A stretch of 64,000 nt of DNA from Candidatus Heimdallarchaeum aukensis (lineage in GTDB: Archaea > Asgardarchaeota > Heimdallarchaeia > Heimdallarchaeales > Heimdallarchaeaceae): the NCBI GenBank assembly GCA_021513695.1, contig CP084166.1, forward strand, positions 224,001 to 288,000. Reading direction: 5' to 3'. Position numbers and translations under genes: made by a program. Below, piece after piece: positions 1 to 64,000 of this stretch. A model generated the notes under the pieces. It had not been told where the DNA came from. It made no database searches and saw nothing but the letters and a program-made list of their open reading frames with translations. Positions within the stretch are counted from its first letter, which is position 1; the number at the start of each line of letters is the position of its first letter.

Positions 1-980
1 TCTAATAATTGATTAGCAGCAACAACAACAGAAGCTGAAGCAGGTTCAATAAATAAGCCTTCTTTTTTTGCTAAAAGAAGGGCTTGATCTATCATTTTTT
101 CTCCCTCTATTTCAATTTCTTTTCCTTTAGTTTTTAGAAGAATATCGCCGATTTTTTGAGAAAGTGTCTGAGGTGTAGGAATCTTTAGAGATTCTGCATA
201 AAAGTCTAAATCTTCTTGTTTCAAAGACACAGCATAAAATGAGGGGATTTTTTCTATCCAACCAGATGCTAAAGCATCTTCAAAACCCCTATATATAGAA
301 TAGAAAAGAGAGCCAGAACCTTTTGGAATAATAATATTTTCAATTGTTTCAGATAAGTGAGCGATTTCTAAACCTATAGTTTTCTGACCTTCAACAGTCA
401 AAATATTGTCAGATGAAGCGAAAAAAACTCCACCCTTTTGTAGTTCTCTCCCCTTCTCAATTGCTTCTTCAGTAGTAGAACCATGTTCGACTACTTTACT
501 TCCATAAACTTTCATCTGTTCAATTTTTGATAATTCTAAATTCGAAGGTACAATGTTAGTGAGTTCTAAACCTGCTAATGCAGAGTAAGCTGATAAACTT
601 ATGCCTAAAGAACCAGAACTAGAGCACACCAGTTTAGAAATAGAGGAAGAAGAAAGATAAGAAGCAATAAGTGAAGATGCACGGTCTCTGAATGATCCAG
701 TTGGATTTCTAAATTCAAGTTTTAGTTTTAATCCTTTTAGTGATGAAATGTTGTTAATTAATAAAATAGGTGTATTTCCTTCAGACAATGTATAAACCTT
801 CTCTAGTGAAGGTAAAAAAGGACTGAATGACCATATATTTGATATTTTTATCTTACTTTTTTCAGGTCCTTGAATAGGGTCTATGTTTTGGATAGAACCA
901 CAAAAAGGGCAAAGAAGATCAAAATTAATAGATAATGTATCTTTCTTACATTTGATACAATACGGTTTTTTCTTCCACAT
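1..980 (-). CDS. Threonine-synthase-like PLP-dependent enzyme (fold type II), 5' partial at window edge. Has an N-terminal CxxC...CxxC zinc ribbon, and Arg at the position of the PLP Schiff-base Lys.
   Basis: Manual minus-strand translation from ATG (revcomp of 978-980): MWKKKPYCIKCKKDTLSINFDLLCPFCGS...LEFRNPTGSFRDRAS...VCSSSGSLGISLSAYSALAGLELTNIVPSN. The 'NPTGSF(K)DR' signature of ThrC/CysM-type enzymes is present, but the codon at 687-689 is AGA (Arg); I checked it is in frame with the start. Confidence 0.6.
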   Translation of the reverse strand, partial: MWKKKPYCIKCKKDTLSINFDLLCPFCGSIQNIDPIQGPEKSKIKISNIWSFSPFLPSLEKVYTLSEGNTPILLINNISSLKGLKLKLEFRNPTGSFRDRASSLIASYLSSSSISKLVCSSSGSLGISLSAYSALAGLELTNIVPSNLELSKIEQMKVYGSKVVEHGSTTEEAIEKGRELQKGGVFFASSDNILTVEGQKTIGLEIAHLSETIENIIIPKGSGSLFYSIYRGFEDALASGWIEKIPSFYAVSLKQEDLDFYAESLKIPTPQTLSQKIGDILLKTKGKEIEIEGEKMIDQALLLAKKEGLFIEPASASVVVAANQLL

Positions 981-991
981 TTTTTAGCTCC

Positions 992-1186
992 TTATTCTGT
1001 TAAAACAGGCTCTTCTTTTGGATCGATTCTAATATCGCTATTACAGAGTGCATCAAAAATTTCTTCGATCTTAAAAGAATCAGGGTCTTTAAAGTAGAGA
1101 TAAAGTTCCAAATCTCTCTTGATTAAGAAATCAAGAAGTTTTATAAGCAATTCTTTTTCTGTTTTTGAGTTAACAATAATTTGCAT
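992..1186 (-). CDS. Small hypothetical protein (64 aa) immediately upstream of, and co-oriented with, the ThrC-like gene
   Basis: ORF track. Its stop lies 12 bp from the downstream start, which suggests an operon. No recognisable motif and no C-terminal GG. Confidence 0.35.
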   Translation of the reverse strand: MQIIVNSKTEKELLIKLLDFLIKRDLELYLYFKDPDSFKIEEIFDALCNSDIRIDPKEEPVLTE

Positions 1187-1371
1187 TATATAAACATAGA
1201 TTTTCTATTCTTATATTTTTTGAATAAATATTACATTATTTTTGAATAAACAAAGTTGTCCTAAACATTCTTTAAATCAATATCTTTCATATTTTTTTGA
1301 TTTGAAAAATAATTGTTTTTAAGATAATTTTATAAATAACCTCTATCTTTTGATAAAATAAGGAGTTAAAA

Positions 1372-3081
1372 ATGCCACAGAAATTATGGAAATATATACC
1401 TTCAATACCTGATGAAATTGAAATACCAGATAAGAGTATTATTGAATTATTTAGAGAAACAGCTAGCAATTTTCAAGATTTACCACTAACTTATTTTGAA
1501 GGAAAATACAAAACCTACAAAGAAGTAGTTGATGACATTAATCGTTTAGCAAATGGTTTAAGAGATTTGGGTATAAAGAAAGGTGATAGGGTTGCAGCCT
1601 TTTTACCCAATAGCCCTCAATTTGTAGTAACTTTCTTAGCTGTACATTCATTAGGAGCTATTTTTACAGGTATTAGTGCACTCAGTTCCCAAAAAGAACT
1701 TCAATATCAACTAGAAGATAGTGGAGCAAAAGCTATAGTCACTTTTGATGTATTTTTAGACAAAGTCAGAGAAGTTAAAGGTGAAACATCACTAGAGCAT
1801 ATCATTGTCACATCTGCAGCTGATGAGTTGCCTTCAATTAAAGCATTTTTATATAGATTAATAATAGGTAGAAAGAATCCTAAAGTAAAAAATGAAATAA
1901 AATACAAGGATTTATTAAAGAAAAGTTCAAATGAACCAATTATTACAAAAGTAGATCCAAAGGAAGATATAGCAATTCTGCAATATACTGGTGGTACAAC
2001 TGGTGTAATGAAGGGTGCAATGCTTACTCACAGAAACTTAGTTGCCCAAGCGATTACTCTAGATTATTGGAAAAATTGGTTAGATAACGTGCCAGAAAAG
2101 CCATATAGAATAGTTGGAGCTTTACCGTTTTCTCATATTTTTGGACTTTCAACTTCGTTATTATGGCCTGCGATTGCTGGAGCAACAATATATCTGTTCC
2201 CTGACCCAAGAAAATTAGAAGCAATAATGAAGTCAATAGACAAATTCAAAATTCAATTTTTCATGGGTATTCCTGTAATGTTCTTGAAAATATCAGAACA
2301 TCCTAATGTGGATAAATATGATCTATCCTCTTTACTAATGTGCATTTCTGGAGGAGAATCCTTACCGCAAGTAACAGTTGAAAAATTTGAATCAAAAACA
2401 GGTAATGTTCTAGTTGAGGGATATGGTTTAACTGAATCTTCACCTGTTACACATGTCAACCCTGCAAATCGAAAATATAGGAAAATAGGAACAATCGGTA
2501 TACCAATACCTAATGTAAAAGCAATGATAGTCGATACAGATACATTAGAAGAAATAACAGAGTTTGGAAAACCAGGAGAATTATGGATTCGAGGACCTTC
2601 AGTGATGAAAGGATACTGGAACAATAAAGAAGCAACAGAAAACTCTCTAGTGAAAGGTTGGTTAAGAACAGGAGATATAGCTGTCATGGATGAAGAAGGG
2701 TTCTTTGCAATAGTAGATAGAATAAAAGATATGATTATCGTTTCAGGCTATAAAGTGTGGCCTAATGAAGTTGAGGATGTGCTATATAGTCACCCTGCAA
2801 TAAATATGGCAGCAGTAATTGGTGAAAAAGCTGAAACAAAAGAAATAGTAAAAGCATATCTAGTAAAAGAACCAGGACATGAAGAGTTGTCGCTAGAAGA
2901 AGTAAGAGAATATTGTAAGAAACACTTGGCTCCTTATAAAGTTCCAAGAAAAATAGAATACTTAGAAGAATTACCACGCACAGCTCTTGGAAAAGTTCTA
3001 AGAAAAGAACTAAGAGCATTATCAGCGGTAACATCTGCTCAATCATTACCAAAAGAAACTATTGAAAAACTAGCTAAATAG
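1372..3081 (+). CDS. AMP-binding acyl-CoA synthetase / long-chain fatty-acid--CoA ligase
   Basis: 569 aa. AMP-binding signature 'LQYTGGTTGVMKGAMLTHRNL' (YTSGTTGxPKG-like). C-terminal 'WLRTGD...VDRIKDMIIVSGYKVWPNEVE' is typical of the adenylate-forming superfamily. Confidence 0.85.
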   Translation: MPQKLWKYIPSIPDEIEIPDKSIIELFRETASNFQDLPLTYFEGKYKTYKEVVDDINRLANGLRDLGIKKGDRVAAFLPNSPQFVVTFLAVHSLGAIFTGISALSSQKELQYQLEDSGAKAIVTFDVFLDKVREVKGETSLEHIIVTSAADELPSIKAFLYRLIIGRKNPKVKNEIKYKDLLKKSSNEPIITKVDPKEDIAILQYTGGTTGVMKGAMLTHRNLVAQAITLDYWKNWLDNVPEKPYRIVGALPFSHIFGLSTSLLWPAIAGATIYLFPDPRKLEAIMKSIDKFKIQFFMGIPVMFLKISEHPNVDKYDLSSLLMCISGGESLPQVTVEKFESKTGNVLVEGYGLTESSPVTHVNPANRKYRKIGTIGIPIPNVKAMIVDTDTLEEITEFGKPGELWIRGPSVMKGYWNNKEATENSLVKGWLRTGDIAVMDEEGFFAIVDRIKDMIIVSGYKVWPNEVEDVLYSHPAINMAAVIGEKAETKEIVKAYLVKEPGHEELSLEEVREYCKKHLAPYKVPRKIEYLEELPRTALGKVLRKELRALSAVTSAQSLPKETIEKLAK

Positions 3082-3161
3082 ACTTTTTTATTTTTATTTT
3101 TGTTTTTATTTTTCTAAATTTTGGTCTTATTTTATTGGAAAATGAAGGTGATGTTAGTTTA

Positions 3162-4112
3162 TTACTTTGTTAGAAACTCAAGTTTCTCGATATTAATAAA
3201 ACCAAAACTCACTAGATTTGAAAATAAAGAGAGAAAATAGGGGAAAGAAATAATTAATTCTTCATTCTTAAAAATCTCATAAATATCGTAAATCGTATGA
3301 TTAATATTTCCACAGCATTCTTTTAGCATTTTTATGAAAAGTTTGTAAACTTTAACTGGTGTCATCGGGAAAATCTCATCAAAATTTTTTTCGAATATAT
3401 CAATATTTGTTTTGTAACTGTGTGGAATAGCGATTCTAGATTGTAATAACAAATCCAACTCTAGCAATGAAATATCATCAGGGGGATTTTCAATAATTCT
3501 ATCAATGTAAGCAGGGATAAAAGCTAGTGAAAAATTGTCTAAATAAACAAGCTGTTCTATTAAATCGTTAATTTTCTTAATCCACAGTTGAGCTATTTTA
3601 GTATTTAGTGATGAATTGATGCAGATCTTAGTTTCTATGAAGTTGAGAATAGAGTATTCAACAATTTCATTGCACTGTTTATCAGTATTATTGGAATTCT
3701 CTTCAAGATAGTATATTTCTTCTCTTAATTTGTCTATTATCTTAAGAGAGTATAGGTTTACTCCTCCGTAATCAATCGTTGGGGTTAATATTTGCTGATT
3801 ATATTTTGAAATTGATGGTATTGGAATCCCGAATTCTACATCTTGTTCTCCTATTATTGAAGGTGTTTTATCAATATCCGTACGCAAAAGAACATGAGAT
3901 CTAACTGAATTGTTAGTGTCTATAAAGAGTTTTGTAGCTCTTAATGAGCTATCTCCACACTCATGTACATCTACAAGTTCAAAGATATCTTTACCTTCGT
4001 TCAAAAAAGGTAAAATCGTCTTTGGAATGAAAATTATTCTTTGTTTTTGACATGCTGTACATAAATACTCTATTGAAACTCGAGATTCAGCTCTTATTGT
4101 CAATTTCTTCAA
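3162..4112 (-). CDS. Hypothetical protein with N-terminal Cys/His motif (CxxC...VHxC); paralog of 16127..16990
   Basis: 316 aa. 'EYLCTACQKQRIIFIP...LVDVHECGDSS...NSVRSHV...GIPIPSISK' aligns with 'EYQCNICLKQRIMGLP...IIDVHKCKGNK...NVRTQIP...GLPLPSPQK' of the second copy. Confidence 0.5.
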   Translation of the reverse strand: MKKLTIRAESRVSIEYLCTACQKQRIIFIPKTILPFLNEGKDIFELVDVHECGDSSLRATKLFIDTNNSVRSHVLLRTDIDKTPSIIGEQDVEFGIPIPSISKYNQQILTPTIDYGGVNLYSLKIIDKLREEIYYLEENSNNTDKQCNEIVEYSILNFIETKICINSSLNTKIAQLWIKKINDLIEQLVYLDNFSLAFIPAYIDRIIENPPDDISLLELDLLLQSRIAIPHSYKTNIDIFEKNFDEIFPMTPVKVYKLFIKMLKECCGNINHTIYDIYEIFKNEELIISFPYFLSLFSNLVSFGFINIEKLEFLTK

Positions 4113-4507
4113 TAAAAAGTATACTTAATTATTTATATATTTATACATACGGTTTTTCTTTCTACTCGATGTGAAGAGAAATACTTGTTGTATGTAATTT
4201 ACAGAAAATGAGAACTTAAGTTTCAATGAACATATGACCATTTTCTAGCCAAAAAAGACCTGAAAGAAAGTCAGTGTTTTGAAAATAAAAAGATAAAAAT
4301 TTATTTGAAAACAATTTTATTAAATAGAACCTTTGTCAAACAGTTTCAAAGTAAATAGAAGAATGTTTAGTATAGTTTTCTTTTTTAGTTTAAAAGATTT
4401 AAAAAGGGAGTTTATAGTTTAAGAAAAAAACATTTATTCTTTTAATTGAATATTGTTAGAGTAGATAAGTTTTAATAGAATAAAGGTGAATTATATTAAG
4501 TAAACCA

Positions 4508-5092
4508 GTGGTACAAATGAACTCATTGAATCAAAACATCTTTAAAATCGTACTCCTTGGAGAAGGAGCTGTAGGAAAAACCTCTTTAAAACGAACTTAT
4601 ATGGGTGAAGAATTCGTAGAAGGATATAAAATGACAGTAGGTGCTGATTTCGCAGTCAAGAAACTGGAGGTAGATTTCTACAAAATAACTTTGCAGATAT
4701 GGGATCTAGCAGGGCAACCTAGGTTTGATGCGGTAAGAGAGGCATACTATAGAGGAGCTAAAGGAGCTTTACTAGTTTTTGATATCTCTAGACCAGAAAC
4801 ATACGAAATACTACCTAAATGGCTAAATGAGTTAATAAAAAACAGTGGTGGACGAAAGGTACCAATAATTCTAATTGGAAATAAATCTGACTTGCGCGAA
4901 AAACATGATCAAACTGTTCCAATTAACTATGCTGAAGATTATGCTGAAAAGCTAACAATGTGGTCTGGATATCACGTGTCTTACGTTGAAACAAGTGCAA
5001 AAACGGGAGAAAATGTAGAAAAAGCCTTTAGTGAATTAGCTCTTCAACTTGTACGTAATTTAGAAAAATTAAAAGTTGAACTAGGGATATAA
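4508..5092 (+). CDS. Ras/Rab-like small GTPase (eukaryote-signature type)
   Basis: 194 aa. G1 'GEGAVGKTS', switch-II/G3 'WDLAGQPRF' (DxxGQ), G4 'GNKSDL' (NKxD), G5 'ETSAK'. This is a Rab/Ras-like layout rather than a bacterial Era/Obg one. Confidence 0.85.
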   Translation: MVQMNSLNQNIFKIVLLGEGAVGKTSLKRTYMGEEFVEGYKMTVGADFAVKKLEVDFYKITLQIWDLAGQPRFDAVREAYYRGAKGALLVFDISRPETYEILPKWLNELIKNSGGRKVPIILIGNKSDLREKHDQTVPINYAEDYAEKLTMWSGYHVSYVETSAKTGENVEKAFSELALQLVRNLEKLKVELGI

Positions 5093-5096
5093 AAAA

Positions 5097-5867
5097 TTAC
5101 TTTCTAAAATATGGTATTTTTACATAAGGTAATTTAATAATAAATTTGTCTTTTGAATAAACAATTATTCCACCAAGTCCTTTAACACAATGTTCGATAA
5201 AATCTTGTTCTATTGACTTTACTTTTTCTCTTTTACCTAAAGTTTCAACCAATTTAAACTTATCATAAAGATTAATTTTAAATACAAAATCCAGCATGTT
5301 CTGCTCATTACTGTATATAATTATAATCTCTGAATTTTTTTGTTGTTGCAATAAGGATTGAAACATAAGATATTCAAATAGGATATCGAGATTTTCATCT
5401 TTAACTATACATAAATCAGCAGAACCTTCAGGAAAAATAATGTCTGGAGATTGTTTAGTATAATGAGTGAGAAGATAGTGAGAAGTTAATTCTTTTATGA
5501 ACTCATGCAAGTTAACAAATGTCTTTTTGTACAATCTTCTAGATAATAACGTTATCAACTGTCTAGTAAATTTAATTTTAAAAATACTCTCTTCTAAAAG
5601 TAGAAGTGATTCATTATTCTCAAAACTTCCTTCTTTCATTGCTGATAAAATACTTAAATTATATACTGTATGGAGAAGATTTCCCATGTCATGGGTTAAA
5701 ATTTCAACTATTTTTGTTGTTCTTTGGTTTTCAGTCTCTATTTCTCGAGTCTTAATTTTTAGATTTTTACTTAACTGATAATTCCAAAGAAATAGAGATA
5801 TGATTAATATAAGTACTAAAGCGAATATAGAGACTACAGCGATTAGAAAAATTGCATAGCTATTCAA
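5097..5867 (-). CDS. Membrane-anchored protein with HisKA-like H-box (putative degenerate sensor histidine kinase)
   Basis: 256 aa. N-terminal TM helix (IFLIAVVSIFALVLILIISLFLW), a predicted coiled segment, then 'ILTHDMGNLLHTVYNL' resembling the H-box (sHELRtPL). The C-terminal ATPase motifs are weak ('GLGG' only). No response regulator is adjacent. Confidence 0.4.
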   Translation of the reverse strand: MNSYAIFLIAVVSIFALVLILIISLFLWNYQLSKNLKIKTREIETENQRTTKIVEILTHDMGNLLHTVYNLSILSAMKEGSFENNESLLLLEESIFKIKFTRQLITLLSRRLYKKTFVNLHEFIKELTSHYLLTHYTKQSPDIIFPEGSADLCIVKDENLDILFEYLMFQSLLQQQKNSEIIIIYSNEQNMLDFVFKINLYDKFKLVETLGKREKVKSIEQDFIEHCVKGLGGIIVYSKDKFIIKLPYVKIPYFRK

Positions 5868-5953
5868 GAATCTTCATTAATGTCTACATTTTATTACTTA
5901 TATTTTTTTTTAATTAGATAATGTGATGAAAAATAAAGAAAATAAAAAACGCT

Positions 5954-7330
5954 TTACCCTGAAACTGTAATATTGGCTATTGAAACAGCAGGAGCATCTA
6001 AAGGCCAAGGTGATTGTAGTACATCATCACCAATTGAAATAAAGTTTTCAAAGACTTGGTAATAGTTTCCTGCAATGCTTACAGATCTTAAAGGTAATGT
6101 ACGTTCTCCTTTTTCAATTAGAAAAGCGTTGTTTGAAGTTATACTGAAATCTCCTGTAATTACATTTGCTGTGAATAGTCCTATTGGTGTCTCTTCAATA
6201 TAGATTCCTTTATCTATTTCTGCTATCTGTTCTTCGAGGTTTTTCTTTACTGGTTCAACTACGAGTTTTCTAGGAGAAACACTTGGGATATTTTCGAAAG
6301 CAATTCCTCCCATCATACCTCCTCTGCTTGCATTAGCTGTTGTTTCTGTATTTGCAGCTTTAGCATACATTCTATCAAAGAGGAAAGTTTTCAAAATTCC
6401 TTTTTCGATGATTGAAGTTTTACCTACTGGGCTTCCTTCTCCGTCAATTGCTACTGTACTTTGACTTTCAGGTATTTGTCCGTCGTCAATTAAGTTGAAC
6501 CTTTCATCAGCAATCTTTTTACCTAGCTTGTCTCCTAAAGGATTCCTTTTTTCCACATATGCAGCTCCAGAGAGTGATTGCATAAATGGAACAGTAAGAA
6601 ATGCTGAAGAAGTATAAGGATGAAGTACAATAGGAAGTTTTTCACTCACATTAAAGGGTTTTGAACCTAAATGCTGAAAACCTTTTTCTACTGCTTTTTG
6701 ACCTAGTTCACTAATATCTTCATTCTTTCTACTAAGGACAAATTCAGATGCAGTTTTCCTATCTCCTTCTTTCATTACAACTGCATACGCTGATCCTCCA
6801 AAGACAGTAGATAAAGTAGAAACTAAACATCCTTCAGTAGTTCCAATAGCGTATCCTCTTACTACTTTTTCGACGTTTACAGATACACCTATGATTCTTT
6901 GATCATTTTTATCAACATTGTAAAGTAGTTCTGAAATTTTGTCTGCTAATTTCTCAGGAGTTAAATGTAAAACTTCATGGTCGAGAATACCATCTTTAGA
7001 TTGTTTACTTTCACTTACAAAACTTTCAAAAAGAGGATTTTTTGGGCTAGCTTTAGCAATAGCATAAGCTTTTCTTAAAGCTTCCTTGATTGATTTTTCA
7101 GAAAAACCAGTACAAGAGGAGAAACCTAGTTGTTTTCCTATTGCAACTCGAATTCCTACCCCCTGAACTACACCATCTCTACTGTCTACTTTACCTTTGT
7201 TTTCGCTTAAACTGGTCTCTAACGAATTATAAACAAAAGCTTCAGCAGACGGAATGTTAAGATCTCTAGCATATTTAATCGTAGTATCGGCAATATTCAA
7301 TATTTTTTCTCGTATTTCATTCAGTTCCAT
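5954..7330 (-). CDS. pmbA: PmbA/TldE-family protein (TldD/PmbA peptidase U62 family, partner subunit)
   Basis: 458 aa, adjacent to and co-oriented with TldD. The start overlaps the TldD stop at 7330. Typical PmbA length and Gly-rich C-terminal half. Confidence 0.75.
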   Translation of the reverse strand: MELNEIREKILNIADTTIKYARDLNIPSAEAFVYNSLETSLSENKGKVDSRDGVVQGVGIRVAIGKQLGFSSCTGFSEKSIKEALRKAYAIAKASPKNPLFESFVSESKQSKDGILDHEVLHLTPEKLADKISELLYNVDKNDQRIIGVSVNVEKVVRGYAIGTTEGCLVSTLSTVFGGSAYAVVMKEGDRKTASEFVLSRKNEDISELGQKAVEKGFQHLGSKPFNVSEKLPIVLHPYTSSAFLTVPFMQSLSGAAYVEKRNPLGDKLGKKIADERFNLIDDGQIPESQSTVAIDGEGSPVGKTSIIEKGILKTFLFDRMYAKAANTETTANASRGGMMGGIAFENIPSVSPRKLVVEPVKKNLEEQIAEIDKGIYIEETPIGLFTANVITGDFSITSNNAFLIEKGERTLPLRSVSIAGNYYQVFENFISIGDDVLQSPWPLDAPAVSIANITVSG

Positions 7331-8781
7331 TATTTTGCACCTCCAACTAAAACTTCATCTACAAGTAACTCTGCACCCCCAAGTCCAACAGGTAATGGAA
7401 ATTGTCCACCTTTACCACATCCACCAAAATAACCAGTCATAATGTTGAAATCTTTGGTTACTCCTTGAACTTGTTTGATTAATTCTAAGATATTTCCTGA
7501 AAGTGATGCATCTCTTACAGCATACTTTATCTCTCCATTTTCAACCCAATAACCTCTATTGCAATTGAATAGAAAGTTTCCATCTAAACCCACTTGACCA
7601 CCTGATGAAGAAACTGCATAAAAACCATCTTTAAGCTGTTCTAGAGCTTCCTCTAGACTTAAGTCTCCAGGAGCAAAGTAAGTATTTTTCATTCGTGGGA
7701 TAGGTGGATACATAAAGGTGATAGCTCTTGAATTTCCTGTTGGTTCAGCATTCATCTTTTTAGCTGTTCCTCTGTTATGTAAGTATCCTTTCAATACTCC
7801 TTTCTCTAAAAGAACAGTTTTGTCAGTTTTAATTCCTTGGTCATCATAAGGAAGCCACAGACCATTTGTTTCTCTTGGGATTGTTCCTTCATCGATAATT
7901 GTTGCCATTTCAGTACCTAAAACTTCGCCTATTTTATCAGATAATGGAGACATTCCAGTTACAACAAAATCACTTTCAGATAAATGTCCAAAGGATTCGT
8001 GAGCCAATACTCCTCCTAATCTCCATCCAATAAGGGCTTTCTGTTTTCCCGCTTTAATTGGCTTTGCTTCAGTTTGCTCTTTGCAATATTTTCCAGCATT
8101 GGTTCCAATTGTTTCAGGAAGATATTTCTCTTTTTCAAAAACTTCTAAACCAAGTGAAGAACCAATTCCATCAATACCCATAGCTCTTTTTCCTTCAATC
8201 ATGGATATAGCTTGTATTCGAAGGTCAACTATCAAAGGTTGCCAGAAGATTTCACTTTCTTCAGAATTCACAAAATATTTGTCTCCATATAGTTCTCCGT
8301 ATAACCCTGTTGTACTACTCGGTTGAATGTGATTTTCAATAGCTTTTACTCCCCGTTTTAACATGGATAATTTTTCATCAAACTCTACATTCTTAGGGTG
8401 CTTCTTTACCTCTGTAAATTGTTTATCAACAATAGGATTCTGTGTTTCAAATTCCATTTTGACTTTATTTCTAGGAGCTGTTGCTTTAGCTATCTTGACT
8501 GCATTTTCAACTGTCTGAAGAATACTTTCCCAGTTTCTCTCTGGAGTGAAAGAAAAACCAGGAGAACCATCGAAATAAGCCATTATTCCAAAACCTTTTC
8601 TTAATTTAGTAGAAGCCTCTCTAATTCTTTCGTTGAGCAGATTAACTGTCATTAAGCTCATATCATCGTATCTAGCCTCAACAAAATCTGCTCCTAAATC
8701 TAATCCTTTATTTACTGCTTTATGTAGTAAATCAAAAATATATTCGTCTATAGCCTTCATCTCGAAAACAACATTGCTCAA
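7330..8781 (-). CDS. tldD: TldD-family metalloprotease (peptidase U62)
   Basis: 483 aa. 'GGVLAHESFGHLSE' HExxxH-type metal-binding motif. Gly-rich C terminus 'GGCGKGGQFPLPVGLGGAELLV' is typical of TldD. Confidence 0.85.
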   Translation of the reverse strand: MSNVVFEMKAIDEYIFDLLHKAVNKGLDLGADFVEARYDDMSLMTVNLLNERIREASTKLRKGFGIMAYFDGSPGFSFTPERNWESILQTVENAVKIAKATAPRNKVKMEFETQNPIVDKQFTEVKKHPKNVEFDEKLSMLKRGVKAIENHIQPSSTTGLYGELYGDKYFVNSEESEIFWQPLIVDLRIQAISMIEGKRAMGIDGIGSSLGLEVFEKEKYLPETIGTNAGKYCKEQTEAKPIKAGKQKALIGWRLGGVLAHESFGHLSESDFVVTGMSPLSDKIGEVLGTEMATIIDEGTIPRETNGLWLPYDDQGIKTDKTVLLEKGVLKGYLHNRGTAKKMNAEPTGNSRAITFMYPPIPRMKNTYFAPGDLSLEEALEQLKDGFYAVSSSGGQVGLDGNFLFNCNRGYWVENGEIKYAVRDASLSGNILELIKQVQGVTKDFNIMTGYFGGCGKGGQFPLPVGLGGAELLVDEVLVGGAK

Positions 8782-8885
8782 GTATTAATAAATCTATACT
8801 TTCACTTTGAGCTAAATCATTTCACCCTTTGGTTAAAAATCTTTTTTTAACCGTTTTTCTTGATCTGATAAAGGTAAAGATAATT

Positions 8886-10922
8886 TTACTCAAAATAAAC
8901 TTCTTTGATCTTTGTATCAATATATTCTTTTATTTCTTCATATTCCAATATATCTTCATGAGGATACTCTAATAGCTTTTTTTCAATCAAGACGGCTATT
9001 TCTTCAGTCTTTTTCTTTAGTGCATACGAAAAACGGTCTACGAATAAAGCAATTGTAAATTCACTTTTTCCTAATAAAAGCATTATATATTCAGAGTGTT
9101 CCAAAATTCTTAGCTCTCCTTTCTTTAGTTTTAGAGTTTTGCTTATATTTTTTATAGCATTAATCATTCCAACAATAAGCAACTCATCAGAATGGAAAAT
9201 ATCTCCATAAGAGTAACTATAGAAAGGAACATTTTCAACAATTAATAAGAAATGAAAAAGATGGAAGTTATTTCTACTGCTTCTAATCTCTGAAGTGAGT
9301 AATCCCTTTGTAGTGTATTGTTTTATTAGATTATCTATTTCTAAAGAAAAATCCATAGAAAAGGGAGTTTGTTCGAATTCTGAGTTTGCTTTTGCCTTCT
9401 TTAGTAGTTGATAGATTTGTCTAATATTCTCTTCTTTATAATTTAAATTATGCTTTTTACATATTATTTCCACTCTTTTTAGCAAATCTTCTGAAAGGTG
9501 AAGTTTGTTTGTATATATGTAAACTGTTGCTAATAGCAACATATAATTTACTAATTGATAAAAGGCATTAAGTTCTTTCAATAGAATAATTATTTCTTGA
9601 GAATATAACTCGATTTCCTCTAATATTTTTTGCTTATTAATTTTATTAGTCTCGATTTTAAACATTACAAGATATAATTCAATCAAGTAAAGAAGAGCAT
9701 TTAATGCTTGGGGAAAAAGGTTCAATTCTCTGGCATAATTTATTCCTTTTAGTAAATAATCTCTGGATGAATAGTAATTCATTTTATAAAATTCAAAAAT
9801 GCCTTTAGTTGTAATATAGGTAGTATAATAAGCGTTAAGTTTAGGCTCATCTAATTTAAATGTCTTTGAATATTTTTCTAAATACAATCCTGCTTTATCA
9901 AAATTGTTAGATATAGCGTATGTCTCTGCTGCTAAAGGATAAATATAATCAAGAGCAATATTGTATTGTTCACTAATTTTAATAGCCTGTTCTAGAAATT
10001 TAAGGGATTCAGGAATGTTATTTAACAGTCTGTAAGCATAGATTATTTCTGCATTTATCATGGCTATATTTCTTAATTCTTTCTTTTTTTCCATAAAAAT
10101 AAGAATGTTAAATAAGTGTTTTAAACCCTCTTTGAAAAATCCTTGTTTGAGCAAAACTACTGCATAATTTGCTTTAGCAACTATTTTTCCTCTTTCAATT
10201 TTTTCAGAACTGAATAATTTAATTGCCTCTGCATAGGCAACCTTACTTTCTATTATTGATCCAGAATAAAGAAGGCAATTTCCTTGCATATTTAGTAAAT
10301 ATGCGTGCAAGTAAACATCTGAAATATCATGTTTTAGGATTTTTTGTAATGCTTTCTCTGAAATGTAAATTCCTTTAATATATTGATGTTTCATGTAGTT
10401 GAACAAGGTTTCTGTATAAAGATACATTATTTCGTAAAATCTACAAAGTTTTTTATCTTTTTCAAATTCACTAACTTGGTCCAATATCTCTAATGCTTTA
10501 TTCAAATATTCTTCTGCTTGCTCAAGTTCGTTTATAACAGAATAGTATTCTACTACATGAAGAAAAAAATCAAAAAGATAGATAATTTGAGTATTGATTT
10601 TACCTTTATCCAGTTTTTCTATTATTTCTTCGATTTTTGGATAATCTCCTTGTATTGCTACAATACGCGAAAAAGAAGCAAAAATTTCAAAAGATTTAAA
10701 CTTCAGATAAAACTCTGATAATTTTTCTCTATCATCATAAATTAATAGAATTTTAGCAATTAAAGCTTGATAATCTGAAGGAACTGAAGAAGATAGAATT
10801 TCATCCCAATACTTTAGGATTGTATTGTAGAAATCAAAATAAGTGTTAAACAACTTTGGATGCATTTTTCCATGTAAGAAATCTTCTTCTAAAAACCTCT
10901 CATATCGCTTTATTTGCATCAT
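8886..10922 (-). CDS. TPR-like helical-repeat protein with C-terminal Roadblock/LC7-like domain (paralog 1)
   Basis: 678 aa. Long helical repeat region rich in Y/L/A/E. C-terminal ~100 aa 'FLLIVENVPFYSYSYGD...LLIVGMINAIKNISKTL...ELRILEHSEYIMLLLGKSEFTIALFVDRF' fits the beta-alpha-beta-beta-alpha pattern of MglB/Roadblock. The Roadblock assignment is inference from pattern, not a search. Confidence 0.55.
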   Translation of the reverse strand: MMQIKRYERFLEEDFLHGKMHPKLFNTYFDFYNTILKYWDEILSSSVPSDYQALIAKILLIYDDREKLSEFYLKFKSFEIFASFSRIVAIQGDYPKIEEIIEKLDKGKINTQIIYLFDFFLHVVEYYSVINELEQAEEYLNKALEILDQVSEFEKDKKLCRFYEIMYLYTETLFNYMKHQYIKGIYISEKALQKILKHDISDVYLHAYLLNMQGNCLLYSGSIIESKVAYAEAIKLFSSEKIERGKIVAKANYAVVLLKQGFFKEGLKHLFNILIFMEKKKELRNIAMINAEIIYAYRLLNNIPESLKFLEQAIKISEQYNIALDYIYPLAAETYAISNNFDKAGLYLEKYSKTFKLDEPKLNAYYTTYITTKGIFEFYKMNYYSSRDYLLKGINYARELNLFPQALNALLYLIELYLVMFKIETNKINKQKILEEIELYSQEIIILLKELNAFYQLVNYMLLLATVYIYTNKLHLSEDLLKRVEIICKKHNLNYKEENIRQIYQLLKKAKANSEFEQTPFSMDFSLEIDNLIKQYTTKGLLTSEIRSSRNNFHLFHFLLIVENVPFYSYSYGDIFHSDELLIVGMINAIKNISKTLKLKKGELRILEHSEYIMLLLGKSEFTIALFVDRFSYALKKKTEEIAVLIEKKLLEYPHEDILEYEEIKEYIDTKIKEVYFE

Positions 10923-11046
10923 TTTATTTCATTATTACTTTATCATAGTATATCTCAAGAGTCGTTAAAAGTTTATCTGATTTTCAAAAATTGATTGATT
11001 CTCGGCGACTCAAAAATAATAAAATAGCTAGAGTTCAAAAGAATAA

Positions 11047-13095
11047 CTACTTTTCAAATATTTCAATTCTTAAATTATCTATTTCTTGTTTTATAGGAGT
11101 TAAAATCTTATTGGTAAAATAGTCAATCTGCAAAACTTCTGTTTGTTGCAATAAACTCTCAATTTTGTTAGCAAATTGAATCAAACGTTCTTTTACAGAA
11201 TAATAGAACTCATCAATGAAGAGAACAACTGAATATTTCTTTCGTTTTTCAATCATTACTATAAAATCAGTAAACTCGATAAGCTTAAAGATTCCATGTT
11301 TTTTTGTCAGAGAGTCACTGAACGATTCAATAGCTTTGAATAATCCAGATAGAAGAAGTTGTTTTTCTTCAATTTTTTCTCCTTTAAATTGATGTGAATA
11401 TAATGGTAAACCGTTAAAGTGAATAATTATTAGATTTATTAGGTGATCTTTGTTATATAAATTGAGGTTTACTTCTATGTTCCTAATTTCTGTAGAAGGT
11501 TTCTGTAATGTTTTTGTTATACTATTCAAACTGAATATTTGAAGAGCTTTATCATCTAACTTTTCAGGATTCTGTTCCATTTTTTTCAGTGTTTGCATTT
11601 CACGTAAAATTTCTTTAAGTTGAGTATTCATATTGTAGTTTTTACATAACTCTACAGTTAAAGAGTAAATATGGTTCGCAAGATCGAATTTCTCCTGAAG
11701 TGCATAAATCCTAGCTAAAAGTAATTGAAAATCTATTTTTAAGTAAATGTTGCTGTGTTTTCGTAATATTAGGGATATCTCTTCGCAAATTTCCTCTAAT
11801 TCACTTATAATTTCTTCAGAATACTGTATTTGTAATTTCTTAATCAAGTAAATTGAATGATATTTCAGTCCAGTTAGATAAAGGGGAAAATTTTTGATAC
11901 TTTTAGCTATTTCTATTCCTTTTTCCAGGAAAATAGATGCATTGTATAAATTTCCTCTTATTAATTCGTAATATCCCTTTAAAGAATAAAATGCACCATT
12001 ATGGAAACTGATGTTTTCTTTATCTTTTAAGATAATATTTTCAAATGTTTTCAAAAGTTTTTCAACAATATCAAATTTTTGAATTTGTATTGCGAACTCG
12101 ATTGATGATATTAATACTTCGTCGTCATAGACTAATCTTGTTTCTAAGAGTTTTATATTTTCTTTAAGATATTCTACTGCTTTTTCTGTTTTACCAATTT
12201 CTATTAGGCATTGCATAATCTCTCTATTTATTAAAGCTACATTTCTCAACTCATTGTTTTCAGAGAAAAATTCTTTGATTTTTATTAACTTAGGTAGAGC
12301 TTCTTTATGTTTTCCGAGTTTGATATCTAAAGAAGCTATATTTCCTTCTGTTACAATTTTTCCTCGATTATTATTCATTTCATTAAACAAATTAAATGAT
12401 TTATAGTAATTTGACTTCGATTGTTTAAGCAACCCTTTAAACATGTAAGCGTTACCTAGAGTGTTGTAAGTAACTGCTAAAAGAAATTCATCTGTTTTTT
12501 CAATATTTTCTAATATTTTTTTGGCTTCACTAAAGTAAAAAATAGCTTTATCTGACTCTCGATATCTAAAAACAGTGAAACCCAGAGTATAGAATAAATT
12601 TGCTTGAAGAAAAAGAAACAATTGACCTTCACTCTTATTTAAGAGAAGTTTGCATTGTGAAATTAGCTGAGAAGCTAATTCATTATTGAAAGTTGTAGCA
12701 AATATTTTTATTTCAGAGTTGTAGAAGTAAAATCTAGGAAAAATTGAAGATTTAGAAATAGATGCTAGATCAGTTTCTGCAATATATGTTTGTGCTTTAA
12801 TTAATCCTCTTTTTAATCGTAATATGTTGAGTAAAGGGCCTAAAGTTTCGATTGAATTATATTTTTTATAAAGAAATTCTAATTTATCATATTCTCCATA
12901 CATATTAAACAAATAACTAATTAAAAATTGAACATCAGGGGGTATGAAAATGTCTCTTATCTTTTTCCAATAATTTTGAACATTTCTGTAAAGATTAAAC
13001 TCTTTCACTTCTGTTATAGTTTTTAACTTTAGATATTTTTTTATCCAATTTTGATCATCAGAGTTTAATAACTGTAAATACCAATCCAAAACCAT
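11047..13095 (-). CDS. TPR-like helical-repeat protein with C-terminal Roadblock/LC7-like domain (paralog 2)
   Basis: 682 aa, same architecture as 8886..10922. C terminus 'INLIIIHFNGLPLYSHQF...LLLSGLFKAIESFSDSL...FKLIEFTDFIVMIEKRKKYSVVLFIDEF...LIQFANKIESLL' aligns position by position with the MglB/Roadblock fold pattern. Confidence 0.55.
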   Translation of the reverse strand: MVLDWYLQLLNSDDQNWIKKYLKLKTITEVKEFNLYRNVQNYWKKIRDIFIPPDVQFLISYLFNMYGEYDKLEFLYKKYNSIETLGPLLNILRLKRGLIKAQTYIAETDLASISKSSIFPRFYFYNSEIKIFATTFNNELASQLISQCKLLLNKSEGQLFLFLQANLFYTLGFTVFRYRESDKAIFYFSEAKKILENIEKTDEFLLAVTYNTLGNAYMFKGLLKQSKSNYYKSFNLFNEMNNNRGKIVTEGNIASLDIKLGKHKEALPKLIKIKEFFSENNELRNVALINREIMQCLIEIGKTEKAVEYLKENIKLLETRLVYDDEVLISSIEFAIQIQKFDIVEKLLKTFENIILKDKENISFHNGAFYSLKGYYELIRGNLYNASIFLEKGIEIAKSIKNFPLYLTGLKYHSIYLIKKLQIQYSEEIISELEEICEEISLILRKHSNIYLKIDFQLLLARIYALQEKFDLANHIYSLTVELCKNYNMNTQLKEILREMQTLKKMEQNPEKLDDKALQIFSLNSITKTLQKPSTEIRNIEVNLNLYNKDHLINLIIIHFNGLPLYSHQFKGEKIEEKQLLLSGLFKAIESFSDSLTKKHGIFKLIEFTDFIVMIEKRKKYSVVLFIDEFYYSVKERLIQFANKIESLLQQTEVLQIDYFTNKILTPIKQEIDNLRIEIFEK

Positions 13096-13104
13096 ATTTT
13101 TCCC

Positions 13105-13800
13105 CTAAGTATATCTATCTTTAGGTCTCCTTTCTGGTATCATTTCAATTTCTTGATTTTTTGTGAAATCATAATCTTTCTTAAAGAATAGAGCACAATA
13201 GCATCTTCCATATTCATTGATATCTTCTTCTGCATAATCACAAGGACAACAAATATCTCTATCAAGCTGAATATTTTCGTTTGTATCTCGACAAGGACAA
13301 TTAAAATAACCTATTCTATTATAATTATCTTTTAGTCCTTGTATTAACATGTCTAAAGTTCCATCGTTATTTGGATGTAACTTCCAATTCTTCTTTTTAG
13401 CTATATTCTGAACATATTTCTTTACTTCTTCAAAAGTTTTTGACTTTTTACTTCTTCCAATACCATGAAAGAGTTTCTCCCATTTCTTTTTGTTAAATCC
13501 CATTTCATATTTTTCTCCGTCAATAACTACGAATGGAAAAGCTATAAACTCCAAATTAAAAGCATGTCTTATTTCTTTTTTGATCTCTTTTTTTTCATTA
13601 TAGTTTATTAGATCTATATCGATAAAATAGTAAGAAATTTTATTATCTTTTAGCCAATTTTTACTTTTTTTACACCATTGACATGTAGAGATAGCAAAGA
13701 GAAAAACTTCAAAATCAGTTGTTGAATCTTCAAATAGCTCTAAATTATAGTTTGGCAAACTCTTAATTTTTTTTGCTATCTTTAAGTTTAGTTTCTCCAT
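13105..13800 (-). CDS. Glutaredoxin/thioredoxin-like domain fused to ferredoxin:thioredoxin-reductase catalytic-subunit-like domain
   Basis: 231 aa. N-terminal 'CQWC' redox CxxC in a Grx-like context. C-terminal 'NCPCRD...ICCPCD...GRCYCALF' resembles the CPC...CPC...CHC Fe-S/disulfide cluster of the FTR catalytic chain. Confidence 0.6.
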   Translation of the reverse strand: MEKLNLKIAKKIKSLPNYNLELFEDSTTDFEVFLFAISTCQWCKKSKNWLKDNKISYYFIDIDLINYNEKKEIKKEIRHAFNLEFIAFPFVVIDGEKYEMGFNKKKWEKLFHGIGRSKKSKTFEEVKKYVQNIAKKKNWKLHPNNDGTLDMLIQGLKDNYNRIGYFNCPCRDTNENIQLDRDICCPCDYAEEDINEYGRCYCALFFKKDYDFTKNQEIEMIPERRPKDRYT

Positions 13801-13875
13801 AGTATCACTTATTCGTCAATATTATACTAACTGTGTTGATTAATAATAAATGTTCTTCTACTATCAATCCAATAA

Positions 13876-14427
13876 TTATAAAGTATTTAAAAAGGCTATT
13901 TCATTGAAATTCTTTCTTGGAGGTCTATTTTTTTCAGAGTTTGCATCCTTTTCTGATAATACTTCAGTATAATTCTCATTATGTCTTCCCACTATAATTA
14001 ATGTAATAATTCTGTATTCTTGGGGAATATTCAATACATTTTTAGCTTCTTCTTCGTTAAACCCAGCTATTGGATGGGCAACAAGTCCCATTTCTGTTAA
14101 ACGTAGGATAATATTTGCTGTTGCCATTCCTGTATCAAAAAGATAGTATTCTCTTCCTTTAACTATACAATCTAAATCTGGTTTAGAGAAAACAGCAATT
14201 ACCATTGAAGCTTTTTTCGCCCAAGCATTTGCTTCAGATAAAGTAGAAAAGATTTTTTCCAGATTTTCTTTCCCGTAAACAAAGACAAATCTCCAAGGTT
14301 GTTTGTTAAAACAAGAAGGAGCTAAACTTGCTAATTCAACCAATTCCTTTATCATTTCTTCTTTTACTTCAAAGGGAAGTAATGATCTGTATGCTCTCCT
14401 TTTATTAACTATTTCATAAAAATTCAT
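13876..14427 (-). CDS. Nitroreductase-family flavoprotein
   Basis: 183 aa. 'KRRAYRSL' (RRSxRxF-type FMN-binding signature) and 'PSCFNKQPWRFVFV', typical of the NfsB/NOX family. Its stop abuts the start of the Bcp gene. Confidence 0.75.
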   Translation of the reverse strand: MNFYEIVNKRRAYRSLLPFEVKEEMIKELVELASLAPSCFNKQPWRFVFVYGKENLEKIFSTLSEANAWAKKASMVIAVFSKPDLDCIVKGREYYLFDTGMATANIILRLTEMGLVAHPIAGFNEEEAKNVLNIPQEYRIITLIIVGRHNENYTEVLSEKDANSEKNRPPRKNFNEIAFLNTL

Positions 14428-14904
14428 TTAATCACCTTTTATATTTAAAATTGTAGACAAAACATCCATAGAATGCTCTTTAACTTTTACTTTTTCCCAT
14501 ATCTTAGCAACTTTTCCTTCAGGAGAAATAAGGAAGGTCTTTCTAGCTGTACCAAAAAACTTCTTCGGTCCCATTTTCTTCTTAACCCAACAACCATAAG
14601 CTTCAATTATTTCATGGTTTTCATCGCTTAGTAAAATTACTTTTAGATCCTTTTTCTCTTCAAATTTCTTAAGTTTACTAATTGGGTCATTACTTATCCC
14701 AAAAATTATGGCATCTCTTTTCTTGAATTCTTCAATTTGTTCAGAGAATGTTTTTGCTTCAATTGTACATCCTGGAGTATTTGCTCTGGGGTAAAAATAA
14801 ACTACAACCCATTTTCCTAAATAGTCTTTTAGACAATGTTCTTTCCCATTTTGGTCCTTTAGACAAAAATCAATGGCTTTATCACCAACTTTTAAATTTG
14901 ACAT
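14428..14904 (-). CDS. bcp: Peroxiredoxin, Bcp-type (AhpC/TSA family thiol peroxidase)
   Basis: 158 aa. 'VVVYFYPRANTPGCTIEAKTF' contains the peroxidatic Cys in the T-P-G-C-T context. Confidence 0.85.
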   Translation of the reverse strand: MSNLKVGDKAIDFCLKDQNGKEHCLKDYLGKWVVVYFYPRANTPGCTIEAKTFSEQIEEFKKRDAIIFGISNDPISKLKKFEEKKDLKVILLSDENHEIIEAYGCWVKKKMGPKKFFGTARKTFLISPEGKVAKIWEKVKVKEHSMDVLSTILNIKGD

Positions 14905-15006
14905 AATATCAAAGACTAGTTGTTTTTCAAATTATTTAAAAATGATGTTCTAACAAAAAAAATTTAGAAAGTTAGTTAAGAGAAAATTGAGAAAATTAAG
15001 AATTTT

Positions 15007-16023
15007 TTATCTGTGATATCCAACACCAATATCTTCTTTTACATCTAGATCAACAAAAATACATTCTTTCTTCTGTGGTACTGGATTAAGAGAATCTGCC
15101 ATCCAAAATTGATAATTTTTGAAGTTTGCAGCAGAAGCAACGTTTCCATCTTTATCCATTACCAAAATAGACAGAGTTCCTACATTAGGTTCCAAATTTT
15201 CAATCATTTTTATGGCATAAACAGCAGCTTCTTCTACATTTTTTCCTTTAGATAATTCATATACAGCTATTCTAGCGAGAGATAATCTGATGGCTATTTC
15301 TCCTACGCCTACACAAGCAGCTGCTCCATATCTGCTATCAGCATAATTCCCAGCACCAATTAAAGGAGAATCACCCGCTCTACCAGGAAACTTGAAAGAT
15401 AAACCACTAGTTGAAACTCCTGAGCAAATATTTCCATTAATATCTCGTGCAATAACATTGACTGTTCCATGTTTCTCTTTGGCATATTTTTCATACCAGG
15501 ACATTAAATCATTATTTTCGACCATTTTCTTGAAAGATTTAAAATATCTCTCTTTAAGTTTCATAGTTTTCTCGTTGTCGTAAGGATAAGTCTCGATCTT
15601 TTTCTTTTTTAAGAAATCATTGTATATAGCTTTGGCATTTTCTGTAAGTAATTCTGATTGAGGGAATCCAATAACATCTGCGAACAAATCAGCAAATTCC
15701 CCAACTAAAAGAACATGTGGGGTTAATTCTAATACTTTTCTTGCAATTGAAATGGGATTTTTGTGTTTTCTAACTCCTGCAACCGCTCCAGCTTTTAAGG
15801 TAGTTCCATCCATTATAGAGGCATCTAGTTCCACTTCACCTAGTAAATTGGCTAATCCTCCAATACCAACTGTCCAGTCATCCAAATTGTCTTCAACAAT
15901 CTTTATTGTCTCTTCTACAGCATCTATTGCCTTATTTCCTTGTAACAAAAGCTCAATCCCTTTAGGTAAACCAACATCAGAACGAATCGTTCCTGCAATA
16001 ACAGCTCTTTCCAATTTAATCAA
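15007..16023 (-). CDS. Ntn-hydrolase, asparaginase_2 family (isoaspartyl peptidase / plant-type L-asparaginase / glycosylasparaginase-like)
   Basis: 338 aa. 'HGTVNVIARD...' places the autocleavage Thr nucleophile after 'KEKHG'. 'GVSTSGLSFKFPGRAGDSPLIGAGNYADSRYGAAACVGVGE' is typical of the family. Confidence 0.8.
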   Translation of the reverse strand: MIKLERAVIAGTIRSDVGLPKGIELLLQGNKAIDAVEETIKIVEDNLDDWTVGIGGLANLLGEVELDASIMDGTTLKAGAVAGVRKHKNPISIARKVLELTPHVLLVGEFADLFADVIGFPQSELLTENAKAIYNDFLKKKKIETYPYDNEKTMKLKERYFKSFKKMVENNDLMSWYEKYAKEKHGTVNVIARDINGNICSGVSTSGLSFKFPGRAGDSPLIGAGNYADSRYGAAACVGVGEIAIRLSLARIAVYELSKGKNVEEAAVYAIKMIENLEPNVGTLSILVMDKDGNVASAANFKNYQFWMADSLNPVPQKKECIFVDLDVKEDIGVGYHR

Positions 16024-16126
16024 TTGAGAGTTCAGCTGGAATTAAAAAGATTTACTATTTGGAATCAGAAGATGAAGTCTTAAGCTATTTAATAGTAGAA
16101 AAACATGTGGATAAAGAAAAGAAAAA

Positions 16127-16990
16127 TTATTTTTTATCTACAAAATTTATGGTTAAGATATTAATTATACCTTTTTCAACTAAATTAGCTAAGATTGCGA
16201 TATATTCACTAAAAGAAAAATTATACTTTAGTTCATTGTATATTAGTAATATGTTGTTTTTATCATTGTTTTTACACTTTTCAATAATAGAAGCTAGATT
16301 TCGACTTTCAACAGTATCAAGGTCATTAAAAATCTCTCCAAATTCAGTGTCTTCTTTTATAGTTTGAGGAATTGAGCAAATACTATTTATTATTAATTCA
16401 AGAGCAAGTTTATCGCTCAAGTTCATCTCGTTCGTTACCTTATCATCTAAAAATTTTAGTACAAGTTCTAAAGCTTTGACATCAATATAGGTTGCTTTAG
16501 AGTAAGCTTCTTCAATTCCAGTTAACCATTTTTTAACTTGTTTTTTCTGAACTTCTTTTTCTGTTAATATTTGAATTTCAAGGAATTGGTCATCAATAAT
16601 TATTTTATCTAAGTCGTTTTTTTTAGTTTGATCAAAAACAAATATCTTATTTCTAATTTTATCGTTTATTTGGAAATAATCAATGTTTCTGATTCTAATA
16701 AGATGATCAGTAATGATTTCAATTTTCGATCTCTCTACTTTTTGAGGAGAAGGAAGAGGAAGTCCAGGAATACTAGATTCATCATTTTCCTTTTTTACTG
16801 GAATCTGTGTCCTTACATTTAAATCAGAATCCACATGAAGTAGAATAGCATTTTCCTTATTACCTTTGCATTTGTGAACATCAATAATATCCATTAAACC
16901 TCTCGTATCTACATTAAAATTTATATTTTCAGGAAGACCCATTATTCTTTGTTTTAAGCAGATGTTACATTGATATTCTATCTTCTTCAT
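16127..16990 (-). CDS. Hypothetical protein with N-terminal Cys/His motif; paralog of 3162..4112
   Basis: 287 aa. The shared N-terminal motifs are listed under 3162..4112. Confidence 0.5.
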   Translation of the reverse strand: MKKIEYQCNICLKQRIMGLPENINFNVDTRGLMDIIDVHKCKGNKENAILLHVDSDLNVRTQIPVKKENDESSIPGLPLPSPQKVERSKIEIITDHLIRIRNIDYFQINDKIRNKIFVFDQTKKNDLDKIIIDDQFLEIQILTEKEVQKKQVKKWLTGIEEAYSKATYIDVKALELVLKFLDDKVTNEMNLSDKLALELIINSICSIPQTIKEDTEFGEIFNDLDTVESRNLASIIEKCKNNDKNNILLIYNELKYNFSFSEYIAILANLVEKGIINILTINFVDKK

Positions 16991-17153
16991 TCAAACTCTA
17001 CCATTAAATTATATATTTATTTTATTCATGAAGGAATTAATTAATATTTTGGTTTTTTCTTTTAAAATTTCTTAGAGATAAAATTATATTTTAAAAAGTA
17101 ATCTTAAATTATGGCTTAAAACCTTTCTAGTTTAAACTTTTTTGTAATTTAAA

Positions 17154-18062
17154 TTAAGTTGGAATTTTATCAATTATTTTTTTCATTGTTTGTGTAAATT
17201 CGTATACACCAGGTTTGATATGAAAGTAATCATATGTTGGAACAGTTAATGTTTTACAGTTTGGAATAATCTCTTCTAATTTCTTTGACTCTTGATAATT
17301 GTGATATTTATCATGTTCTGTTAATATTAAGAAAACAGGGCTTTTAATACCTTTAAAGTCGTTTGTAGCATCCCACTTCCTAACTTGATTACAGTTTTTC
17401 CACTTTTCGATATTGATTTTTTCAACTCTCTGGTAATAAACTTCTTTCTGAAAACCTTCAGACACTTTGTTCCTTAAATACATTCTACCTATTTTTTTGC
17501 CTAACCAATTTACAATATTTTTAGGAAGAATTAGTGCTAATGTGATCAAAAAACCAGGCGCTCTAGGTTTTCTAGCAGGACTTGCAAAAAAGCAACACTT
17601 TGGCTCAATTTTTTCTTGAGTTATACAATGAGCAATGTATGTTGCTCCTACACTCGAACCGAAAAATACTATGTTCTTTTCTTCAATTTGGTAATGTTTA
17701 ATGATCTCTGCTATATCTTTTGCCATTCTCTGAACAGAACATTCTGAATCTTTTTGTAAATTGATAGTGTCTTTATCTCTAGGATCAATAACAAGTAAGT
17801 TGTATACTTCAGCTATAGCATCCCAAAGATCTGTCCATGTTTCTTTTTCAGAACCAAAACCTTGAATAAAGACAAAAGTGGTTCTATTAGTATTCTTATT
17901 TTTATTAGAATAAATGCAATAAATATCTAGGTTGTCAGAAACAGTAACATATTCTTTTTTTGCTTCATTAATGAATTTCCAATCGAACTTGTATTTTGAT
18001 TCAAAGTCGTTTTTAGGCATAAAAATGATTGTGAAAAACTTGTATAAAAAGTAATCCATCAT
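17154..18062 (-). CDS. Alpha/beta-hydrolase-fold protein (putative esterase/lipase)
   Basis: 302 aa. 'IVFFGSSVGATYIA' is a GxSxG nucleophile elbow. Downstream His/Asp candidates are present. Confidence 0.55.
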   Translation of the reverse strand: MMDYFLYKFFTIIFMPKNDFESKYKFDWKFINEAKKEYVTVSDNLDIYCIYSNKNKNTNRTTFVFIQGFGSEKETWTDLWDAIAEVYNLLVIDPRDKDTINLQKDSECSVQRMAKDIAEIIKHYQIEEKNIVFFGSSVGATYIAHCITQEKIEPKCCFFASPARKPRAPGFLITLALILPKNIVNWLGKKIGRMYLRNKVSEGFQKEVYYQRVEKINIEKWKNCNQVRKWDATNDFKGIKSPVFLILTEHDKYHNYQESKKLEEIIPNCKTLTVPTYDYFHIKPGVYEFTQTMKKIIDKIPT

Positions 18063-18120
18063 AAATGGAATTTATAGGCCTTTAAACAAATAAATATACA
18101 AATTCGTGAAAATAAATTTA

Positions 18121-18219
18121 TGTTGTTTCATAGGTTAATTTCAGTTTTATTCATTGTTAATCACATACCCTCGTAACCCACTTTCTATATTTTTGTTACC
18201 TATTTTTCTTGAGTAAACA
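18121..18219. mobile_element. MITE-like / solo-end remnant related to the IS481-like element at 37789..38799, in inverted orientation
   Basis: 18165-18200 'TACCCTCGTAACCCACTTTCTATatttttGTTACC' is the reverse complement of 37808-37840 (GGTAACaaataaATAGAAAGTGGGTTACGAGGGTA) with 2-3 mismatches. The terminal 'GAGTAAACA' at 18211-18219 matches revcomp of the IRL tip 'TGTTTACTC'. 18121 starts 'TGTTGTTTCATAGG', weakly like the other IS end. No transposase ORF lies inside. Confidence 0.45.
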
Positions 18220-18259
18220 AGATAGAACAGAGCCTTAAATGTTAAAAAAAAGAGAAGGC

Positions 18260-18730
18260 TTACTCTCCAAGAATTTTTGTTTTAAGATTAGCCATTTCAA
18301 TTGCTGAAAGAGCAGCATCTACTCCTTTATTTCCCATTTTTGTTCCTGCTCGCTCTATTGCTTGTTCTAGTGTATCAGTTGTTAATATTCCGTAACTTAT
18401 TGGTACATCTAGGTTCAATGATGCTTTAGCAACTCCTTTTGATACTTCACTGGCTACGTAATCAAAATGTGGCGTTGCACCTCTAATAACTGCCCCCAGA
18501 GCTATTATTGCATCATATTTTTTCTTTTCGCCCATTATTTTGAGAGTATAAGGTATTTCAAAAGCTCCTGGAGTCCATACTACATCTATATCTTCATTCT
18601 CGACTTCATGTCGTATTAATGTATCTATGGCTCCTTTTAGCAATTTACTTGTAATTAGTTCATTAAACCTACTTACAACTATTCCGATCTTTAAATTTTT
18701 TCCTGTTTGTTTTCCTTCAAAAATTTTCAT
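18260..18730 (-). CDS. ribH: 6,7-dimethyl-8-ribityllumazine synthase
   Basis: 156 aa. '[20 protein letters not shown]...[10 protein letters not shown]...[16 protein letters not shown]' is the canonical lumazine synthase core. Confidence 0.9.
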
Positions 18731-18741
18731 TTATACTCCTC

Positions 18742-19944
18742 TCAATTATCGATAATATTCAACAAATGACCCAATTTCTCTTGTTTCGCTTTTAAGTAAG
18801 CATAATTTTGTATATTAGGATCCATTCTCAAAGGTATTCTCTGTGCTATTTTTATGTTGTATTTCTCAAGTTTTTTTATTTTATCAGGATTGTTTGTTAA
18901 TATTCTGATCTCGTTTATTCCTAAATCTTTCAAAATATCCGCAGCTATCTTATAATCTCGCAAATCTGCAGGAAAACCTAATTTTAGATTTGCATCGAAA
19001 GTATCATATCCACACTCTTGAAGTTTGTAAGCTTTCAATTTATTTAATAAACCAATTCCTCTTCCTTCTTGTCTTAAATAGAGTAGTACTCCCGTTCCTT
19101 CCTCTGCTATCATTTCCATAGATTTCTCAAGTTGCGAACCACAATCACATTTTAATGATTTTAAAACATCACCTGTAAGACATTCAGAATGTAATCGGAT
19201 CAATATTGACTGATTTTCTTTTATTTCTCCTTTAATTAAAGCAATATGTTCTAATCCATTATACTTGTCGCTATAACCTATAATCTTGAATGTTCCAAAT
19301 TTTGTAGGTATATTTGTTTCTACTACACGTTCAACAAAGCTCTCATTTTTTAATCTATATTCAATCAATGAAGATATTGTTATAATTTTCAATCCATATC
19401 TTTGAGCAAAAGAGAGTAACTCTGGAACTCTTGCCATGTGTCCATCATCTTTTATTATTTCGCAAATAACAGCTGCGGGAAAAGCATTACAGATTTTTGC
19501 TAAATCAACAGATGCTTCTGTATGTCCCTCTCTTTTTAGAACTCCTCCTTCTACAGCAATTAAAGGAAAAATGTGTCCGGGTCGTCTGAAATCTTCTGCT
19601 TTTTTAGTACGGTCTGTAATGTCACGAACAGTTTTTGCACGTTCATAAGCAGAAATTCCTGTAGTACAATCAATACTGTCAATCGATACCGTAAAAGCAG
19701 TTTGGTTGGGATCATTATTCTTTGTAACCATAAGAGACAAGTTTAACTCTCTTGCTCTTTCAGAAGTAATGGGCACACAGACCAACCCTCGAGCAAAACG
19801 GATCATAAAATTAATTGTATCTGGTGTGATTCTATCGGCTAAAGCTACAAGATCTCCCTCATTCTCTCTCTCTTCATTATCAATTACAATGATACATTTT
19901 CCTTCTTTTAAATCTTTTATGGCTTCTTCTATTGAATTAAACAT
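18742..19944 (-). CDS. ribBA: Bifunctional 3,4-dihydroxy-2-butanone-4-phosphate synthase / GTP cyclohydrolase II
   Basis: 400 aa. N-terminal '[17 protein letters not shown]' (RibB). C-terminal '[20 protein letters not shown]' zinc site and '[19 protein letters not shown]' (RibA). Confidence 0.9.
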
Positions 19945-19954
19945 TTAACCACTC

Positions 19955-20611
19955 CTAAAAACTATGTTCAAACAAAAATTCTTTTGAAAGAATGATTGAT
20001 TGCCTTTTCTCCTCATTGAACTTTTGCAGCAAATGTTCAACATATTTTGATAATATGTCGCACTCGATATTAACTACAGAACCTATCGAATATTTTCTCA
20101 TGATAGTATTTTCCAAAGTATGAGGAATAATAGAGACAGTAAAGCTACTAGAATTTTTATAGACACCGACAACAGTCAAACTTACACCATCAATAGCAAT
20201 CGAACCCTTTGGAACAATATAATTTAGAAGAAATGAACGAGTTTTTATTCTAAAAATTATTGAATTTTGTTTTGTTTCTTTCTTAACTATTTCTCCCATG
20301 GCATCAACATGCCCTTGTACAAAGTGGCCGTTTAATCGATCTTGTAACTTCAAAGCTCTCTCAAGATTAACAAATGAACCTCTCTGAAGAAATTTTAGAT
20401 TTGTTCGTTCTAATGTTTCTGGCATCATATCAGCTGTAAAGGCTGTACTAGTAAAACCAGTAACTGTTAAACATACTCCATTAACAGAAATACTTTCTCC
20501 AATACGTATATCTTGTAAAACTGTTCTAGCCTTTATCTCAATTTTACACTGGCTTCTTGACCTATTTAGATGATTAACTAAACCTATTTCTTCAATAATT
20601 CCTGTAAACAT
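19955..20611 (-). CDS. ribE: Riboflavin synthase, alpha subunit (bacterial/eukaryal type)
   Basis: 218 aa. 'MFTGIIEEIG' N terminus. Internal duplication with 'GESISVNGVCLTV' and 'GSIAIDGVSLTV' half-site repeats. Confidence 0.85.
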   Translation of the reverse strand: MFTGIIEEIGLVNHLNRSRSQCKIEIKARTVLQDIRIGESISVNGVCLTVTGFTSTAFTADMMPETLERTNLKFLQRGSFVNLERALKLQDRLNGHFVQGHVDAMGEIVKKETKQNSIIFRIKTRSFLLNYIVPKGSIAIDGVSLTVVGVYKNSSSFTVSIIPHTLENTIMRKYSIGSVVNIECDILSKYVEHLLQKFNEEKRQSIILSKEFLFEHSF

Positions 20612-20993
20612 TGGTTCGACCTACATTGTTCCATTTGTGTGAAATTACGGTAATTTGAATTTAGGAACTCTAATTGAATTAAAAACCTACTCATATATTA
20701 ACATTGTTACTCATATACTGGTAATTGCTCTATAGAGAAAACAAAGAAAAGAGTATTTTAAACGTAATTCTTTGTTATTATTCAAAAATAGGAGTACAAA
20801 ACTGTCAAAATATATAAAATACTAAACAAATTATTTTGATAAATCTGTTTTAAAATTAATTAAAAAACTTTCAAATAAAGAATAAGACCCTCAACAACCT
20901 TCTATGGCTTTACTTTTTAGTTTTGTTTTTTTATATCTGTTCTAAAAAGATGCCTTTTTGTAACAACCTCTTTCTTATTTATTACCCCCTTTA

Positions 20994-21028
20994 TTTCGAG
21001 TGGAAAGACCTTTTTTTCGAGTGGAAAA
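20994..21028. repeat. Tandem direct repeat 'TTTCGAGTGGAAA(G/A)' x2 with 21-bp spacing, ~390 bp upstream of the rib operon start
   Basis: Copies at 20994-21007 and 21015-21028. They lie in the 550-bp intergenic region between the HlyIII-like gene and ribE. Candidate operator or protein-binding site, function unknown. Confidence 0.4.
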
Positions 21029-21163
21029 AATGATAGATAAAAGATTGGAATCATTAAAGTAGGACGTTGTAATAGGTCTGAAAATTTATTTAAAATGTAA
21101 TAATTTGAAAACTTAATTTCATTACTTTCTGGTAATAAGTATTAAATGAGGAAAAAGTAGAAA

Positions 21164-21802
21164 TTAAATTCCACTAGATATTAAGATATAGTGCAAAGCT
21201 GCTCCTATTATTATGAAGATATGGAAAAATTCATGTCCTTCAATTACTCCAGGAATGAGAATAGGCTTTTTGTAATAGCTCATTATCGCACCGACAGTGT
21301 AAGCAATTCCCCCTAAAAATAAAAACATAATCTTAACAAATCCTAGATTATTTAACATGTAAGGTAGAGCAAGGACTGCTAACCAACCCATTATTATGTA
21401 CATAGTTGTATCCCATATATTTTTTTTCTTTATTTTTTTAGACAACTTGAGATAAACGCCTGCTATAGCTACAATCCACTCTATAATAATCATGGGGATA
21501 TAGTATAATTTGGGAAGGAAAAGATAAGAAATAATGGTATAAGAGCCTGCAATCATTAGGTAAATAGCTGCATGATCTATTTTTCTTGCCAACAATTTCT
21601 CGTAATTATCACCCTTTTGGGAGTGATATATGGCACTAGCACTAAACATTGCTAACATACAGATTGAATAAAGAAGAGCAATAAAGAATACTCTTAAATC
21701 ACTAAAACTGTTAATAAGAAGAAAAACTGAACCAATTAAAGCTAAAACAGCTCCTAATGCATGACTAATAGTGTTAAAGGTTTCTTGTTTATTGTAGAAC
21801 AT
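21164..21802 (-). CDS. Hemolysin-III / PAQR-family 7-TM membrane protein
   Basis: 212 aa. Seven predicted TM segments and a C-terminal 'GHEFFHIFIIIGAALHY' His motif, characteristic of the HlyIII/AdipoR family. Confidence 0.7.
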   Translation of the reverse strand: MFYNKQETFNTISHALGAVLALIGSVFLLINSFSDLRVFFIALLYSICMLAMFSASAIYHSQKGDNYEKLLARKIDHAAIYLMIAGSYTIISYLFLPKLYYIPMIIIEWIVAIAGVYLKLSKKIKKKNIWDTTMYIIMGWLAVLALPYMLNNLGFVKIMFLFLGGIAYTVGAIMSYYKKPILIPGVIEGHEFFHIFIIIGAALHYILISSGI

Positions 21803-21916
21803 AAGTAATGGTTTTCTAACTTGTATTTATTTATTTTCAAACAAAATTTTGTTAACCTAATTTTTGGAAAAAAGAAAGACTAATTAAGACAATGAATCTT
21901 TCGAAGTTAGACAAAG

Positions 21917-22798
21917 ATGGTTAGACGACCAAAAAAAGAATACTGGCTTGAAGAAGAAGCAGAAAAAATGATTTTAGAACTAGAAAATGGAGCAAAGTTA
22001 AGAATACTTTATTTTAAAGCAAAAAATAAAAGCAAAGAGACTTTAAATTTAGTGTTCTATTCTGGTTTTATTTCTTATGTTTATATCTGGGAAAAAGCTA
22101 TAGAAAAACTCCGAGAAAAGCATGATATTTACTTTATAGAAACAAGAGAAAAAGAATTTTCACGCTTTCCTAAAGATGAAGTAGTATATAACACAGAAAC
22201 TTTAGCTGAAGATTTCGTTTTGGTTCTTAAAGAATGTAAAATAATAGGGCATGATTTAGAAAATACTGTATTTATAGGTTCTTCAATAGCTTCTGTAGCT
22301 ATGCTTGAAGCAATGGGAAAATATGACATTAATCCTCTGATATCTTTCCACTCTTCTCCTCAAATGAAATATACAGCAGCTGACAGAAGAAAAAATATGC
22401 ATATAGTAGGAAGAATACCCTATTTTATTGTTCTTCTCATTAAACCACTGATTTTCTTCTTTTATGGTTTGAAATTTAGAAAGGATAGAGATTCTGCAAG
22501 AAGAAGAAAACATACATTAGCCAGATTGCTGCAACCTTCTCAACAAAAATGGATGAGAAAAGCTAAAACATTTGCAGCACCATATGAAGTAGATAAAGAA
22601 GCTCTAAAAAAGATTAAGTCCCCAGTAATAATAATTGGTGCAAAAGAAGATCCAGAACACGATGAAGAAGAAGTACAAAAACTAATAAATCTTATTCCTA
22701 GGAGCAAGTTCAGAAAAGTTAAAGAAAAAGCAGATACTCACAACGAAGTCTTAGCTGAGATAGTTTTTGAAGAATTAAGCAAATTAAGGAAAAAGTGA
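21917..22798 (+). CDS. Alpha/beta-hydrolase-like protein (putative)
   Basis: 293 aa. 'TVFIGSSIASVAMLEA' nucleophile-elbow-like motif. Lys/Glu-rich C-terminal tail. Confidence 0.45.
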   Translation: MVRRPKKEYWLEEEAEKMILELENGAKLRILYFKAKNKSKETLNLVFYSGFISYVYIWEKAIEKLREKHDIYFIETREKEFSRFPKDEVVYNTETLAEDFVLVLKECKIIGHDLENTVFIGSSIASVAMLEAMGKYDINPLISFHSSPQMKYTAADRRKNMHIVGRIPYFIVLLIKPLIFFFYGLKFRKDRDSARRRKHTLARLLQPSQQKWMRKAKTFAAPYEVDKEALKKIKSPVIIIGAKEDPEHDEEEVQKLINLIPRSKFRKVKEKADTHNEVLAEIVFEELSKLRKK

Positions 22799-22931
22799 AA
22801 AAAAGAACTTTGCCCTAAATAATCAGAATAGTGTTTAGGAAATGATTCACTTTATTTTTAGACAAATCTCGCAAATATTTTTATAATAGTCAATTTTTTT
22901 TTAAGATATAACTCTTAAAGGCGAATTTTGT

Positions 22932-23566
22932 TTGAATATGCGAGAAAATGAAGAAATAGAAATTAAAGGAAAAAGTAAAATTAGAAGAATAGCATCTCTT
23001 GATTTTCAAAGAGGATTGGCAATTTGGATGATGGTTTTTTTACACGTCTGGAATCATATTTACGACTTTAGTTGGATAGATTTAGGAACAATATTTCAAG
23101 AAGCAAACTTTCTTTTTGGAATTTGGGTAATTTTCTGTGGATTTTTCGGCGGGTGGGCTGGATATTTCCTTTAATTTCTTCAACAGTTAACGCTTTAGCT
23201 TCTGTGAAAAAAGTAAGAAAAAGTGGAAGTGCTGAAAGAGTTTTAGCAAAGCAAATTCTTACAGGAATAGGGGTTCTTATAGCTGGAAGATTGACAGAAG
23301 CTTTTGGATACTACGGTTATTTTGAAGAGTCTTTAGGTCAGGAAAATCACTTTTTTCGATAGAAACTTGGACCGATACACACTACTACTCTTTTATTTGG
23401 AGAAGAATCTTTATGGTTGAAGCTCTTCAGATTATTGGCTGGGCTATGATAATTAACGCTGTTATTCAATTTTTCTTGATCAAGAATGGAGGAGCAGAAA
23501 AAACGGTAAGAAACTTGATGATTTATGCTTCTTTAGTTGTTCTTGTTGCTACTCCTTTCATATGAG
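22932..23566 (+). pseudogene. Disrupted DUF1624/HGSNAT-like acyltransferase-family membrane protein gene (at least 2 frameshifts plus an in-frame stop)
   Basis: Three consecutive ORF fragments in different frames (22932..23174, 23072..23362, 23424..23566) read as one membrane protein. The N terminus 'RRIASLDFQRGLAIWMMVFLHVWNH' matches the R..SLD..RG.A...M...H signature. A TAG stop at 23363 is followed by a TM-like tail in a third frame. Confidence 0.5.
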
Positions 23567-23595
23567 TTGAAATTTTACTTAATTTCTTCAGGACT

Positions 23596-23766
23596 CTACC
23601 CAACCAGTCAACAAACATATCGAAAGTTGTGAGGACTGGGTTAAGAGAACATGAAAGACACAGTCTTAAGTGAGTTCTCTAAAGGGTTCATCTCCTGATC
23701 CCGGGCACTCATCACTCCCACATGGAAGACCGGGTGTCGTAGGAATGAAACCTACGTCTTTAAGCA
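23596..23766. ncRNA. Candidate structured non-coding RNA of unknown class (GC-rich, multi-hairpin, ORF-free island)
   Basis: Local GC is well above the ~30% background. Hairpins: AGAGAAC(23645-51)/GTTCTCT(23674-80); CCCGG/CCGGG around 23700-23738; CGTAGG-AATGAAA-CCTACG at 23739-23757; AACCAGTC/GACTGGGTT at 23604-23642. The minus strand carries a C-box-like GUGAUGA. There is no ORF of at least 60 aa in 23567..24043. Confidence 0.3.
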
Positions 23767-24043
23767 TATAGATCAAAACACTAGATAAATGAGAATTGAA
23801 TATATAAAGACTGCAGAAAAGTTGTGACACTTCCCAATATCGTGTATTCTTTATTAATCCAAATGTGCTTCTGGTTGTTCTTGGTCTAATAACTCCACAA
23901 ACTAAAAATTTAGTTCTTTACGTAAAAAAGTATTTCATCAAAACTAAACTTCAGAGAGATGCTAAAATAATGTGGAATGGTTAAATTATAAAGAACTTTC
24001 CAGATCCTAACTCTTTTTTTCTTTTAAAAAAATGAGAAAAAGA

Positions 24044-24856
24044 TTACTCTTTAACTGCTTTTAAGGCAAATAAAAGAGGAAAATCAATTTTTTCATCTTT
24101 GAAGTACCAATATCTGTCTTCATGTTGTACTAAAAAAGGAAATTGCTTAAATTCACTAAACGGATATTCGTTAAACAATTCAATTTTTAGTCCTTCTTTT
24201 ATCAAAGAATTGAGGATTTCACTTATAGTATGCATCCACTCGTAAGTCTTTAAATGTTCGATTTTTTTATCAGAATCAGTGTAAGTGTATTCAGAATCAA
24301 ATTCCATTGCTTCTTTTGAGAAATAACTGTATCTAATTTTTAGTTCTTTTTCATTTTCATCATCAAAGACATGTGAGAGAGGGTGCGATTCTACAATTAG
24401 AAAATTTCCACCTTTTCTTAAAAATTTGGAAATTATTTCTGCCCATTTTCTTATGTCAGGTAACCAAGGTAGAACACCATAAGTAGTGAAAACAATATCA
24501 AACTTTTCTTTTAGAAGCTTATCAAGATCATAAATGTTTGCACAAATAAATTTAGCACGAACATTAATTTGTTCACTTAATTTTTTGGCAAAGGTAATAG
24601 CTTTTTCAGAAAAGTCTACTCCAGTCACTTGAGCTCCCATTCTAGCTAAAGAAAGGGTATCCATTCCAAAGTGACATTGTAAATGGAGTATTTTTTTTCC
24701 TTTTATATTTCCAAGCAGTTCAAGCTCAACTGAGTGTAAAGAGTTTTTTCCTTTTAGAAAACCCTCTAAATCATAGCTTTTTGATTTTGAATGAATCTCA
24801 ACAAGTTCATCCCATCGCTTTTTATTTGTTTCCATAAATTCTTTGTTGCTATCCAT
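24044..24856 (-). CDS. Class I SAM-dependent methyltransferase
   Basis: 270 aa. 'KILHLQCHFGMDTLSLARMGAQVTGVDFS' is motif I (GxGxG-like) with an acidic motif II downstream. Confidence 0.75.
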   Translation of the reverse strand: MDSNKEFMETNKKRWDELVEIHSKSKSYDLEGFLKGKNSLHSVELELLGNIKGKKILHLQCHFGMDTLSLARMGAQVTGVDFSEKAITFAKKLSEQINVRAKFICANIYDLDKLLKEKFDIVFTTYGVLPWLPDIRKWAEIISKFLRKGGNFLIVESHPLSHVFDDENEKELKIRYSYFSKEAMEFDSEYTYTDSDKKIEHLKTYEWMHTISEILNSLIKEGLKIELFNEYPFSEFKQFPFLVQHEDRYWYFKDEKIDFPLLFALKAVKE

Positions 24857-24967
24857 TATGGAAAACTGAAAAGTTAGCTAATAAGAATTTCTATATATTA
24901 TCTTTTACAATATTTTAAATAGAAGTTTTTTCTAAATAGGCAAAAAGCAAATACCTACGAAGAGTAG

Positions 24968-26365
24968 ATGATCTTGAATTTTAGAAAAATATCTATCAAA
25001 GAAAATTTATTGAAAATGGTTATTCCTTTAGTACTATTCATCATTTCAATTACTGTTCGTTTACTCCTCAGAAAATGGTTTTATGCAAATTATGATGTAA
25101 CACATTATATTTCTGAAGAAGGATACTATTGGGAAACATATTTAGACGCAGATACTTACTATCAGTACTACCTTTACGCTTTTAAGCATGAAAATTGGTT
25201 AATTTACGATCCTTCCAGTCCATATCCTCTCTCAGGATATGTTTATGGCCCTTTATTCGTATACTTTTTGACTATACTATCTTATTTTGTAGGTATATTT
25301 TTTCCTAACTCCACAAAACTTGAAATAGCTTGGAAAACAGTGATTTTTGCCCCTCAATTGTTTGACTCTCTATCAACAGTTGTTATTTATTATATTATTA
25401 AAGCAATGGCAAAAGAGATATCAGAAGAAAAAGTAAAAAGCAAAGTAAGAACAGAAATAATAGCTATTTCTACTTCCATCATTTTCATTTTTATGCCTGT
25501 AGTTTTATTCTACAATAATTTTCTTTATCTTAATTCTTATATGTATACCTTCTATGCGTTACTAGCTTTCTTATTTCTGATAAAAGAAAAGTTTGATCTT
25601 TCTGCATTTTGGTTAGCTATCTCGATAATGACAAAGCAATTATCTCTTTTTCTTCTCCCACTGTGGTTTTTGTATATTTTTAGAATAGATAAGAAAAAAG
25701 CGCTGAGATATGGGATTTTAACTTTCTTACTAGGTTCACTTCTTTCTCTTCCTTGGATAGTTCTTTTTCCTGAAAGCTTTTTGGTAAGAATGTTTTTTCA
25801 AGGTACTCCTAAACTCACTTCTTTCTCTATTGAATATAGATGGATTTTATGGTCAACAACTCCTTTCCATGCTTTCCTGTATTGGGGCTGGGATAAAGCT
25901 GCTTTGTTTTACTTTAAACTGAATCAGAAATATATTCCTTTTATAATATTCAATGTTTTGAGCTATTTCTGGATTATTTTAACAGGAAAAAAACTCAACG
26001 AAAATAAAAGTAATTTATTAACATCTCAAGCTCTTTTTGCTCTAGGGATGCACATTTTTCTGTCTAGAGGATGTTACAAATATTATGACGCATTTTTTAT
26101 TCCTTTTGTAATTCTTGCTTTAGGAGGAAAAACATTATCAATAAAGAGAGATTGGTTAAAAATCCTATATCTAAGTTCCTTTAGCATATGGATTTTCTTC
26201 TTAAATTTGTGGATAGTAATTAAAATTAAGTGGTTACATCAATTTTATGTTTTCTTGATATTTCTGACGGTATTATTGTTAATTGATGAAGATCTATTTC
26301 TTTACTTATTTAAGAAAGAAGCTTACTCCTCAATTATCAAAGAAATAGATTTTAGAAGAAAATAG
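24968..26365 (+). CDS. Polytopic membrane protein, GT-C-like glycosyltransferase candidate
   Basis: 465 aa with more than 10 predicted TM segments. Aromatic-rich periplasmic loop 'YDPSSPYPLSGYVYGPLFVY'. Layout resembles PMT/ArnT/DUF2029-type transferases. Function is low-confidence. Confidence 0.4.
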   Translation: MILNFRKISIKENLLKMVIPLVLFIISITVRLLLRKWFYANYDVTHYISEEGYYWETYLDADTYYQYYLYAFKHENWLIYDPSSPYPLSGYVYGPLFVYFLTILSYFVGIFFPNSTKLEIAWKTVIFAPQLFDSLSTVVIYYIIKAMAKEISEEKVKSKVRTEIIAISTSIIFIFMPVVLFYNNFLYLNSYMYTFYALLAFLFLIKEKFDLSAFWLAISIMTKQLSLFLLPLWFLYIFRIDKKKALRYGILTFLLGSLLSLPWIVLFPESFLVRMFFQGTPKLTSFSIEYRWILWSTTPFHAFLYWGWDKAALFYFKLNQKYIPFIIFNVLSYFWIILTGKKLNENKSNLLTSQALFALGMHIFLSRGCYKYYDAFFIPFVILALGGKTLSIKRDWLKILYLSSFSIWIFFLNLWIVIKIKWLHQFYVFLIFLTVLLLIDEDLFLYLFKKEAYSSIIKEIDFRRK

Positions 26366-26428
26366 ACTTATCACTTATATTTCTATTATTATGTATGTTC
26401 TTGGAAATTTTTAAGATTAATTATTGAT

Positions 26429-27424
26429 TTGTTGTTAGTGTTAAAACAAAAAAGAAATAAAAAGATAGTTTGTGCTCTTACAATGACCTCTCTACGCGAA
26501 ATTATCAAACCAAACAAAAAGTTCAATCTAATCAATTTAGATGAAAAAAAAACTGTAGAATTTTGGATTATTTGCTTAGTTGTTGTTATAGATTTGATTT
26601 TTTCAGTTATCATAAATTTGGTTATTTATCGCTTTGGAATATTTAATTGGATTTACGATATAACAGGTTTTGTAACGCCAACAATGCTTGCTTATACAAT
26701 ATTATATTTAGTTATTATAGGTTTATTAATAATTTATTTAGGAAAGCTAAAACCTAAAGATTTAGGATTTTCAACTAGCAAACTTTGGCAAGGTGTTTTA
26801 ATTGTGTTTGTTGGTTGGTTCATTATTCAAATTGCAGGTGTAATTTATTCACTAATTATAAGTGGGACATTAACAATTGATAGTTATATGGTTCAATCTT
26901 CTGCAAAGTTAATAATTATAAAAAACGTTGTTCAATGGTTTTTTAATGCACCATTTGAAGAATTTTTATTTAGAGAATTTTTACTTACACAACTATATTT
27001 ACAGTTCAAAAATAGATTAATTGATGATCCTAAATCGGTTAAGAAGTCTCTAACTCGTTCTTTGATAATATCACAACTAATATTCTCGTTTATGCATATT
27101 CCAAATCGTATTCTATGGGTAGTGAGTTCAGAAAGTTATACTGTAAAAGAAATAATCTGGGCAGCGGTTAATCCTCTTCAATACGGAGTTTTGTTCCTAA
27201 TAGGATTAACATTTGCCATGTTGTATCACAGGACTGATAATATTTTCATTGTTATAGGAATACATGCACTTTTTAATGAACCTAACTCTTTGTTCTTTCC
27301 TAAATGGATAGGTTCAATCTTAATTTATGTTCTTGCAATAATTATAATCCTTTTCTATCCGTTTTTCTTGAGTAAATACTCTAAAGAAAAAGAAATAATT
27401 ATTGAAAAAGATAAAATCCCTTAA
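26429..27424 (+). CDS. CPBP-family intramembrane metalloprotease (CAAX protease / Abi domain)
   Basis: 331 aa. 'FEEFLFREFLL' (EExxxR), 'FSFMHIPNR' (FxxxH) and 'IHALFNEP' (HxxxN) in consecutive TM helices. Confidence 0.7.
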   Translation: MLLVLKQKRNKKIVCALTMTSLREIIKPNKKFNLINLDEKKTVEFWIICLVVVIDLIFSVIINLVIYRFGIFNWIYDITGFVTPTMLAYTILYLVIIGLLIIYLGKLKPKDLGFSTSKLWQGVLIVFVGWFIIQIAGVIYSLIISGTLTIDSYMVQSSAKLIIIKNVVQWFFNAPFEEFLFREFLLTQLYLQFKNRLIDDPKSVKKSLTRSLIISQLIFSFMHIPNRILWVVSSESYTVKEIIWAAVNPLQYGVLFLIGLTFAMLYHRTDNIFIVIGIHALFNEPNSLFFPKWIGSILIYVLAIIIILFYPFFLSKYSKEKEIIIEKDKIP

Positions 27425-27509
27425 GCTTTTTCATTTTTCATCATATATTTTAGTCGTTTGCTAAACAATTGCTTCGTTTCGCTTTATATTTAAACGTAAA
27501 AGTTTTTTA

Positions 27510-28337
27510 ATGCAAAATAAAAAGCAATTTATGAAAAATCTTTCTTCAATTGAAGACATTGAAGATGAGTATGTAAGAATCCGTCTTCAAGAATTAGCTA
27601 AAGAAGATTATGTACTAGGAATTCAGATAAATGGTAGCAGAGCAACAGGTTTTGCTCGACCAAACGCTGATTGGGATGGTTTTTTGTATGTCACAGAGGA
27701 ATATTACAGTTCATTGTCTCTTAGAGAAATTCATATTTTAGAATTTGATGAAACAGTTGAACCAAAAAGATTACTTTTTGATTTTCTCCTAATTACAGAC
27801 AAATGGATGGGAGAAAGGTTAAACTCTCCTCAAGATGTAGAGCACTATGCATTTGTTGAAGGTAAAATAATTTATGATCCTACTGGAAAACTCAAAGCAT
27901 GGACAAAAAAAATAGCTCAATATCCTGAAGAAGAGCATGAAATTAGACTAAAAGCAAAATATATGCTGTGGAGAGAATCATTAGGTTTTGGACTAATAAA
28001 TGATAAACGGGGATTTGAAACAAATAAGAATGTTAATTTGCATAGAGCAGTTCTTGCTGCTGTTCATTTATGGTTTACAATTCGAAAAAGTTGGACTCCT
28101 CCTTTGAAGTGGTGGAGTTTTCATGCAAAGAAAATGGGTATGGATAATAATACTTACAAACTTTTTGAAAAAATAATTAATAATCCTGACTTAGAAGATA
28201 TGAAAAAGATAGATGCAAAGTTCAAGGAAATGATTAAGGAAAGTGGATTTGATTTTGTAGATAATATGTATGACGTTTATATGGAATATTATAGAGCAAA
28301 TCGCGATGAAGCTTTCCATAGACACATGTTCTTGTAA
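27510..28337 (+). CDS. Nucleotidyltransferase-fold protein (Pol-beta-like minimal NTase domain plus helical C-terminal domain)
   Basis: 275 aa. 'GIQINGSRATGFARPNADWDGFLYV' matches the G[SG]x9-13Dx[DE] NTase signature. Confidence 0.5.
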   Translation: MQNKKQFMKNLSSIEDIEDEYVRIRLQELAKEDYVLGIQINGSRATGFARPNADWDGFLYVTEEYYSSLSLREIHILEFDETVEPKRLLFDFLLITDKWMGERLNSPQDVEHYAFVEGKIIYDPTGKLKAWTKKIAQYPEEEHEIRLKAKYMLWRESLGFGLINDKRGFETNKNVNLHRAVLAAVHLWFTIRKSWTPPLKWWSFHAKKMGMDNNTYKLFEKIINNPDLEDMKKIDAKFKEMIKESGFDFVDNMYDVYMEYYRANRDEAFHRHMFL

Positions 28338-28415
28338 TTTTTTTGTAAAAAAATTAAAAAGCGAATAGAGTATCTTCTATCTAGAATGTTTTTTTCCTTT
28401 GTTCTAAACTGAATA

Positions 28416-29279
28416 ATGATTTTTCTGATCTCTCTTAAAAAAATTCAAAAAAAAAATAAATATCAAGAAGAAGAAAAAAGAACCATGAGCGAAGAAAAAT
28501 CAAAAGTTAAGTCATTCTTTAATCCAATTTCTTTTGTAGTTATTTTGCTAATTTGGAATTGGTTAGGTGGTTATCTACTTGATCTTTTTTCAGTTCCGTC
28601 TCAATGGATAGGGACTTATTATCTAGCAGGAACACTTATTTGGAGTTTAGTTTTTGCTAGAGTAGTCAATAAGAAACTAGAAAATATTGGTGTTACAGTT
28701 AAAGTCAAATTTGATTTAAAGTCTTTATTACTAATTATTTTAGCTGCTTTAATAGGTTCAGTATATTTGCTTTTGTCTGCGATCTACAAGTATTCTTTAC
28801 CTTTGGTTGAAATAAACACAGAAATCATAGTCACACTTATTGTTTTACCTATCTCAATTCTAATACAAGCTTTTTTTGAAGAGATAGCTTGGGCAGGATG
28901 GCTTTATTCAAACTTGAAAATGAGAGAAGAAGTAAAGAACTTGATTATAGGTTTGGTATGGGCTGTCTGGCATGTTCCTTTCTATCTATGGGGAATCAAA
29001 TATTTCACATATACACCCTTGTTATACTCTCTTAATGTCATAGGGATAATCTTATCACGTTTTGTTATTAACTGGTTCAGAAAAGAAATGGACAATGTAT
29101 GGTGGCCAACTTTCTATCATGGAGGAATAAATTTAGGTGGATTTATAATCATAGTATTGTATCCTGGTATCGAAAAAATAGCTGAAGTTATAGTATATTC
29201 AGGGTTAATACGAACAGTTATAATCTTGATTTTACAGATTGTAATAACTTTTATTGGAAAGAAAAGAGAAAAAGTTTAA
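28416..29279 (+). CDS. CPBP-like intramembrane protease family protein (second copy, more divergent)
   Basis: 287 aa. 'FFEEIAWAGWLYSNL', 'WAVWHVPFY' and 'FYHGGINLG' are in CPBP-like positions. The true start may be the internal Met of 'MSEEKSKVKS'. Confidence 0.5.
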   Translation: MIFLISLKKIQKKNKYQEEEKRTMSEEKSKVKSFFNPISFVVILLIWNWLGGYLLDLFSVPSQWIGTYYLAGTLIWSLVFARVVNKKLENIGVTVKVKFDLKSLLLIILAALIGSVYLLLSAIYKYSLPLVEINTEIIVTLIVLPISILIQAFFEEIAWAGWLYSNLKMREEVKNLIIGLVWAVWHVPFYLWGIKYFTYTPLLYSLNVIGIILSRFVINWFRKEMDNVWWPTFYHGGINLGGFIIIVLYPGIEKIAEVIVYSGLIRTVIILILQIVITFIGKKREKV

Positions 29280-29291
29280 TTTTTCTCCTTT

Positions 29292-32099
29292 TCAATCCAA
29301 TTTTAGCATTTTTATTTCTATTGGATCAAAGCCAACTTTTAATTTGTTTTCTACTTTTTCTAATTCCTTTACAACTGTTCCATCAATCATAATTTGATTT
29401 ACTTTAGAAACAGTAGCAGGTACTTGAATCGTAGTTTCTTGTTTCTTTTCAGATAGATTGTATAATGTAACTAAAATTGCTCCATCTTTCTTTCTTAATG
29501 AAGATATTCTGATAAAAGGGTTAGAATTGGTTATTATTGGTTCAATCTTTTTATTTTCACTGTTATTACTTACAACAATAGAAATAGGTTGTAAACAAGC
29601 ATTTTCAGAAAGATTATCTGAATAAACAATGTTCTTATTTTTGGAGTGAGCTACAATTGAATACTCAAACTCGAAAGACTTGTTTTCTTCTTGTGCTCCT
29701 GGAGTGTATAAAAAGGGGCCAGCATGCATAGGTCTTTCTGGAAAATCAGAACGAGATAACCAACCTACAGATCTGAGGAGTGTAAGACATAATTTTGAAC
29801 CTTCTACAAGCTCAACTTCAGGTAAACCTTTGTTTATTAAAGTAAAAGCTTCTTCACCTTTCTCATTTCCTACTCTGATCCACCTTTTCTGTGCTTGTAT
29901 TCCAGAAGGTTTTTCTACATAATTTTCTGCTTCTTTCGGATAAGAATTTCTTTCAATATAACCAAAATGAGTAGAAGTGTAAGTTTTTTTACTTGAGAAA
30001 GGTAATGAGAAAGTAATTCTTAAACGATGGTCTTTTGCAGTATTGAATATTTTTGTTTTTATATCAATTCGTGGAGAATCTCTGAAAAAAGTAAAATGAG
30101 TAACTACATCAATTTTTGTTTTTCCTATTCTCTTTTCTCTTTTCTCATCTAATTGCCTAAATGTTTTAAAAGTGGCTTTTTCTTCGACTACTGTGAAAAC
30201 TTCACCTTTTGTTATAATTCTTCTTTTAGTTTTTGACAATTTAGTCTTTACAGGACCTACAAAACTGTAAGTGTATTCATCTCCTCTATCTCCAGTGTCT
30301 TCAAATTGATGAAGTAGAGAATATTCAGTTTTTGTTTTCTTATCATAAAGAGAAAAGGAACCATTTCTCTTAAATTTGACAATATAATAATTGTTAGAAA
30401 TAGTATTCTTTGTTACATTAAATTCTTTTTGAGTTATTGTGTTATCATTTGCTTTTATTGATGAATTAACAGTAAAGCGAGTAAAAGACCAAGGTTTAAG
30501 AGGAGCAAATGAAGCGTATTTTTGCTTAACTCCTCTAGTAGCAACAACATGAAAAAGCTTAAACTTACCACTATTGATCATCTCTTTCAATTCTTTCTTC
30601 ATTTTATCGATATTTAGTTCACCAATAGGTTTCTTTCCACATATAATTTTAATCTCACAAATAGAGTTTTCCTCATCTTTGTTAATAATTACCTCATTGA
30701 TGTAATCATCAATTATTTTTCTACCAGGAAGAAGTTTTAATCCTGATTTTAACATCAATGGTTTCATCTTTTCGTCTAAAATTTTTTCTTGCGAACTATA
30801 AAGTGGTTGAATAGTGTATCTTTGACCGTCTTCACTTATTATCGTCTTTATAGGGAAGTCTAATGGAAAATCAAATTCAAAATAAGTAGGTTCACTACTA
30901 TTTGTCGGGTTGAAAATCATAATCTCTTTAGGCTTTTCAGATTCGTCTAAAGACATTTTAGCTAAAATATTTTCTAAAATGATGTTAGCAATACTTTCAG
31001 ACCAATAAAACCTTGATTTCATTTCTTCATGAGTTTGATCAATTGAACACCCACAAATCGAGTCATGAGGGTGGTTTTTTAGTAACCATTTCCAAGCTAA
31101 ATCTAAATAGGTTTTAGGATATTCAAACGTATAATAATAAGATAAATAAGTTGAAAGTGGTTCTGCATAATGTACAAGGAGATCCTCTATTTTTTGGTTC
31201 CACTGTTTAATCCAAACCCTACTGGAATATGTGTCTTGCAAAAGAGGAGCTCTTTCTGAAGAACGAAATTCTCCTGCATAATGAGCAGGTCCATAATTTT
31301 CCTTTTTCATTTTTTCATTCAATTTTTCTATGAATTCACTAAGAGAACCTAATTTTACTTCAAGATTTTCATATTTTATTTCTTTTAACATTCTGGGGAT
31401 TTTTTCCTTTGGAAATTGGTGGTCCGTTCCATTCATAAGTAAATATAAAGGAAAAGGAGAAAAACTTTCTAGATCTTTTACACAAGTTTCTATTTGAGAT
31501 TTAAGTTCTTCTTTATTTTCGTCTGTTAAATGAGCTGCATTTCCATATCCATAAGGCATGTAAATTCCTAAAATTGATTTAGTAGAGTTTTCATTTCCTT
31601 TCCAAATGAAGGGTACTGTATTTATTTCCTCTCCTACTCCTCTCCAGATAATAGAACCAGAAAAATCAGTTAAATCTGAAACTAATTGAGGAATAGCTCT
31701 TGTATGACCAAACTGGTCAGGAAGATAAGCGAGTTTCATTAATGGAATGTTGTATTTTTTTGAAAGATTATAACTAACTTCAAGATTTCTTATCAAACTT
31801 TCTTGTCCAACTAACCATTCGTCTGGAAGAACATACCAGGGTCCTACTTCAATTTTTCCTTTTTTAATCAAATCCAGTAATTCTTCTTTATTTTCTTTTC
31901 TAATCTCAAAATAATCTTCCAAAACTATAGTTTGTCCATCTAGCATAAAGTAATAATCTTGTTTTCTATTTATCTCAATTAGCTTGTCGATTAATTTTAC
32001 TAAGTTAGCTCTAAAATATTGAAAAGGTTTATACCATTCTCTATCCCAATGTGTATGAGGAACAATAATTACTTCTTTCTGTTTATCCTTGATGTCCAT
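29292..32099 (-). CDS. Glycoside hydrolase family 38 alpha-mannosidase
   Basis: 935 aa. N-terminal 'VIIVPHTHWDREWYKPFQ' is the GH38 catalytic-domain signature. Length and domain order are typical. Confidence 0.9.
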   Translation of the reverse strand: MDIKDKQKEVIIVPHTHWDREWYKPFQYFRANLVKLIDKLIEINRKQDYYFMLDGQTIVLEDYFEIRKENKEELLDLIKKGKIEVGPWYVLPDEWLVGQESLIRNLEVSYNLSKKYNIPLMKLAYLPDQFGHTRAIPQLVSDLTDFSGSIIWRGVGEEINTVPFIWKGNENSTKSILGIYMPYGYGNAAHLTDENKEELKSQIETCVKDLESFSPFPLYLLMNGTDHQFPKEKIPRMLKEIKYENLEVKLGSLSEFIEKLNEKMKKENYGPAHYAGEFRSSERAPLLQDTYSSRVWIKQWNQKIEDLLVHYAEPLSTYLSYYYTFEYPKTYLDLAWKWLLKNHPHDSICGCSIDQTHEEMKSRFYWSESIANIILENILAKMSLDESEKPKEIMIFNPTNSSEPTYFEFDFPLDFPIKTIISEDGQRYTIQPLYSSQEKILDEKMKPLMLKSGLKLLPGRKIIDDYINEVIINKDEENSICEIKIICGKKPIGELNIDKMKKELKEMINSGKFKLFHVVATRGVKQKYASFAPLKPWSFTRFTVNSSIKANDNTITQKEFNVTKNTISNNYYIVKFKRNGSFSLYDKKTKTEYSLLHQFEDTGDRGDEYTYSFVGPVKTKLSKTKRRIITKGEVFTVVEEKATFKTFRQLDEKREKRIGKTKIDVVTHFTFFRDSPRIDIKTKIFNTAKDHRLRITFSLPFSSKKTYTSTHFGYIERNSYPKEAENYVEKPSGIQAQKRWIRVGNEKGEEAFTLINKGLPEVELVEGSKLCLTLLRSVGWLSRSDFPERPMHAGPFLYTPGAQEENKSFEFEYSIVAHSKNKNIVYSDNLSENACLQPISIVVSNNSENKKIEPIITNSNPFIRISSLRKKDGAILVTLYNLSEKKQETTIQVPATVSKVNQIMIDGTVVKELEKVENKLKVGFDPIEIKMLKLD

Positions 32100-32180
32100 A
32101 CTGATCTTTTCGAAGCTAAATAAATAAAAGTTATTCTCAAGAAAGGAGATATCTGAATATAAAAGAAAAAATATGTTTAT

Positions 32181-33065
32181 CTATTTTGTAGCAATGACAA
32201 AGTAAAATTCTTTAAAATCTTTAATTTTAACGTTTTCTTTTTCAAATACTTTGAAGAACAACTCTTCTAATTCTTCTTTTTTAAACTTCCTTAATTTTCT
32301 CTCTTTTATTGTTTTAGCAAAGTAAAAACTAAATCCCTTTGTTTCAGTTTCTATTGCGTCTACTATATAACTTTCGAAAAACTTGAATTCAAAAAATCCT
32401 GCTCTTCCTCCCTTTTTTAAGATTCTCTTTGTTTCATGAAGAAATTCTATAGAATCTTCATCATTAAGTAACCCTAAATTTAAAGTTGAAAGAAACCTGT
32501 CTAAAAGATTATCTTTTAGAGGTATTTCATCATATTTTGCCCTTATGTTTTGATAACTATCTATTGCTGTTTCATGTGCTTCTGGCATCAGGATATTATA
32601 ACGACTGAATTTCTCTTTTGGTCCAGCGTTAACACACTTTGTACATAGAGTTGGAATTAAAAATTGCTGATTACCAGAAGATATAGTACCAAAAGTTAAA
32701 TCTTTAGAACATTTCATTTGTTTTTTACAGTCATTATTTAGTTCAATTGCCATTTTCTTGCTTACTCCTTCTATCAAGGCACCTAAAGACCAATTCAGCA
32801 TAAATCCAATCTGTTTTTTTCCATACTCTGTTATAGACAAATATGATCGATACCCTTGCCCTTTTATTTGCTCATCCTTAATTAGTTTCTCTTGTTTTAA
32901 TCTTTCAAAAATAGCATAAAAAGAACTATCTGGTTTGTTTCCTAAAGAAGGGTATTTAGTTCTGATTATGTGAATAATCTCACTTTTGTATAAGGGCACG
33001 TTTGAATTTTTTAGGATAGTTAATATTTCTAGGCCTAACCAATTAATAGCGAATAAGGCATCCAT
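32181..33065 (-). CDS. PadR-like winged-helix transcriptional regulator with C-terminal extension
   Basis: 294 aa. 'GLEILTILKNSNVPLYKSEIIHII...SSFYAIFERLKQEKLIKDE...YRSYLSITEYGKKQ' follows the PadR pattern (..LYP.L.RLE..GLI...RKYY.LT..G). Confidence 0.5.
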   Translation of the reverse strand: MDALFAINWLGLEILTILKNSNVPLYKSEIIHIIRTKYPSLGNKPDSSFYAIFERLKQEKLIKDEQIKGQGYRSYLSITEYGKKQIGFMLNWSLGALIEGVSKKMAIELNNDCKKQMKCSKDLTFGTISSGNQQFLIPTLCTKCVNAGPKEKFSRYNILMPEAHETAIDSYQNIRAKYDEIPLKDNLLDRFLSTLNLGLLNDEDSIEFLHETKRILKKGGRAGFFEFKFFESYIVDAIETETKGFSFYFAKTIKERKLRKFKKEELEELFFKVFEKENVKIKDFKEFYFVIATK

Positions 33066-33237
33066 ATCTGTTGATTAAAAATGCAATTATTAAAAATTTT
33101 TCTTTTAAAAAAGTGTTTGTTCTCTTAATTTATAGTTTTTGATTATTATATAACTATCTTTAATAAACTTGAATTTATTCAGCGAATAAAAATTGACTCG
33201 GACAAATTGTTTAAATATTAATAAATATAAATGAATC

Positions 33238-33519
33238 TTGATAAGAATGGATTTAGTAGTTAAGGATCCTGAAAAAATAGTAGAAATCGCAAAAGTACTC
33301 TCAAGTACAACAAGATTCAAAATAATTCACTTATTGAAAGACAAAGAAATGACAATTAGTGATCTCGCAGATGAAATTCGTCAAACACAAGCAAATACAT
33401 CAGCTCAAATAAAAATGATAGAAAATGTAGGGTTGATGGAAAATAAGTATGAGCCTGGAGATCATGGAGTGAAAAAACTTTGTAAAACAAAGGTCAAAAG
33501 AATAATAATTGAGATATAG
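33238..33519 (+). CDS. ArsR/SmtB-family HTH transcriptional regulator
   Basis: 93 aa. 'RFKIIHLLKDKEMTISDLADEIRQTQANTSAQIKMIENVGLM' is the ArsR-type HTH with recognition helix. Confidence 0.7.
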   Translation: MIRMDLVVKDPEKIVEIAKVLSSTTRFKIIHLLKDKEMTISDLADEIRQTQANTSAQIKMIENVGLMENKYEPGDHGVKKLCKTKVKRIIIEI

Positions 33520-33552
33520 ATATCATAAGTAGAAATATTGGAAATTTCTTAA

Positions 33553-33747
33553 TTATTTCTTTTCTAAATATATTACTTTTTCAAACATATTTGTAAGTGG
33601 TAATAAAACAAAAAGATTACTCTCTTCAGGTAAATTGTCGATAGAAGTGTAGAGTATAAAAGGCGAGTCTTCAGATTCTCTAATCATAATCTTAAAGAAA
33701 GGATTCAGAGAAACAATTTTTTTAATGTCTTCAATAGATATGGTCAT
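33553..33747 (-). CDS. Small hypothetical protein (64 aa)
   Basis: ORF track only. It abuts the downstream end of the TnpB element. Confidence 0.25.
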   Translation of the reverse strand: MTISIEDIKKIVSLNPFFKIMIRESEDSPFILYTSIDNLPEESNLFVLLPLTNMFEKVIYLEKK

Positions 33748-33988
33748 GATTTACTTTTTTACGTAAAGTTTTTCACACTCTGTCTTGCAAGAGAGAAAAC
33801 TAAAGGAAGTTTAATCTCTTGAACTCAACCAAGCCATACAATGCCATGAAGGGGTTGAGACAGACATCATACACGAATCGTGGGAATCATAAAGAAGAAA
33901 AGAACTAAAAACTCTTTTCTTCACTCCACGAGAGACAAAAAAGAAAGAATTACTCCTATAATAGAGAAGGAGTTAAGTTCTTTTTTGT

Positions 33989-35443
33989 CTACTGGGGCTG
34001 CAACCAATGGCTGAGCCCTCGGCAAACAGTGAAATGGGAAGAACTGAACCTTTGACCAGTGAGGTAATCAGTGATAGTTGTTCCTCGAGGACGAAAAAGA
34101 GCACCAAGGAACTTACGAGCGATATTCATTGCTCCTGTGAGGTCAGAGTGGAAAGTGTAATTGCAAGAGGGGCAATGGACTAAACCTCTAACAGGACGGA
34201 CAACTTTCCTTCCACAACGAGTACAGTGAGAGGATGTCCCTCTTTCCTCTACGGTTAATATTCGATGAGGGTCAAAACCTCTTAATATCAATGCTCGACG
34301 GAGAAGAGTAAGAACTAGAGAAAAGTTCCACTGATGAAGTTTCCTGCGAAACTTACGCGCACTGTTCCCTTTTCCTTTATCTTTTCTCACATTTTTGGGG
34401 TAACCTACGACGACGAAAAGGTCATACCTTCGAGCATAGGTCTCTATCGTCTGCACAACCTCACTTATAAATTGGTGAATATAGGACAGTTTAACGTTTC
34501 TATATCTTCTTCGGAGAAGACTAAGAAAACGATAAACTTGGTGTTTTTTACCCGACTGGTCGTTTAAAGCTGCTTTCCTCTGAAGACGGGAAAGTTTGAG
34601 TTTATATCTATGATTGATTTTATTCCATTGTTTGGTATACCAGAATTTTATTTCTTCACTTGTTAATTTCTTTTTAGGGGTTAGTAACACTCCTGCAGCA
34701 GGAATGTTTATCCCTAGATCTATTCCCAGCACAGCTGGAGGAAGAGAAGAAGAACTTTTTTTTTTAGGAGGATAAAAAGAAGGAGGAGGAAGAACTCTTA
34801 GTTGGAAATACACCCACCACTCATGTGTAGAACGTTTATATCTTAGTTCTAAACTTTTTATTCGTCCTTTCTTTAATTCCTTCTGGTGGAAAGTGCTCAT
34901 CTCTAAAGGCAACCATAACTTCTGATGATATGGGGTATTTCTTTTCCACGTATCTAACGAGTCTCTTATCCCCACCCACCAACGAGCGAGAGTGTTATTC
35001 TTCTCTTTAGGTAAATGGACGAGAACGAACCTCTTTGCATTAATTAGTTGTCTTCTTGCTCTCTTTATTGGAGGACGAGTATTATTAGGTCTATACCCTT
35101 GTTCATATAATTGTACGGCTATATCTCTACACTCTTGAAATTCATTGTGGGAACAATAAGGGAACATTTTCTTCAGATCGTGAGGGACATTCTTTCTTCT
35201 CTCTTCTTCTTTAACTTTTGAAGTAGTTAGCGTCAACTCATCTAGTTTTCCTCTATGCACTCTTATTTTCCCTTTTTTAGTTTTAGTACATATTTTTCTT
35301 CTGTTGTGGTGTATAATTCTCACATACTTTTCTATTATCCTCGTATCTCTTCCCGTTATTCTCCTTAACCTTTCCTTCTTCCTCGTCGTCAATACCTCCT
35401 TCTTTATTCTCACTTTCAAGGTTTTGACGACGTCCTTCACCAT
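33989..35443 (-). CDS. tnpB: TnpB (OrfB) RuvC-like RNA-guided nuclease of IS200/IS605 family
   Basis: 484 aa. 'VLGIDLGINIPAAG' (RuvC-I Asp), 'RRYDLFVVVGYPKNVRKDK', Zn ribbon 'CTRCGRK...HCPSCNYTFHSD', and RuvC-III 'SDLTGAMNIARK'. Confidence 0.85.
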   Translation of the reverse strand: MVKDVVKTLKVRIKKEVLTTRKKERLRRITGRDTRIIEKYVRIIHHNRRKICTKTKKGKIRVHRGKLDELTLTTSKVKEEERRKNVPHDLKKMFPYCSHNEFQECRDIAVQLYEQGYRPNNTRPPIKRARRQLINAKRFVLVHLPKEKNNTLARWWVGIRDSLDTWKRNTPYHQKLWLPLEMSTFHQKELKKGRIKSLELRYKRSTHEWWVYFQLRVLPPPSFYPPKKKSSSSLPPAVLGIDLGINIPAAGVLLTPKKKLTSEEIKFWYTKQWNKINHRYKLKLSRLQRKAALNDQSGKKHQVYRFLSLLRRRYRNVKLSYIHQFISEVVQTIETYARRYDLFVVVGYPKNVRKDKGKGNSARKFRRKLHQWNFSLVLTLLRRALILRGFDPHRILTVEERGTSSHCTRCGRKVVRPVRGLVHCPSCNYTFHSDLTGAMNIARKFLGALFRPRGTTITDYLTGQRFSSSHFTVCRGLSHWLQPQ

Positions 35444-35580
35444 CTTTCTCTTTTCTCCTTCTTTCCTCTTTTTTTTGTTTCTTCTTCTCTTTTTTATTCT
35501 ACTTTTTTCCCTATAAAAACCCCTCTCCTTCCTCTCCTCTCCTTTCTTTTTTCTCTCTACATTTTCCTCAATAATTGTAA
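35444..35580. repeat. Long polypyrimidine (CT-rich) low-complexity tract immediately upstream of tnpB
   Basis: 35300-35580 on the plus strand is almost exclusively C/T ('cctctccttcctctcctctcctttctttttt...'). The 70-aa poly-F/L ORF 35304..35516 is a translation artefact of this tract. Confidence 0.6.
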
Positions 35581-35581
35581 A

Positions 35582-36082
35582 TTACGTAAAAAATAGACGC
35601 ATGCTAGAAGTTAATTTCTTTAGAGATTCAAGAGGTATAGCTGAAAGATTATTTAGAATTGTAAACTCTAAATTCATTTTTGTTAATATTTGACTAAAAG
35701 CAGTTATCCTCTTCCTAGCATTAGACAGATGATCTCGTATGGTTGAAGGGCTATTTTGAGTAAACTTTGCTATTTCTTCTGATTTGAAATCTAAAATATC
35801 GTGAAGATAAAAACAAAGAAATTGTTTGTCAGATAAAACGGAAGAAACAGGATTAATATCAGAAAAATAACCAAGGTTTACTAATTTAGAAACAGTTTCT
35901 AAAAAATCTAATTCTTGAACTTCTTCTTTAATACTATCTTTCCTTTTAAAAGAAAAAAGAATAACTAAGGAAGCTCTTCTAATTTCCATGTTAATGAAGA
36001 GTTTTAAATGTTTAATACTTTCAGGAATTTTGGGTAAAAATTCTTTATGATCTTCATTTTTTACTAGAATCGAAAATTTCAT
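35582..36082 (-). CDS. Hypothetical protein with sigma-70 region-4-like / LuxR-like HTH
   Basis: 166 aa. 'LSDKQFLCFYLHDILDFKSEEIAKFTQNSPSTIRDHLSNARKRI' matches the sigma70_r4_2 pattern (LxxxxRxVfxLxxxeGlSyeEIAexlgisxgTVksrlhrARkkL). Confidence 0.4.
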   Translation of the reverse strand: MKFSILVKNEDHKEFLPKIPESIKHLKLFINMEIRRASLVILFSFKRKDSIKEEVQELDFLETVSKLVNLGYFSDINPVSSVLSDKQFLCFYLHDILDFKSEEIAKFTQNSPSTIRDHLSNARKRITAFSQILTKMNLEFTILNNLSAIPLESLKKLTSSMRLFFT

Positions 36083-36168
36083 TCAATAAATCAATCTCAC
36101 TAATTATTTATAAATGAAGAAAAAAAGATTTCTCATATTTATAAAGAAATTCAATTATAAATCATTGA

Positions 36169-36801
36169 ATGAGAAAATTTCATGATTCAGAGAAAGAACA
36201 TCTATTTGAGCTAATAAGAATTATTCAAACAAGTTTAGATAGTATTCTTCAAAACAAAGATATCTATGAAAGTTCATATGTAGAAGAATTAGAAAAAAGA
36301 AATATTGCATTCATATCGTTATTAATCTATATCCAGAAAACGATTAGTGAAGTAATTTTGTGGGATTCTGAATTTGGAAAGGATTTATTTTTAGTCAATA
36401 AAGAAACTGATATTTCAAGAATTAGTAAATTAGACATTATAAAGGAAACAAATCTTATTGCTCAATCCATTACCCGACTAATTAAGCATTTAATTCAAAT
36501 TTTTTTGGATAGTAGAATGAAATATAAAATGGATATTTCTCAAGCAAATGAAACTCATCTTTTTCCTTTCCCCTTTTATTTTGAAAATGAAATGCAAATA
36601 CAGAGTTTAGCAGAAGCAGTTATAAAGATCGATAATCAATTAAGTAGATTATTTGACGAAGGATTTGTTACAAAATCTAGAAAAAGGAATATTAATTTAG
36701 ATTTGACAAATTCAATTTCTTTTGCAGATAAAGAAAATTTTAAACCTCACGAAAGACCTAATTTAGAAGATGTTCTTGATGAAATACTAATAGAAGGATA
36801 G
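36169..36801 (+). CDS. Hypothetical protein
   Basis: 210 aa, ORF track. No recognisable motif. Confidence 0.4.
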   Translation: MRKFHDSEKEHLFELIRIIQTSLDSILQNKDIYESSYVEELEKRNIAFISLLIYIQKTISEVILWDSEFGKDLFLVNKETDISRISKLDIIKETNLIAQSITRLIKHLIQIFLDSRMKYKMDISQANETHLFPFPFYFENEMQIQSLAEAVIKIDNQLSRLFDEGFVTKSRKRNINLDLTNSISFADKENFKPHERPNLEDVLDEILIEG

Positions 36802-36857
36802 CTATAGTCATTTTTTCTATTTCTTCTTTCTTTATAAAGTAATATTAAGATAAGATT

Positions 36858-37595
36858 TTGAGTAAAATGATATTAAGTCAAGTTGAAAACATCTTACAAT
36901 ATGAGCAACCAGATGAAATTTCTCCTGCTTTACCAAGAAATCATTATATTTTTATTGAAAAACTTATCAAATTCCTATCAAATTCAATCAACTATCCTTC
37001 ATTGTGTGAAACAAGAAGAGTTTTTTTCTCAAATCTTCTAGTAATTACTGCATTAAATAACGAAAGTAAGTATTTAACAAAGAATTTTCTTACCTCTGCT
37101 TTTTTAGCTTTATTACGTAATGTTTCAGGGCATATAGACGCTAAATCTCTCCAAGATTTGATAAACCAAATTTCAGGTACATTTATAGGAGTATCAAAAG
37201 GAAAGGCTTTTTCGTTATCAAGCGTAAATAAAATAACAAATGAATTAATAAATCTAGGTATAATCAAAAAGTCAACTGTAGATTTTTTTACTTATGTTGA
37301 AAAAGAGGCATTAAAGTTGGCAAAAAAAACTTGTTCTCATTTTGAAGAAATTAGAAATATGTCAAAAAGTGTTTCGATAAAGATCTCAAGTTTAGTAAAG
37401 AAAAGAATTGTTCCAAGGATGAAAGTTAAACAATCATCAACAGTCTTAGTTCTATCTATCTTATTTAATTATTTACCAAGAAAAGGATATTATAGAGATA
37501 ATGTGTTCAAATTTGTTAGTGAAAAACAAAAAGTGGATTTTCAATTATTAAAGAAAAGAGTGTATAGATTTAGATCAAAATTTAATATTTCGTAG
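36858..37595 (+). CDS. Hypothetical protein, member of the 'VYRFRS(R/K)' C-terminal HTH-like family (paralog of 44359..45690)
   Basis: 245 aa. C terminus 'YYRDNVFKFVSEKQKVDFQLLKKRVYRFRSKFNIS' aligns with 'RYRNNFWSLLSKEYAFEKEKMLKSVYRFRSRLKEV' of 44359..45690. A 'FLALL' block is also shared. Confidence 0.5.
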   Translation: MSKMILSQVENILQYEQPDEISPALPRNHYIFIEKLIKFLSNSINYPSLCETRRVFFSNLLVITALNNESKYLTKNFLTSAFLALLRNVSGHIDAKSLQDLINQISGTFIGVSKGKAFSLSSVNKITNELINLGIIKKSTVDFFTYVEKEALKLAKKTCSHFEEIRNMSKSVSIKISSLVKKRIVPRMKVKQSSTVLVLSILFNYLPRKGYYRDNVFKFVSEKQKVDFQLLKKRVYRFRSKFNIS

Positions 37596-37773
37596 CTTTT
37601 TAGTAACTCAAGTTTGCTTTCTTTTCTTCTCTAAGATTAAATACTCAAAACTCTATTATTTATTAACTCTGAAAAAGAGGAGAGTGTGAGTATAGTGTAA
37701 ATGTATTTTGCAGATATGGGTTTACACTACACTCTCCATACTAGTAGATTTTTTTTCATATTAAAATATTTTT

Positions 37774-37788
37774 TGTTTATCTCACGAC
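37774..37788. repeat. Left copy of the 15-bp target-site duplication 'TGTTTATCTCACGAC' of the IS481-like element
   Basis: The identical 15-mer recurs at 38800-38814, immediately outside the two inverted repeats. Confidence 0.55.
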
Positions 37789-38799
37789 TGTTTACTCTAT
37801 CCACGTTGGTAACAAATAAATAGAAAGTGGGTTACGAGGGTAAATGATGTATTATGAACAAACCCAAACGTAACCTAGAGAGACTAAGAAAGATTGTGGT
37901 TAAAAAAGCTTTGGAAGGAGAGAAGATAAAAGAGGTAGCTCACAGGTTTATGGTGAGTAGGAAGTTTGTTTACAAGTGGTTGAAGAGGTTCAGAGAGAAC
38001 CCTGAAGGAGAATGGTGGAAGAATAGATCATCTAGACCTAAAACTATACACAGGAAAGTGGATGAGGAGTTAAGAGAGAAGATAAGGGAGTTAAGAGTAA
38101 AGCAAGGAATGAACGTGGAGAAGATAGTTTATCTGTTGAAGAAAGAAGGAAGAGCATTATCGCGAAACACAGTAGTTAAAGTAATAGGAGAGTTAGGTCT
38201 TCCTCTGTGGAGTAATAGAAAAAAGAGAAACAGAACTCAATACAAGAGTTTTGAACGCTCTAGCCCTAACGAACTCTGGCAGATAGATGTGAAAGGACCA
38301 TTCTGGATAGAAGAACAAGGACAACACCTTTATCTCATAACCTTGATAGACGACCACTCACGATTCTGTCTGGGAGCTAAACTCCACCCTTTTGCACCGA
38401 AAAAAGAGCAGATAATAAGTTTGTTAGAAGGAGCAATAGAAAAATATGGACACCCCGAGTCTATCCTCACGGACAATGGAGCACTCTTCTACTCCGTTAG
38501 AGGAGGAACAAGTACCTTCTCCCGTTGGTGTCAAACAGAAGGAATAAAACACATCAGATCTAGAGTTTTTCACCCCGAAACATGCGGAAAAGTAGAAAGA
38601 CTACATGGAACCATCATCCGTGAGATGAAAAGACTAGGACTAACCTACTGTAACTCCGACCTCTCCTTCTACCGCTCTTACTACAATTTTAGCCGTCCTC
38701 ACCAGTCTCTTAACCTCCTTACCCCTGGAGAAAAATTTATGAATCACCCCTACGTTTCTCTAGTGCCCAAAAGTGTAACCCAGGTCTATTGAGTGAACA
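37789..38799 (+). mobile_element. IS481-family-like insertion sequence (single DDE transposase, 25-bp imperfect terminal IRs, 15-bp TSD)
   Basis: IRL 37789-37813 'TGTTTACTCTATCCACGTTGGTAAC' versus revcomp of 38775-38799 'TGTTCACTCAATAGACCTGGGTTAC' (18/25 match, both start TGTT). The transposase stop lies inside the IRR. Flanked by an identical 15-bp direct repeat. Confidence 0.7.
37854..38792 (+). CDS. DDE transposase with rve (integrase core) domain and N-terminal HTH, IS481-like
   Basis: 312 aa. N-terminal HTH ('VAHRFMVSRKFVYKWLKRF'). DDE triad candidates 'WQIDVKG', 'ILTDNGALF' and 'GKVERLHGT'. Confidence 0.85.
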   Translation: MNKPKRNLERLRKIVVKKALEGEKIKEVAHRFMVSRKFVYKWLKRFRENPEGEWWKNRSSRPKTIHRKVDEELREKIRELRVKQGMNVEKIVYLLKKEGRALSRNTVVKVIGELGLPLWSNRKKRNRTQYKSFERSSPNELWQIDVKGPFWIEEQGQHLYLITLIDDHSRFCLGAKLHPFAPKKEQIISLLEGAIEKYGHPESILTDNGALFYSVRGGTSTFSRWCQTEGIKHIRSRVFHPETCGKVERLHGTIIREMKRLGLTYCNSDLSFYRSYYNFSRPHQSLNLLTPGEKFMNHPYVSLVPKSVTQVY

Positions 38800-38814
38800 T
38801 GTTTATCTCACGAC
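38800..38814. repeat. Right copy of the 15-bp target-site duplication 'TGTTTATCTCACGAC'
   Basis: Exact match to 37774-37788. Confidence 0.55.
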
Positions 38815-38947
38815 CTTTAAAATATTTAAAAAATATTCTAATTAATCTATTATTATAAATATTTTAGTTTATATACTAGTTGTGAATTATATATCTTTTC
38901 TTTTATGTCGCTAAATCTCAATTTTTTAATGATTCTCTTCTTTATAA

Positions 38948-39349
38948 ATGAATTTCTATAATATTATAGTGATGATAGTGTCTAGTCAAAATCAACTAAT
39001 AAGTACAAGTTTGGAACAAGTACACAATAATAATTTTTTTGAAATATTTGGGGAACTAAGTGGTTTTATTCACAAAGAAATTTCTATTTCAAAGGAAGAT
39101 CTAGATAATCTTTTTTGTAAGGTAATGAGCATCTCTCAAACAACATCCTTGAACTTGATGCCCACTTTCTATTCTGCTTTGTTATTTGTATCTTCAATTT
39201 TGATTCATGAGTTAAAAGAAGAAAAAGCTGAAAAGCTATTAGATTTTATTATAGAAAAGTATAATTTGGACATTGATAAATTTAGCAATGATATATTGTT
39301 TTTGCGTGAATTAACAGGTTTAAAAGCTAAAATACAATTATTTGAGTAA
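38948..39349 (+). CDS. Hypothetical protein (133 aa)
   Basis: ORF track. N-terminal hydrophobic segment. No motif recognised. Confidence 0.35.
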   Translation: MNFYNIIVMIVSSQNQLISTSLEQVHNNNFFEIFGELSGFIHKEISISKEDLDNLFCKVMSISQTTSLNLMPTFYSALLFVSSILIHELKEEKAEKLLDFIIEKYNLDIDKFSNDILFLRELTGLKAKIQLFE

Positions 39350-39410
39350 CAAAATCCATTTTCTTTTTTTCTCTGTTTATAAACTGTTTATTTTATTATT
39401 AATTTGATAA

Positions 39411-41219
39411 ATGACAGATAATGGATATATCACTGGTTATGACAGAAAAAATAGAGAAAAATTTCCTATTTTCTTCCAAATTTTACTTTCTGAATGTTTT
39501 AAAGAAAATAATAATTCACTCCTTATTCTACCTGAAAATTTTATGGTAAATAGATTTGTTGAATATCTTTCCTTATTTCTTAGAACAAAAAACATTCAAA
39601 AAACTGCCTTTATTTTATCAGAACAAGGTGAAAAGATAAAATTTAACAATTTATTAACAGAAGAGAAACTCCCTTTTATATCTAGCACTTTAAATGTTGA
39701 AAGAAGAAAGATAAAGTATCAAACTAGTGATATTTTCTTTGTTACAGCTAAAATATTGAGAAACGATCTTTTAAGAGAAGTAATAGAAGCACACGAAATT
39801 GAATTGGCAATTTTTTTGCACGCTGATAAATCCAAAGAAGAAAATGTCTATTCTAACTTAGTACAGATTTTAAGTTCAAATTCAAAAATTAAGTTTGTTG
39901 GAATATCAAAACCTATTTTTAAAGAAAAACAAGAACTAATTTCTGTAATTGAAGCTCTAATGATAACAAATATATTCTACAAGTCATCGTATAGTTCTAT
40001 TATCCAAAGTTGTTTATATGAAAAGTCAAATAAGAAAATAGTTGTTCCTTTTACACAAGAGTTAAATCAAATCAAAGTTAACTTAAGAACTTTGGAAGGA
40101 AAAGTTAATTCAGTTTTAAGGAAGATGGGGATAAAAAATCCTTATTATTTGAGAAGAAATTTTAACAAGGAAATTCAAAATTTAAGAGATAAAAACTTTA
40201 ATGAGTCGACTGTTGAACAAATAATTAATCTTGGTATAGAAAGTATTTTTCTACAATCACTAATTGAAACTTTAGAATCTTCAAGTGTTCCTTTATGTTT
40301 AAAACTAATAGAAAACAACCTAGAAAAAATCTCTCACTACTCTTTCTCATCTTCACTGTTTGAAATATATACAGAACTTAAAGAATTGAAAGATGAAAAA
40401 CACCCGAAGATGGTAATTCTGGTTGAAGAAATATCCAAGGCTTTGAATACTCCTGTAAATAACTCTAATAAAGAAAAACCAACAGTTCTTGTATATTCTA
40501 GTCGCAGAGCAGTACTGCACGAGATAGCAGAAATTTTAATTAAGAAAGAAATAGAAAATTTTGTTATTTTGTCCACGCAGATGAAAAAGCAATTAGAAGA
40601 GTTAGAAAGATTCGATAAGAAGGAGTTTCAAATCGTTTTAGCATCTAAAAATATACCTCTAAATACAGATTTTACATTTTTGTATTCTCTCCCAAAGCAA
40701 AAAACTTTGTTTCGTGAACTAATTCAAAGACCTAATAGTAAGTGTATTATCACTCATAGGTCTATTGAAGAAAAAATATTCTATAAATGGAATGAGAGAA
40801 AAAATGGACAACTAATTAGAGAACTAGTTTCTGATAAGCAAGTAAAAGAAGCTTTGTTGTTCAATCAGCAACAGTTTTTTAATAAAAAGATGATGCAAAT
40901 GATTAATCCAAAAACCAAAGCTCTGATGACATTAAATAGATTTTTTGAGAAAAATAAGAAACAAAAAAAAGATTTAGAAAAAAGAGAATTGAAAGATAAT
41001 ATCTCTGAAAGTAGAGCACTTGATTTTTCCCTTATTCGCTTTCTTTCAGGGTGTTCTGAAGAAGAAGCACTGTTATTAACAGAAATAATTAATTTCTCAC
41101 AAATAAATGATTATGAAAAGTTAACTGTTAATGATTTAATTCCATCCTTTTCTGAAAATAGAGCCAGAGAGATTATTACCAAAATAAAGAATAGATCAAA
41201 GTTAATTTCAAAATTTTAA
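39411..41219 (+). CDS. Degenerate SF2-helicase-like protein (helicase_C-like C-terminal domain, catalytic motifs eroded)
   Basis: 602 aa. C-terminal 'KPTVLVYSSRRAVLHEIAEIL...FQIVLASKNIPLNTDFTFLYSLPKQ...ELIQRPNSK' parallels helicase motifs IV-VI ('vlVF...; vLvATdvaarGlD; QriGRtGR') with the key residues replaced. No intact GxGKT or DExH. Confidence 0.4.
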   Translation: MTDNGYITGYDRKNREKFPIFFQILLSECFKENNNSLLILPENFMVNRFVEYLSLFLRTKNIQKTAFILSEQGEKIKFNNLLTEEKLPFISSTLNVERRKIKYQTSDIFFVTAKILRNDLLREVIEAHEIELAIFLHADKSKEENVYSNLVQILSSNSKIKFVGISKPIFKEKQELISVIEALMITNIFYKSSYSSIIQSCLYEKSNKKIVVPFTQELNQIKVNLRTLEGKVNSVLRKMGIKNPYYLRRNFNKEIQNLRDKNFNESTVEQIINLGIESIFLQSLIETLESSSVPLCLKLIENNLEKISHYSFSSSLFEIYTELKELKDEKHPKMVILVEEISKALNTPVNNSNKEKPTVLVYSSRRAVLHEIAEILIKKEIENFVILSTQMKKQLEELERFDKKEFQIVLASKNIPLNTDFTFLYSLPKQKTLFRELIQRPNSKCIITHRSIEEKIFYKWNERKNGQLIRELVSDKQVKEALLFNQQQFFNKKMMQMINPKTKALMTLNRFFEKNKKQKKDLEKRELKDNISESRALDFSLIRFLSGCSEEEALLLTEIINFSQINDYEKLTVNDLIPSFSENRAREIITKIKNRSKLISKF

Positions 41220-41227
41220 CTTTTTAC

Positions 41228-41479
41228 TCACTGGAATTTCTTGTTTAGATACTTCTTTAATTTCGTGAATGTTTTACTTTCTTTATTTTCTCTATTCCAC
41301 TTTTGTATGATGTAGTCTCTAAACTCTTTAGGTAACCAATCAAATCTACTGTAAACTAGGCAATAGCCCTTTAACCTTTCATATTCACTAGTTTTTTCGA
41401 GTAGTTTAAGTGCTCTTAACAGATATCCTTTTGGTTGGTTTTCTAGAATATAAACTACTTTTTTTTCTGCTGTTACCAT
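41228..41479 (-). CDS. Small hypothetical protein (83 aa)
   Basis: ORF track only. Confidence 0.3.
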   Translation of the reverse strand: MVTAEKKVVYILENQPKGYLLRALKLLEKTSEYERLKGYCLVYSRFDWLPKEFRDYIIQKWNRENKESKTFTKLKKYLNKKFQ

Positions 41480-41577
41480 CTGAAAGACTAATTCAGAATT
41501 TTGTTTATAAACTTAGGATTATTTACAAAAATTTCCCCCTTTTTAAATAAATGAGTCAATTACTTTTTTAGATTGAA

Positions 41578-42669
41578 ATGACAACAGTTGAAGAGAAAGC
41601 AAAAATAGAAACGAGTACTAATCAATTGATGGAGTTTTTAGAAGAAGTTTCAGGTCTTTCTGCAGCACAAAAAAAGCGAGTTTACAAGACTCTCGTTGAT
41701 TTTGGGATAACTCACCCTTTAGCTTTTAAAAATCGAACAGTTAAAGAACTTACAAGAATAGATGGAATAAGTGAAAATGTAGCAGAAAAAATAGTTGAAC
41801 ACGCTAATCCTTCAAAAAAAGGTGAACTACTATTCAAGTCATTAGCTGAAGTAAAGAAAGAAGAAGATTCAACTATTATGATAAGTACTGGTTCAAAAAG
41901 ATTAGATGAATTACTAGGTGGAGGAATAAGTTTAGGAACTCTAGTAGAATTTTATGGTTCTCCCCAAAGTGGAAAAACCCAATTGTGTTATACAATTGCA
42001 GCAAATACTTTATTGGAAATTGGAGGAGTATTATGGTTAGATACAGAAGGAAGTTTTAGACCTTCAAGATTAGAACAAATATTATTTTATCTTGAAGAAA
42101 AAAAGAAAGAAAAAATAGATGAAAAGCAAAAAGAGAAAATAAATAGCCAATTTAATGTAGCTACAGTCAGAACTCTTGCACAATTAGAACTAGCTCTACA
42201 ACAAGTAGAAAAAGTAATCACTGCTTATGATGTGAAATTGTTAGTTGTAGATAGTCTAATGGATATTTTTAGAGCAGAGTATGGAGGACTAGGAGAATTG
42301 GCTGAAAGACAAAAACATCTAAATGTGGTTGTACACAAAATGATGAAACTAGCTGACGCATATAACATAGCTGTCGTATATACAAATCAAGTCATGGCTA
42401 ATCCAGATCCTTTTGCTACTGCTTTAGATAAAGTTCAGCCTGTAGGAGGTTTCGTTTTAGGTCATGCTAGTGATATACGCATCTGGTTACGAAGAGCCAC
42501 TTCAGCAACAAAAAAGAAATATGACGCTCCAAATGCAAGAAGGGCAATGATTACAGATTGTGGGTGGTTACCTATGGAAGAAACTATTTTCTCTATCGGA
42601 GCTTTTGGAATATGTGATGTTGAAGAAGAGAGTGAAATGAAAGAAGAAGCAAATATTGAAGAGAAATAA
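41578..42669 (+). CDS. radA: RadA/Rad51-family recombinase, divergent (N-terminal HhH domain plus RecA core with insertion and acidic C-terminal tail)
   Basis: 363 aa. HhH region 'KTLVDFGITHPLAFKNRTVKELTRIDGISENVAEKIVEHA'. Walker A 'FYGSPQSGKTQLC' (canonical archaeal RadA is GEFGSGKTQ). Walker B 'LLVVDSLM'. Lys/Glu-rich insert 'LEEKKKEKIDEKQKEKINSQ'. Acidic tail 'DVEEESEMKEEANIEEK'. Confidence 0.65.
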   Translation: MTTVEEKAKIETSTNQLMEFLEEVSGLSAAQKKRVYKTLVDFGITHPLAFKNRTVKELTRIDGISENVAEKIVEHANPSKKGELLFKSLAEVKKEEDSTIMISTGSKRLDELLGGGISLGTLVEFYGSPQSGKTQLCYTIAANTLLEIGGVLWLDTEGSFRPSRLEQILFYLEEKKKEKIDEKQKEKINSQFNVATVRTLAQLELALQQVEKVITAYDVKLLVVDSLMDIFRAEYGGLGELAERQKHLNVVVHKMMKLADAYNIAVVYTNQVMANPDPFATALDKVQPVGGFVLGHASDIRIWLRRATSATKKKYDAPNARRAMITDCGWLPMEETIFSIGAFGICDVEEESEMKEEANIEEK

Positions 42670-42752
42670 ATAATGTGCTGAAATAAAAACCTAATTTAAG
42701 GATTTAGACTTGATAATCTAATAAACTTTAAATATTTCAAACAAAGAATAGA

Positions 42753-43907
42753 TTGAGAATTGTGAATGAAGTAAGTTTAAGTAGTTTGATATTGTCAATA
42801 TTGTTGTTTATATTTAGTCTTACTCTCACTTATCAATCGATATTCAAGAAAAGGAAAACTTGGTTTTTTAATTTAGCTGTCTATCTAAGCTTTCTCTTAA
42901 CGCTTTCTGAAGTAGTTAGAAGTGCAGTTACTGGAAAAGACCTATCTTTAATTTTAATTACTATTGCTCTTATAATTTGGTCTTTAATCTATATCTTATT
43001 ATTCTTGTTCTTTCAACAGTTAGTTTCTAATACAATAAATCCTATTTTAACAATAGTAATCTTTCTTTTTTATTTTATTGAGATTGAATTTGGGATTCTG
43101 CAGTTCTTTGATTACCCTGGAATAATTAATTACCTTTATATCTTATTGTGGGATCTGGGTTATGACTCTCTTGGTTTTATCATTTTTATATATGGAGCGA
43201 TTGTTCATTTTCGTATTTTGAAAAGATCAAAAAATATAGAAGCAGGTATAATCACTTCTGCCTTAATTGTAATTGCTTTTGGTTTTGTTTGGGGATTCAC
43301 AATAGATTTTTTCATTTTTTTGGAGAATATTGGTGTTTTAGTAAGTAGTAATTTTTTATCTATTATTAAAAAGAGTCTGCTATCAGGAGATATCATAAAA
43401 GCACTAGGAATCCTCGTTTTTACAGGTGTATATGTATTTAGACCTAATTACATATTTAAACATCCGTTCAAGATAGATAGTCTAATAATTTATAACAGAA
43501 TAGGATTACCAATTTATGGTGCAAAATATACTAAATCAAATACAGAAGAAGAAAAAGAAATTACAGAGAAAAAATCTTATCATTTCGAACTTATCGGTGG
43601 AGCTATTAATGCTTTAAGTGAATTCATTATCACAACTGCAGGATCAAAGAAAAAACTAAATGAGATAAATACTGAAGATAAAATAATTAAAATAGTTTCA
43701 ACAGATCTTTGTTCCATAGTTGTTATGAGTGATAAAATCTCTTTTTTCCTAATTCAGAGTATGAAAAGGGTTGTTAATTTAATAACTAAAAAATATCCTA
43801 AAGAATTGGAAGAAAAACACTTGGAAGATGATATTTTTCCTGATATAAAGAAGATGATAAAAGACAGTTTTCCTTTTTTACCAAAACCTGTGTATGAATA
43901 CAGTTAG
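42753..43907 (+). CDS. Polytopic membrane protein with C-terminal cytoplasmic Roadblock/LC7-like domain
   Basis: 384 aa. About 7 TM helices in residues 1-240. The C-terminal 'IGLPIYGAKY...ELIGGAINALSEFIITTAG...KIIKIVSTDLCSIVVMSDKISFFLIQ' shares the 'GLP(I/L)Y...G..AI..F' pattern with the two TPR-Roadblock proteins. Confidence 0.45.
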   Translation: MRIVNEVSLSSLILSILLFIFSLTLTYQSIFKKRKTWFFNLAVYLSFLLTLSEVVRSAVTGKDLSLILITIALIIWSLIYILLFLFFQQLVSNTINPILTIVIFLFYFIEIEFGILQFFDYPGIINYLYILLWDLGYDSLGFIIFIYGAIVHFRILKRSKNIEAGIITSALIVIAFGFVWGFTIDFFIFLENIGVLVSSNFLSIIKKSLLSGDIIKALGILVFTGVYVFRPNYIFKHPFKIDSLIIYNRIGLPIYGAKYTKSNTEEEKEITEKKSYHFELIGGAINALSEFIITTAGSKKKLNEINTEDKIIKIVSTDLCSIVVMSDKISFFLIQSMKRVVNLITKKYPKELEEKHLEDDIFPDIKKMIKDSFPFLPKPVYEYS

Positions 43908-44358
43908 TAAGTAAAAAAAAATTTCTACATCAAAACAAAAAAAACAAAATTCATTGTTAATTTTTTCTCTTTTCGCAATGAAAATATTAAGTAAAAATTT
44001 TTTGTTCTTTAGAAGTCTATATTAATAATCTCAACAGAAAAAAACAGACAAAAATTTCTCACTTAAAAAAGTAAAAATGGAAAATATGATATTATTTGGC
44101 TTGGAAAATAGCAAATAGAAAATAACAACTCAAAAATTCTACTTAGACAGGCCCATTCTACTGATTGTTGACCACTATATAAATGCCCGTAAGACCACAA
44201 TATGCTTAATTTTGAGAATATAAGTGTTACAGCACTTAATATTAACTTATTTTGTTATTTCACGTTAAAAGCGATAATTGCAATATTACTGCAATGTGTA
44301 TAGTTATTTTTAATACAAATTACTCTTTAGTTTACTTGCAGATATGGGTGAAATGTAA

Positions 44359-45690
44359 ATGAGTATAAGTGTAAATGTAAGTGAAGCCTTTGGCAAAGTA
44401 ATCCAACCCACGTGGCTCACTGAAGACGAAGAAGATTTTGAAGCGGTGAGCCACAATTTCCAATCACCAGAAACTTATTATTCTTCTGTTTTATTGAGTG
44501 AACCTTTGGGATCATACATTAGTACATATGATGCCCAAAAAATATTATCAAAGGGATTAAGAAAAAATTCTTGGATAAAGGCTTATTATACAAATAAAGA
44601 ATTATTGAGAGAAAAATATATTTTAGATTTTGTAGATTTAATTGTAGCATCAATAGATGAAAATTTCAACTCATCAATTATTGAAGATGCAGTTTATTTG
44701 TTTAAGCTTAACCTTCCAAACTTTCTAGCTTCTTTTCAAGAAAACTATTTCACAAGTAACTTAGTAGCAATGTATTTCCTTGCATTGTTAGATCATAAAT
44801 TACAGCAAGTTGGAGGAAAATTAACAGCAAAAGACATCGAAATAATTTATTCTCTACCTAAAATTACGCCAAATGCTTTTTCTTTTTATAATATCAAAAA
44901 AATTCAAAATGACCTTTATTCGAGAGGAATATTAAAGAGAAAAAGGAGAACAGACTTTTATGAGCCATTGAGGGCGAGAATCAAGGATATATTAGGTTTA
45001 CTAGTAAAAAATTTTCCTGAATTAAATAAAAAGTTAGATGATTTGGAGCAAATTGTCTTTGATTTAATTAATATGCGTAAAGTACCAGGAACTAATTACA
45101 AAGATGCAGCAGTAATAATGATAATGAGTGTTGCAACTAATCTTTTTGAACTAAGGTATAGAAATAATTTCTGGTCACTTCTAAGTAAAGAATATGCATT
45201 TGAAAAAGAAAAAATGTTAAAATCTGTATATAGATTTAGAAGTAGGTTAAAGGAAGTAGAATTAAATAAACTAATTTTGAAATCCTACGCTCCAAAAAAA
45301 GAACAAGAAAAAGAAGAAAAGAAAGAAAAAACAATTTCTACTTTCGAAATAAAAAAAGCTATATACTTGTTTAGCGATAAAATAATGGATAAATTCTCAA
45401 GATTAGAGAAGGATCTACTAATAGTCGAACAGCAAGCCTATAGATTAATTGATAAAAATATTCATGCAAATTTGGATGTAGATAAATACACACTTCCTGT
45501 TCTTCTATTTCAAAGTCTTATCCCGAAATTAAACATCGCTGAATATGAGAAAGAGAGACTACTAGAATTTCTTAGCAAATTTATGAAAAAAAATGAACAG
45601 ATACTAAATCGTCTGAAGAAAAGAATAGAGTTAGAAGAAATTTCAAATAAGAAAAAAGAAAAAATGATTAAGGTGGGGGAGTTTGAGTAA
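44359..45690 (+). CDS. Hypothetical protein of the 'VYRFRSR' C-terminal HTH-like family; first gene of the 19-kb co-directional cluster
   Basis: 443 aa. Paralog of 36858..37595 (alignment given under that feature). Lys/Glu-rich coiled C-terminal tail. The start overlaps a DNA motif shared with the 37.7-kb locus. Confidence 0.5.
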   Translation: MSISVNVSEAFGKVIQPTWLTEDEEDFEAVSHNFQSPETYYSSVLLSEPLGSYISTYDAQKILSKGLRKNSWIKAYYTNKELLREKYILDFVDLIVASIDENFNSSIIEDAVYLFKLNLPNFLASFQENYFTSNLVAMYFLALLDHKLQQVGGKLTAKDIEIIYSLPKITPNAFSFYNIKKIQNDLYSRGILKRKRRTDFYEPLRARIKDILGLLVKNFPELNKKLDDLEQIVFDLINMRKVPGTNYKDAAVIMIMSVATNLFELRYRNNFWSLLSKEYAFEKEKMLKSVYRFRSRLKEVELNKLILKSYAPKKEQEKEEKKEKTISTFEIKKAIYLFSDKIMDKFSRLEKDLLIVEQQAYRLIDKNIHANLDVDKYTLPVLLFQSLIPKLNIAEYEKERLLEFLSKFMKKNEQILNRLKKRIELEEISNKKKEKMIKVGEFE

Positions 45691-46423
45691 TTTTTTCACT
45701 TTTATTTGGGAAACCGTGGTGGCAATTTTTACAGGAACAGCATCACTTAGTTTCTTTGTAATTTTAGTAATCTTGTTCCTACGCTTTCTAGTTGATGCTT
45801 TTATTCCAAGTAAGCTACAGATGTTATTGAATATCCTTTTTTTCCCAGGATCATTTATGCATCAAGTTATACAGACAATTGCAGTAAGAGCTTGTGGATA
45901 TGATGTTAAAGTAAATTTTCATATGGCTTTTGATCGAGATTATGCAAGTCAAAGCATAAAAGGAGATTTAACTCATGTTTCTCATGCAGCTTTTATTGGC
46001 TTAAGTCCTTTTTTGAATATAGGATTGGTTGTAGCAATATTGAAATTTAGTGATGATATATCAGGAATTTTCTTGAAATTTGGTATGCCTTTTATGGGAA
46101 CTTTCTTGAAAATTTATTTGTTATTGTGTTTTGCATTTTTTTCAATTCCTGATGTACAAGATCTAATGTTACCTTTTTACACTTTGACGGTAGCTTATTC
46201 AGAATTTATTGCCCTTTTAATGGTCAGTTTACTTTTCTTTGTCTTTGCTGTTGGAGTTTGGGGATGGCTTATTCCTTCAATTAACTTTCTACTCTTTGTA
46301 GTCTTTGTTTTATATTTGGTTAAAAAAAGACAAGATTCTAACTACAAAGCTGGTAATCTACAACCTATTAAACGAAAACAAAGTCAAAATGAGGGAGATG
46401 AAATATTGCTTTTGGAGGTTTAA
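45683..46423 (+). CDS. Membrane protein (about 6 TM), hypothetical
   Basis: 246 aa. Its start overlaps the stop of the preceding gene by 8 nt, and its stop is 2 nt from the next start. Confidence 0.45.
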   Translation: MSNFFTFIWETVVAIFTGTASLSFFVILVILFLRFLVDAFIPSKLQMLLNILFFPGSFMHQVIQTIAVRACGYDVKVNFHMAFDRDYASQSIKGDLTHVSHAAFIGLSPFLNIGLVVAILKFSDDISGIFLKFGMPFMGTFLKIYLLLCFAFFSIPDVQDLMLPFYTLTVAYSEFIALLMVSLLFFVFAVGVWGWLIPSINFLLFVVFVLYLVKKRQDSNYKAGNLQPIKRKQSQNEGDEILLLEV

Positions 46424-46425
46424 AA

Positions 46426-49400
46426 ATGAAAAAGAAGTTGAAATTCATGTTAATTATGTTTTTAGTTTTGCCATTATCATTAAATCATGTCTTAGCAGAA
46501 AATGTTATTGAACTATTAAATCTTCAATCAAGATATCCTATTAATTATAAAAGTAAAGATTCAGATGTTATTTCTATAAAATCAACAATTGGAAAAGACA
46601 ATGAATTATCTATCAGAAAAAAAGAGAATAGTGTAATAAGTTCGTTAAATAATGAGTTTGTTAGTCCTTATTCTCCTAAATTGAGTTATGGATTGTACAA
46701 AACTTTTACACAGATTTCATCTGTTCCTGAATCAATAAATAAAGGAGAAAATATTAGTGTAACTTCTTCAACAAAATTTGATTTAGGAACTTTATATCCT
46801 GTAGATCAAGGAACAATTTATTGGTATGATTTGAATTGTCTAGAAGAAGATCTGGGAGTAAGTACGAGTTTTGTAGAATCAAGTAAAATAGCTATCAGTT
46901 TTAATTTAACTTCTCCCTCTAACTATATGGGTGTTTATTTTGACATCTCAAATTTAGCAGATTTAACAGGAGATGTGTTAAACGTTTATCTTACTTCAGA
47001 TCTAGAAAACTATTCTACTGATTACCTGGCGAAAAGTGAACTGTCTTTTAAGTATTACAATTCTCAAGCTGGTGTATCTGGATTTTATGCTATTTATGAT
47101 AGTCCAACAACAACTCAAGTTGATAATTCCTTATTAGCAGGTGAAACATATTTTGTGGTTTTGGAAGGAGACAGTTCTTTGAGAATCGAAACATCACTTG
47201 ATTCAGAAGAATATGATGACAATAAAGTATATGTTTTTTCAGGGGGTTCTTGGGGTTTAGAACAAGGAATAGATGCAAAAATAAGAATATTCTCTGGTCA
47301 AAAAATTACTGAAAAAACTATTTCTTCTTCTAGCAATGGAGAAACTACAATAACTTATCAGTCATCTCAATCCTCTTTTAAATATCATACTTTAGTCGCT
47401 TTCTACTATGATACTTCTGGAATGTATGATCTTTCAAGTGATTCTTCAGATTTCAAAGTAATTGACAGCACAATTCCAGAGTATATTTCATTAAATAGTC
47501 CTTCTATAGCTGAATATACAGATTACATTGAGTTGAAAGCTTATGTTGAAAACTACTATCACCAAGAACTAGAAAATCAAACTGTATATTTCTATTACTC
47601 TGAAGATAACTCTTCATGGATAGAAATTGGTTCTTCCATTTCAGATAGTACAGGAGTGGCAAAGATAAATTTCTTAATCTCAAAAGCTTCTGGATACTAC
47701 TACTTTAAAGCAGTAACACAAAATTTAGAAACTTTTAACTATACTGAAACTACCAAAGAACAAGTAATTATTGAAACTCCTCTAGTTCAAACAATTTATG
47801 GAAATCTGAGTGGATCTGATACTTTAGAGACTTTTAGTTTGAAAGTACAAGTACATGATAATGATAATACTCCAATCTCTGGAGTAATGGTTTTCTTTTA
47901 TGTAGAAGGAAAAACTTTTGTTTACGACATTACTGATGAAAACGGTTACGCAAAAACGCATAGCTATTCAGTTAATTGGGCTGTTGGATACTATAACAAC
48001 AAATATTGGGTAAATATCGACTTAGATACTAATTTGTATTCATTTCCTGATACTCAATATGGTGACATTGAAGTACAAAAATCAAATTTACAAATATACA
48101 GTTTAGATAATAATACAATCAATGTCTGGATAAACGACTCCTATTTCTCTTTTGAAGTTAAAGACCCAGAAAATGATTCTGTAGCAAATATAGAATTTGA
48201 ATCAATTTTATATGATCCTTATTTTGATGAATATGTATCTTTAGGTTACGCATTTACAAATGATACAGGATATGGTAAAATTACCCTCCCAGCTTACTTT
48301 AAAGAACCAGGAAAGTATACTTTAATAATTCGCATTTCTGACCCTAACTACAATGTTATTGAAGAAAATCTGCAACTAGAATTATATGCTTCATCAAGTA
48401 TAATAGAGTGTAATTTACCTTCTTCAATCGAATATACATACAATTCTTCTTTACTAATTGAAGGGAATGTGACTGATATAAATGGTAAACCTCTAGCTAA
48501 CGCAAACATAACTGTAAAAATTACTGACCCAAGTATATCTAGTAATTGGGTATTATACATTTATACTACAGAGACAAATTCGCAAGGATACTTTTCTATG
48601 AATTTAACTCTAGATGTTGAAGTTGATCAGGAACTGGTTATAACTATTCATGTAGAAAATTATTATGGCTCTAATGGTGAGATTTCTTATTATGCTACAT
48701 CTTCACAAGAATACAATCTTCTATGTGTTAGGCGAGATGCTGAAATTTTAAATGTTCAAGACTTTATAACCCAGAATCAAGAAACAATAATAATATCTGG
48801 TTTGCTAATTGATTCTGGAGAACCTTTAAGTGGAAAAGAGATAAGAATAATTATTCAAGAAGAGAACTACTATATTATTACAGATACAGAAGGATGTTTT
48901 TACCTTAGTTACCAAGTAAATTTTGGTACAAATGTTAACTTTACAGTTGTTTTTGGGAGTGATAATCATTATAATGTTGTCAATTTAACAAGAACAATAT
49001 TTTCTTCTCCAATAAGTTTAAACATCGAAATTGAAGATGTTATTTGCAATCCAAACACTTTAATCTATTTATCAAGCTATGTCTATTCTGATTTAGGAAC
49101 AACACCTGAAAATGTGCAAGTAGAATTTTATTGGTATGATGAACAATGGATACTTTTAGGAATAGTTTTTACAAATGAATCAGGTATAGCTCAACTGAAT
49201 ATTACAAGTCCTGATAAGGTCGGAGAATTTAGCTGGAAAGCAATAGTTGTTCAAACTGAAGATTGGTTAGAATCATCTTCTAATTTGAAATTATTCCAAA
49301 TAGGTTATCACACCTCAATAAGTATGGAAGCACCAATACAAGGACAATATGGAAATGAAATTAGAATTAATTTCACAGTTACAGATCAATTTGGACAACC

Positions 49401-52400
49401 AATAGGTGTTAACATAAACTTCTATATTGATGGACTGTTGTTAAGTGAAATATCTACAGATTCAAATGGTTTTGGAAGCTATTATTGGACAATTGATTTA
49501 AGTTCTGGTAATTATTCCTTTAAAGCTGTGGTTTTAAATCAATCTATCTATATTTCTTCTTCTTGTATCCAGGAATTTGAAATAATAAAGGCTGACGTAT
49601 ATATTCAAAGTTCAGATTTGATTATGACCTGCAATGAAACAAAAACAATGGAATTTTATGTTTATTCTATTAATGGAGAGATAACAAATCTATCGTTAAA
49701 CATATCATTGTCTAACGGTTATTCAACAGTTTTAACCAGCAATAGCTCAGGTTATGCTGTTTGGAGTATTCCTATTCTCCCATCTGGTGTATACACAGTA
49801 AACGTTACCTTTAATGGAGATGATAAATATAATACGATATCTGTTAGCTATTCACTTGTTGTTAATAAGATTGAGACAAATGTTATTCTTTTTGCAGAAG
49901 ATAGTTTTTATTCTGAAAACTATAAGATCTGTGGATATGTTGAAAATTCAGAAGGACAAGGAATTGAGGGTATTGCTGTAAATCTATTAATTAATGAAAC
50001 ATTTACTCTTTCAACAACTACATTATCTGATGGAAGTTATTTATTCCTCGTTCTTCTACTTCCTGATTATTATAATATCGAGGTACAAATAGAAGGGAAT
50101 GATTATATTAATCCAAGTTCAAGAAGCACAAGTGTTTATATCTATAAACTTTCGTCTTCTTTGAACGGAAAAATTGAGTTTATAAATGACACAATGATAA
50201 TAACGGCTAATCTAACTAGTTCATCAGAACCTGTAGAAGGACAAATAATCTATTTCTATGTGAATAATTCACTAGTAGGGACTAATCTTACTGATGTATA
50301 TGGTCAAGCAAGAGTTGAATTGTTAAATATTACTCCTAGCTTATATTCTGTAAACATTGAGTATAAAGGTAATGAAATATATCAAGAATCTTCAACAAAT
50401 ATTCAAGCAGAGAAAGATAAAGAACAGACAGAAATCAAAGTTAGTGTTGAAGAAGGTGTTTATTCTCAATCTCCAACCAATATTTTTATTTCATTAAGTT
50501 CTAATGGAGAAGCTTTATCTAACCAATATATTAAGCTGAATTTTGATAACGATAGTTATTTAGCTTTAACCAATTCTTCAGGTGTAGCAGTTATTGCTTT
50601 AGATATAAACTACCTGCCTGGAAATTATAACGGAGAGATAGTCTATGAAGGAAGTGAAATATACTCATCAAATGCTGTTTCAGTGAATATAACTATTTAC
50701 AAGTCAAACTGTGTTTTCAGTTCTCTTGAAATTCAATACTTAGAAACTCTGACAATCCTAAATGGAAAAATAGAAGGTAAATATCCATTAGAAAATGAAA
50801 GCATATTCATTGAAATAAATGGGAGTAGTTACAATGTTCTTCAAACTGATGAAAATGGAGTTTTTTCTTCAGTTTTAATTTTAAATCCTGGTGAATATAC
50901 ATTAACTGCTATATTCTTAGGAAATGATTGCTATTTACCTGTAAATCAGTCAATTTACTTTTCTATCTCTAAAATAGCTTCAGGGTTGGAAATATATGAC
51001 TTTTCTAAAACTCTGGAATATGGAAAAGAAGAACTTGTAGAGTTCAAACTTTATTCATACAACAATGAATCAGGAATTGAAGGACAAATCTCTGTTATGA
51101 TTAATGGTTCATTAATAACTATTGTAGAAACAAGTAGCGATGGATTAGGTTCATTTCTACTTCCTAATGATTTATCAGTAGGGACTTATATTCTCCAGAT
51201 TTCTTTTGCTGGAGATGATCTATATTACTCTACTTCAGAATCAATAACAATCAAAGTGAAATATAAACTTGAAATTTCAATTACTGAATCAGACTTGAAG
51301 AACTATGGAATAGAAGCTTCTATCAGCGGTATTCTAAATATTCCTCTAGAAGGAATAAGTCTAACGCTAAATATTACTAACCTAAATTATTCAAATGTCG
51401 TAAAAACCAACAGCGATGGAGAATTCATTTTTGTTATTCCAAGCAATATTCCATCAGGAAATATGACAATTGTATTGTTTATTGAAAAAACTGAAACTAT
51501 TTTAGATACAAACTATTCGTTTGAGACAACAAGGGGTTATGGAGAATATTCTGTTTTATTTACTAACCTTGAATTTGATATAAATAGCACAGAGAGTATC
51601 ACTGGTAAAATATCTTATAATGGTGATTACAGTTCTTCAGGAAAGATATATATCAAAATAAACGATACTATTGTTCTTACACAGGAATTCAACGAACTAG
51701 GTGAATTTAACATAGCTCATTCAATATTTGATCTACTTCCTGGAGATTACAACATTAAATTCTATTTTGAGTTTGATAACGAGAATTTTAGAAGCCAAGA
51801 ATTGACAATTAAAATAGAAATATTAAAACTTGAATTAAATCTGGAAGTCACTACTAGCAGTTCTGAAATTCAAGTCTATGATGTTTTATCATTAAATATA
51901 AGCGCAAATTATCCATTAGATAAGGATAGAATAAAACTATTAGTTAACAATACTGAATATTCGAATAATGAGTTTGAAATTATAGAATATGAGAATTATC
52001 TTACCGCAAACATAGTAATTGAATTAGCAGGTAATATAAACATAACTGTGATATTTGAAGAAAATGACTTCTTTTATAGAAGCGAAAAAAGTTTAATTAT
52101 TCAAGTTCTTAAAAGAGATGTTGGCTTTGAATATAATCGAGATACATTTTATTACAATTCCAGCATTCCATTGATAATAGAACTTATTTCATTTAAGAAT
52201 GAGACAGATATTGAATTTACAGTTCTTCTGGGAGAAAGAGCCGAAACAGGAGTAAAGACAATAAGTTTCATACTCACTAATATTTTCATTGGAGACTATC
52301 AAGTGTATATGTTGTTTGAAGGAAATTCTTATTACAACTCTTTTAACTCTTCATTTGTTATCCATATTATTCCTCAACCAACAAAGATAGTTTTCAAAGA

Positions 52401-52791
52401 AAATAAATCAGATTATCTTCTAACATTACTTTTACTAGATTCAGAGAATAGAAGTATTTCTAATGCAGAAACAACGATATTCTTCTTAGATACTACTCAT
52501 CTGGTTTTAGAAAATCGTACTCTCTTCACTGATGCAAATGGTTATTTGTATTTAGATGTCAGTACATTTCCTGAAAAAACAACAATGATAAGGATTGTTT
52601 TTGATGGAGATGTGGTATATGAGGATACGATGATCGATATAGAAGTTGAAGATATTGTCAAAACTTATACCCAGAATGTAAAAATCCCGAAAATGAATAT
52701 GATACATATGCTAATCTCTATTCCTGTAAGCATTATAGGATTAATAGTATATTCAAAAAAAGACATTTTCAAGAATCTTAAAAAACATTAG
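46426..52791 (+). CDS. Giant (2121 aa) secreted/surface protein with about 20 tandem Ig-like/CarbopepD-reg-like beta-sandwich repeats and C-terminal TM anchor
   Basis: Signal peptide 'MKKKLKFMLIMFLVLPLSLNHVLA'. Recurring ~90-aa units ending in motifs such as 'D.NG.....W.....G.Y.F.A.F'. Very many N-x-S/T sequons. C-terminal TM 'MIHMLISIPVSIIGLIVY' plus 'SKKDIFKNLKKH'. Confidence 0.8.
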   Translation: MKKKLKFMLIMFLVLPLSLNHVLAENVIELLNLQSRYPINYKSKDSDVISIKSTIGKDNELSIRKKENSVISSLNNEFVSPYSPKLSYGLYKTFTQISSVPESINKGENISVTSSTKFDLGTLYPVDQGTIYWYDLNCLEEDLGVSTSFVESSKIAISFNLTSPSNYMGVYFDISNLADLTGDVLNVYLTSDLENYSTDYLAKSELSFKYYNSQAGVSGFYAIYDSPTTTQVDNSLLAGETYFVVLEGDSSLRIETSLDSEEYDDNKVYVFSGGSWGLEQGIDAKIRIFSGQKITEKTISSSSNGETTITYQSSQSSFKYHTLVAFYYDTSGMYDLSSDSSDFKVIDSTIPEYISLNSPSIAEYTDYIELKAYVENYYHQELENQTVYFYYSEDNSSWIEIGSSISDSTGVAKINFLISKASGYYYFKAVTQNLETFNYTETTKEQVIIETPLVQTIYGNLSGSDTLETFSLKVQVHDNDNTPISGVMVFFYVEGKTFVYDITDENGYAKTHSYSVNWAVGYYNNKYWVNIDLDTNLYSFPDTQYGDIEVQKSNLQIYSLDNNTINVWINDSYFSFEVKDPENDSVANIEFESILYDPYFDEYVSLGYAFTNDTGYGKITLPAYFKEPGKYTLIIRISDPNYNVIEENLQLELYASSSIIECNLPSSIEYTYNSSLLIEGNVTDINGKPLANANITVKITDPSISSNWVLYIYTTETNSQGYFSMNLTLDVEVDQELVITIHVENYYGSNGEISYYATSSQEYNLLCVRRDAEILNVQDFITQNQETIIISGLLIDSGEPLSGKEIRIIIQEENYYIITDTEGCFYLSYQVNFGTNVNFTVVFGSDNHYNVVNLTRTIFSSPISLNIEIEDVICNPNTLIYLSSYVYSDLGTTPENVQVEFYWYDEQWILLGIVFTNESGIAQLNITSPDKVGEFSWKAIVVQTEDWLESSSNLKLFQIGYHTSISMEAPIQGQYGNEIRINFTVTDQFGQPIGVNINFYIDGLLLSEISTDSNGFGSYYWTIDLSSGNYSFKAVVLNQSIYISSSCIQEFEIIKADVYIQSSDLIMTCNETKTMEFYVYSINGEITNLSLNISLSNGYSTVLTSNSSGYAVWSIPILPSGVYTVNVTFNGDDKYNTISVSYSLVVNKIETNVILFAEDSFYSENYKICGYVENSEGQGIEGIAVNLLINETFTLSTTTLSDGSYLFLVLLLPDYYNIEVQIEGNDYINPSSRSTSVYIYKLSSSLNGKIEFINDTMIITANLTSSSEPVEGQIIYFYVNNSLVGTNLTDVYGQARVELLNITPSLYSVNIEYKGNEIYQESSTNIQAEKDKEQTEIKVSVEEGVYSQSPTNIFISLSSNGEALSNQYIKLNFDNDSYLALTNSSGVAVIALDINYLPGNYNGEIVYEGSEIYSSNAVSVNITIYKSNCVFSSLEIQYLETLTILNGKIEGKYPLENESIFIEINGSSYNVLQTDENGVFSSVLILNPGEYTLTAIFLGNDCYLPVNQSIYFSISKIASGLEIYDFSKTLEYGKEELVEFKLYSYNNESGIEGQISVMINGSLITIVETSSDGLGSFLLPNDLSVGTYILQISFAGDDLYYSTSESITIKVKYKLEISITESDLKNYGIEASISGILNIPLEGISLTLNITNLNYSNVVKTNSDGEFIFVIPSNIPSGNMTIVLFIEKTETILDTNYSFETTRGYGEYSVLFTNLEFDINSTESITGKISYNGDYSSSGKIYIKINDTIVLTQEFNELGEFNIAHSIFDLLPGDYNIKFYFEFDNENFRSQELTIKIEILKLELNLEVTTSSSEIQVYDVLSLNISANYPLDKDRIKLLVNNTEYSNNEFEIIEYENYLTANIVIELAGNINITVIFEENDFFYRSEKSLIIQVLKRDVGFEYNRDTFYYNSSIPLIIELISFKNETDIEFTVLLGERAETGVKTISFILTNIFIGDYQVYMLFEGNSYYNSFNSSFVIHIIPQPTKIVFKENKSDYLLTLLLLDSENRSISNAETTIFFLDTTHLVLENRTLFTDANGYLYLDVSTFPEKTTMIRIVFDGDVVYEDTMIDIEVEDIVKTYTQNVKIPKMNMIHMLISIPVSIIGLIVYSKKDIFKNLKKH

Positions 52792-52848
52792 ACCATTTTT
52801 TCTTTCTTTATAAATAAATTACAAAATAATCCTAGTAAGGTTGAATCT

Positions 52849-54264
52849 ATGAACAACAAAGAGAAAAATCAAAAACTATCCTTTTTAAAAAATCAATATA
52901 GTAGACTACTCGATAAATTATCAAAGTCAATTGTAGTAAAAATCAGAGAACAAGGAAAACTCCCTTTCTTTTTAGTAGTTTTAATTTGGATAGTTTTCTG
53001 GGGAAGCTCCTTTTACTTTATTACAGTCTTTATGCCTGTTAATTTGTTGTGGTTAAGAGTATTCTTACCTGTATTTATTTCTCTTATTGTTGTTAATGCT
53101 TCAACAGAATTAGGAAAAAAGGTAGTGGGTTATCATAATGAAAAAGAAGAGAAAGTTGAGAAAGAAAGTTCTTCTTCTCTCTTAAGTGAAGAAAAGGACA
53201 TTTCTACAAAAGAAGGTTATTCTTTGAAATCAACTTTCATTCTTCGTGATAAGAAAGGGAAAAAAATTTTTCTTATTAATAAAGGCAAAATTATTCCTGT
53301 TTTTTTGGTTAGCATATTGAGTACAGGAAACAAAGAAAAAGGATACACATTTTCTTCTTTGTTGAATTATCCTTTAAGAAATGAAATGAAAGAAATAGAA
53401 TTTTCAGTTTTAGACACAGATAAAGGAGAATATTTGCTTTTTCTAGGAAAAGAATACAAAACTAAAAACAAAAATTATACAGAATTATTAAAGGAAAATG
53501 AACAGTTTTTCTCAAAAATAGAGATTATAGTTGCTGAATTAAAGAGAGACAATAATTTAGAATTAGAAGCTGTTGAAGATTCAATACTTAATGAGCTTTT
53601 TCCTCTTTATTCTGAAGTATTATGTTGTAAAAATGAAGACACTAACAAAAAGGAACAAAAAATAGAAGAAAAAAATCATCTACAGTTAAAGAGTGAAAAT
53701 AATAATCTAAATAATGCAAATAATGGAAAAGAATATAATCAAAATGGTGAGAGCAGTAATAGATTCAGACCTTTTTCAGTTAAAACTGAACTTACACCAT
53801 ACCAATTAACGAAGGTTGCAGAAAAAAAAGAACTACTATTATCTGAACTCACTTATTCTTTTGATAATTTCATTGATATGTCTAAAGTATTTTATAAAAA
53901 AGCTCTTGAACATCAATTGAACGCAAAGTTTCCTATCTCCGAGGATAATTTTCTTAAACTTATACAACTCTTTGTAGAAAAGAATAAGTATGAATTCTTT
54001 TATCCAAGTTTCTTTAAACTAGAGAAGTATGAATCTTTCAAAGTCTTTGAAACTCCTAGTTCAGAAGAGATAGAAGAGTTTTCTGAAGAACTAGTAAAAG
54101 AATGTATGTTTACTAATTTAGATACTGAAGTAAAGAAAGAGTTGCATTCCTTCCTTACTCAAAAAATCAAAAATAGGAAGCATAGGCAAGAAGTAAAACC
54201 TGTAGGAATTAAAGTATCTTCTACAATTCCTAGGCCATCAGTAAAATCTTTATCAGAATCTTGA
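52849..54264 (+). CDS. Membrane-anchored hypothetical protein (2 N-terminal TM helices plus ~380-aa Lys/Glu-rich cytoplasmic region)
   Basis: 471 aa, ORF track. TM segments 'LPFFLVVLIWIVFWGSSFYFITVF' and 'LRVFLPVFISLIVVNA'. Confidence 0.5.
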   Translation: MNNKEKNQKLSFLKNQYSRLLDKLSKSIVVKIREQGKLPFFLVVLIWIVFWGSSFYFITVFMPVNLLWLRVFLPVFISLIVVNASTELGKKVVGYHNEKEEKVEKESSSSLLSEEKDISTKEGYSLKSTFILRDKKGKKIFLINKGKIIPVFLVSILSTGNKEKGYTFSSLLNYPLRNEMKEIEFSVLDTDKGEYLLFLGKEYKTKNKNYTELLKENEQFFSKIEIIVAELKRDNNLELEAVEDSILNELFPLYSEVLCCKNEDTNKKEQKIEEKNHLQLKSENNNLNNANNGKEYNQNGESSNRFRPFSVKTELTPYQLTKVAEKKELLLSELTYSFDNFIDMSKVFYKKALEHQLNAKFPISEDNFLKLIQLFVEKNKYEFFYPSFFKLEKYESFKVFETPSSEEIEEFSEELVKECMFTNLDTEVKKELHSFLTQKIKNRKHRQEVKPVGIKVSSTIPRPSVKSLSES

Positions 54265-54273
54265 GGAGATTGA

Positions 54274-54909
54274 ATGATTGAAATAGTTTTTTTGAATTTC
54301 TTGAATCTCTTTGTTAAAATATGGCTATCAGCTCTTTTAATTAATATTCTACTTTCCACTCTCTTAAAACCAATTTATAAACATCTGTTGGCAATAGGCT
54401 TGGTTTTCAATTTACCAATTAAGCGACTATTTTATTGGATCTATAGAGTACCCATTGAGAATATAGATTGGGAAAACGGTCTAATTAGAACAAAGAAAGT
54501 GAATAATATGGATTGTCTAGCAACTACAGTTGTGATCATGCCTGTATTTATTTTAAGCTACTTATCTAGTTGGTTATTCTATTTTGCAGGTAAAATCTAT
54601 CCCTATGGTTACAAGTTCTTTGGAATTGTTCTTTATATTGTCGCTTCGTTAAGTCTAGCTTTCAGTATTCCTAACTTTGAGGAATTGAAATTGTTTAATA
54701 ACATTAATCTTCATTCCTCTTTGGTCTATTTACTAAAATGGGTATTTGTAGTTATAGTTGTCTTTTCAATAGTTGAGTTTACTTCTATCTCTCTTGATGT
54801 ATTAACTACAGTGATATTAGTTCTTTTAGCTACTCCATTTTATAGTTATAAAGAAGATGAAGAAAATGTAGAGAATATTAAGAAAATTATTGGTGATCCA
54901 TTTGCATAA
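54274..54909 (+). CDS. Membrane protein (5-6 TM), hypothetical
   Basis: 211 aa. Its 3' end overlaps the start of the downstream ATPase gene by 20 nt, which suggests translational coupling. Confidence 0.5.
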   Translation: MIEIVFLNFLNLFVKIWLSALLINILLSTLLKPIYKHLLAIGLVFNLPIKRLFYWIYRVPIENIDWENGLIRTKKVNNMDCLATTVVIMPVFILSYLSSWLFYFAGKIYPYGYKFFGIVLYIVASLSLAFSIPNFEELKLFNNINLHSSLVYLLKWVFVVIVVFSIVEFTSISLDVLTTVILVLLATPFYSYKEDEENVENIKKIIGDPFA

Positions 54910-55525
54910 ATGGACTCTTTCCAAAAATGAGCGAATGATACATCTTTATGGTCCCCCAGCAAGTGGTAAGACTACTTTAGCAATTCAATTATCTAGAAAA
55001 GTCTTTCCTCGCTCAACAATTTATTTCATTACTTCGCATAGAAACGCAATTACAAAAAGAGCAAAACAGATACTAAACAAGAATTATCTTAAAGAATTTT
55101 ATTTAATTAAAGTTTCTAGTTTAGATGATTTATTTGAAAAAATTCAATCTATTAATAGCTTAGGAAAAACAATAGGATTGATTGTAATAGATTATATCTC
55201 TGATTTTGTTAGAGGGAAGCTATACAAGGAAGAAGTAAAAAACAAGGTAAGGAAGATATTAGAAAAACTTTTTATTTTCTCCTCACAAAAAGATTGTTTA
55301 GTTGTGATAGTCAATAGTTTTTCAATAAAAAATGAAGCTCCTTTGAATTCTTTAGTTGAAAGTTTTTGTGACATGTCAGTTTATTTGTCGATTAAAGATG
55401 ACAAATACAATTTGGAATCAAATGGTAAAAATATAAAAAGAACTTTTGTAGTCGATGAAAAAATTATTTCCAGCTTCGTTATTGATGAAAAAGGAATTAA
55501 AGATTTAATTATTGTGTCTGAATAA
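54890..55525 (+). CDS. RadB/KaiC-like RecA-superfamily P-loop ATPase
   Basis: 211 aa. Walker A 'LYGPPASGKTTLAIQL' (archaeal RadB has YGPxxSGKTTLALQ). Walker B 'GLIVIDYISDF'. C-terminal 'EKGIKDL' resembles the RadB C terminus. The true start may be the internal Met (MIHLYG). Confidence 0.65.
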   Translation: MVIHLHKWTLSKNERMIHLYGPPASGKTTLAIQLSRKVFPRSTIYFITSHRNAITKRAKQILNKNYLKEFYLIKVSSLDDLFEKIQSINSLGKTIGLIVIDYISDFVRGKLYKEEVKNKVRKILEKLFIFSSQKDCLVVIVNSFSIKNEAPLNSLVESFCDMSVYLSIKDDKYNLESNGKNIKRTFVVDEKIISSFVIDEKGIKDLIIVSE

Positions 55526-55585
55526 ATTTTTTTCCTTTAAATAGTATTCTTTAGATTAACTAATAAAAAAGGAAGTCAATGGTTA

Positions 55586-56056
55586 ATGTATTCAGAGCAA
55601 GAAGTGATAAGAAAAATAACAGAAACTTGGAAATTTGAAAATAAAGTATGCGTGAAAGAACTACAAATTCCTTTAGTAGGCAAAAATATCAATTATCCTT
55701 TTTTAGAAAATAGAAAAAGCATTCGTATAGATCTTGCTTGCTATGATATTGTATCTGATAAAATTATTTTTGTTGAAGCAGAAAATGGTCTGTGGCTTCC
55801 TCATCCCCAAATTTATAGACCTTTTTGTGATATGTTATATGTTGCTACTCCCTATGATGATAGTTACTATAGAGAAAAGCAACTTGAGTGGGCAAAAAAT
55901 GAAGGAATAGGAGTAATTGAAGTTCTTTATGATGGTTACATTATAGAAACATTAAAACCTGTAGTTTTTCCTGATTCGATGGATATCTCTTTAAGAGAAG
56001 AAGTTCTAGCACATTTTGTTAAGAAACTCAAAAAAAACGAAAAAATAGCTGATTGA
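55586..56056 (+). CDS. Small hypothetical protein, possible restriction-endonuclease-like (PD-(D/E)xK-like) fold
   Basis: 156 aa. 'RIDLACYDIVSDKIIFVEAENG' loosely follows a D...(D/E)xK/Hjc-like core (compare Hjc 'VDLVA...LCIEVK') but lacks the Lys. Low-confidence functional call. Confidence 0.35.
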   Translation: MYSEQEVIRKITETWKFENKVCVKELQIPLVGKNINYPFLENRKSIRIDLACYDIVSDKIIFVEAENGLWLPHPQIYRPFCDMLYVATPYDDSYYREKQLEWAKNEGIGVIEVLYDGYIIETLKPVVFPDSMDISLREEVLAHFVKKLKKNEKIAD

Positions 56057-56113
56057 TTTTTTATTACTAATTTTTTCTCTCTTTTAAAAACAATTTTATT
56101 TATAATTTAGCTG

Positions 56114-64000: not shown

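What the first reader, a model, noticed from the sequence alone, without database searches (positions are those of the whole stretch)
41578..42669. Divergent RadA/Rad51-like recombinase with non-canonical Walker A, Lys/Glu insertion and acidic tail, located in the accessory island
The HhH N-terminal domain and RecA core are present. The P-loop reads GSPQSGKT rather than the near-invariant archaeal GEFGSGKT. A 'LEEKKKEKIDEKQKEKI' insert sits in the core, and the protein ends in an acidic tail. It is surrounded by hypothetical and IS-related genes rather than a housekeeping context.

It may be an accessory RadA paralog or a mobile-element-associated recombinase rather than the primary recombinase.
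Basis: partly seen in the sequence, partly recalled or inferred. Interest (0 to 1): 0.5.

Follow-up and report, generated by a model that had tools for sequence, protein, structure and literature searches.

The report
Divergent RadA-family recombinase of Heimdallarchaea
This gene encodes an intact but unusually divergent relative of the DNA-recombination enzyme RadA/Rad51; it is a conserved chromosomal core gene of one family of Asgard archaea, not a mobile or island gene, and it usually sits beside a repair-type helicase and a second RecA-like ATPase.

Summary
The ORF at 41578-42669 (+, 363 aa) is real. It is identical to UJG41066.1 of Ca. Heimdallarchaeum aukensis. It has the full two-domain RadA/Rad51 fold, and the ATPase residues and L2 loop are intact.

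It scores below the NCBIfam RadA, Rad51, Dmc1 and RadB cut-offs. The whole clade shares an odd P-loop (G[AS]PQSGK[TS]), Leu in place of the L1 arginine, FxSL in place of FxxA, a 9-residue hairpin insert and a C-terminal acidic extension.

The clade occurs in 22 further Heimdallarchaeota species genomes. It belongs to a wider, deep-branching RadA-like subfamily (100/100 NJ bootstraps).

It is not island or mobile-element cargo:
- dN/dS against H. endolithica is 0.025.
- The two nearby IS copies are strain-specific.
- IMG/VR, phage and plasmid collections hold no close relatives.

In most family members it follows a conserved block that includes a RadB-like ATPase and a Ski2/Hel308-like helicase.

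Best reading: a specialised RadA paralogue working with these partners. I could neither show nor exclude a canonical RadA in the same genome. Published trees (Matsuo 2025) report two RadA clades in Heimdallarchaea.

The parts
41578..42669 (+). RadA/Rad51-family gene (363 aa), divergent Heimdallarchaeaceae clade; identical to UJG41066.1 of Ca. Heimdallarchaeum aukensis
41540..41551 (+). TATA-box-like element TTTTTAAATAAA, 27-38 nt upstream of the ATG. It suggests the gene has its own promoter and a very short leader (inference from sequence only).
41632..41820 (+). N-terminal helix-hairpin-helix domain (about residues 19-81), 4 residues longer than in canonical RadA
41833..41844 (+). Polymerisation motif position, F86-K-S-L89. 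Phe is kept. Ala is replaced by Leu; F86, S88 and L89 are invariant in the clade.
41956..41979 (+). Walker A, GSPQSGKT (residues 127-134). Lys133 and Thr134 are kept; the E-F-(G/R) of canonical RadA/Rad51 is replaced by S-P-Q.
42091..42141 (+). Lys/Glu-rich linker LEEKKKEKIDEKQKEKI (residues 172-188). It is a variable surface helix-loop, and its composition is specific to the genus.
42268..42312 (+). L1 region, FRAEYGGLGELAERQ. Leu238 replaces the Arg (human RAD51 R235) found in 231 of 231 other sequences matched. Tyr235 and Arg244 are kept.
42385..42450 (+). L2 loop, NQVMANPDPFATALDKVQPVGG. It is 2 residues longer than canonical and modelled as disordered, as in RadA/Rad51. Gln271 is kept.
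42496..42537 (+). Clade-specific hairpin insert region, ATSATKKKYDAPNA (9 residues longer than canonical RadA), followed by the DCGWLP signature that holds the ATP-cap Asp327 and Pro332
42616..42666 (+). C-terminal helix and acidic tail (residues 347-363). It is a short version of the roughly 40-residue clade-wide extension, which in most members ends in TEFAxLE.
54890..55525 (+). RadB-like RecA-fold ATPase of the conserved linked block
59282..61393 (+). Ski2/Hel308-like SF2 helicase of the conserved linked block. It lies directly upstream of the RadA-like gene in most Heimdallarchaeaceae, and a homologue lies 1.3 kb from the distant subfamily member P0469.
52849..63276 (+). Conserved seven-gene block: 471 aa, 211 aa, RadB-like, 156 aa, 1051 aa, helicase, 614 aa. 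In other Heimdallarchaeaceae it precedes the RadA-like gene; in Heimdallarchaeum it lies downstream of the giant gene.
39411..41219 (+). Upstream 602-aa FANCM/Hef-like protein. Its helicase motifs appear degenerate. It was found only at the Heimdallarchaeum loci.

Best explanation
The gene encodes a chromosomal, vertically inherited and strongly constrained member of a divergent subfamily of RadA/Rad51-type recombinases found in Asgard archaea. The subfamily signature is L1 Arg->Leu, HASDIR and DC(G/A)WLP.

I propose that it is a specialised RadA paralogue rather than a standard RadA. It would be an ATP-dependent, ssDNA-binding protein that assembles through an altered, private Phe-x-Ser-Leu interface. 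It would act in a dedicated recombination or repair pathway together with two proteins it is genomically linked to in Heimdallarchaeaceae: a Ski2/Hel308-like helicase and a RadB-like ATPase.

Shown: fold, conserved catalytic residues, clade signatures, distribution, purifying selection and synteny.

Inferred: ATPase and DNA-binding activity, self-assembly, partnership with the helicase and the RadB-like protein, and the existence of a separate canonical RadA in the same genome.
For: Fold and catalytic site:
- Pfam Rad51 E=1.9e-51.
- AF2 pLDDT 89.7 with a full-length match to RAD51, Dmc1 and RadA filament protomers.
- K133, T134, E157, D225, Q271, H296, D327 and P332 align with the human RAD51 catalytic and ATP-cap residues.

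Not a standard RadA:
- It falls below all NCBIfam equivalog cut-offs, while other Asgard RadAs score 431-457.
- Its mean NJ distance to every other RadA/Rad51 group is 1.3-1.4, against 0.65-1.0 among those groups.
- The clade-invariant changes are listed.

Wider subfamily:
- An exhaustive HMMER search found eight further 50%-identity representatives with the same signatures.
- The extended group is monophyletic in 100 of 100 bootstraps.
- P0469 keeps GEYRTGKT and FxxA, so it is an intermediate form.
- The flank of P0465 carries an Arf/Ras-like GTPase and MutS/MutL, which looks Asgard-like.

Core gene:
- 23 Heimdallarchaeota species genomes carry it.
- dN/dS is 0.025, and it has the highest identity of its neighbourhood.

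Linkage:
- In at least 15 loci, part or all of the order ...RadB-like-156-1051-helicase-(0-8 kb)-RadA-like-giant gene is seen.
- Helicase: ASCC3 1.7e-49, Hjm 2.6e-42.
- RadB-like: profile against RadB 4.6e-7 and Rad57 8e-4.
- A homologous helicase (29% identity over 629 aa, E=1e-59) lies 1.3 kb from the distant member P0469.

Literature:
- HELQ binds RAD51 and the RAD51-paralogue complex BCDX2 (PMC13623763).
Against: - I never found a canonical RadA from any assembly that carries this gene. No hit labelled Heimdallarchaeaceae appears among 2x120 canonical RadA hits or in the 19 RadA clusters whose members I inspected. Look-ups of candidates led to other assemblies.
- Extreme purifying selection and near-universal single-copy presence would fit a sole, essential recombinase equally well.
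- I could not verify that the published paralogue clade is this clade. That study removed long-branch sequences.
- The helicase link is interrupted by up to 8 kb of variable genes in several genomes. It is absent around P0464, P0465 and P0028.
- In this window the helicase block lies about 10 kb away, beyond a secreted giant protein.
- There are no biochemical data.
Confidence: 0.5

Rival explanations
1. It is the only, and therefore primary, RadA of Heimdallarchaeaceae. On this view it is a fast-diverged orthologue that co-evolved with equally diverged partners (the RadB-like ATPase and the Hel308-like helicase), and the family has lost the canonical Asgard RadA.
For: - It occurs essentially as a single copy in 23 species genomes.
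- dN/dS is 0.025, and it is the best-conserved gene of the locus.
- It has the complete catalytic machinery and the two-domain architecture.
- UniProt and JGI name it RadA.
- No canonical RadA labelled Heimdallarchaeaceae appears in the hit lists or clusters inspected, although 7 of 31 clade proteins carry that label.
- The short-type RadA groups found are labelled Njordarchaeales or come from loci with other G+C contents.
Against: - Canonical Asgard RadA is 72-92% identical across Loki, Thor, Odin, Hermod and Hod. A jump to about 35% identity in one family for a single-copy essential gene would be exceptional.
- The subfamily extends to other, more distant lineages, which is the pattern of an old paralogue.
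- The published tree reports both clades in the same Heimdallarchaea MAGs.
- The hit lists were capped at 120 of about 8000, so absence of a label is weak evidence.
Confidence: 0.3
2. It is a non-catalytic mediator, analogous to Rad55-Rad57, the RAD51 paralogues or RadB. It would cap, nucleate or stabilise filaments of a canonical RadA and would not perform strand exchange itself.
For: - It has lost the L1 arginine that is invariant in all other RadA, Rad51 and Dmc1 sequences examined.
- It has an altered polymerisation motif and P-loop surroundings.
- It has an acidic C-terminal tail, which AF2 leaves disordered in P0025.
- It is linked to a Hel308-like helicase. HELQ binds RAD51 paralogues in animals.
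Against: - Unlike RadB and most mediators, it keeps the N-terminal HhH domain, a full-length L2, Tyr235, Arg244 and the ATP cap.
- PDB matches to RAD51B, XRCC3 and RAD51D (1e-15 to 1e-17) are far weaker than to RAD51 and RadA (1e-42 to 1e-43).
- A hydrophobic residue at the L1 position is what bacterial RecA uses (Met164; my own knowledge), so Leu238 need not abolish pairing.
Confidence: 0.15
3. It is a recombinase carried by a mobile element or genomic island.
For: - An rve-family transposase (37854-38792) and a TnpB (33989-35443) lie 2.8-7.6 kb upstream.
- Many neighbours are hypothetical proteins.
- One relative (P0028) sits among toxin-antitoxin genes.
- TnpB and variable genes are inserted next to the gene in some MAGs.
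Against: - Both IS copies are absent from the syntenic H. endolithica locus.
- The window has no tRNA gene, and apart from that transposase no integrase-type gene was found among the neighbouring ORFs scanned; repeats bounding the gene were not searched for.
- G+C is uniform at about 29%.
- Synteny is conserved across the family.
- dN/dS is 0.025.
- There is no relative in IMG/VR. Phage hits are at most 29% identical and plasmid hits at most 33%, the latter being haloarchaeal radA.
Confidence: 0.03

Closest known systems
Archaeal RadA (e.g. Saccharolobus solfataricus RadA, PDB 2bke; NCBIfam NF003301 / TIGR02236)
   Same: - Same two-domain architecture (HhH plus RecA core).
- Same Walker A Lys/Thr, Walker B, catalytic Glu, Gln sensor, His and ATP cap.
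- RadA-type L2 with Pro-Asp.
- It is the best PDB sequence hit, 2.8e-43.
   Different: - Only 35-42% identical, and below both equivalog cut-offs.
- P-loop reads (A/S)PQS instead of E(F/Y)(G/R)(S/T).
- L1 Arg->Leu.
- FxxA->FxSL.
- +4, +2 and +9 residue insertions.
- A C-terminal acidic extension.
Canonical Asgard RadA (e.g. P0226, Hodarchaeota; about 415 aa)
   Same: Same family and the same host phylum. Both are RAD-alpha type.
   Different: - Canonical Asgard RadA has an N-terminal Zn-ribbon-like PYYCxECxRxHxKGKIY extension and GEFRTGKTQ.
- It is 72-92% conserved across Asgard classes and scores 457 bits on NF003301.
- The window protein lacks the extension and is 33-35% identical.
Eukaryotic RAD51 / DMC1
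   Same: - They are the best structural matches: TM 0.88-0.90 normalised to target, rmsd 2.5 A, to RAD51 filament protomers.
- PDB sequence E-values are about 1e-42.
   Different: - Scores 188 and 191 bits against cut-offs of 478 and 448.
- NJ grouping with eukaryotes (42-74%) is most likely long-branch attraction.
- The published analysis finds Rad51 and Dmc1 monophyletic outside all Asgard RadA paralogues.
Second RadA clade of Heimdallarchaea, Gerdarchaea and Njordarchaea reported by Matsuo et al. 2025 (PMC12722695)
   Same: - A RadA paralogue clade restricted to a subset of Asgard lineages, including Heimdallarchaeaceae MAGs.
- That clade is reported to be distinct from paralogues of the same MAGs.
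   Different: - I could not test identity of the two clades, because no accessions or sequences are held.
- That paper removed long-branch sequences.
- It gives no motif, structure or synteny description.
RadB, Rad55-Rad57 and RAD51 paralogues (BCDX2/CX3) with HELQ
   Same: A diverged RecA-fold paralogue genomically linked to a Ski2/Hel308-family helicase. This parallels the physical HELQ-BCDX2 interaction.
   Different: - It keeps the N-terminal domain and the DNA-binding loops.
- RadB model 110 bits against a cut-off of 172.
- PDB E-values to RAD51B, RAD51D and XRCC3 are 1e-15 to 1e-17.
- The true RadB-like protein of the locus is a different gene (54890-55525).

Membership tests
Rad51/RadA superfamily (Pfam PF08423; RAD-alpha type) | RecA-like ATPase core matching PF08423 above the gathering score | tested here: met
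   175.1 bits against a cut-off of 22, residues 98-347
Rad51/RadA superfamily (Pfam PF08423; RAD-alpha type) | N-terminal helix-hairpin-helix domain preceding the core | tested here: met
   HHH_5 is sub-threshold (24.8 vs 27). The AF2 model aligns over its full length (338-340 columns) to RAD51, Dmc1 and RadA.
Rad51/RadA superfamily (Pfam PF08423; RAD-alpha type) | Walker A Lys/Thr, Walker B Asp, catalytic Glu, Gln sensor, trans-acting His, ATP-cap Asp/Pro | tested here: met
   K133, T134, D225, E157, Q271, H296, D327 and P332 align with the human RAD51 residues
Rad51/RadA superfamily (Pfam PF08423; RAD-alpha type) | FxxA polymerisation motif | tested here: not met
   F86-K-S-L89. Phe is kept and Ala is replaced by Leu, invariantly in the clade.
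Rad51/RadA superfamily (Pfam PF08423; RAD-alpha type) | L1 loop arginine (human RAD51 R235) and L2 loop | tested here: inconclusive
   L2 is present, and Y235 and R244 are kept. The L1 Arg is Leu in 31 of 31 clade members against Arg in 231 of 231 others matched.
Rad51/RadA superfamily (Pfam PF08423; RAD-alpha type) | ATP-dependent ssDNA filament formation and strand exchange | not testable with these tools
   Needs biochemistry
Archaeal RadA equivalog (NCBIfam NF003301, TIGR02236) | Whole-protein score at or above the curated cut-off | tested here: not met
   230 vs 259 and 204.5 vs 361. Clade members P0025 and P0004 score 219-232. Other RadAs score 431-485.
Eukaryotic RAD51 / DMC1 equivalogs (TIGR02239, TIGR02238) | Score at or above the curated cut-off | tested here: not met
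   187.9 vs 478 and 191.4 vs 447.7
RadB (TIGR02237, NF006861) | Short core-only protein without an N-terminal domain; score at or above the cut-off | tested here: not met
   109.9 vs 172.4 and 97.5 vs 278. An N-terminal domain is present.
KaiC-like / aRadC archaeal RadA paralogues | KaiC-type ATPase domain without an HhH domain | tested here: not met
   Pfam KaiC ATPase 22.8 vs 26.6. NCBIfam KaiC models score 18-33 bits against cut-offs above 240.
Mobile-element or virus-encoded RadA-like recombinase | Location inside an element (integrase, att sites, variable presence) or close relatives in viral or plasmid collections | tested here: not met
   The IS copies are absent from PR6. IMG/VR holds no relative. 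Phage hits are at most 29% identical and plasmid hits at most 33%. The gene is present in 23 species genomes.
Divergent Asgard RadA-like subfamily (defined here: L1 Leu, HASDIR, DC[GA]WLP) | Signature motifs and monophyly with P0464, P0465, P0469, P0475, P0476, P0484, P0528 and P0554 | tested here: met
   Motifs. NJ bootstrap 100 of 100. NJ only; no ML tree could be run.
RadA paralogue clade of Matsuo et al. 2025 | Branches within the published 'green' clade | not testable with these tools
   Only the text and a genome list are held. No sequences or accessions are available.

The most novel reading that the evidence does not exclude
The protein belongs to a third, deep-branching lineage of two-domain (RAD-alpha) recombinases in Asgard archaea. 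This lineage would be distinct from both canonical RadA and Rad51/Dmc1. It would operate as a second, insulated recombination machine with its own Hel308/HELQ-like helicase and RadB-like mediator. That would be an archaeal division of labour between two recombinases, and a forerunner of the HELQ-RAD51-paralogue axis, in the closest known relatives of eukaryotes.
Probability: 0.15. Interest if true: 0.75.

Novelty: new variant of a known kind. Interest (0 to 1): 0.45.

Why it matters
Heimdallarchaeia are the closest known archaeal relatives of eukaryotes, and when recombinases duplicated is used to date the origin of meiotic sex. This subfamily is well conserved and motif-altered: it has a private polymerisation motif, a RecA-like hydrophobic L1 residue and an acidic tail. 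It is tied to a Ski2/Hel308-like helicase and a RadB-like ATPase.

If a canonical RadA coexists with it, Asgard archaea already ran two differentiated recombinase systems. If none coexists, an essential recombinase was remodelled wholesale together with its partners.

Either outcome is directly testable on two complete published genomes. The finding also flags an annotation inconsistency: PGAP calls the protein 'AAA family ATPase' and UniProt calls it 'RadA'.

Tried and rejected
1. Finding a canonical RadA in the same genome.
- I searched the protein database with two Asgard RadAs, P0044 and P0226.
- I looked up contigs for P0044, P0092, P0145, P0133, P0277 and P0253. None lay in an assembly that carries the divergent gene.
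- I ran tblastn of P0226 and P0044 against all 73 loci then held; inspection of the P0226 hits showed no canonical gene in any Heimdallarchaeota locus.
- I inspected the members of 19 RadA clusters and found no Heimdall label.
- I searched the supplements of Wu et al. 2022 for RadA, Rad51 and recombinase and got no hits.
- All caps are exhausted and the question stays open.

2. Guessing lineage from amino-acid composition was not discriminating.

3. L063 looked like a second RadA in MAG HM4_B41. It is a truncated 104-aa fragment of the same divergent clade.

4. Defence-system reading of the linked block. PADLOC gives only partial HamB-type helicase matches (116 bits) and weak mad8 P-loop matches, and no HamA. 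Rejected as unsupported.

5. Profile searches of the 1051-aa and 156-aa neighbours against the PDB gave nothing.

6. The idea that the C-terminal TEFAxLE motif docks on the core. AF2 leaves the tail disordered, with pLDDT below 50, so there is no support.

7. The 602-aa and 703-aa helicase-like proteins as paralogues of each other. They show no similarity.

8. Rfam and tRNA scans of the window were empty.

9. No ML tree software was available, so deep placement rests on NJ with a Kimura correction and is unresolved.
Full report
**1. What is at the coordinates**

The ORF at 41578-42669 (+) starts with ATG and encodes 363 aa. The product is identical to P0336, which is UJG41066.1 of Ca. Heimdallarchaeum aukensis, a complete 3.08-Mb genome. 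PGAP names it 'AAA family ATPase' and UniRef names it 'DNA repair and recombination protein RadA'. The sister genome, Ca. H. endolithica PR6 (CP084167.1), has a 98% identical orthologue at a syntenic locus.

The window is uniformly about 29% G+C. It has no tRNA or Rfam hits. It carries ordinary chromosomal genes: ribBA, an acyl-CoA synthetase, TldD/PmbA, an asparaginase and a GH38 mannosidase.

A TATA-like TTTTTAAATAAA lies 27-38 nt upstream of the ATG. This suggests the gene has its own promoter, but that is inference from sequence only.

**2. Checking the observation**

Pfam Rad51 matches residues 98-347 at E=1.9e-51. HHH_5 is just sub-threshold. An AlphaFold2 model built on 67 sequences is confident (pLDDT 89.7, pTM 0.89), and only the L2 loop is disordered. 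Foldseek aligns 338-340 columns to human RAD51, yeast Dmc1/Rad51 and RadA filament protomers, with TM 0.88-0.90 (normalised to target) and rmsd 2.5 A. So both the HhH domain and the core are present.

The P-loop GSPQSGKT is real and unusual. None of 303 other RadA-family sequences fetched has it, and all 31 clade members do. The acidic tail is real, with 9 acidic and 2 basic residues among the last 17.

The 'insert' is overstated. It is the variable helix-loop found in all RadAs. It is 4 residues longer in the clade, and in the genus it is 3 residues longer again and rich in Lys/Glu.

- a 6-residue deletion of the PEEYGGL loop
- L1 Arg->Leu, which is Leu in 31 of 31 clade members and Arg in 231 of 231 others matched
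- FxxA->FxSL
- a 2-residue longer L2
- a 9-residue hairpin insert followed by DCGWLP

**3. What kind of RadA it is**

The protein scores 230 and 204.5 bits on the two RadA equivalog models, whose cut-offs are 259 and 361. It scores 191 on Dmc1, 188 on Rad51 and 110 on RadB, all below cut-off. Two other clade members score 219-232 on the RadA model. Asgard RadAs (P0226, P0044, P0133) and a crenarchaeal RadA (P0033) score 431-485.

A database search found 31 clusters at 53-98% identity. Every source name they carry is either a Heimdallarchaeaceae/Heimdallarchaeota organism or the generic JGI name RadA. Identity then drops abruptly to at most 42% for ordinary RadAs. A scan of one genome per GTDB species found the gene in 23 Heimdallarchaeota genomes and nowhere else.

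Catalytic and ATP-cap residues all align with human RAD51: K133, T134, E157, D225, Q271, H296, D327 and P332. So do L1 Tyr235 and Arg244 and the RadA-type Pro-Asp of L2. The protein therefore looks like an active ATPase and DNA binder with a remodelled protomer interface and L1 tip. The L1 position is hydrophobic, as it is in bacterial RecA (Met164; my own knowledge).

**4. Phylogenetic position**

Only NJ with a Kimura correction and 100 bootstraps could be run, because no ML software was available.

The clade is monophyletic (100 of 100). Its mean distance to every other group is 1.3-1.4, while canonical Asgard RadA, other archaeal RadA and human RAD51/DMC1 are 0.65-1.0 apart from each other.

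An exhaustive HMMER search of 1.84 billion cluster representatives with the clade profile revealed relatives that the word-indexed search had missed. These are P0464, P0465, P0469, P0475, P0476, P0484, P0528 and P0554. They share L1 Leu, HASDIR and DC(G/A)WLP or DCGFLP. Together with the Heimdallarchaeaceae clade they form a group with 100 of 100 support. P0469 still has GEYRTGKT and FxxA, so it is an intermediate form. The Walker A and FxSL changes are therefore later acquisitions of the Heimdallarchaeaceae/P0464 branch.

Grouping of the subfamily with eukaryotes (42-74%) is probably long-branch attraction. PDB E-values to RAD51B, RAD51D and XRCC3 are only 1e-15 to 1e-17.

Matsuo et al. [quoted passage not shown] They find Rad51 and Dmc1 outside both. 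The subfamily found here is a plausible match. I could not verify this, and that study removed long branches.

**5. Context: not an island**

Between the two Heimdallarchaeum genomes the gene is 98% identical. Its neighbours are 72-95% identical. dS is 0.66, dN is 0.0165 and dN/dS is 0.025.

The TnpB (33989-35443) and the rve transposase (37854-38792) are absent from the PR6 locus. IMG/VR has no relative; its only hit is 27% identical. Phage hits are at most 29% identical. Plasmid hits are at most 33% identical and are haloarchaeal megaplasmid radA genes.

**6. Conserved linkage**

In at least 15 Heimdallarchaeaceae loci, part or all of the following order is seen, all on one strand:

[614 aa]-[471]-[211]-[RadB-like]-[156]-[1051]-[Ski2/Hel308-like helicase]-(0-8 kb variable)-[RadA-like]-[~2100-aa protein]

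The ~2100-aa protein has a signal peptide and Ig-like repeats, so it is secreted and probably only a neighbour.

In Heimdallarchaeum the seven-gene block has moved to 52849-63276. Three membrane or hypothetical genes separate the RadA-like gene from the giant gene.

What the neighbours are:
- The helicase matches ASCC3 (1.7e-49), Brr2, Hjm (2.6e-42) and Hel308. It scores far below the Hel308 equivalog cut-offs.
- The ATPase matches RadB (TIGR02237, 53.6 bits against a cut-off of 172). As a profile it matches RadB at 4.6e-7 and Rad57 at 8e-4.
- The variable gap holds beta-helix surface proteins, a TnpB, an LRR protein and a kinase-like gene.

A homologue of the same helicase (29% identity over 629 aa, E=1e-59) and an Exo5-like nuclease lie next to the distant subfamily member P0469. 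The loci of P0464, P0465 and P0028 lack the helicase.

HELQ/Hel308 is known to contact RAD51 and the RAD51-paralogue complex BCDX2 (PMC13623763). The linkage is therefore biologically sensible, but it is only genomic evidence.

**7. The open question**

I could not determine whether H. aukensis also has a canonical RadA.

Canonical Asgard RadA is about 415 aa, has an N-terminal Zn-ribbon-like motif and GEFRTGKTQ, and is 72-92% identical across classes. Short-type RadAs (GEYRTGKTQ) are labelled Njordarchaeales and sit in housekeeping contexts, next to ribosomal protein S30 and an AAA_18 kinase.

No such protein labelled Heimdallarchaeaceae appeared, and none of my look-ups landed in an assembly that carries the divergent gene. 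The lists are capped, so this is weak negative evidence.

The depth and breadth of the subfamily, together with the published statement, favour paralogy. The very strong constraint and universal presence would also fit a sole recombinase.

**8. Verdict**

This is a real, intact, strongly constrained, chromosomally core member of a divergent Asgard RadA-like subfamily. It is not standard RadA, RadB, Rad51 or Dmc1, and it is not mobile-element cargo.

Most likely (about 0.5) it is a specialised paralogue working with a linked Ski2/Hel308-like helicase and a RadB-like ATPase. The rivals are:
- the sole, remodelled recombinase of the family (about 0.3)
- a non-catalytic mediator (about 0.15)
- island or mobile-element cargo (about 0.03)

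The gene is already public, and the existence of a second RadA clade is published. The motif signature, the wider subfamily and the synteny appear not to be described in the literature I could search.

Noticed in passing
window 52849-63276: A seven-gene, same-strand block: 471 aa, 211 aa, RadB-like ATPase, 156 aa, 1051 aa, Ski2/Hel308-like helicase, 614 aa. It is conserved at 27-45% identity across Heimdallarchaeaceae. Several members have no Pfam or PDB match. It looks like an uncharacterised DNA-transaction module.
   Followed up: partly
window 56114-59269: A 1051-aa conserved protein with no PDB profile hit. There is a weak PADLOC mad8 match on residues 458-558. The order of its conserved motifs (LLAGDKKT..., IYIDDAELFF, STPYPS, NRIIGNLKS) reminds me of HerA/FtsK-type ATPases with a degenerate P-loop. 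It also has a C-terminal winged-helix-like segment. This is my reading only.
   Followed up: partly
window 55586-56056: A 156-aa protein, 72% mean column identity across 9 genomes. It has invariant RIDLA...FVEAENG residues that could form a PD-(D/E)xK-type nuclease motif. No database hit.
   Followed up: partly
window 39411-41219: A 602-aa protein weakly similar to FANCM/Hef helicase (PDB 9el5 6.9e-6; NF010337 4.8e-15). The Walker A and DEAH positions look degenerate (LPENFMV, LHAD), so it is possibly a pseudo-helicase. It was seen only next to the RadA-like gene in the Heimdallarchaeum genus.
   Followed up: partly
window 46426-52791: A 2121-aa protein with a signal peptide and many Ig-like, CarboxypepD_reg and MG domains. 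Its orthologue directly follows the RadA-like gene in almost every other Heimdallarchaeaceae genome, an odd but very stable adjacency.
   Followed up: partly
window 33989-35443 (-) and 37854-38792 (+): A TnpB/Cas12f-like gene and an rve-family (IS481-like) transposase. Both are absent from the syntenic locus of H. endolithica PR6, so they are recent strain-specific insertions.
   Followed up: yes
proteins P0226, P0167, P0314 and others: Canonical Asgard RadA carries a conserved N-terminal Zn-ribbon-like motif, PYYCxECxRxHxKGKIY, followed by an acidic linker. It is 72-92% identical across Loki, Thor, Odin, Hermod and Hodarchaeota.
   Followed up: no
L063 10229-10543: A truncated 104-aa fragment copy of the divergent RadA-like gene on a second contig of MAG HM4_B41. 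It is a pseudogene or an assembly or binning duplicate.
   Followed up: partly
C termini of P0006-P0027 (alignment A1, columns 401-441): Most clade members end in a conserved helix (EEAKHRELALEIG), an acidic run and the motif (V/I)(Q/K)TEFAxLE. This motif is missing in the Heimdallarchaeum genus. AF2 leaves it disordered, so it may be a short linear interaction motif.
   Followed up: partly
L006 6001-7047 (P0092): Another RadA with an aberrant P-loop (GKMASGKT), encoded directly downstream of an RPA-like gene on an 853-kb contig of unknown lineage.
   Followed up: no
L077 3001-6719: In a Njordarchaeales-type genome, an ordinary RadA (P0133) lies next to a convergent 881-aa Hel308-type helicase. 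RadA-helicase adjacency is therefore not unique to the divergent subfamily.
   Followed up: no
L010, L012, L013, L017, L018, L020, L024 (between the helicase and the RadA-like gene): A variable insertion hot-spot of 0-8 kb. It carries beta-helix/NosD-like surface proteins, a TnpB, an LRR protein, a prenyltransferase-like gene and a histidine-kinase-like gene.
   Followed up: partly
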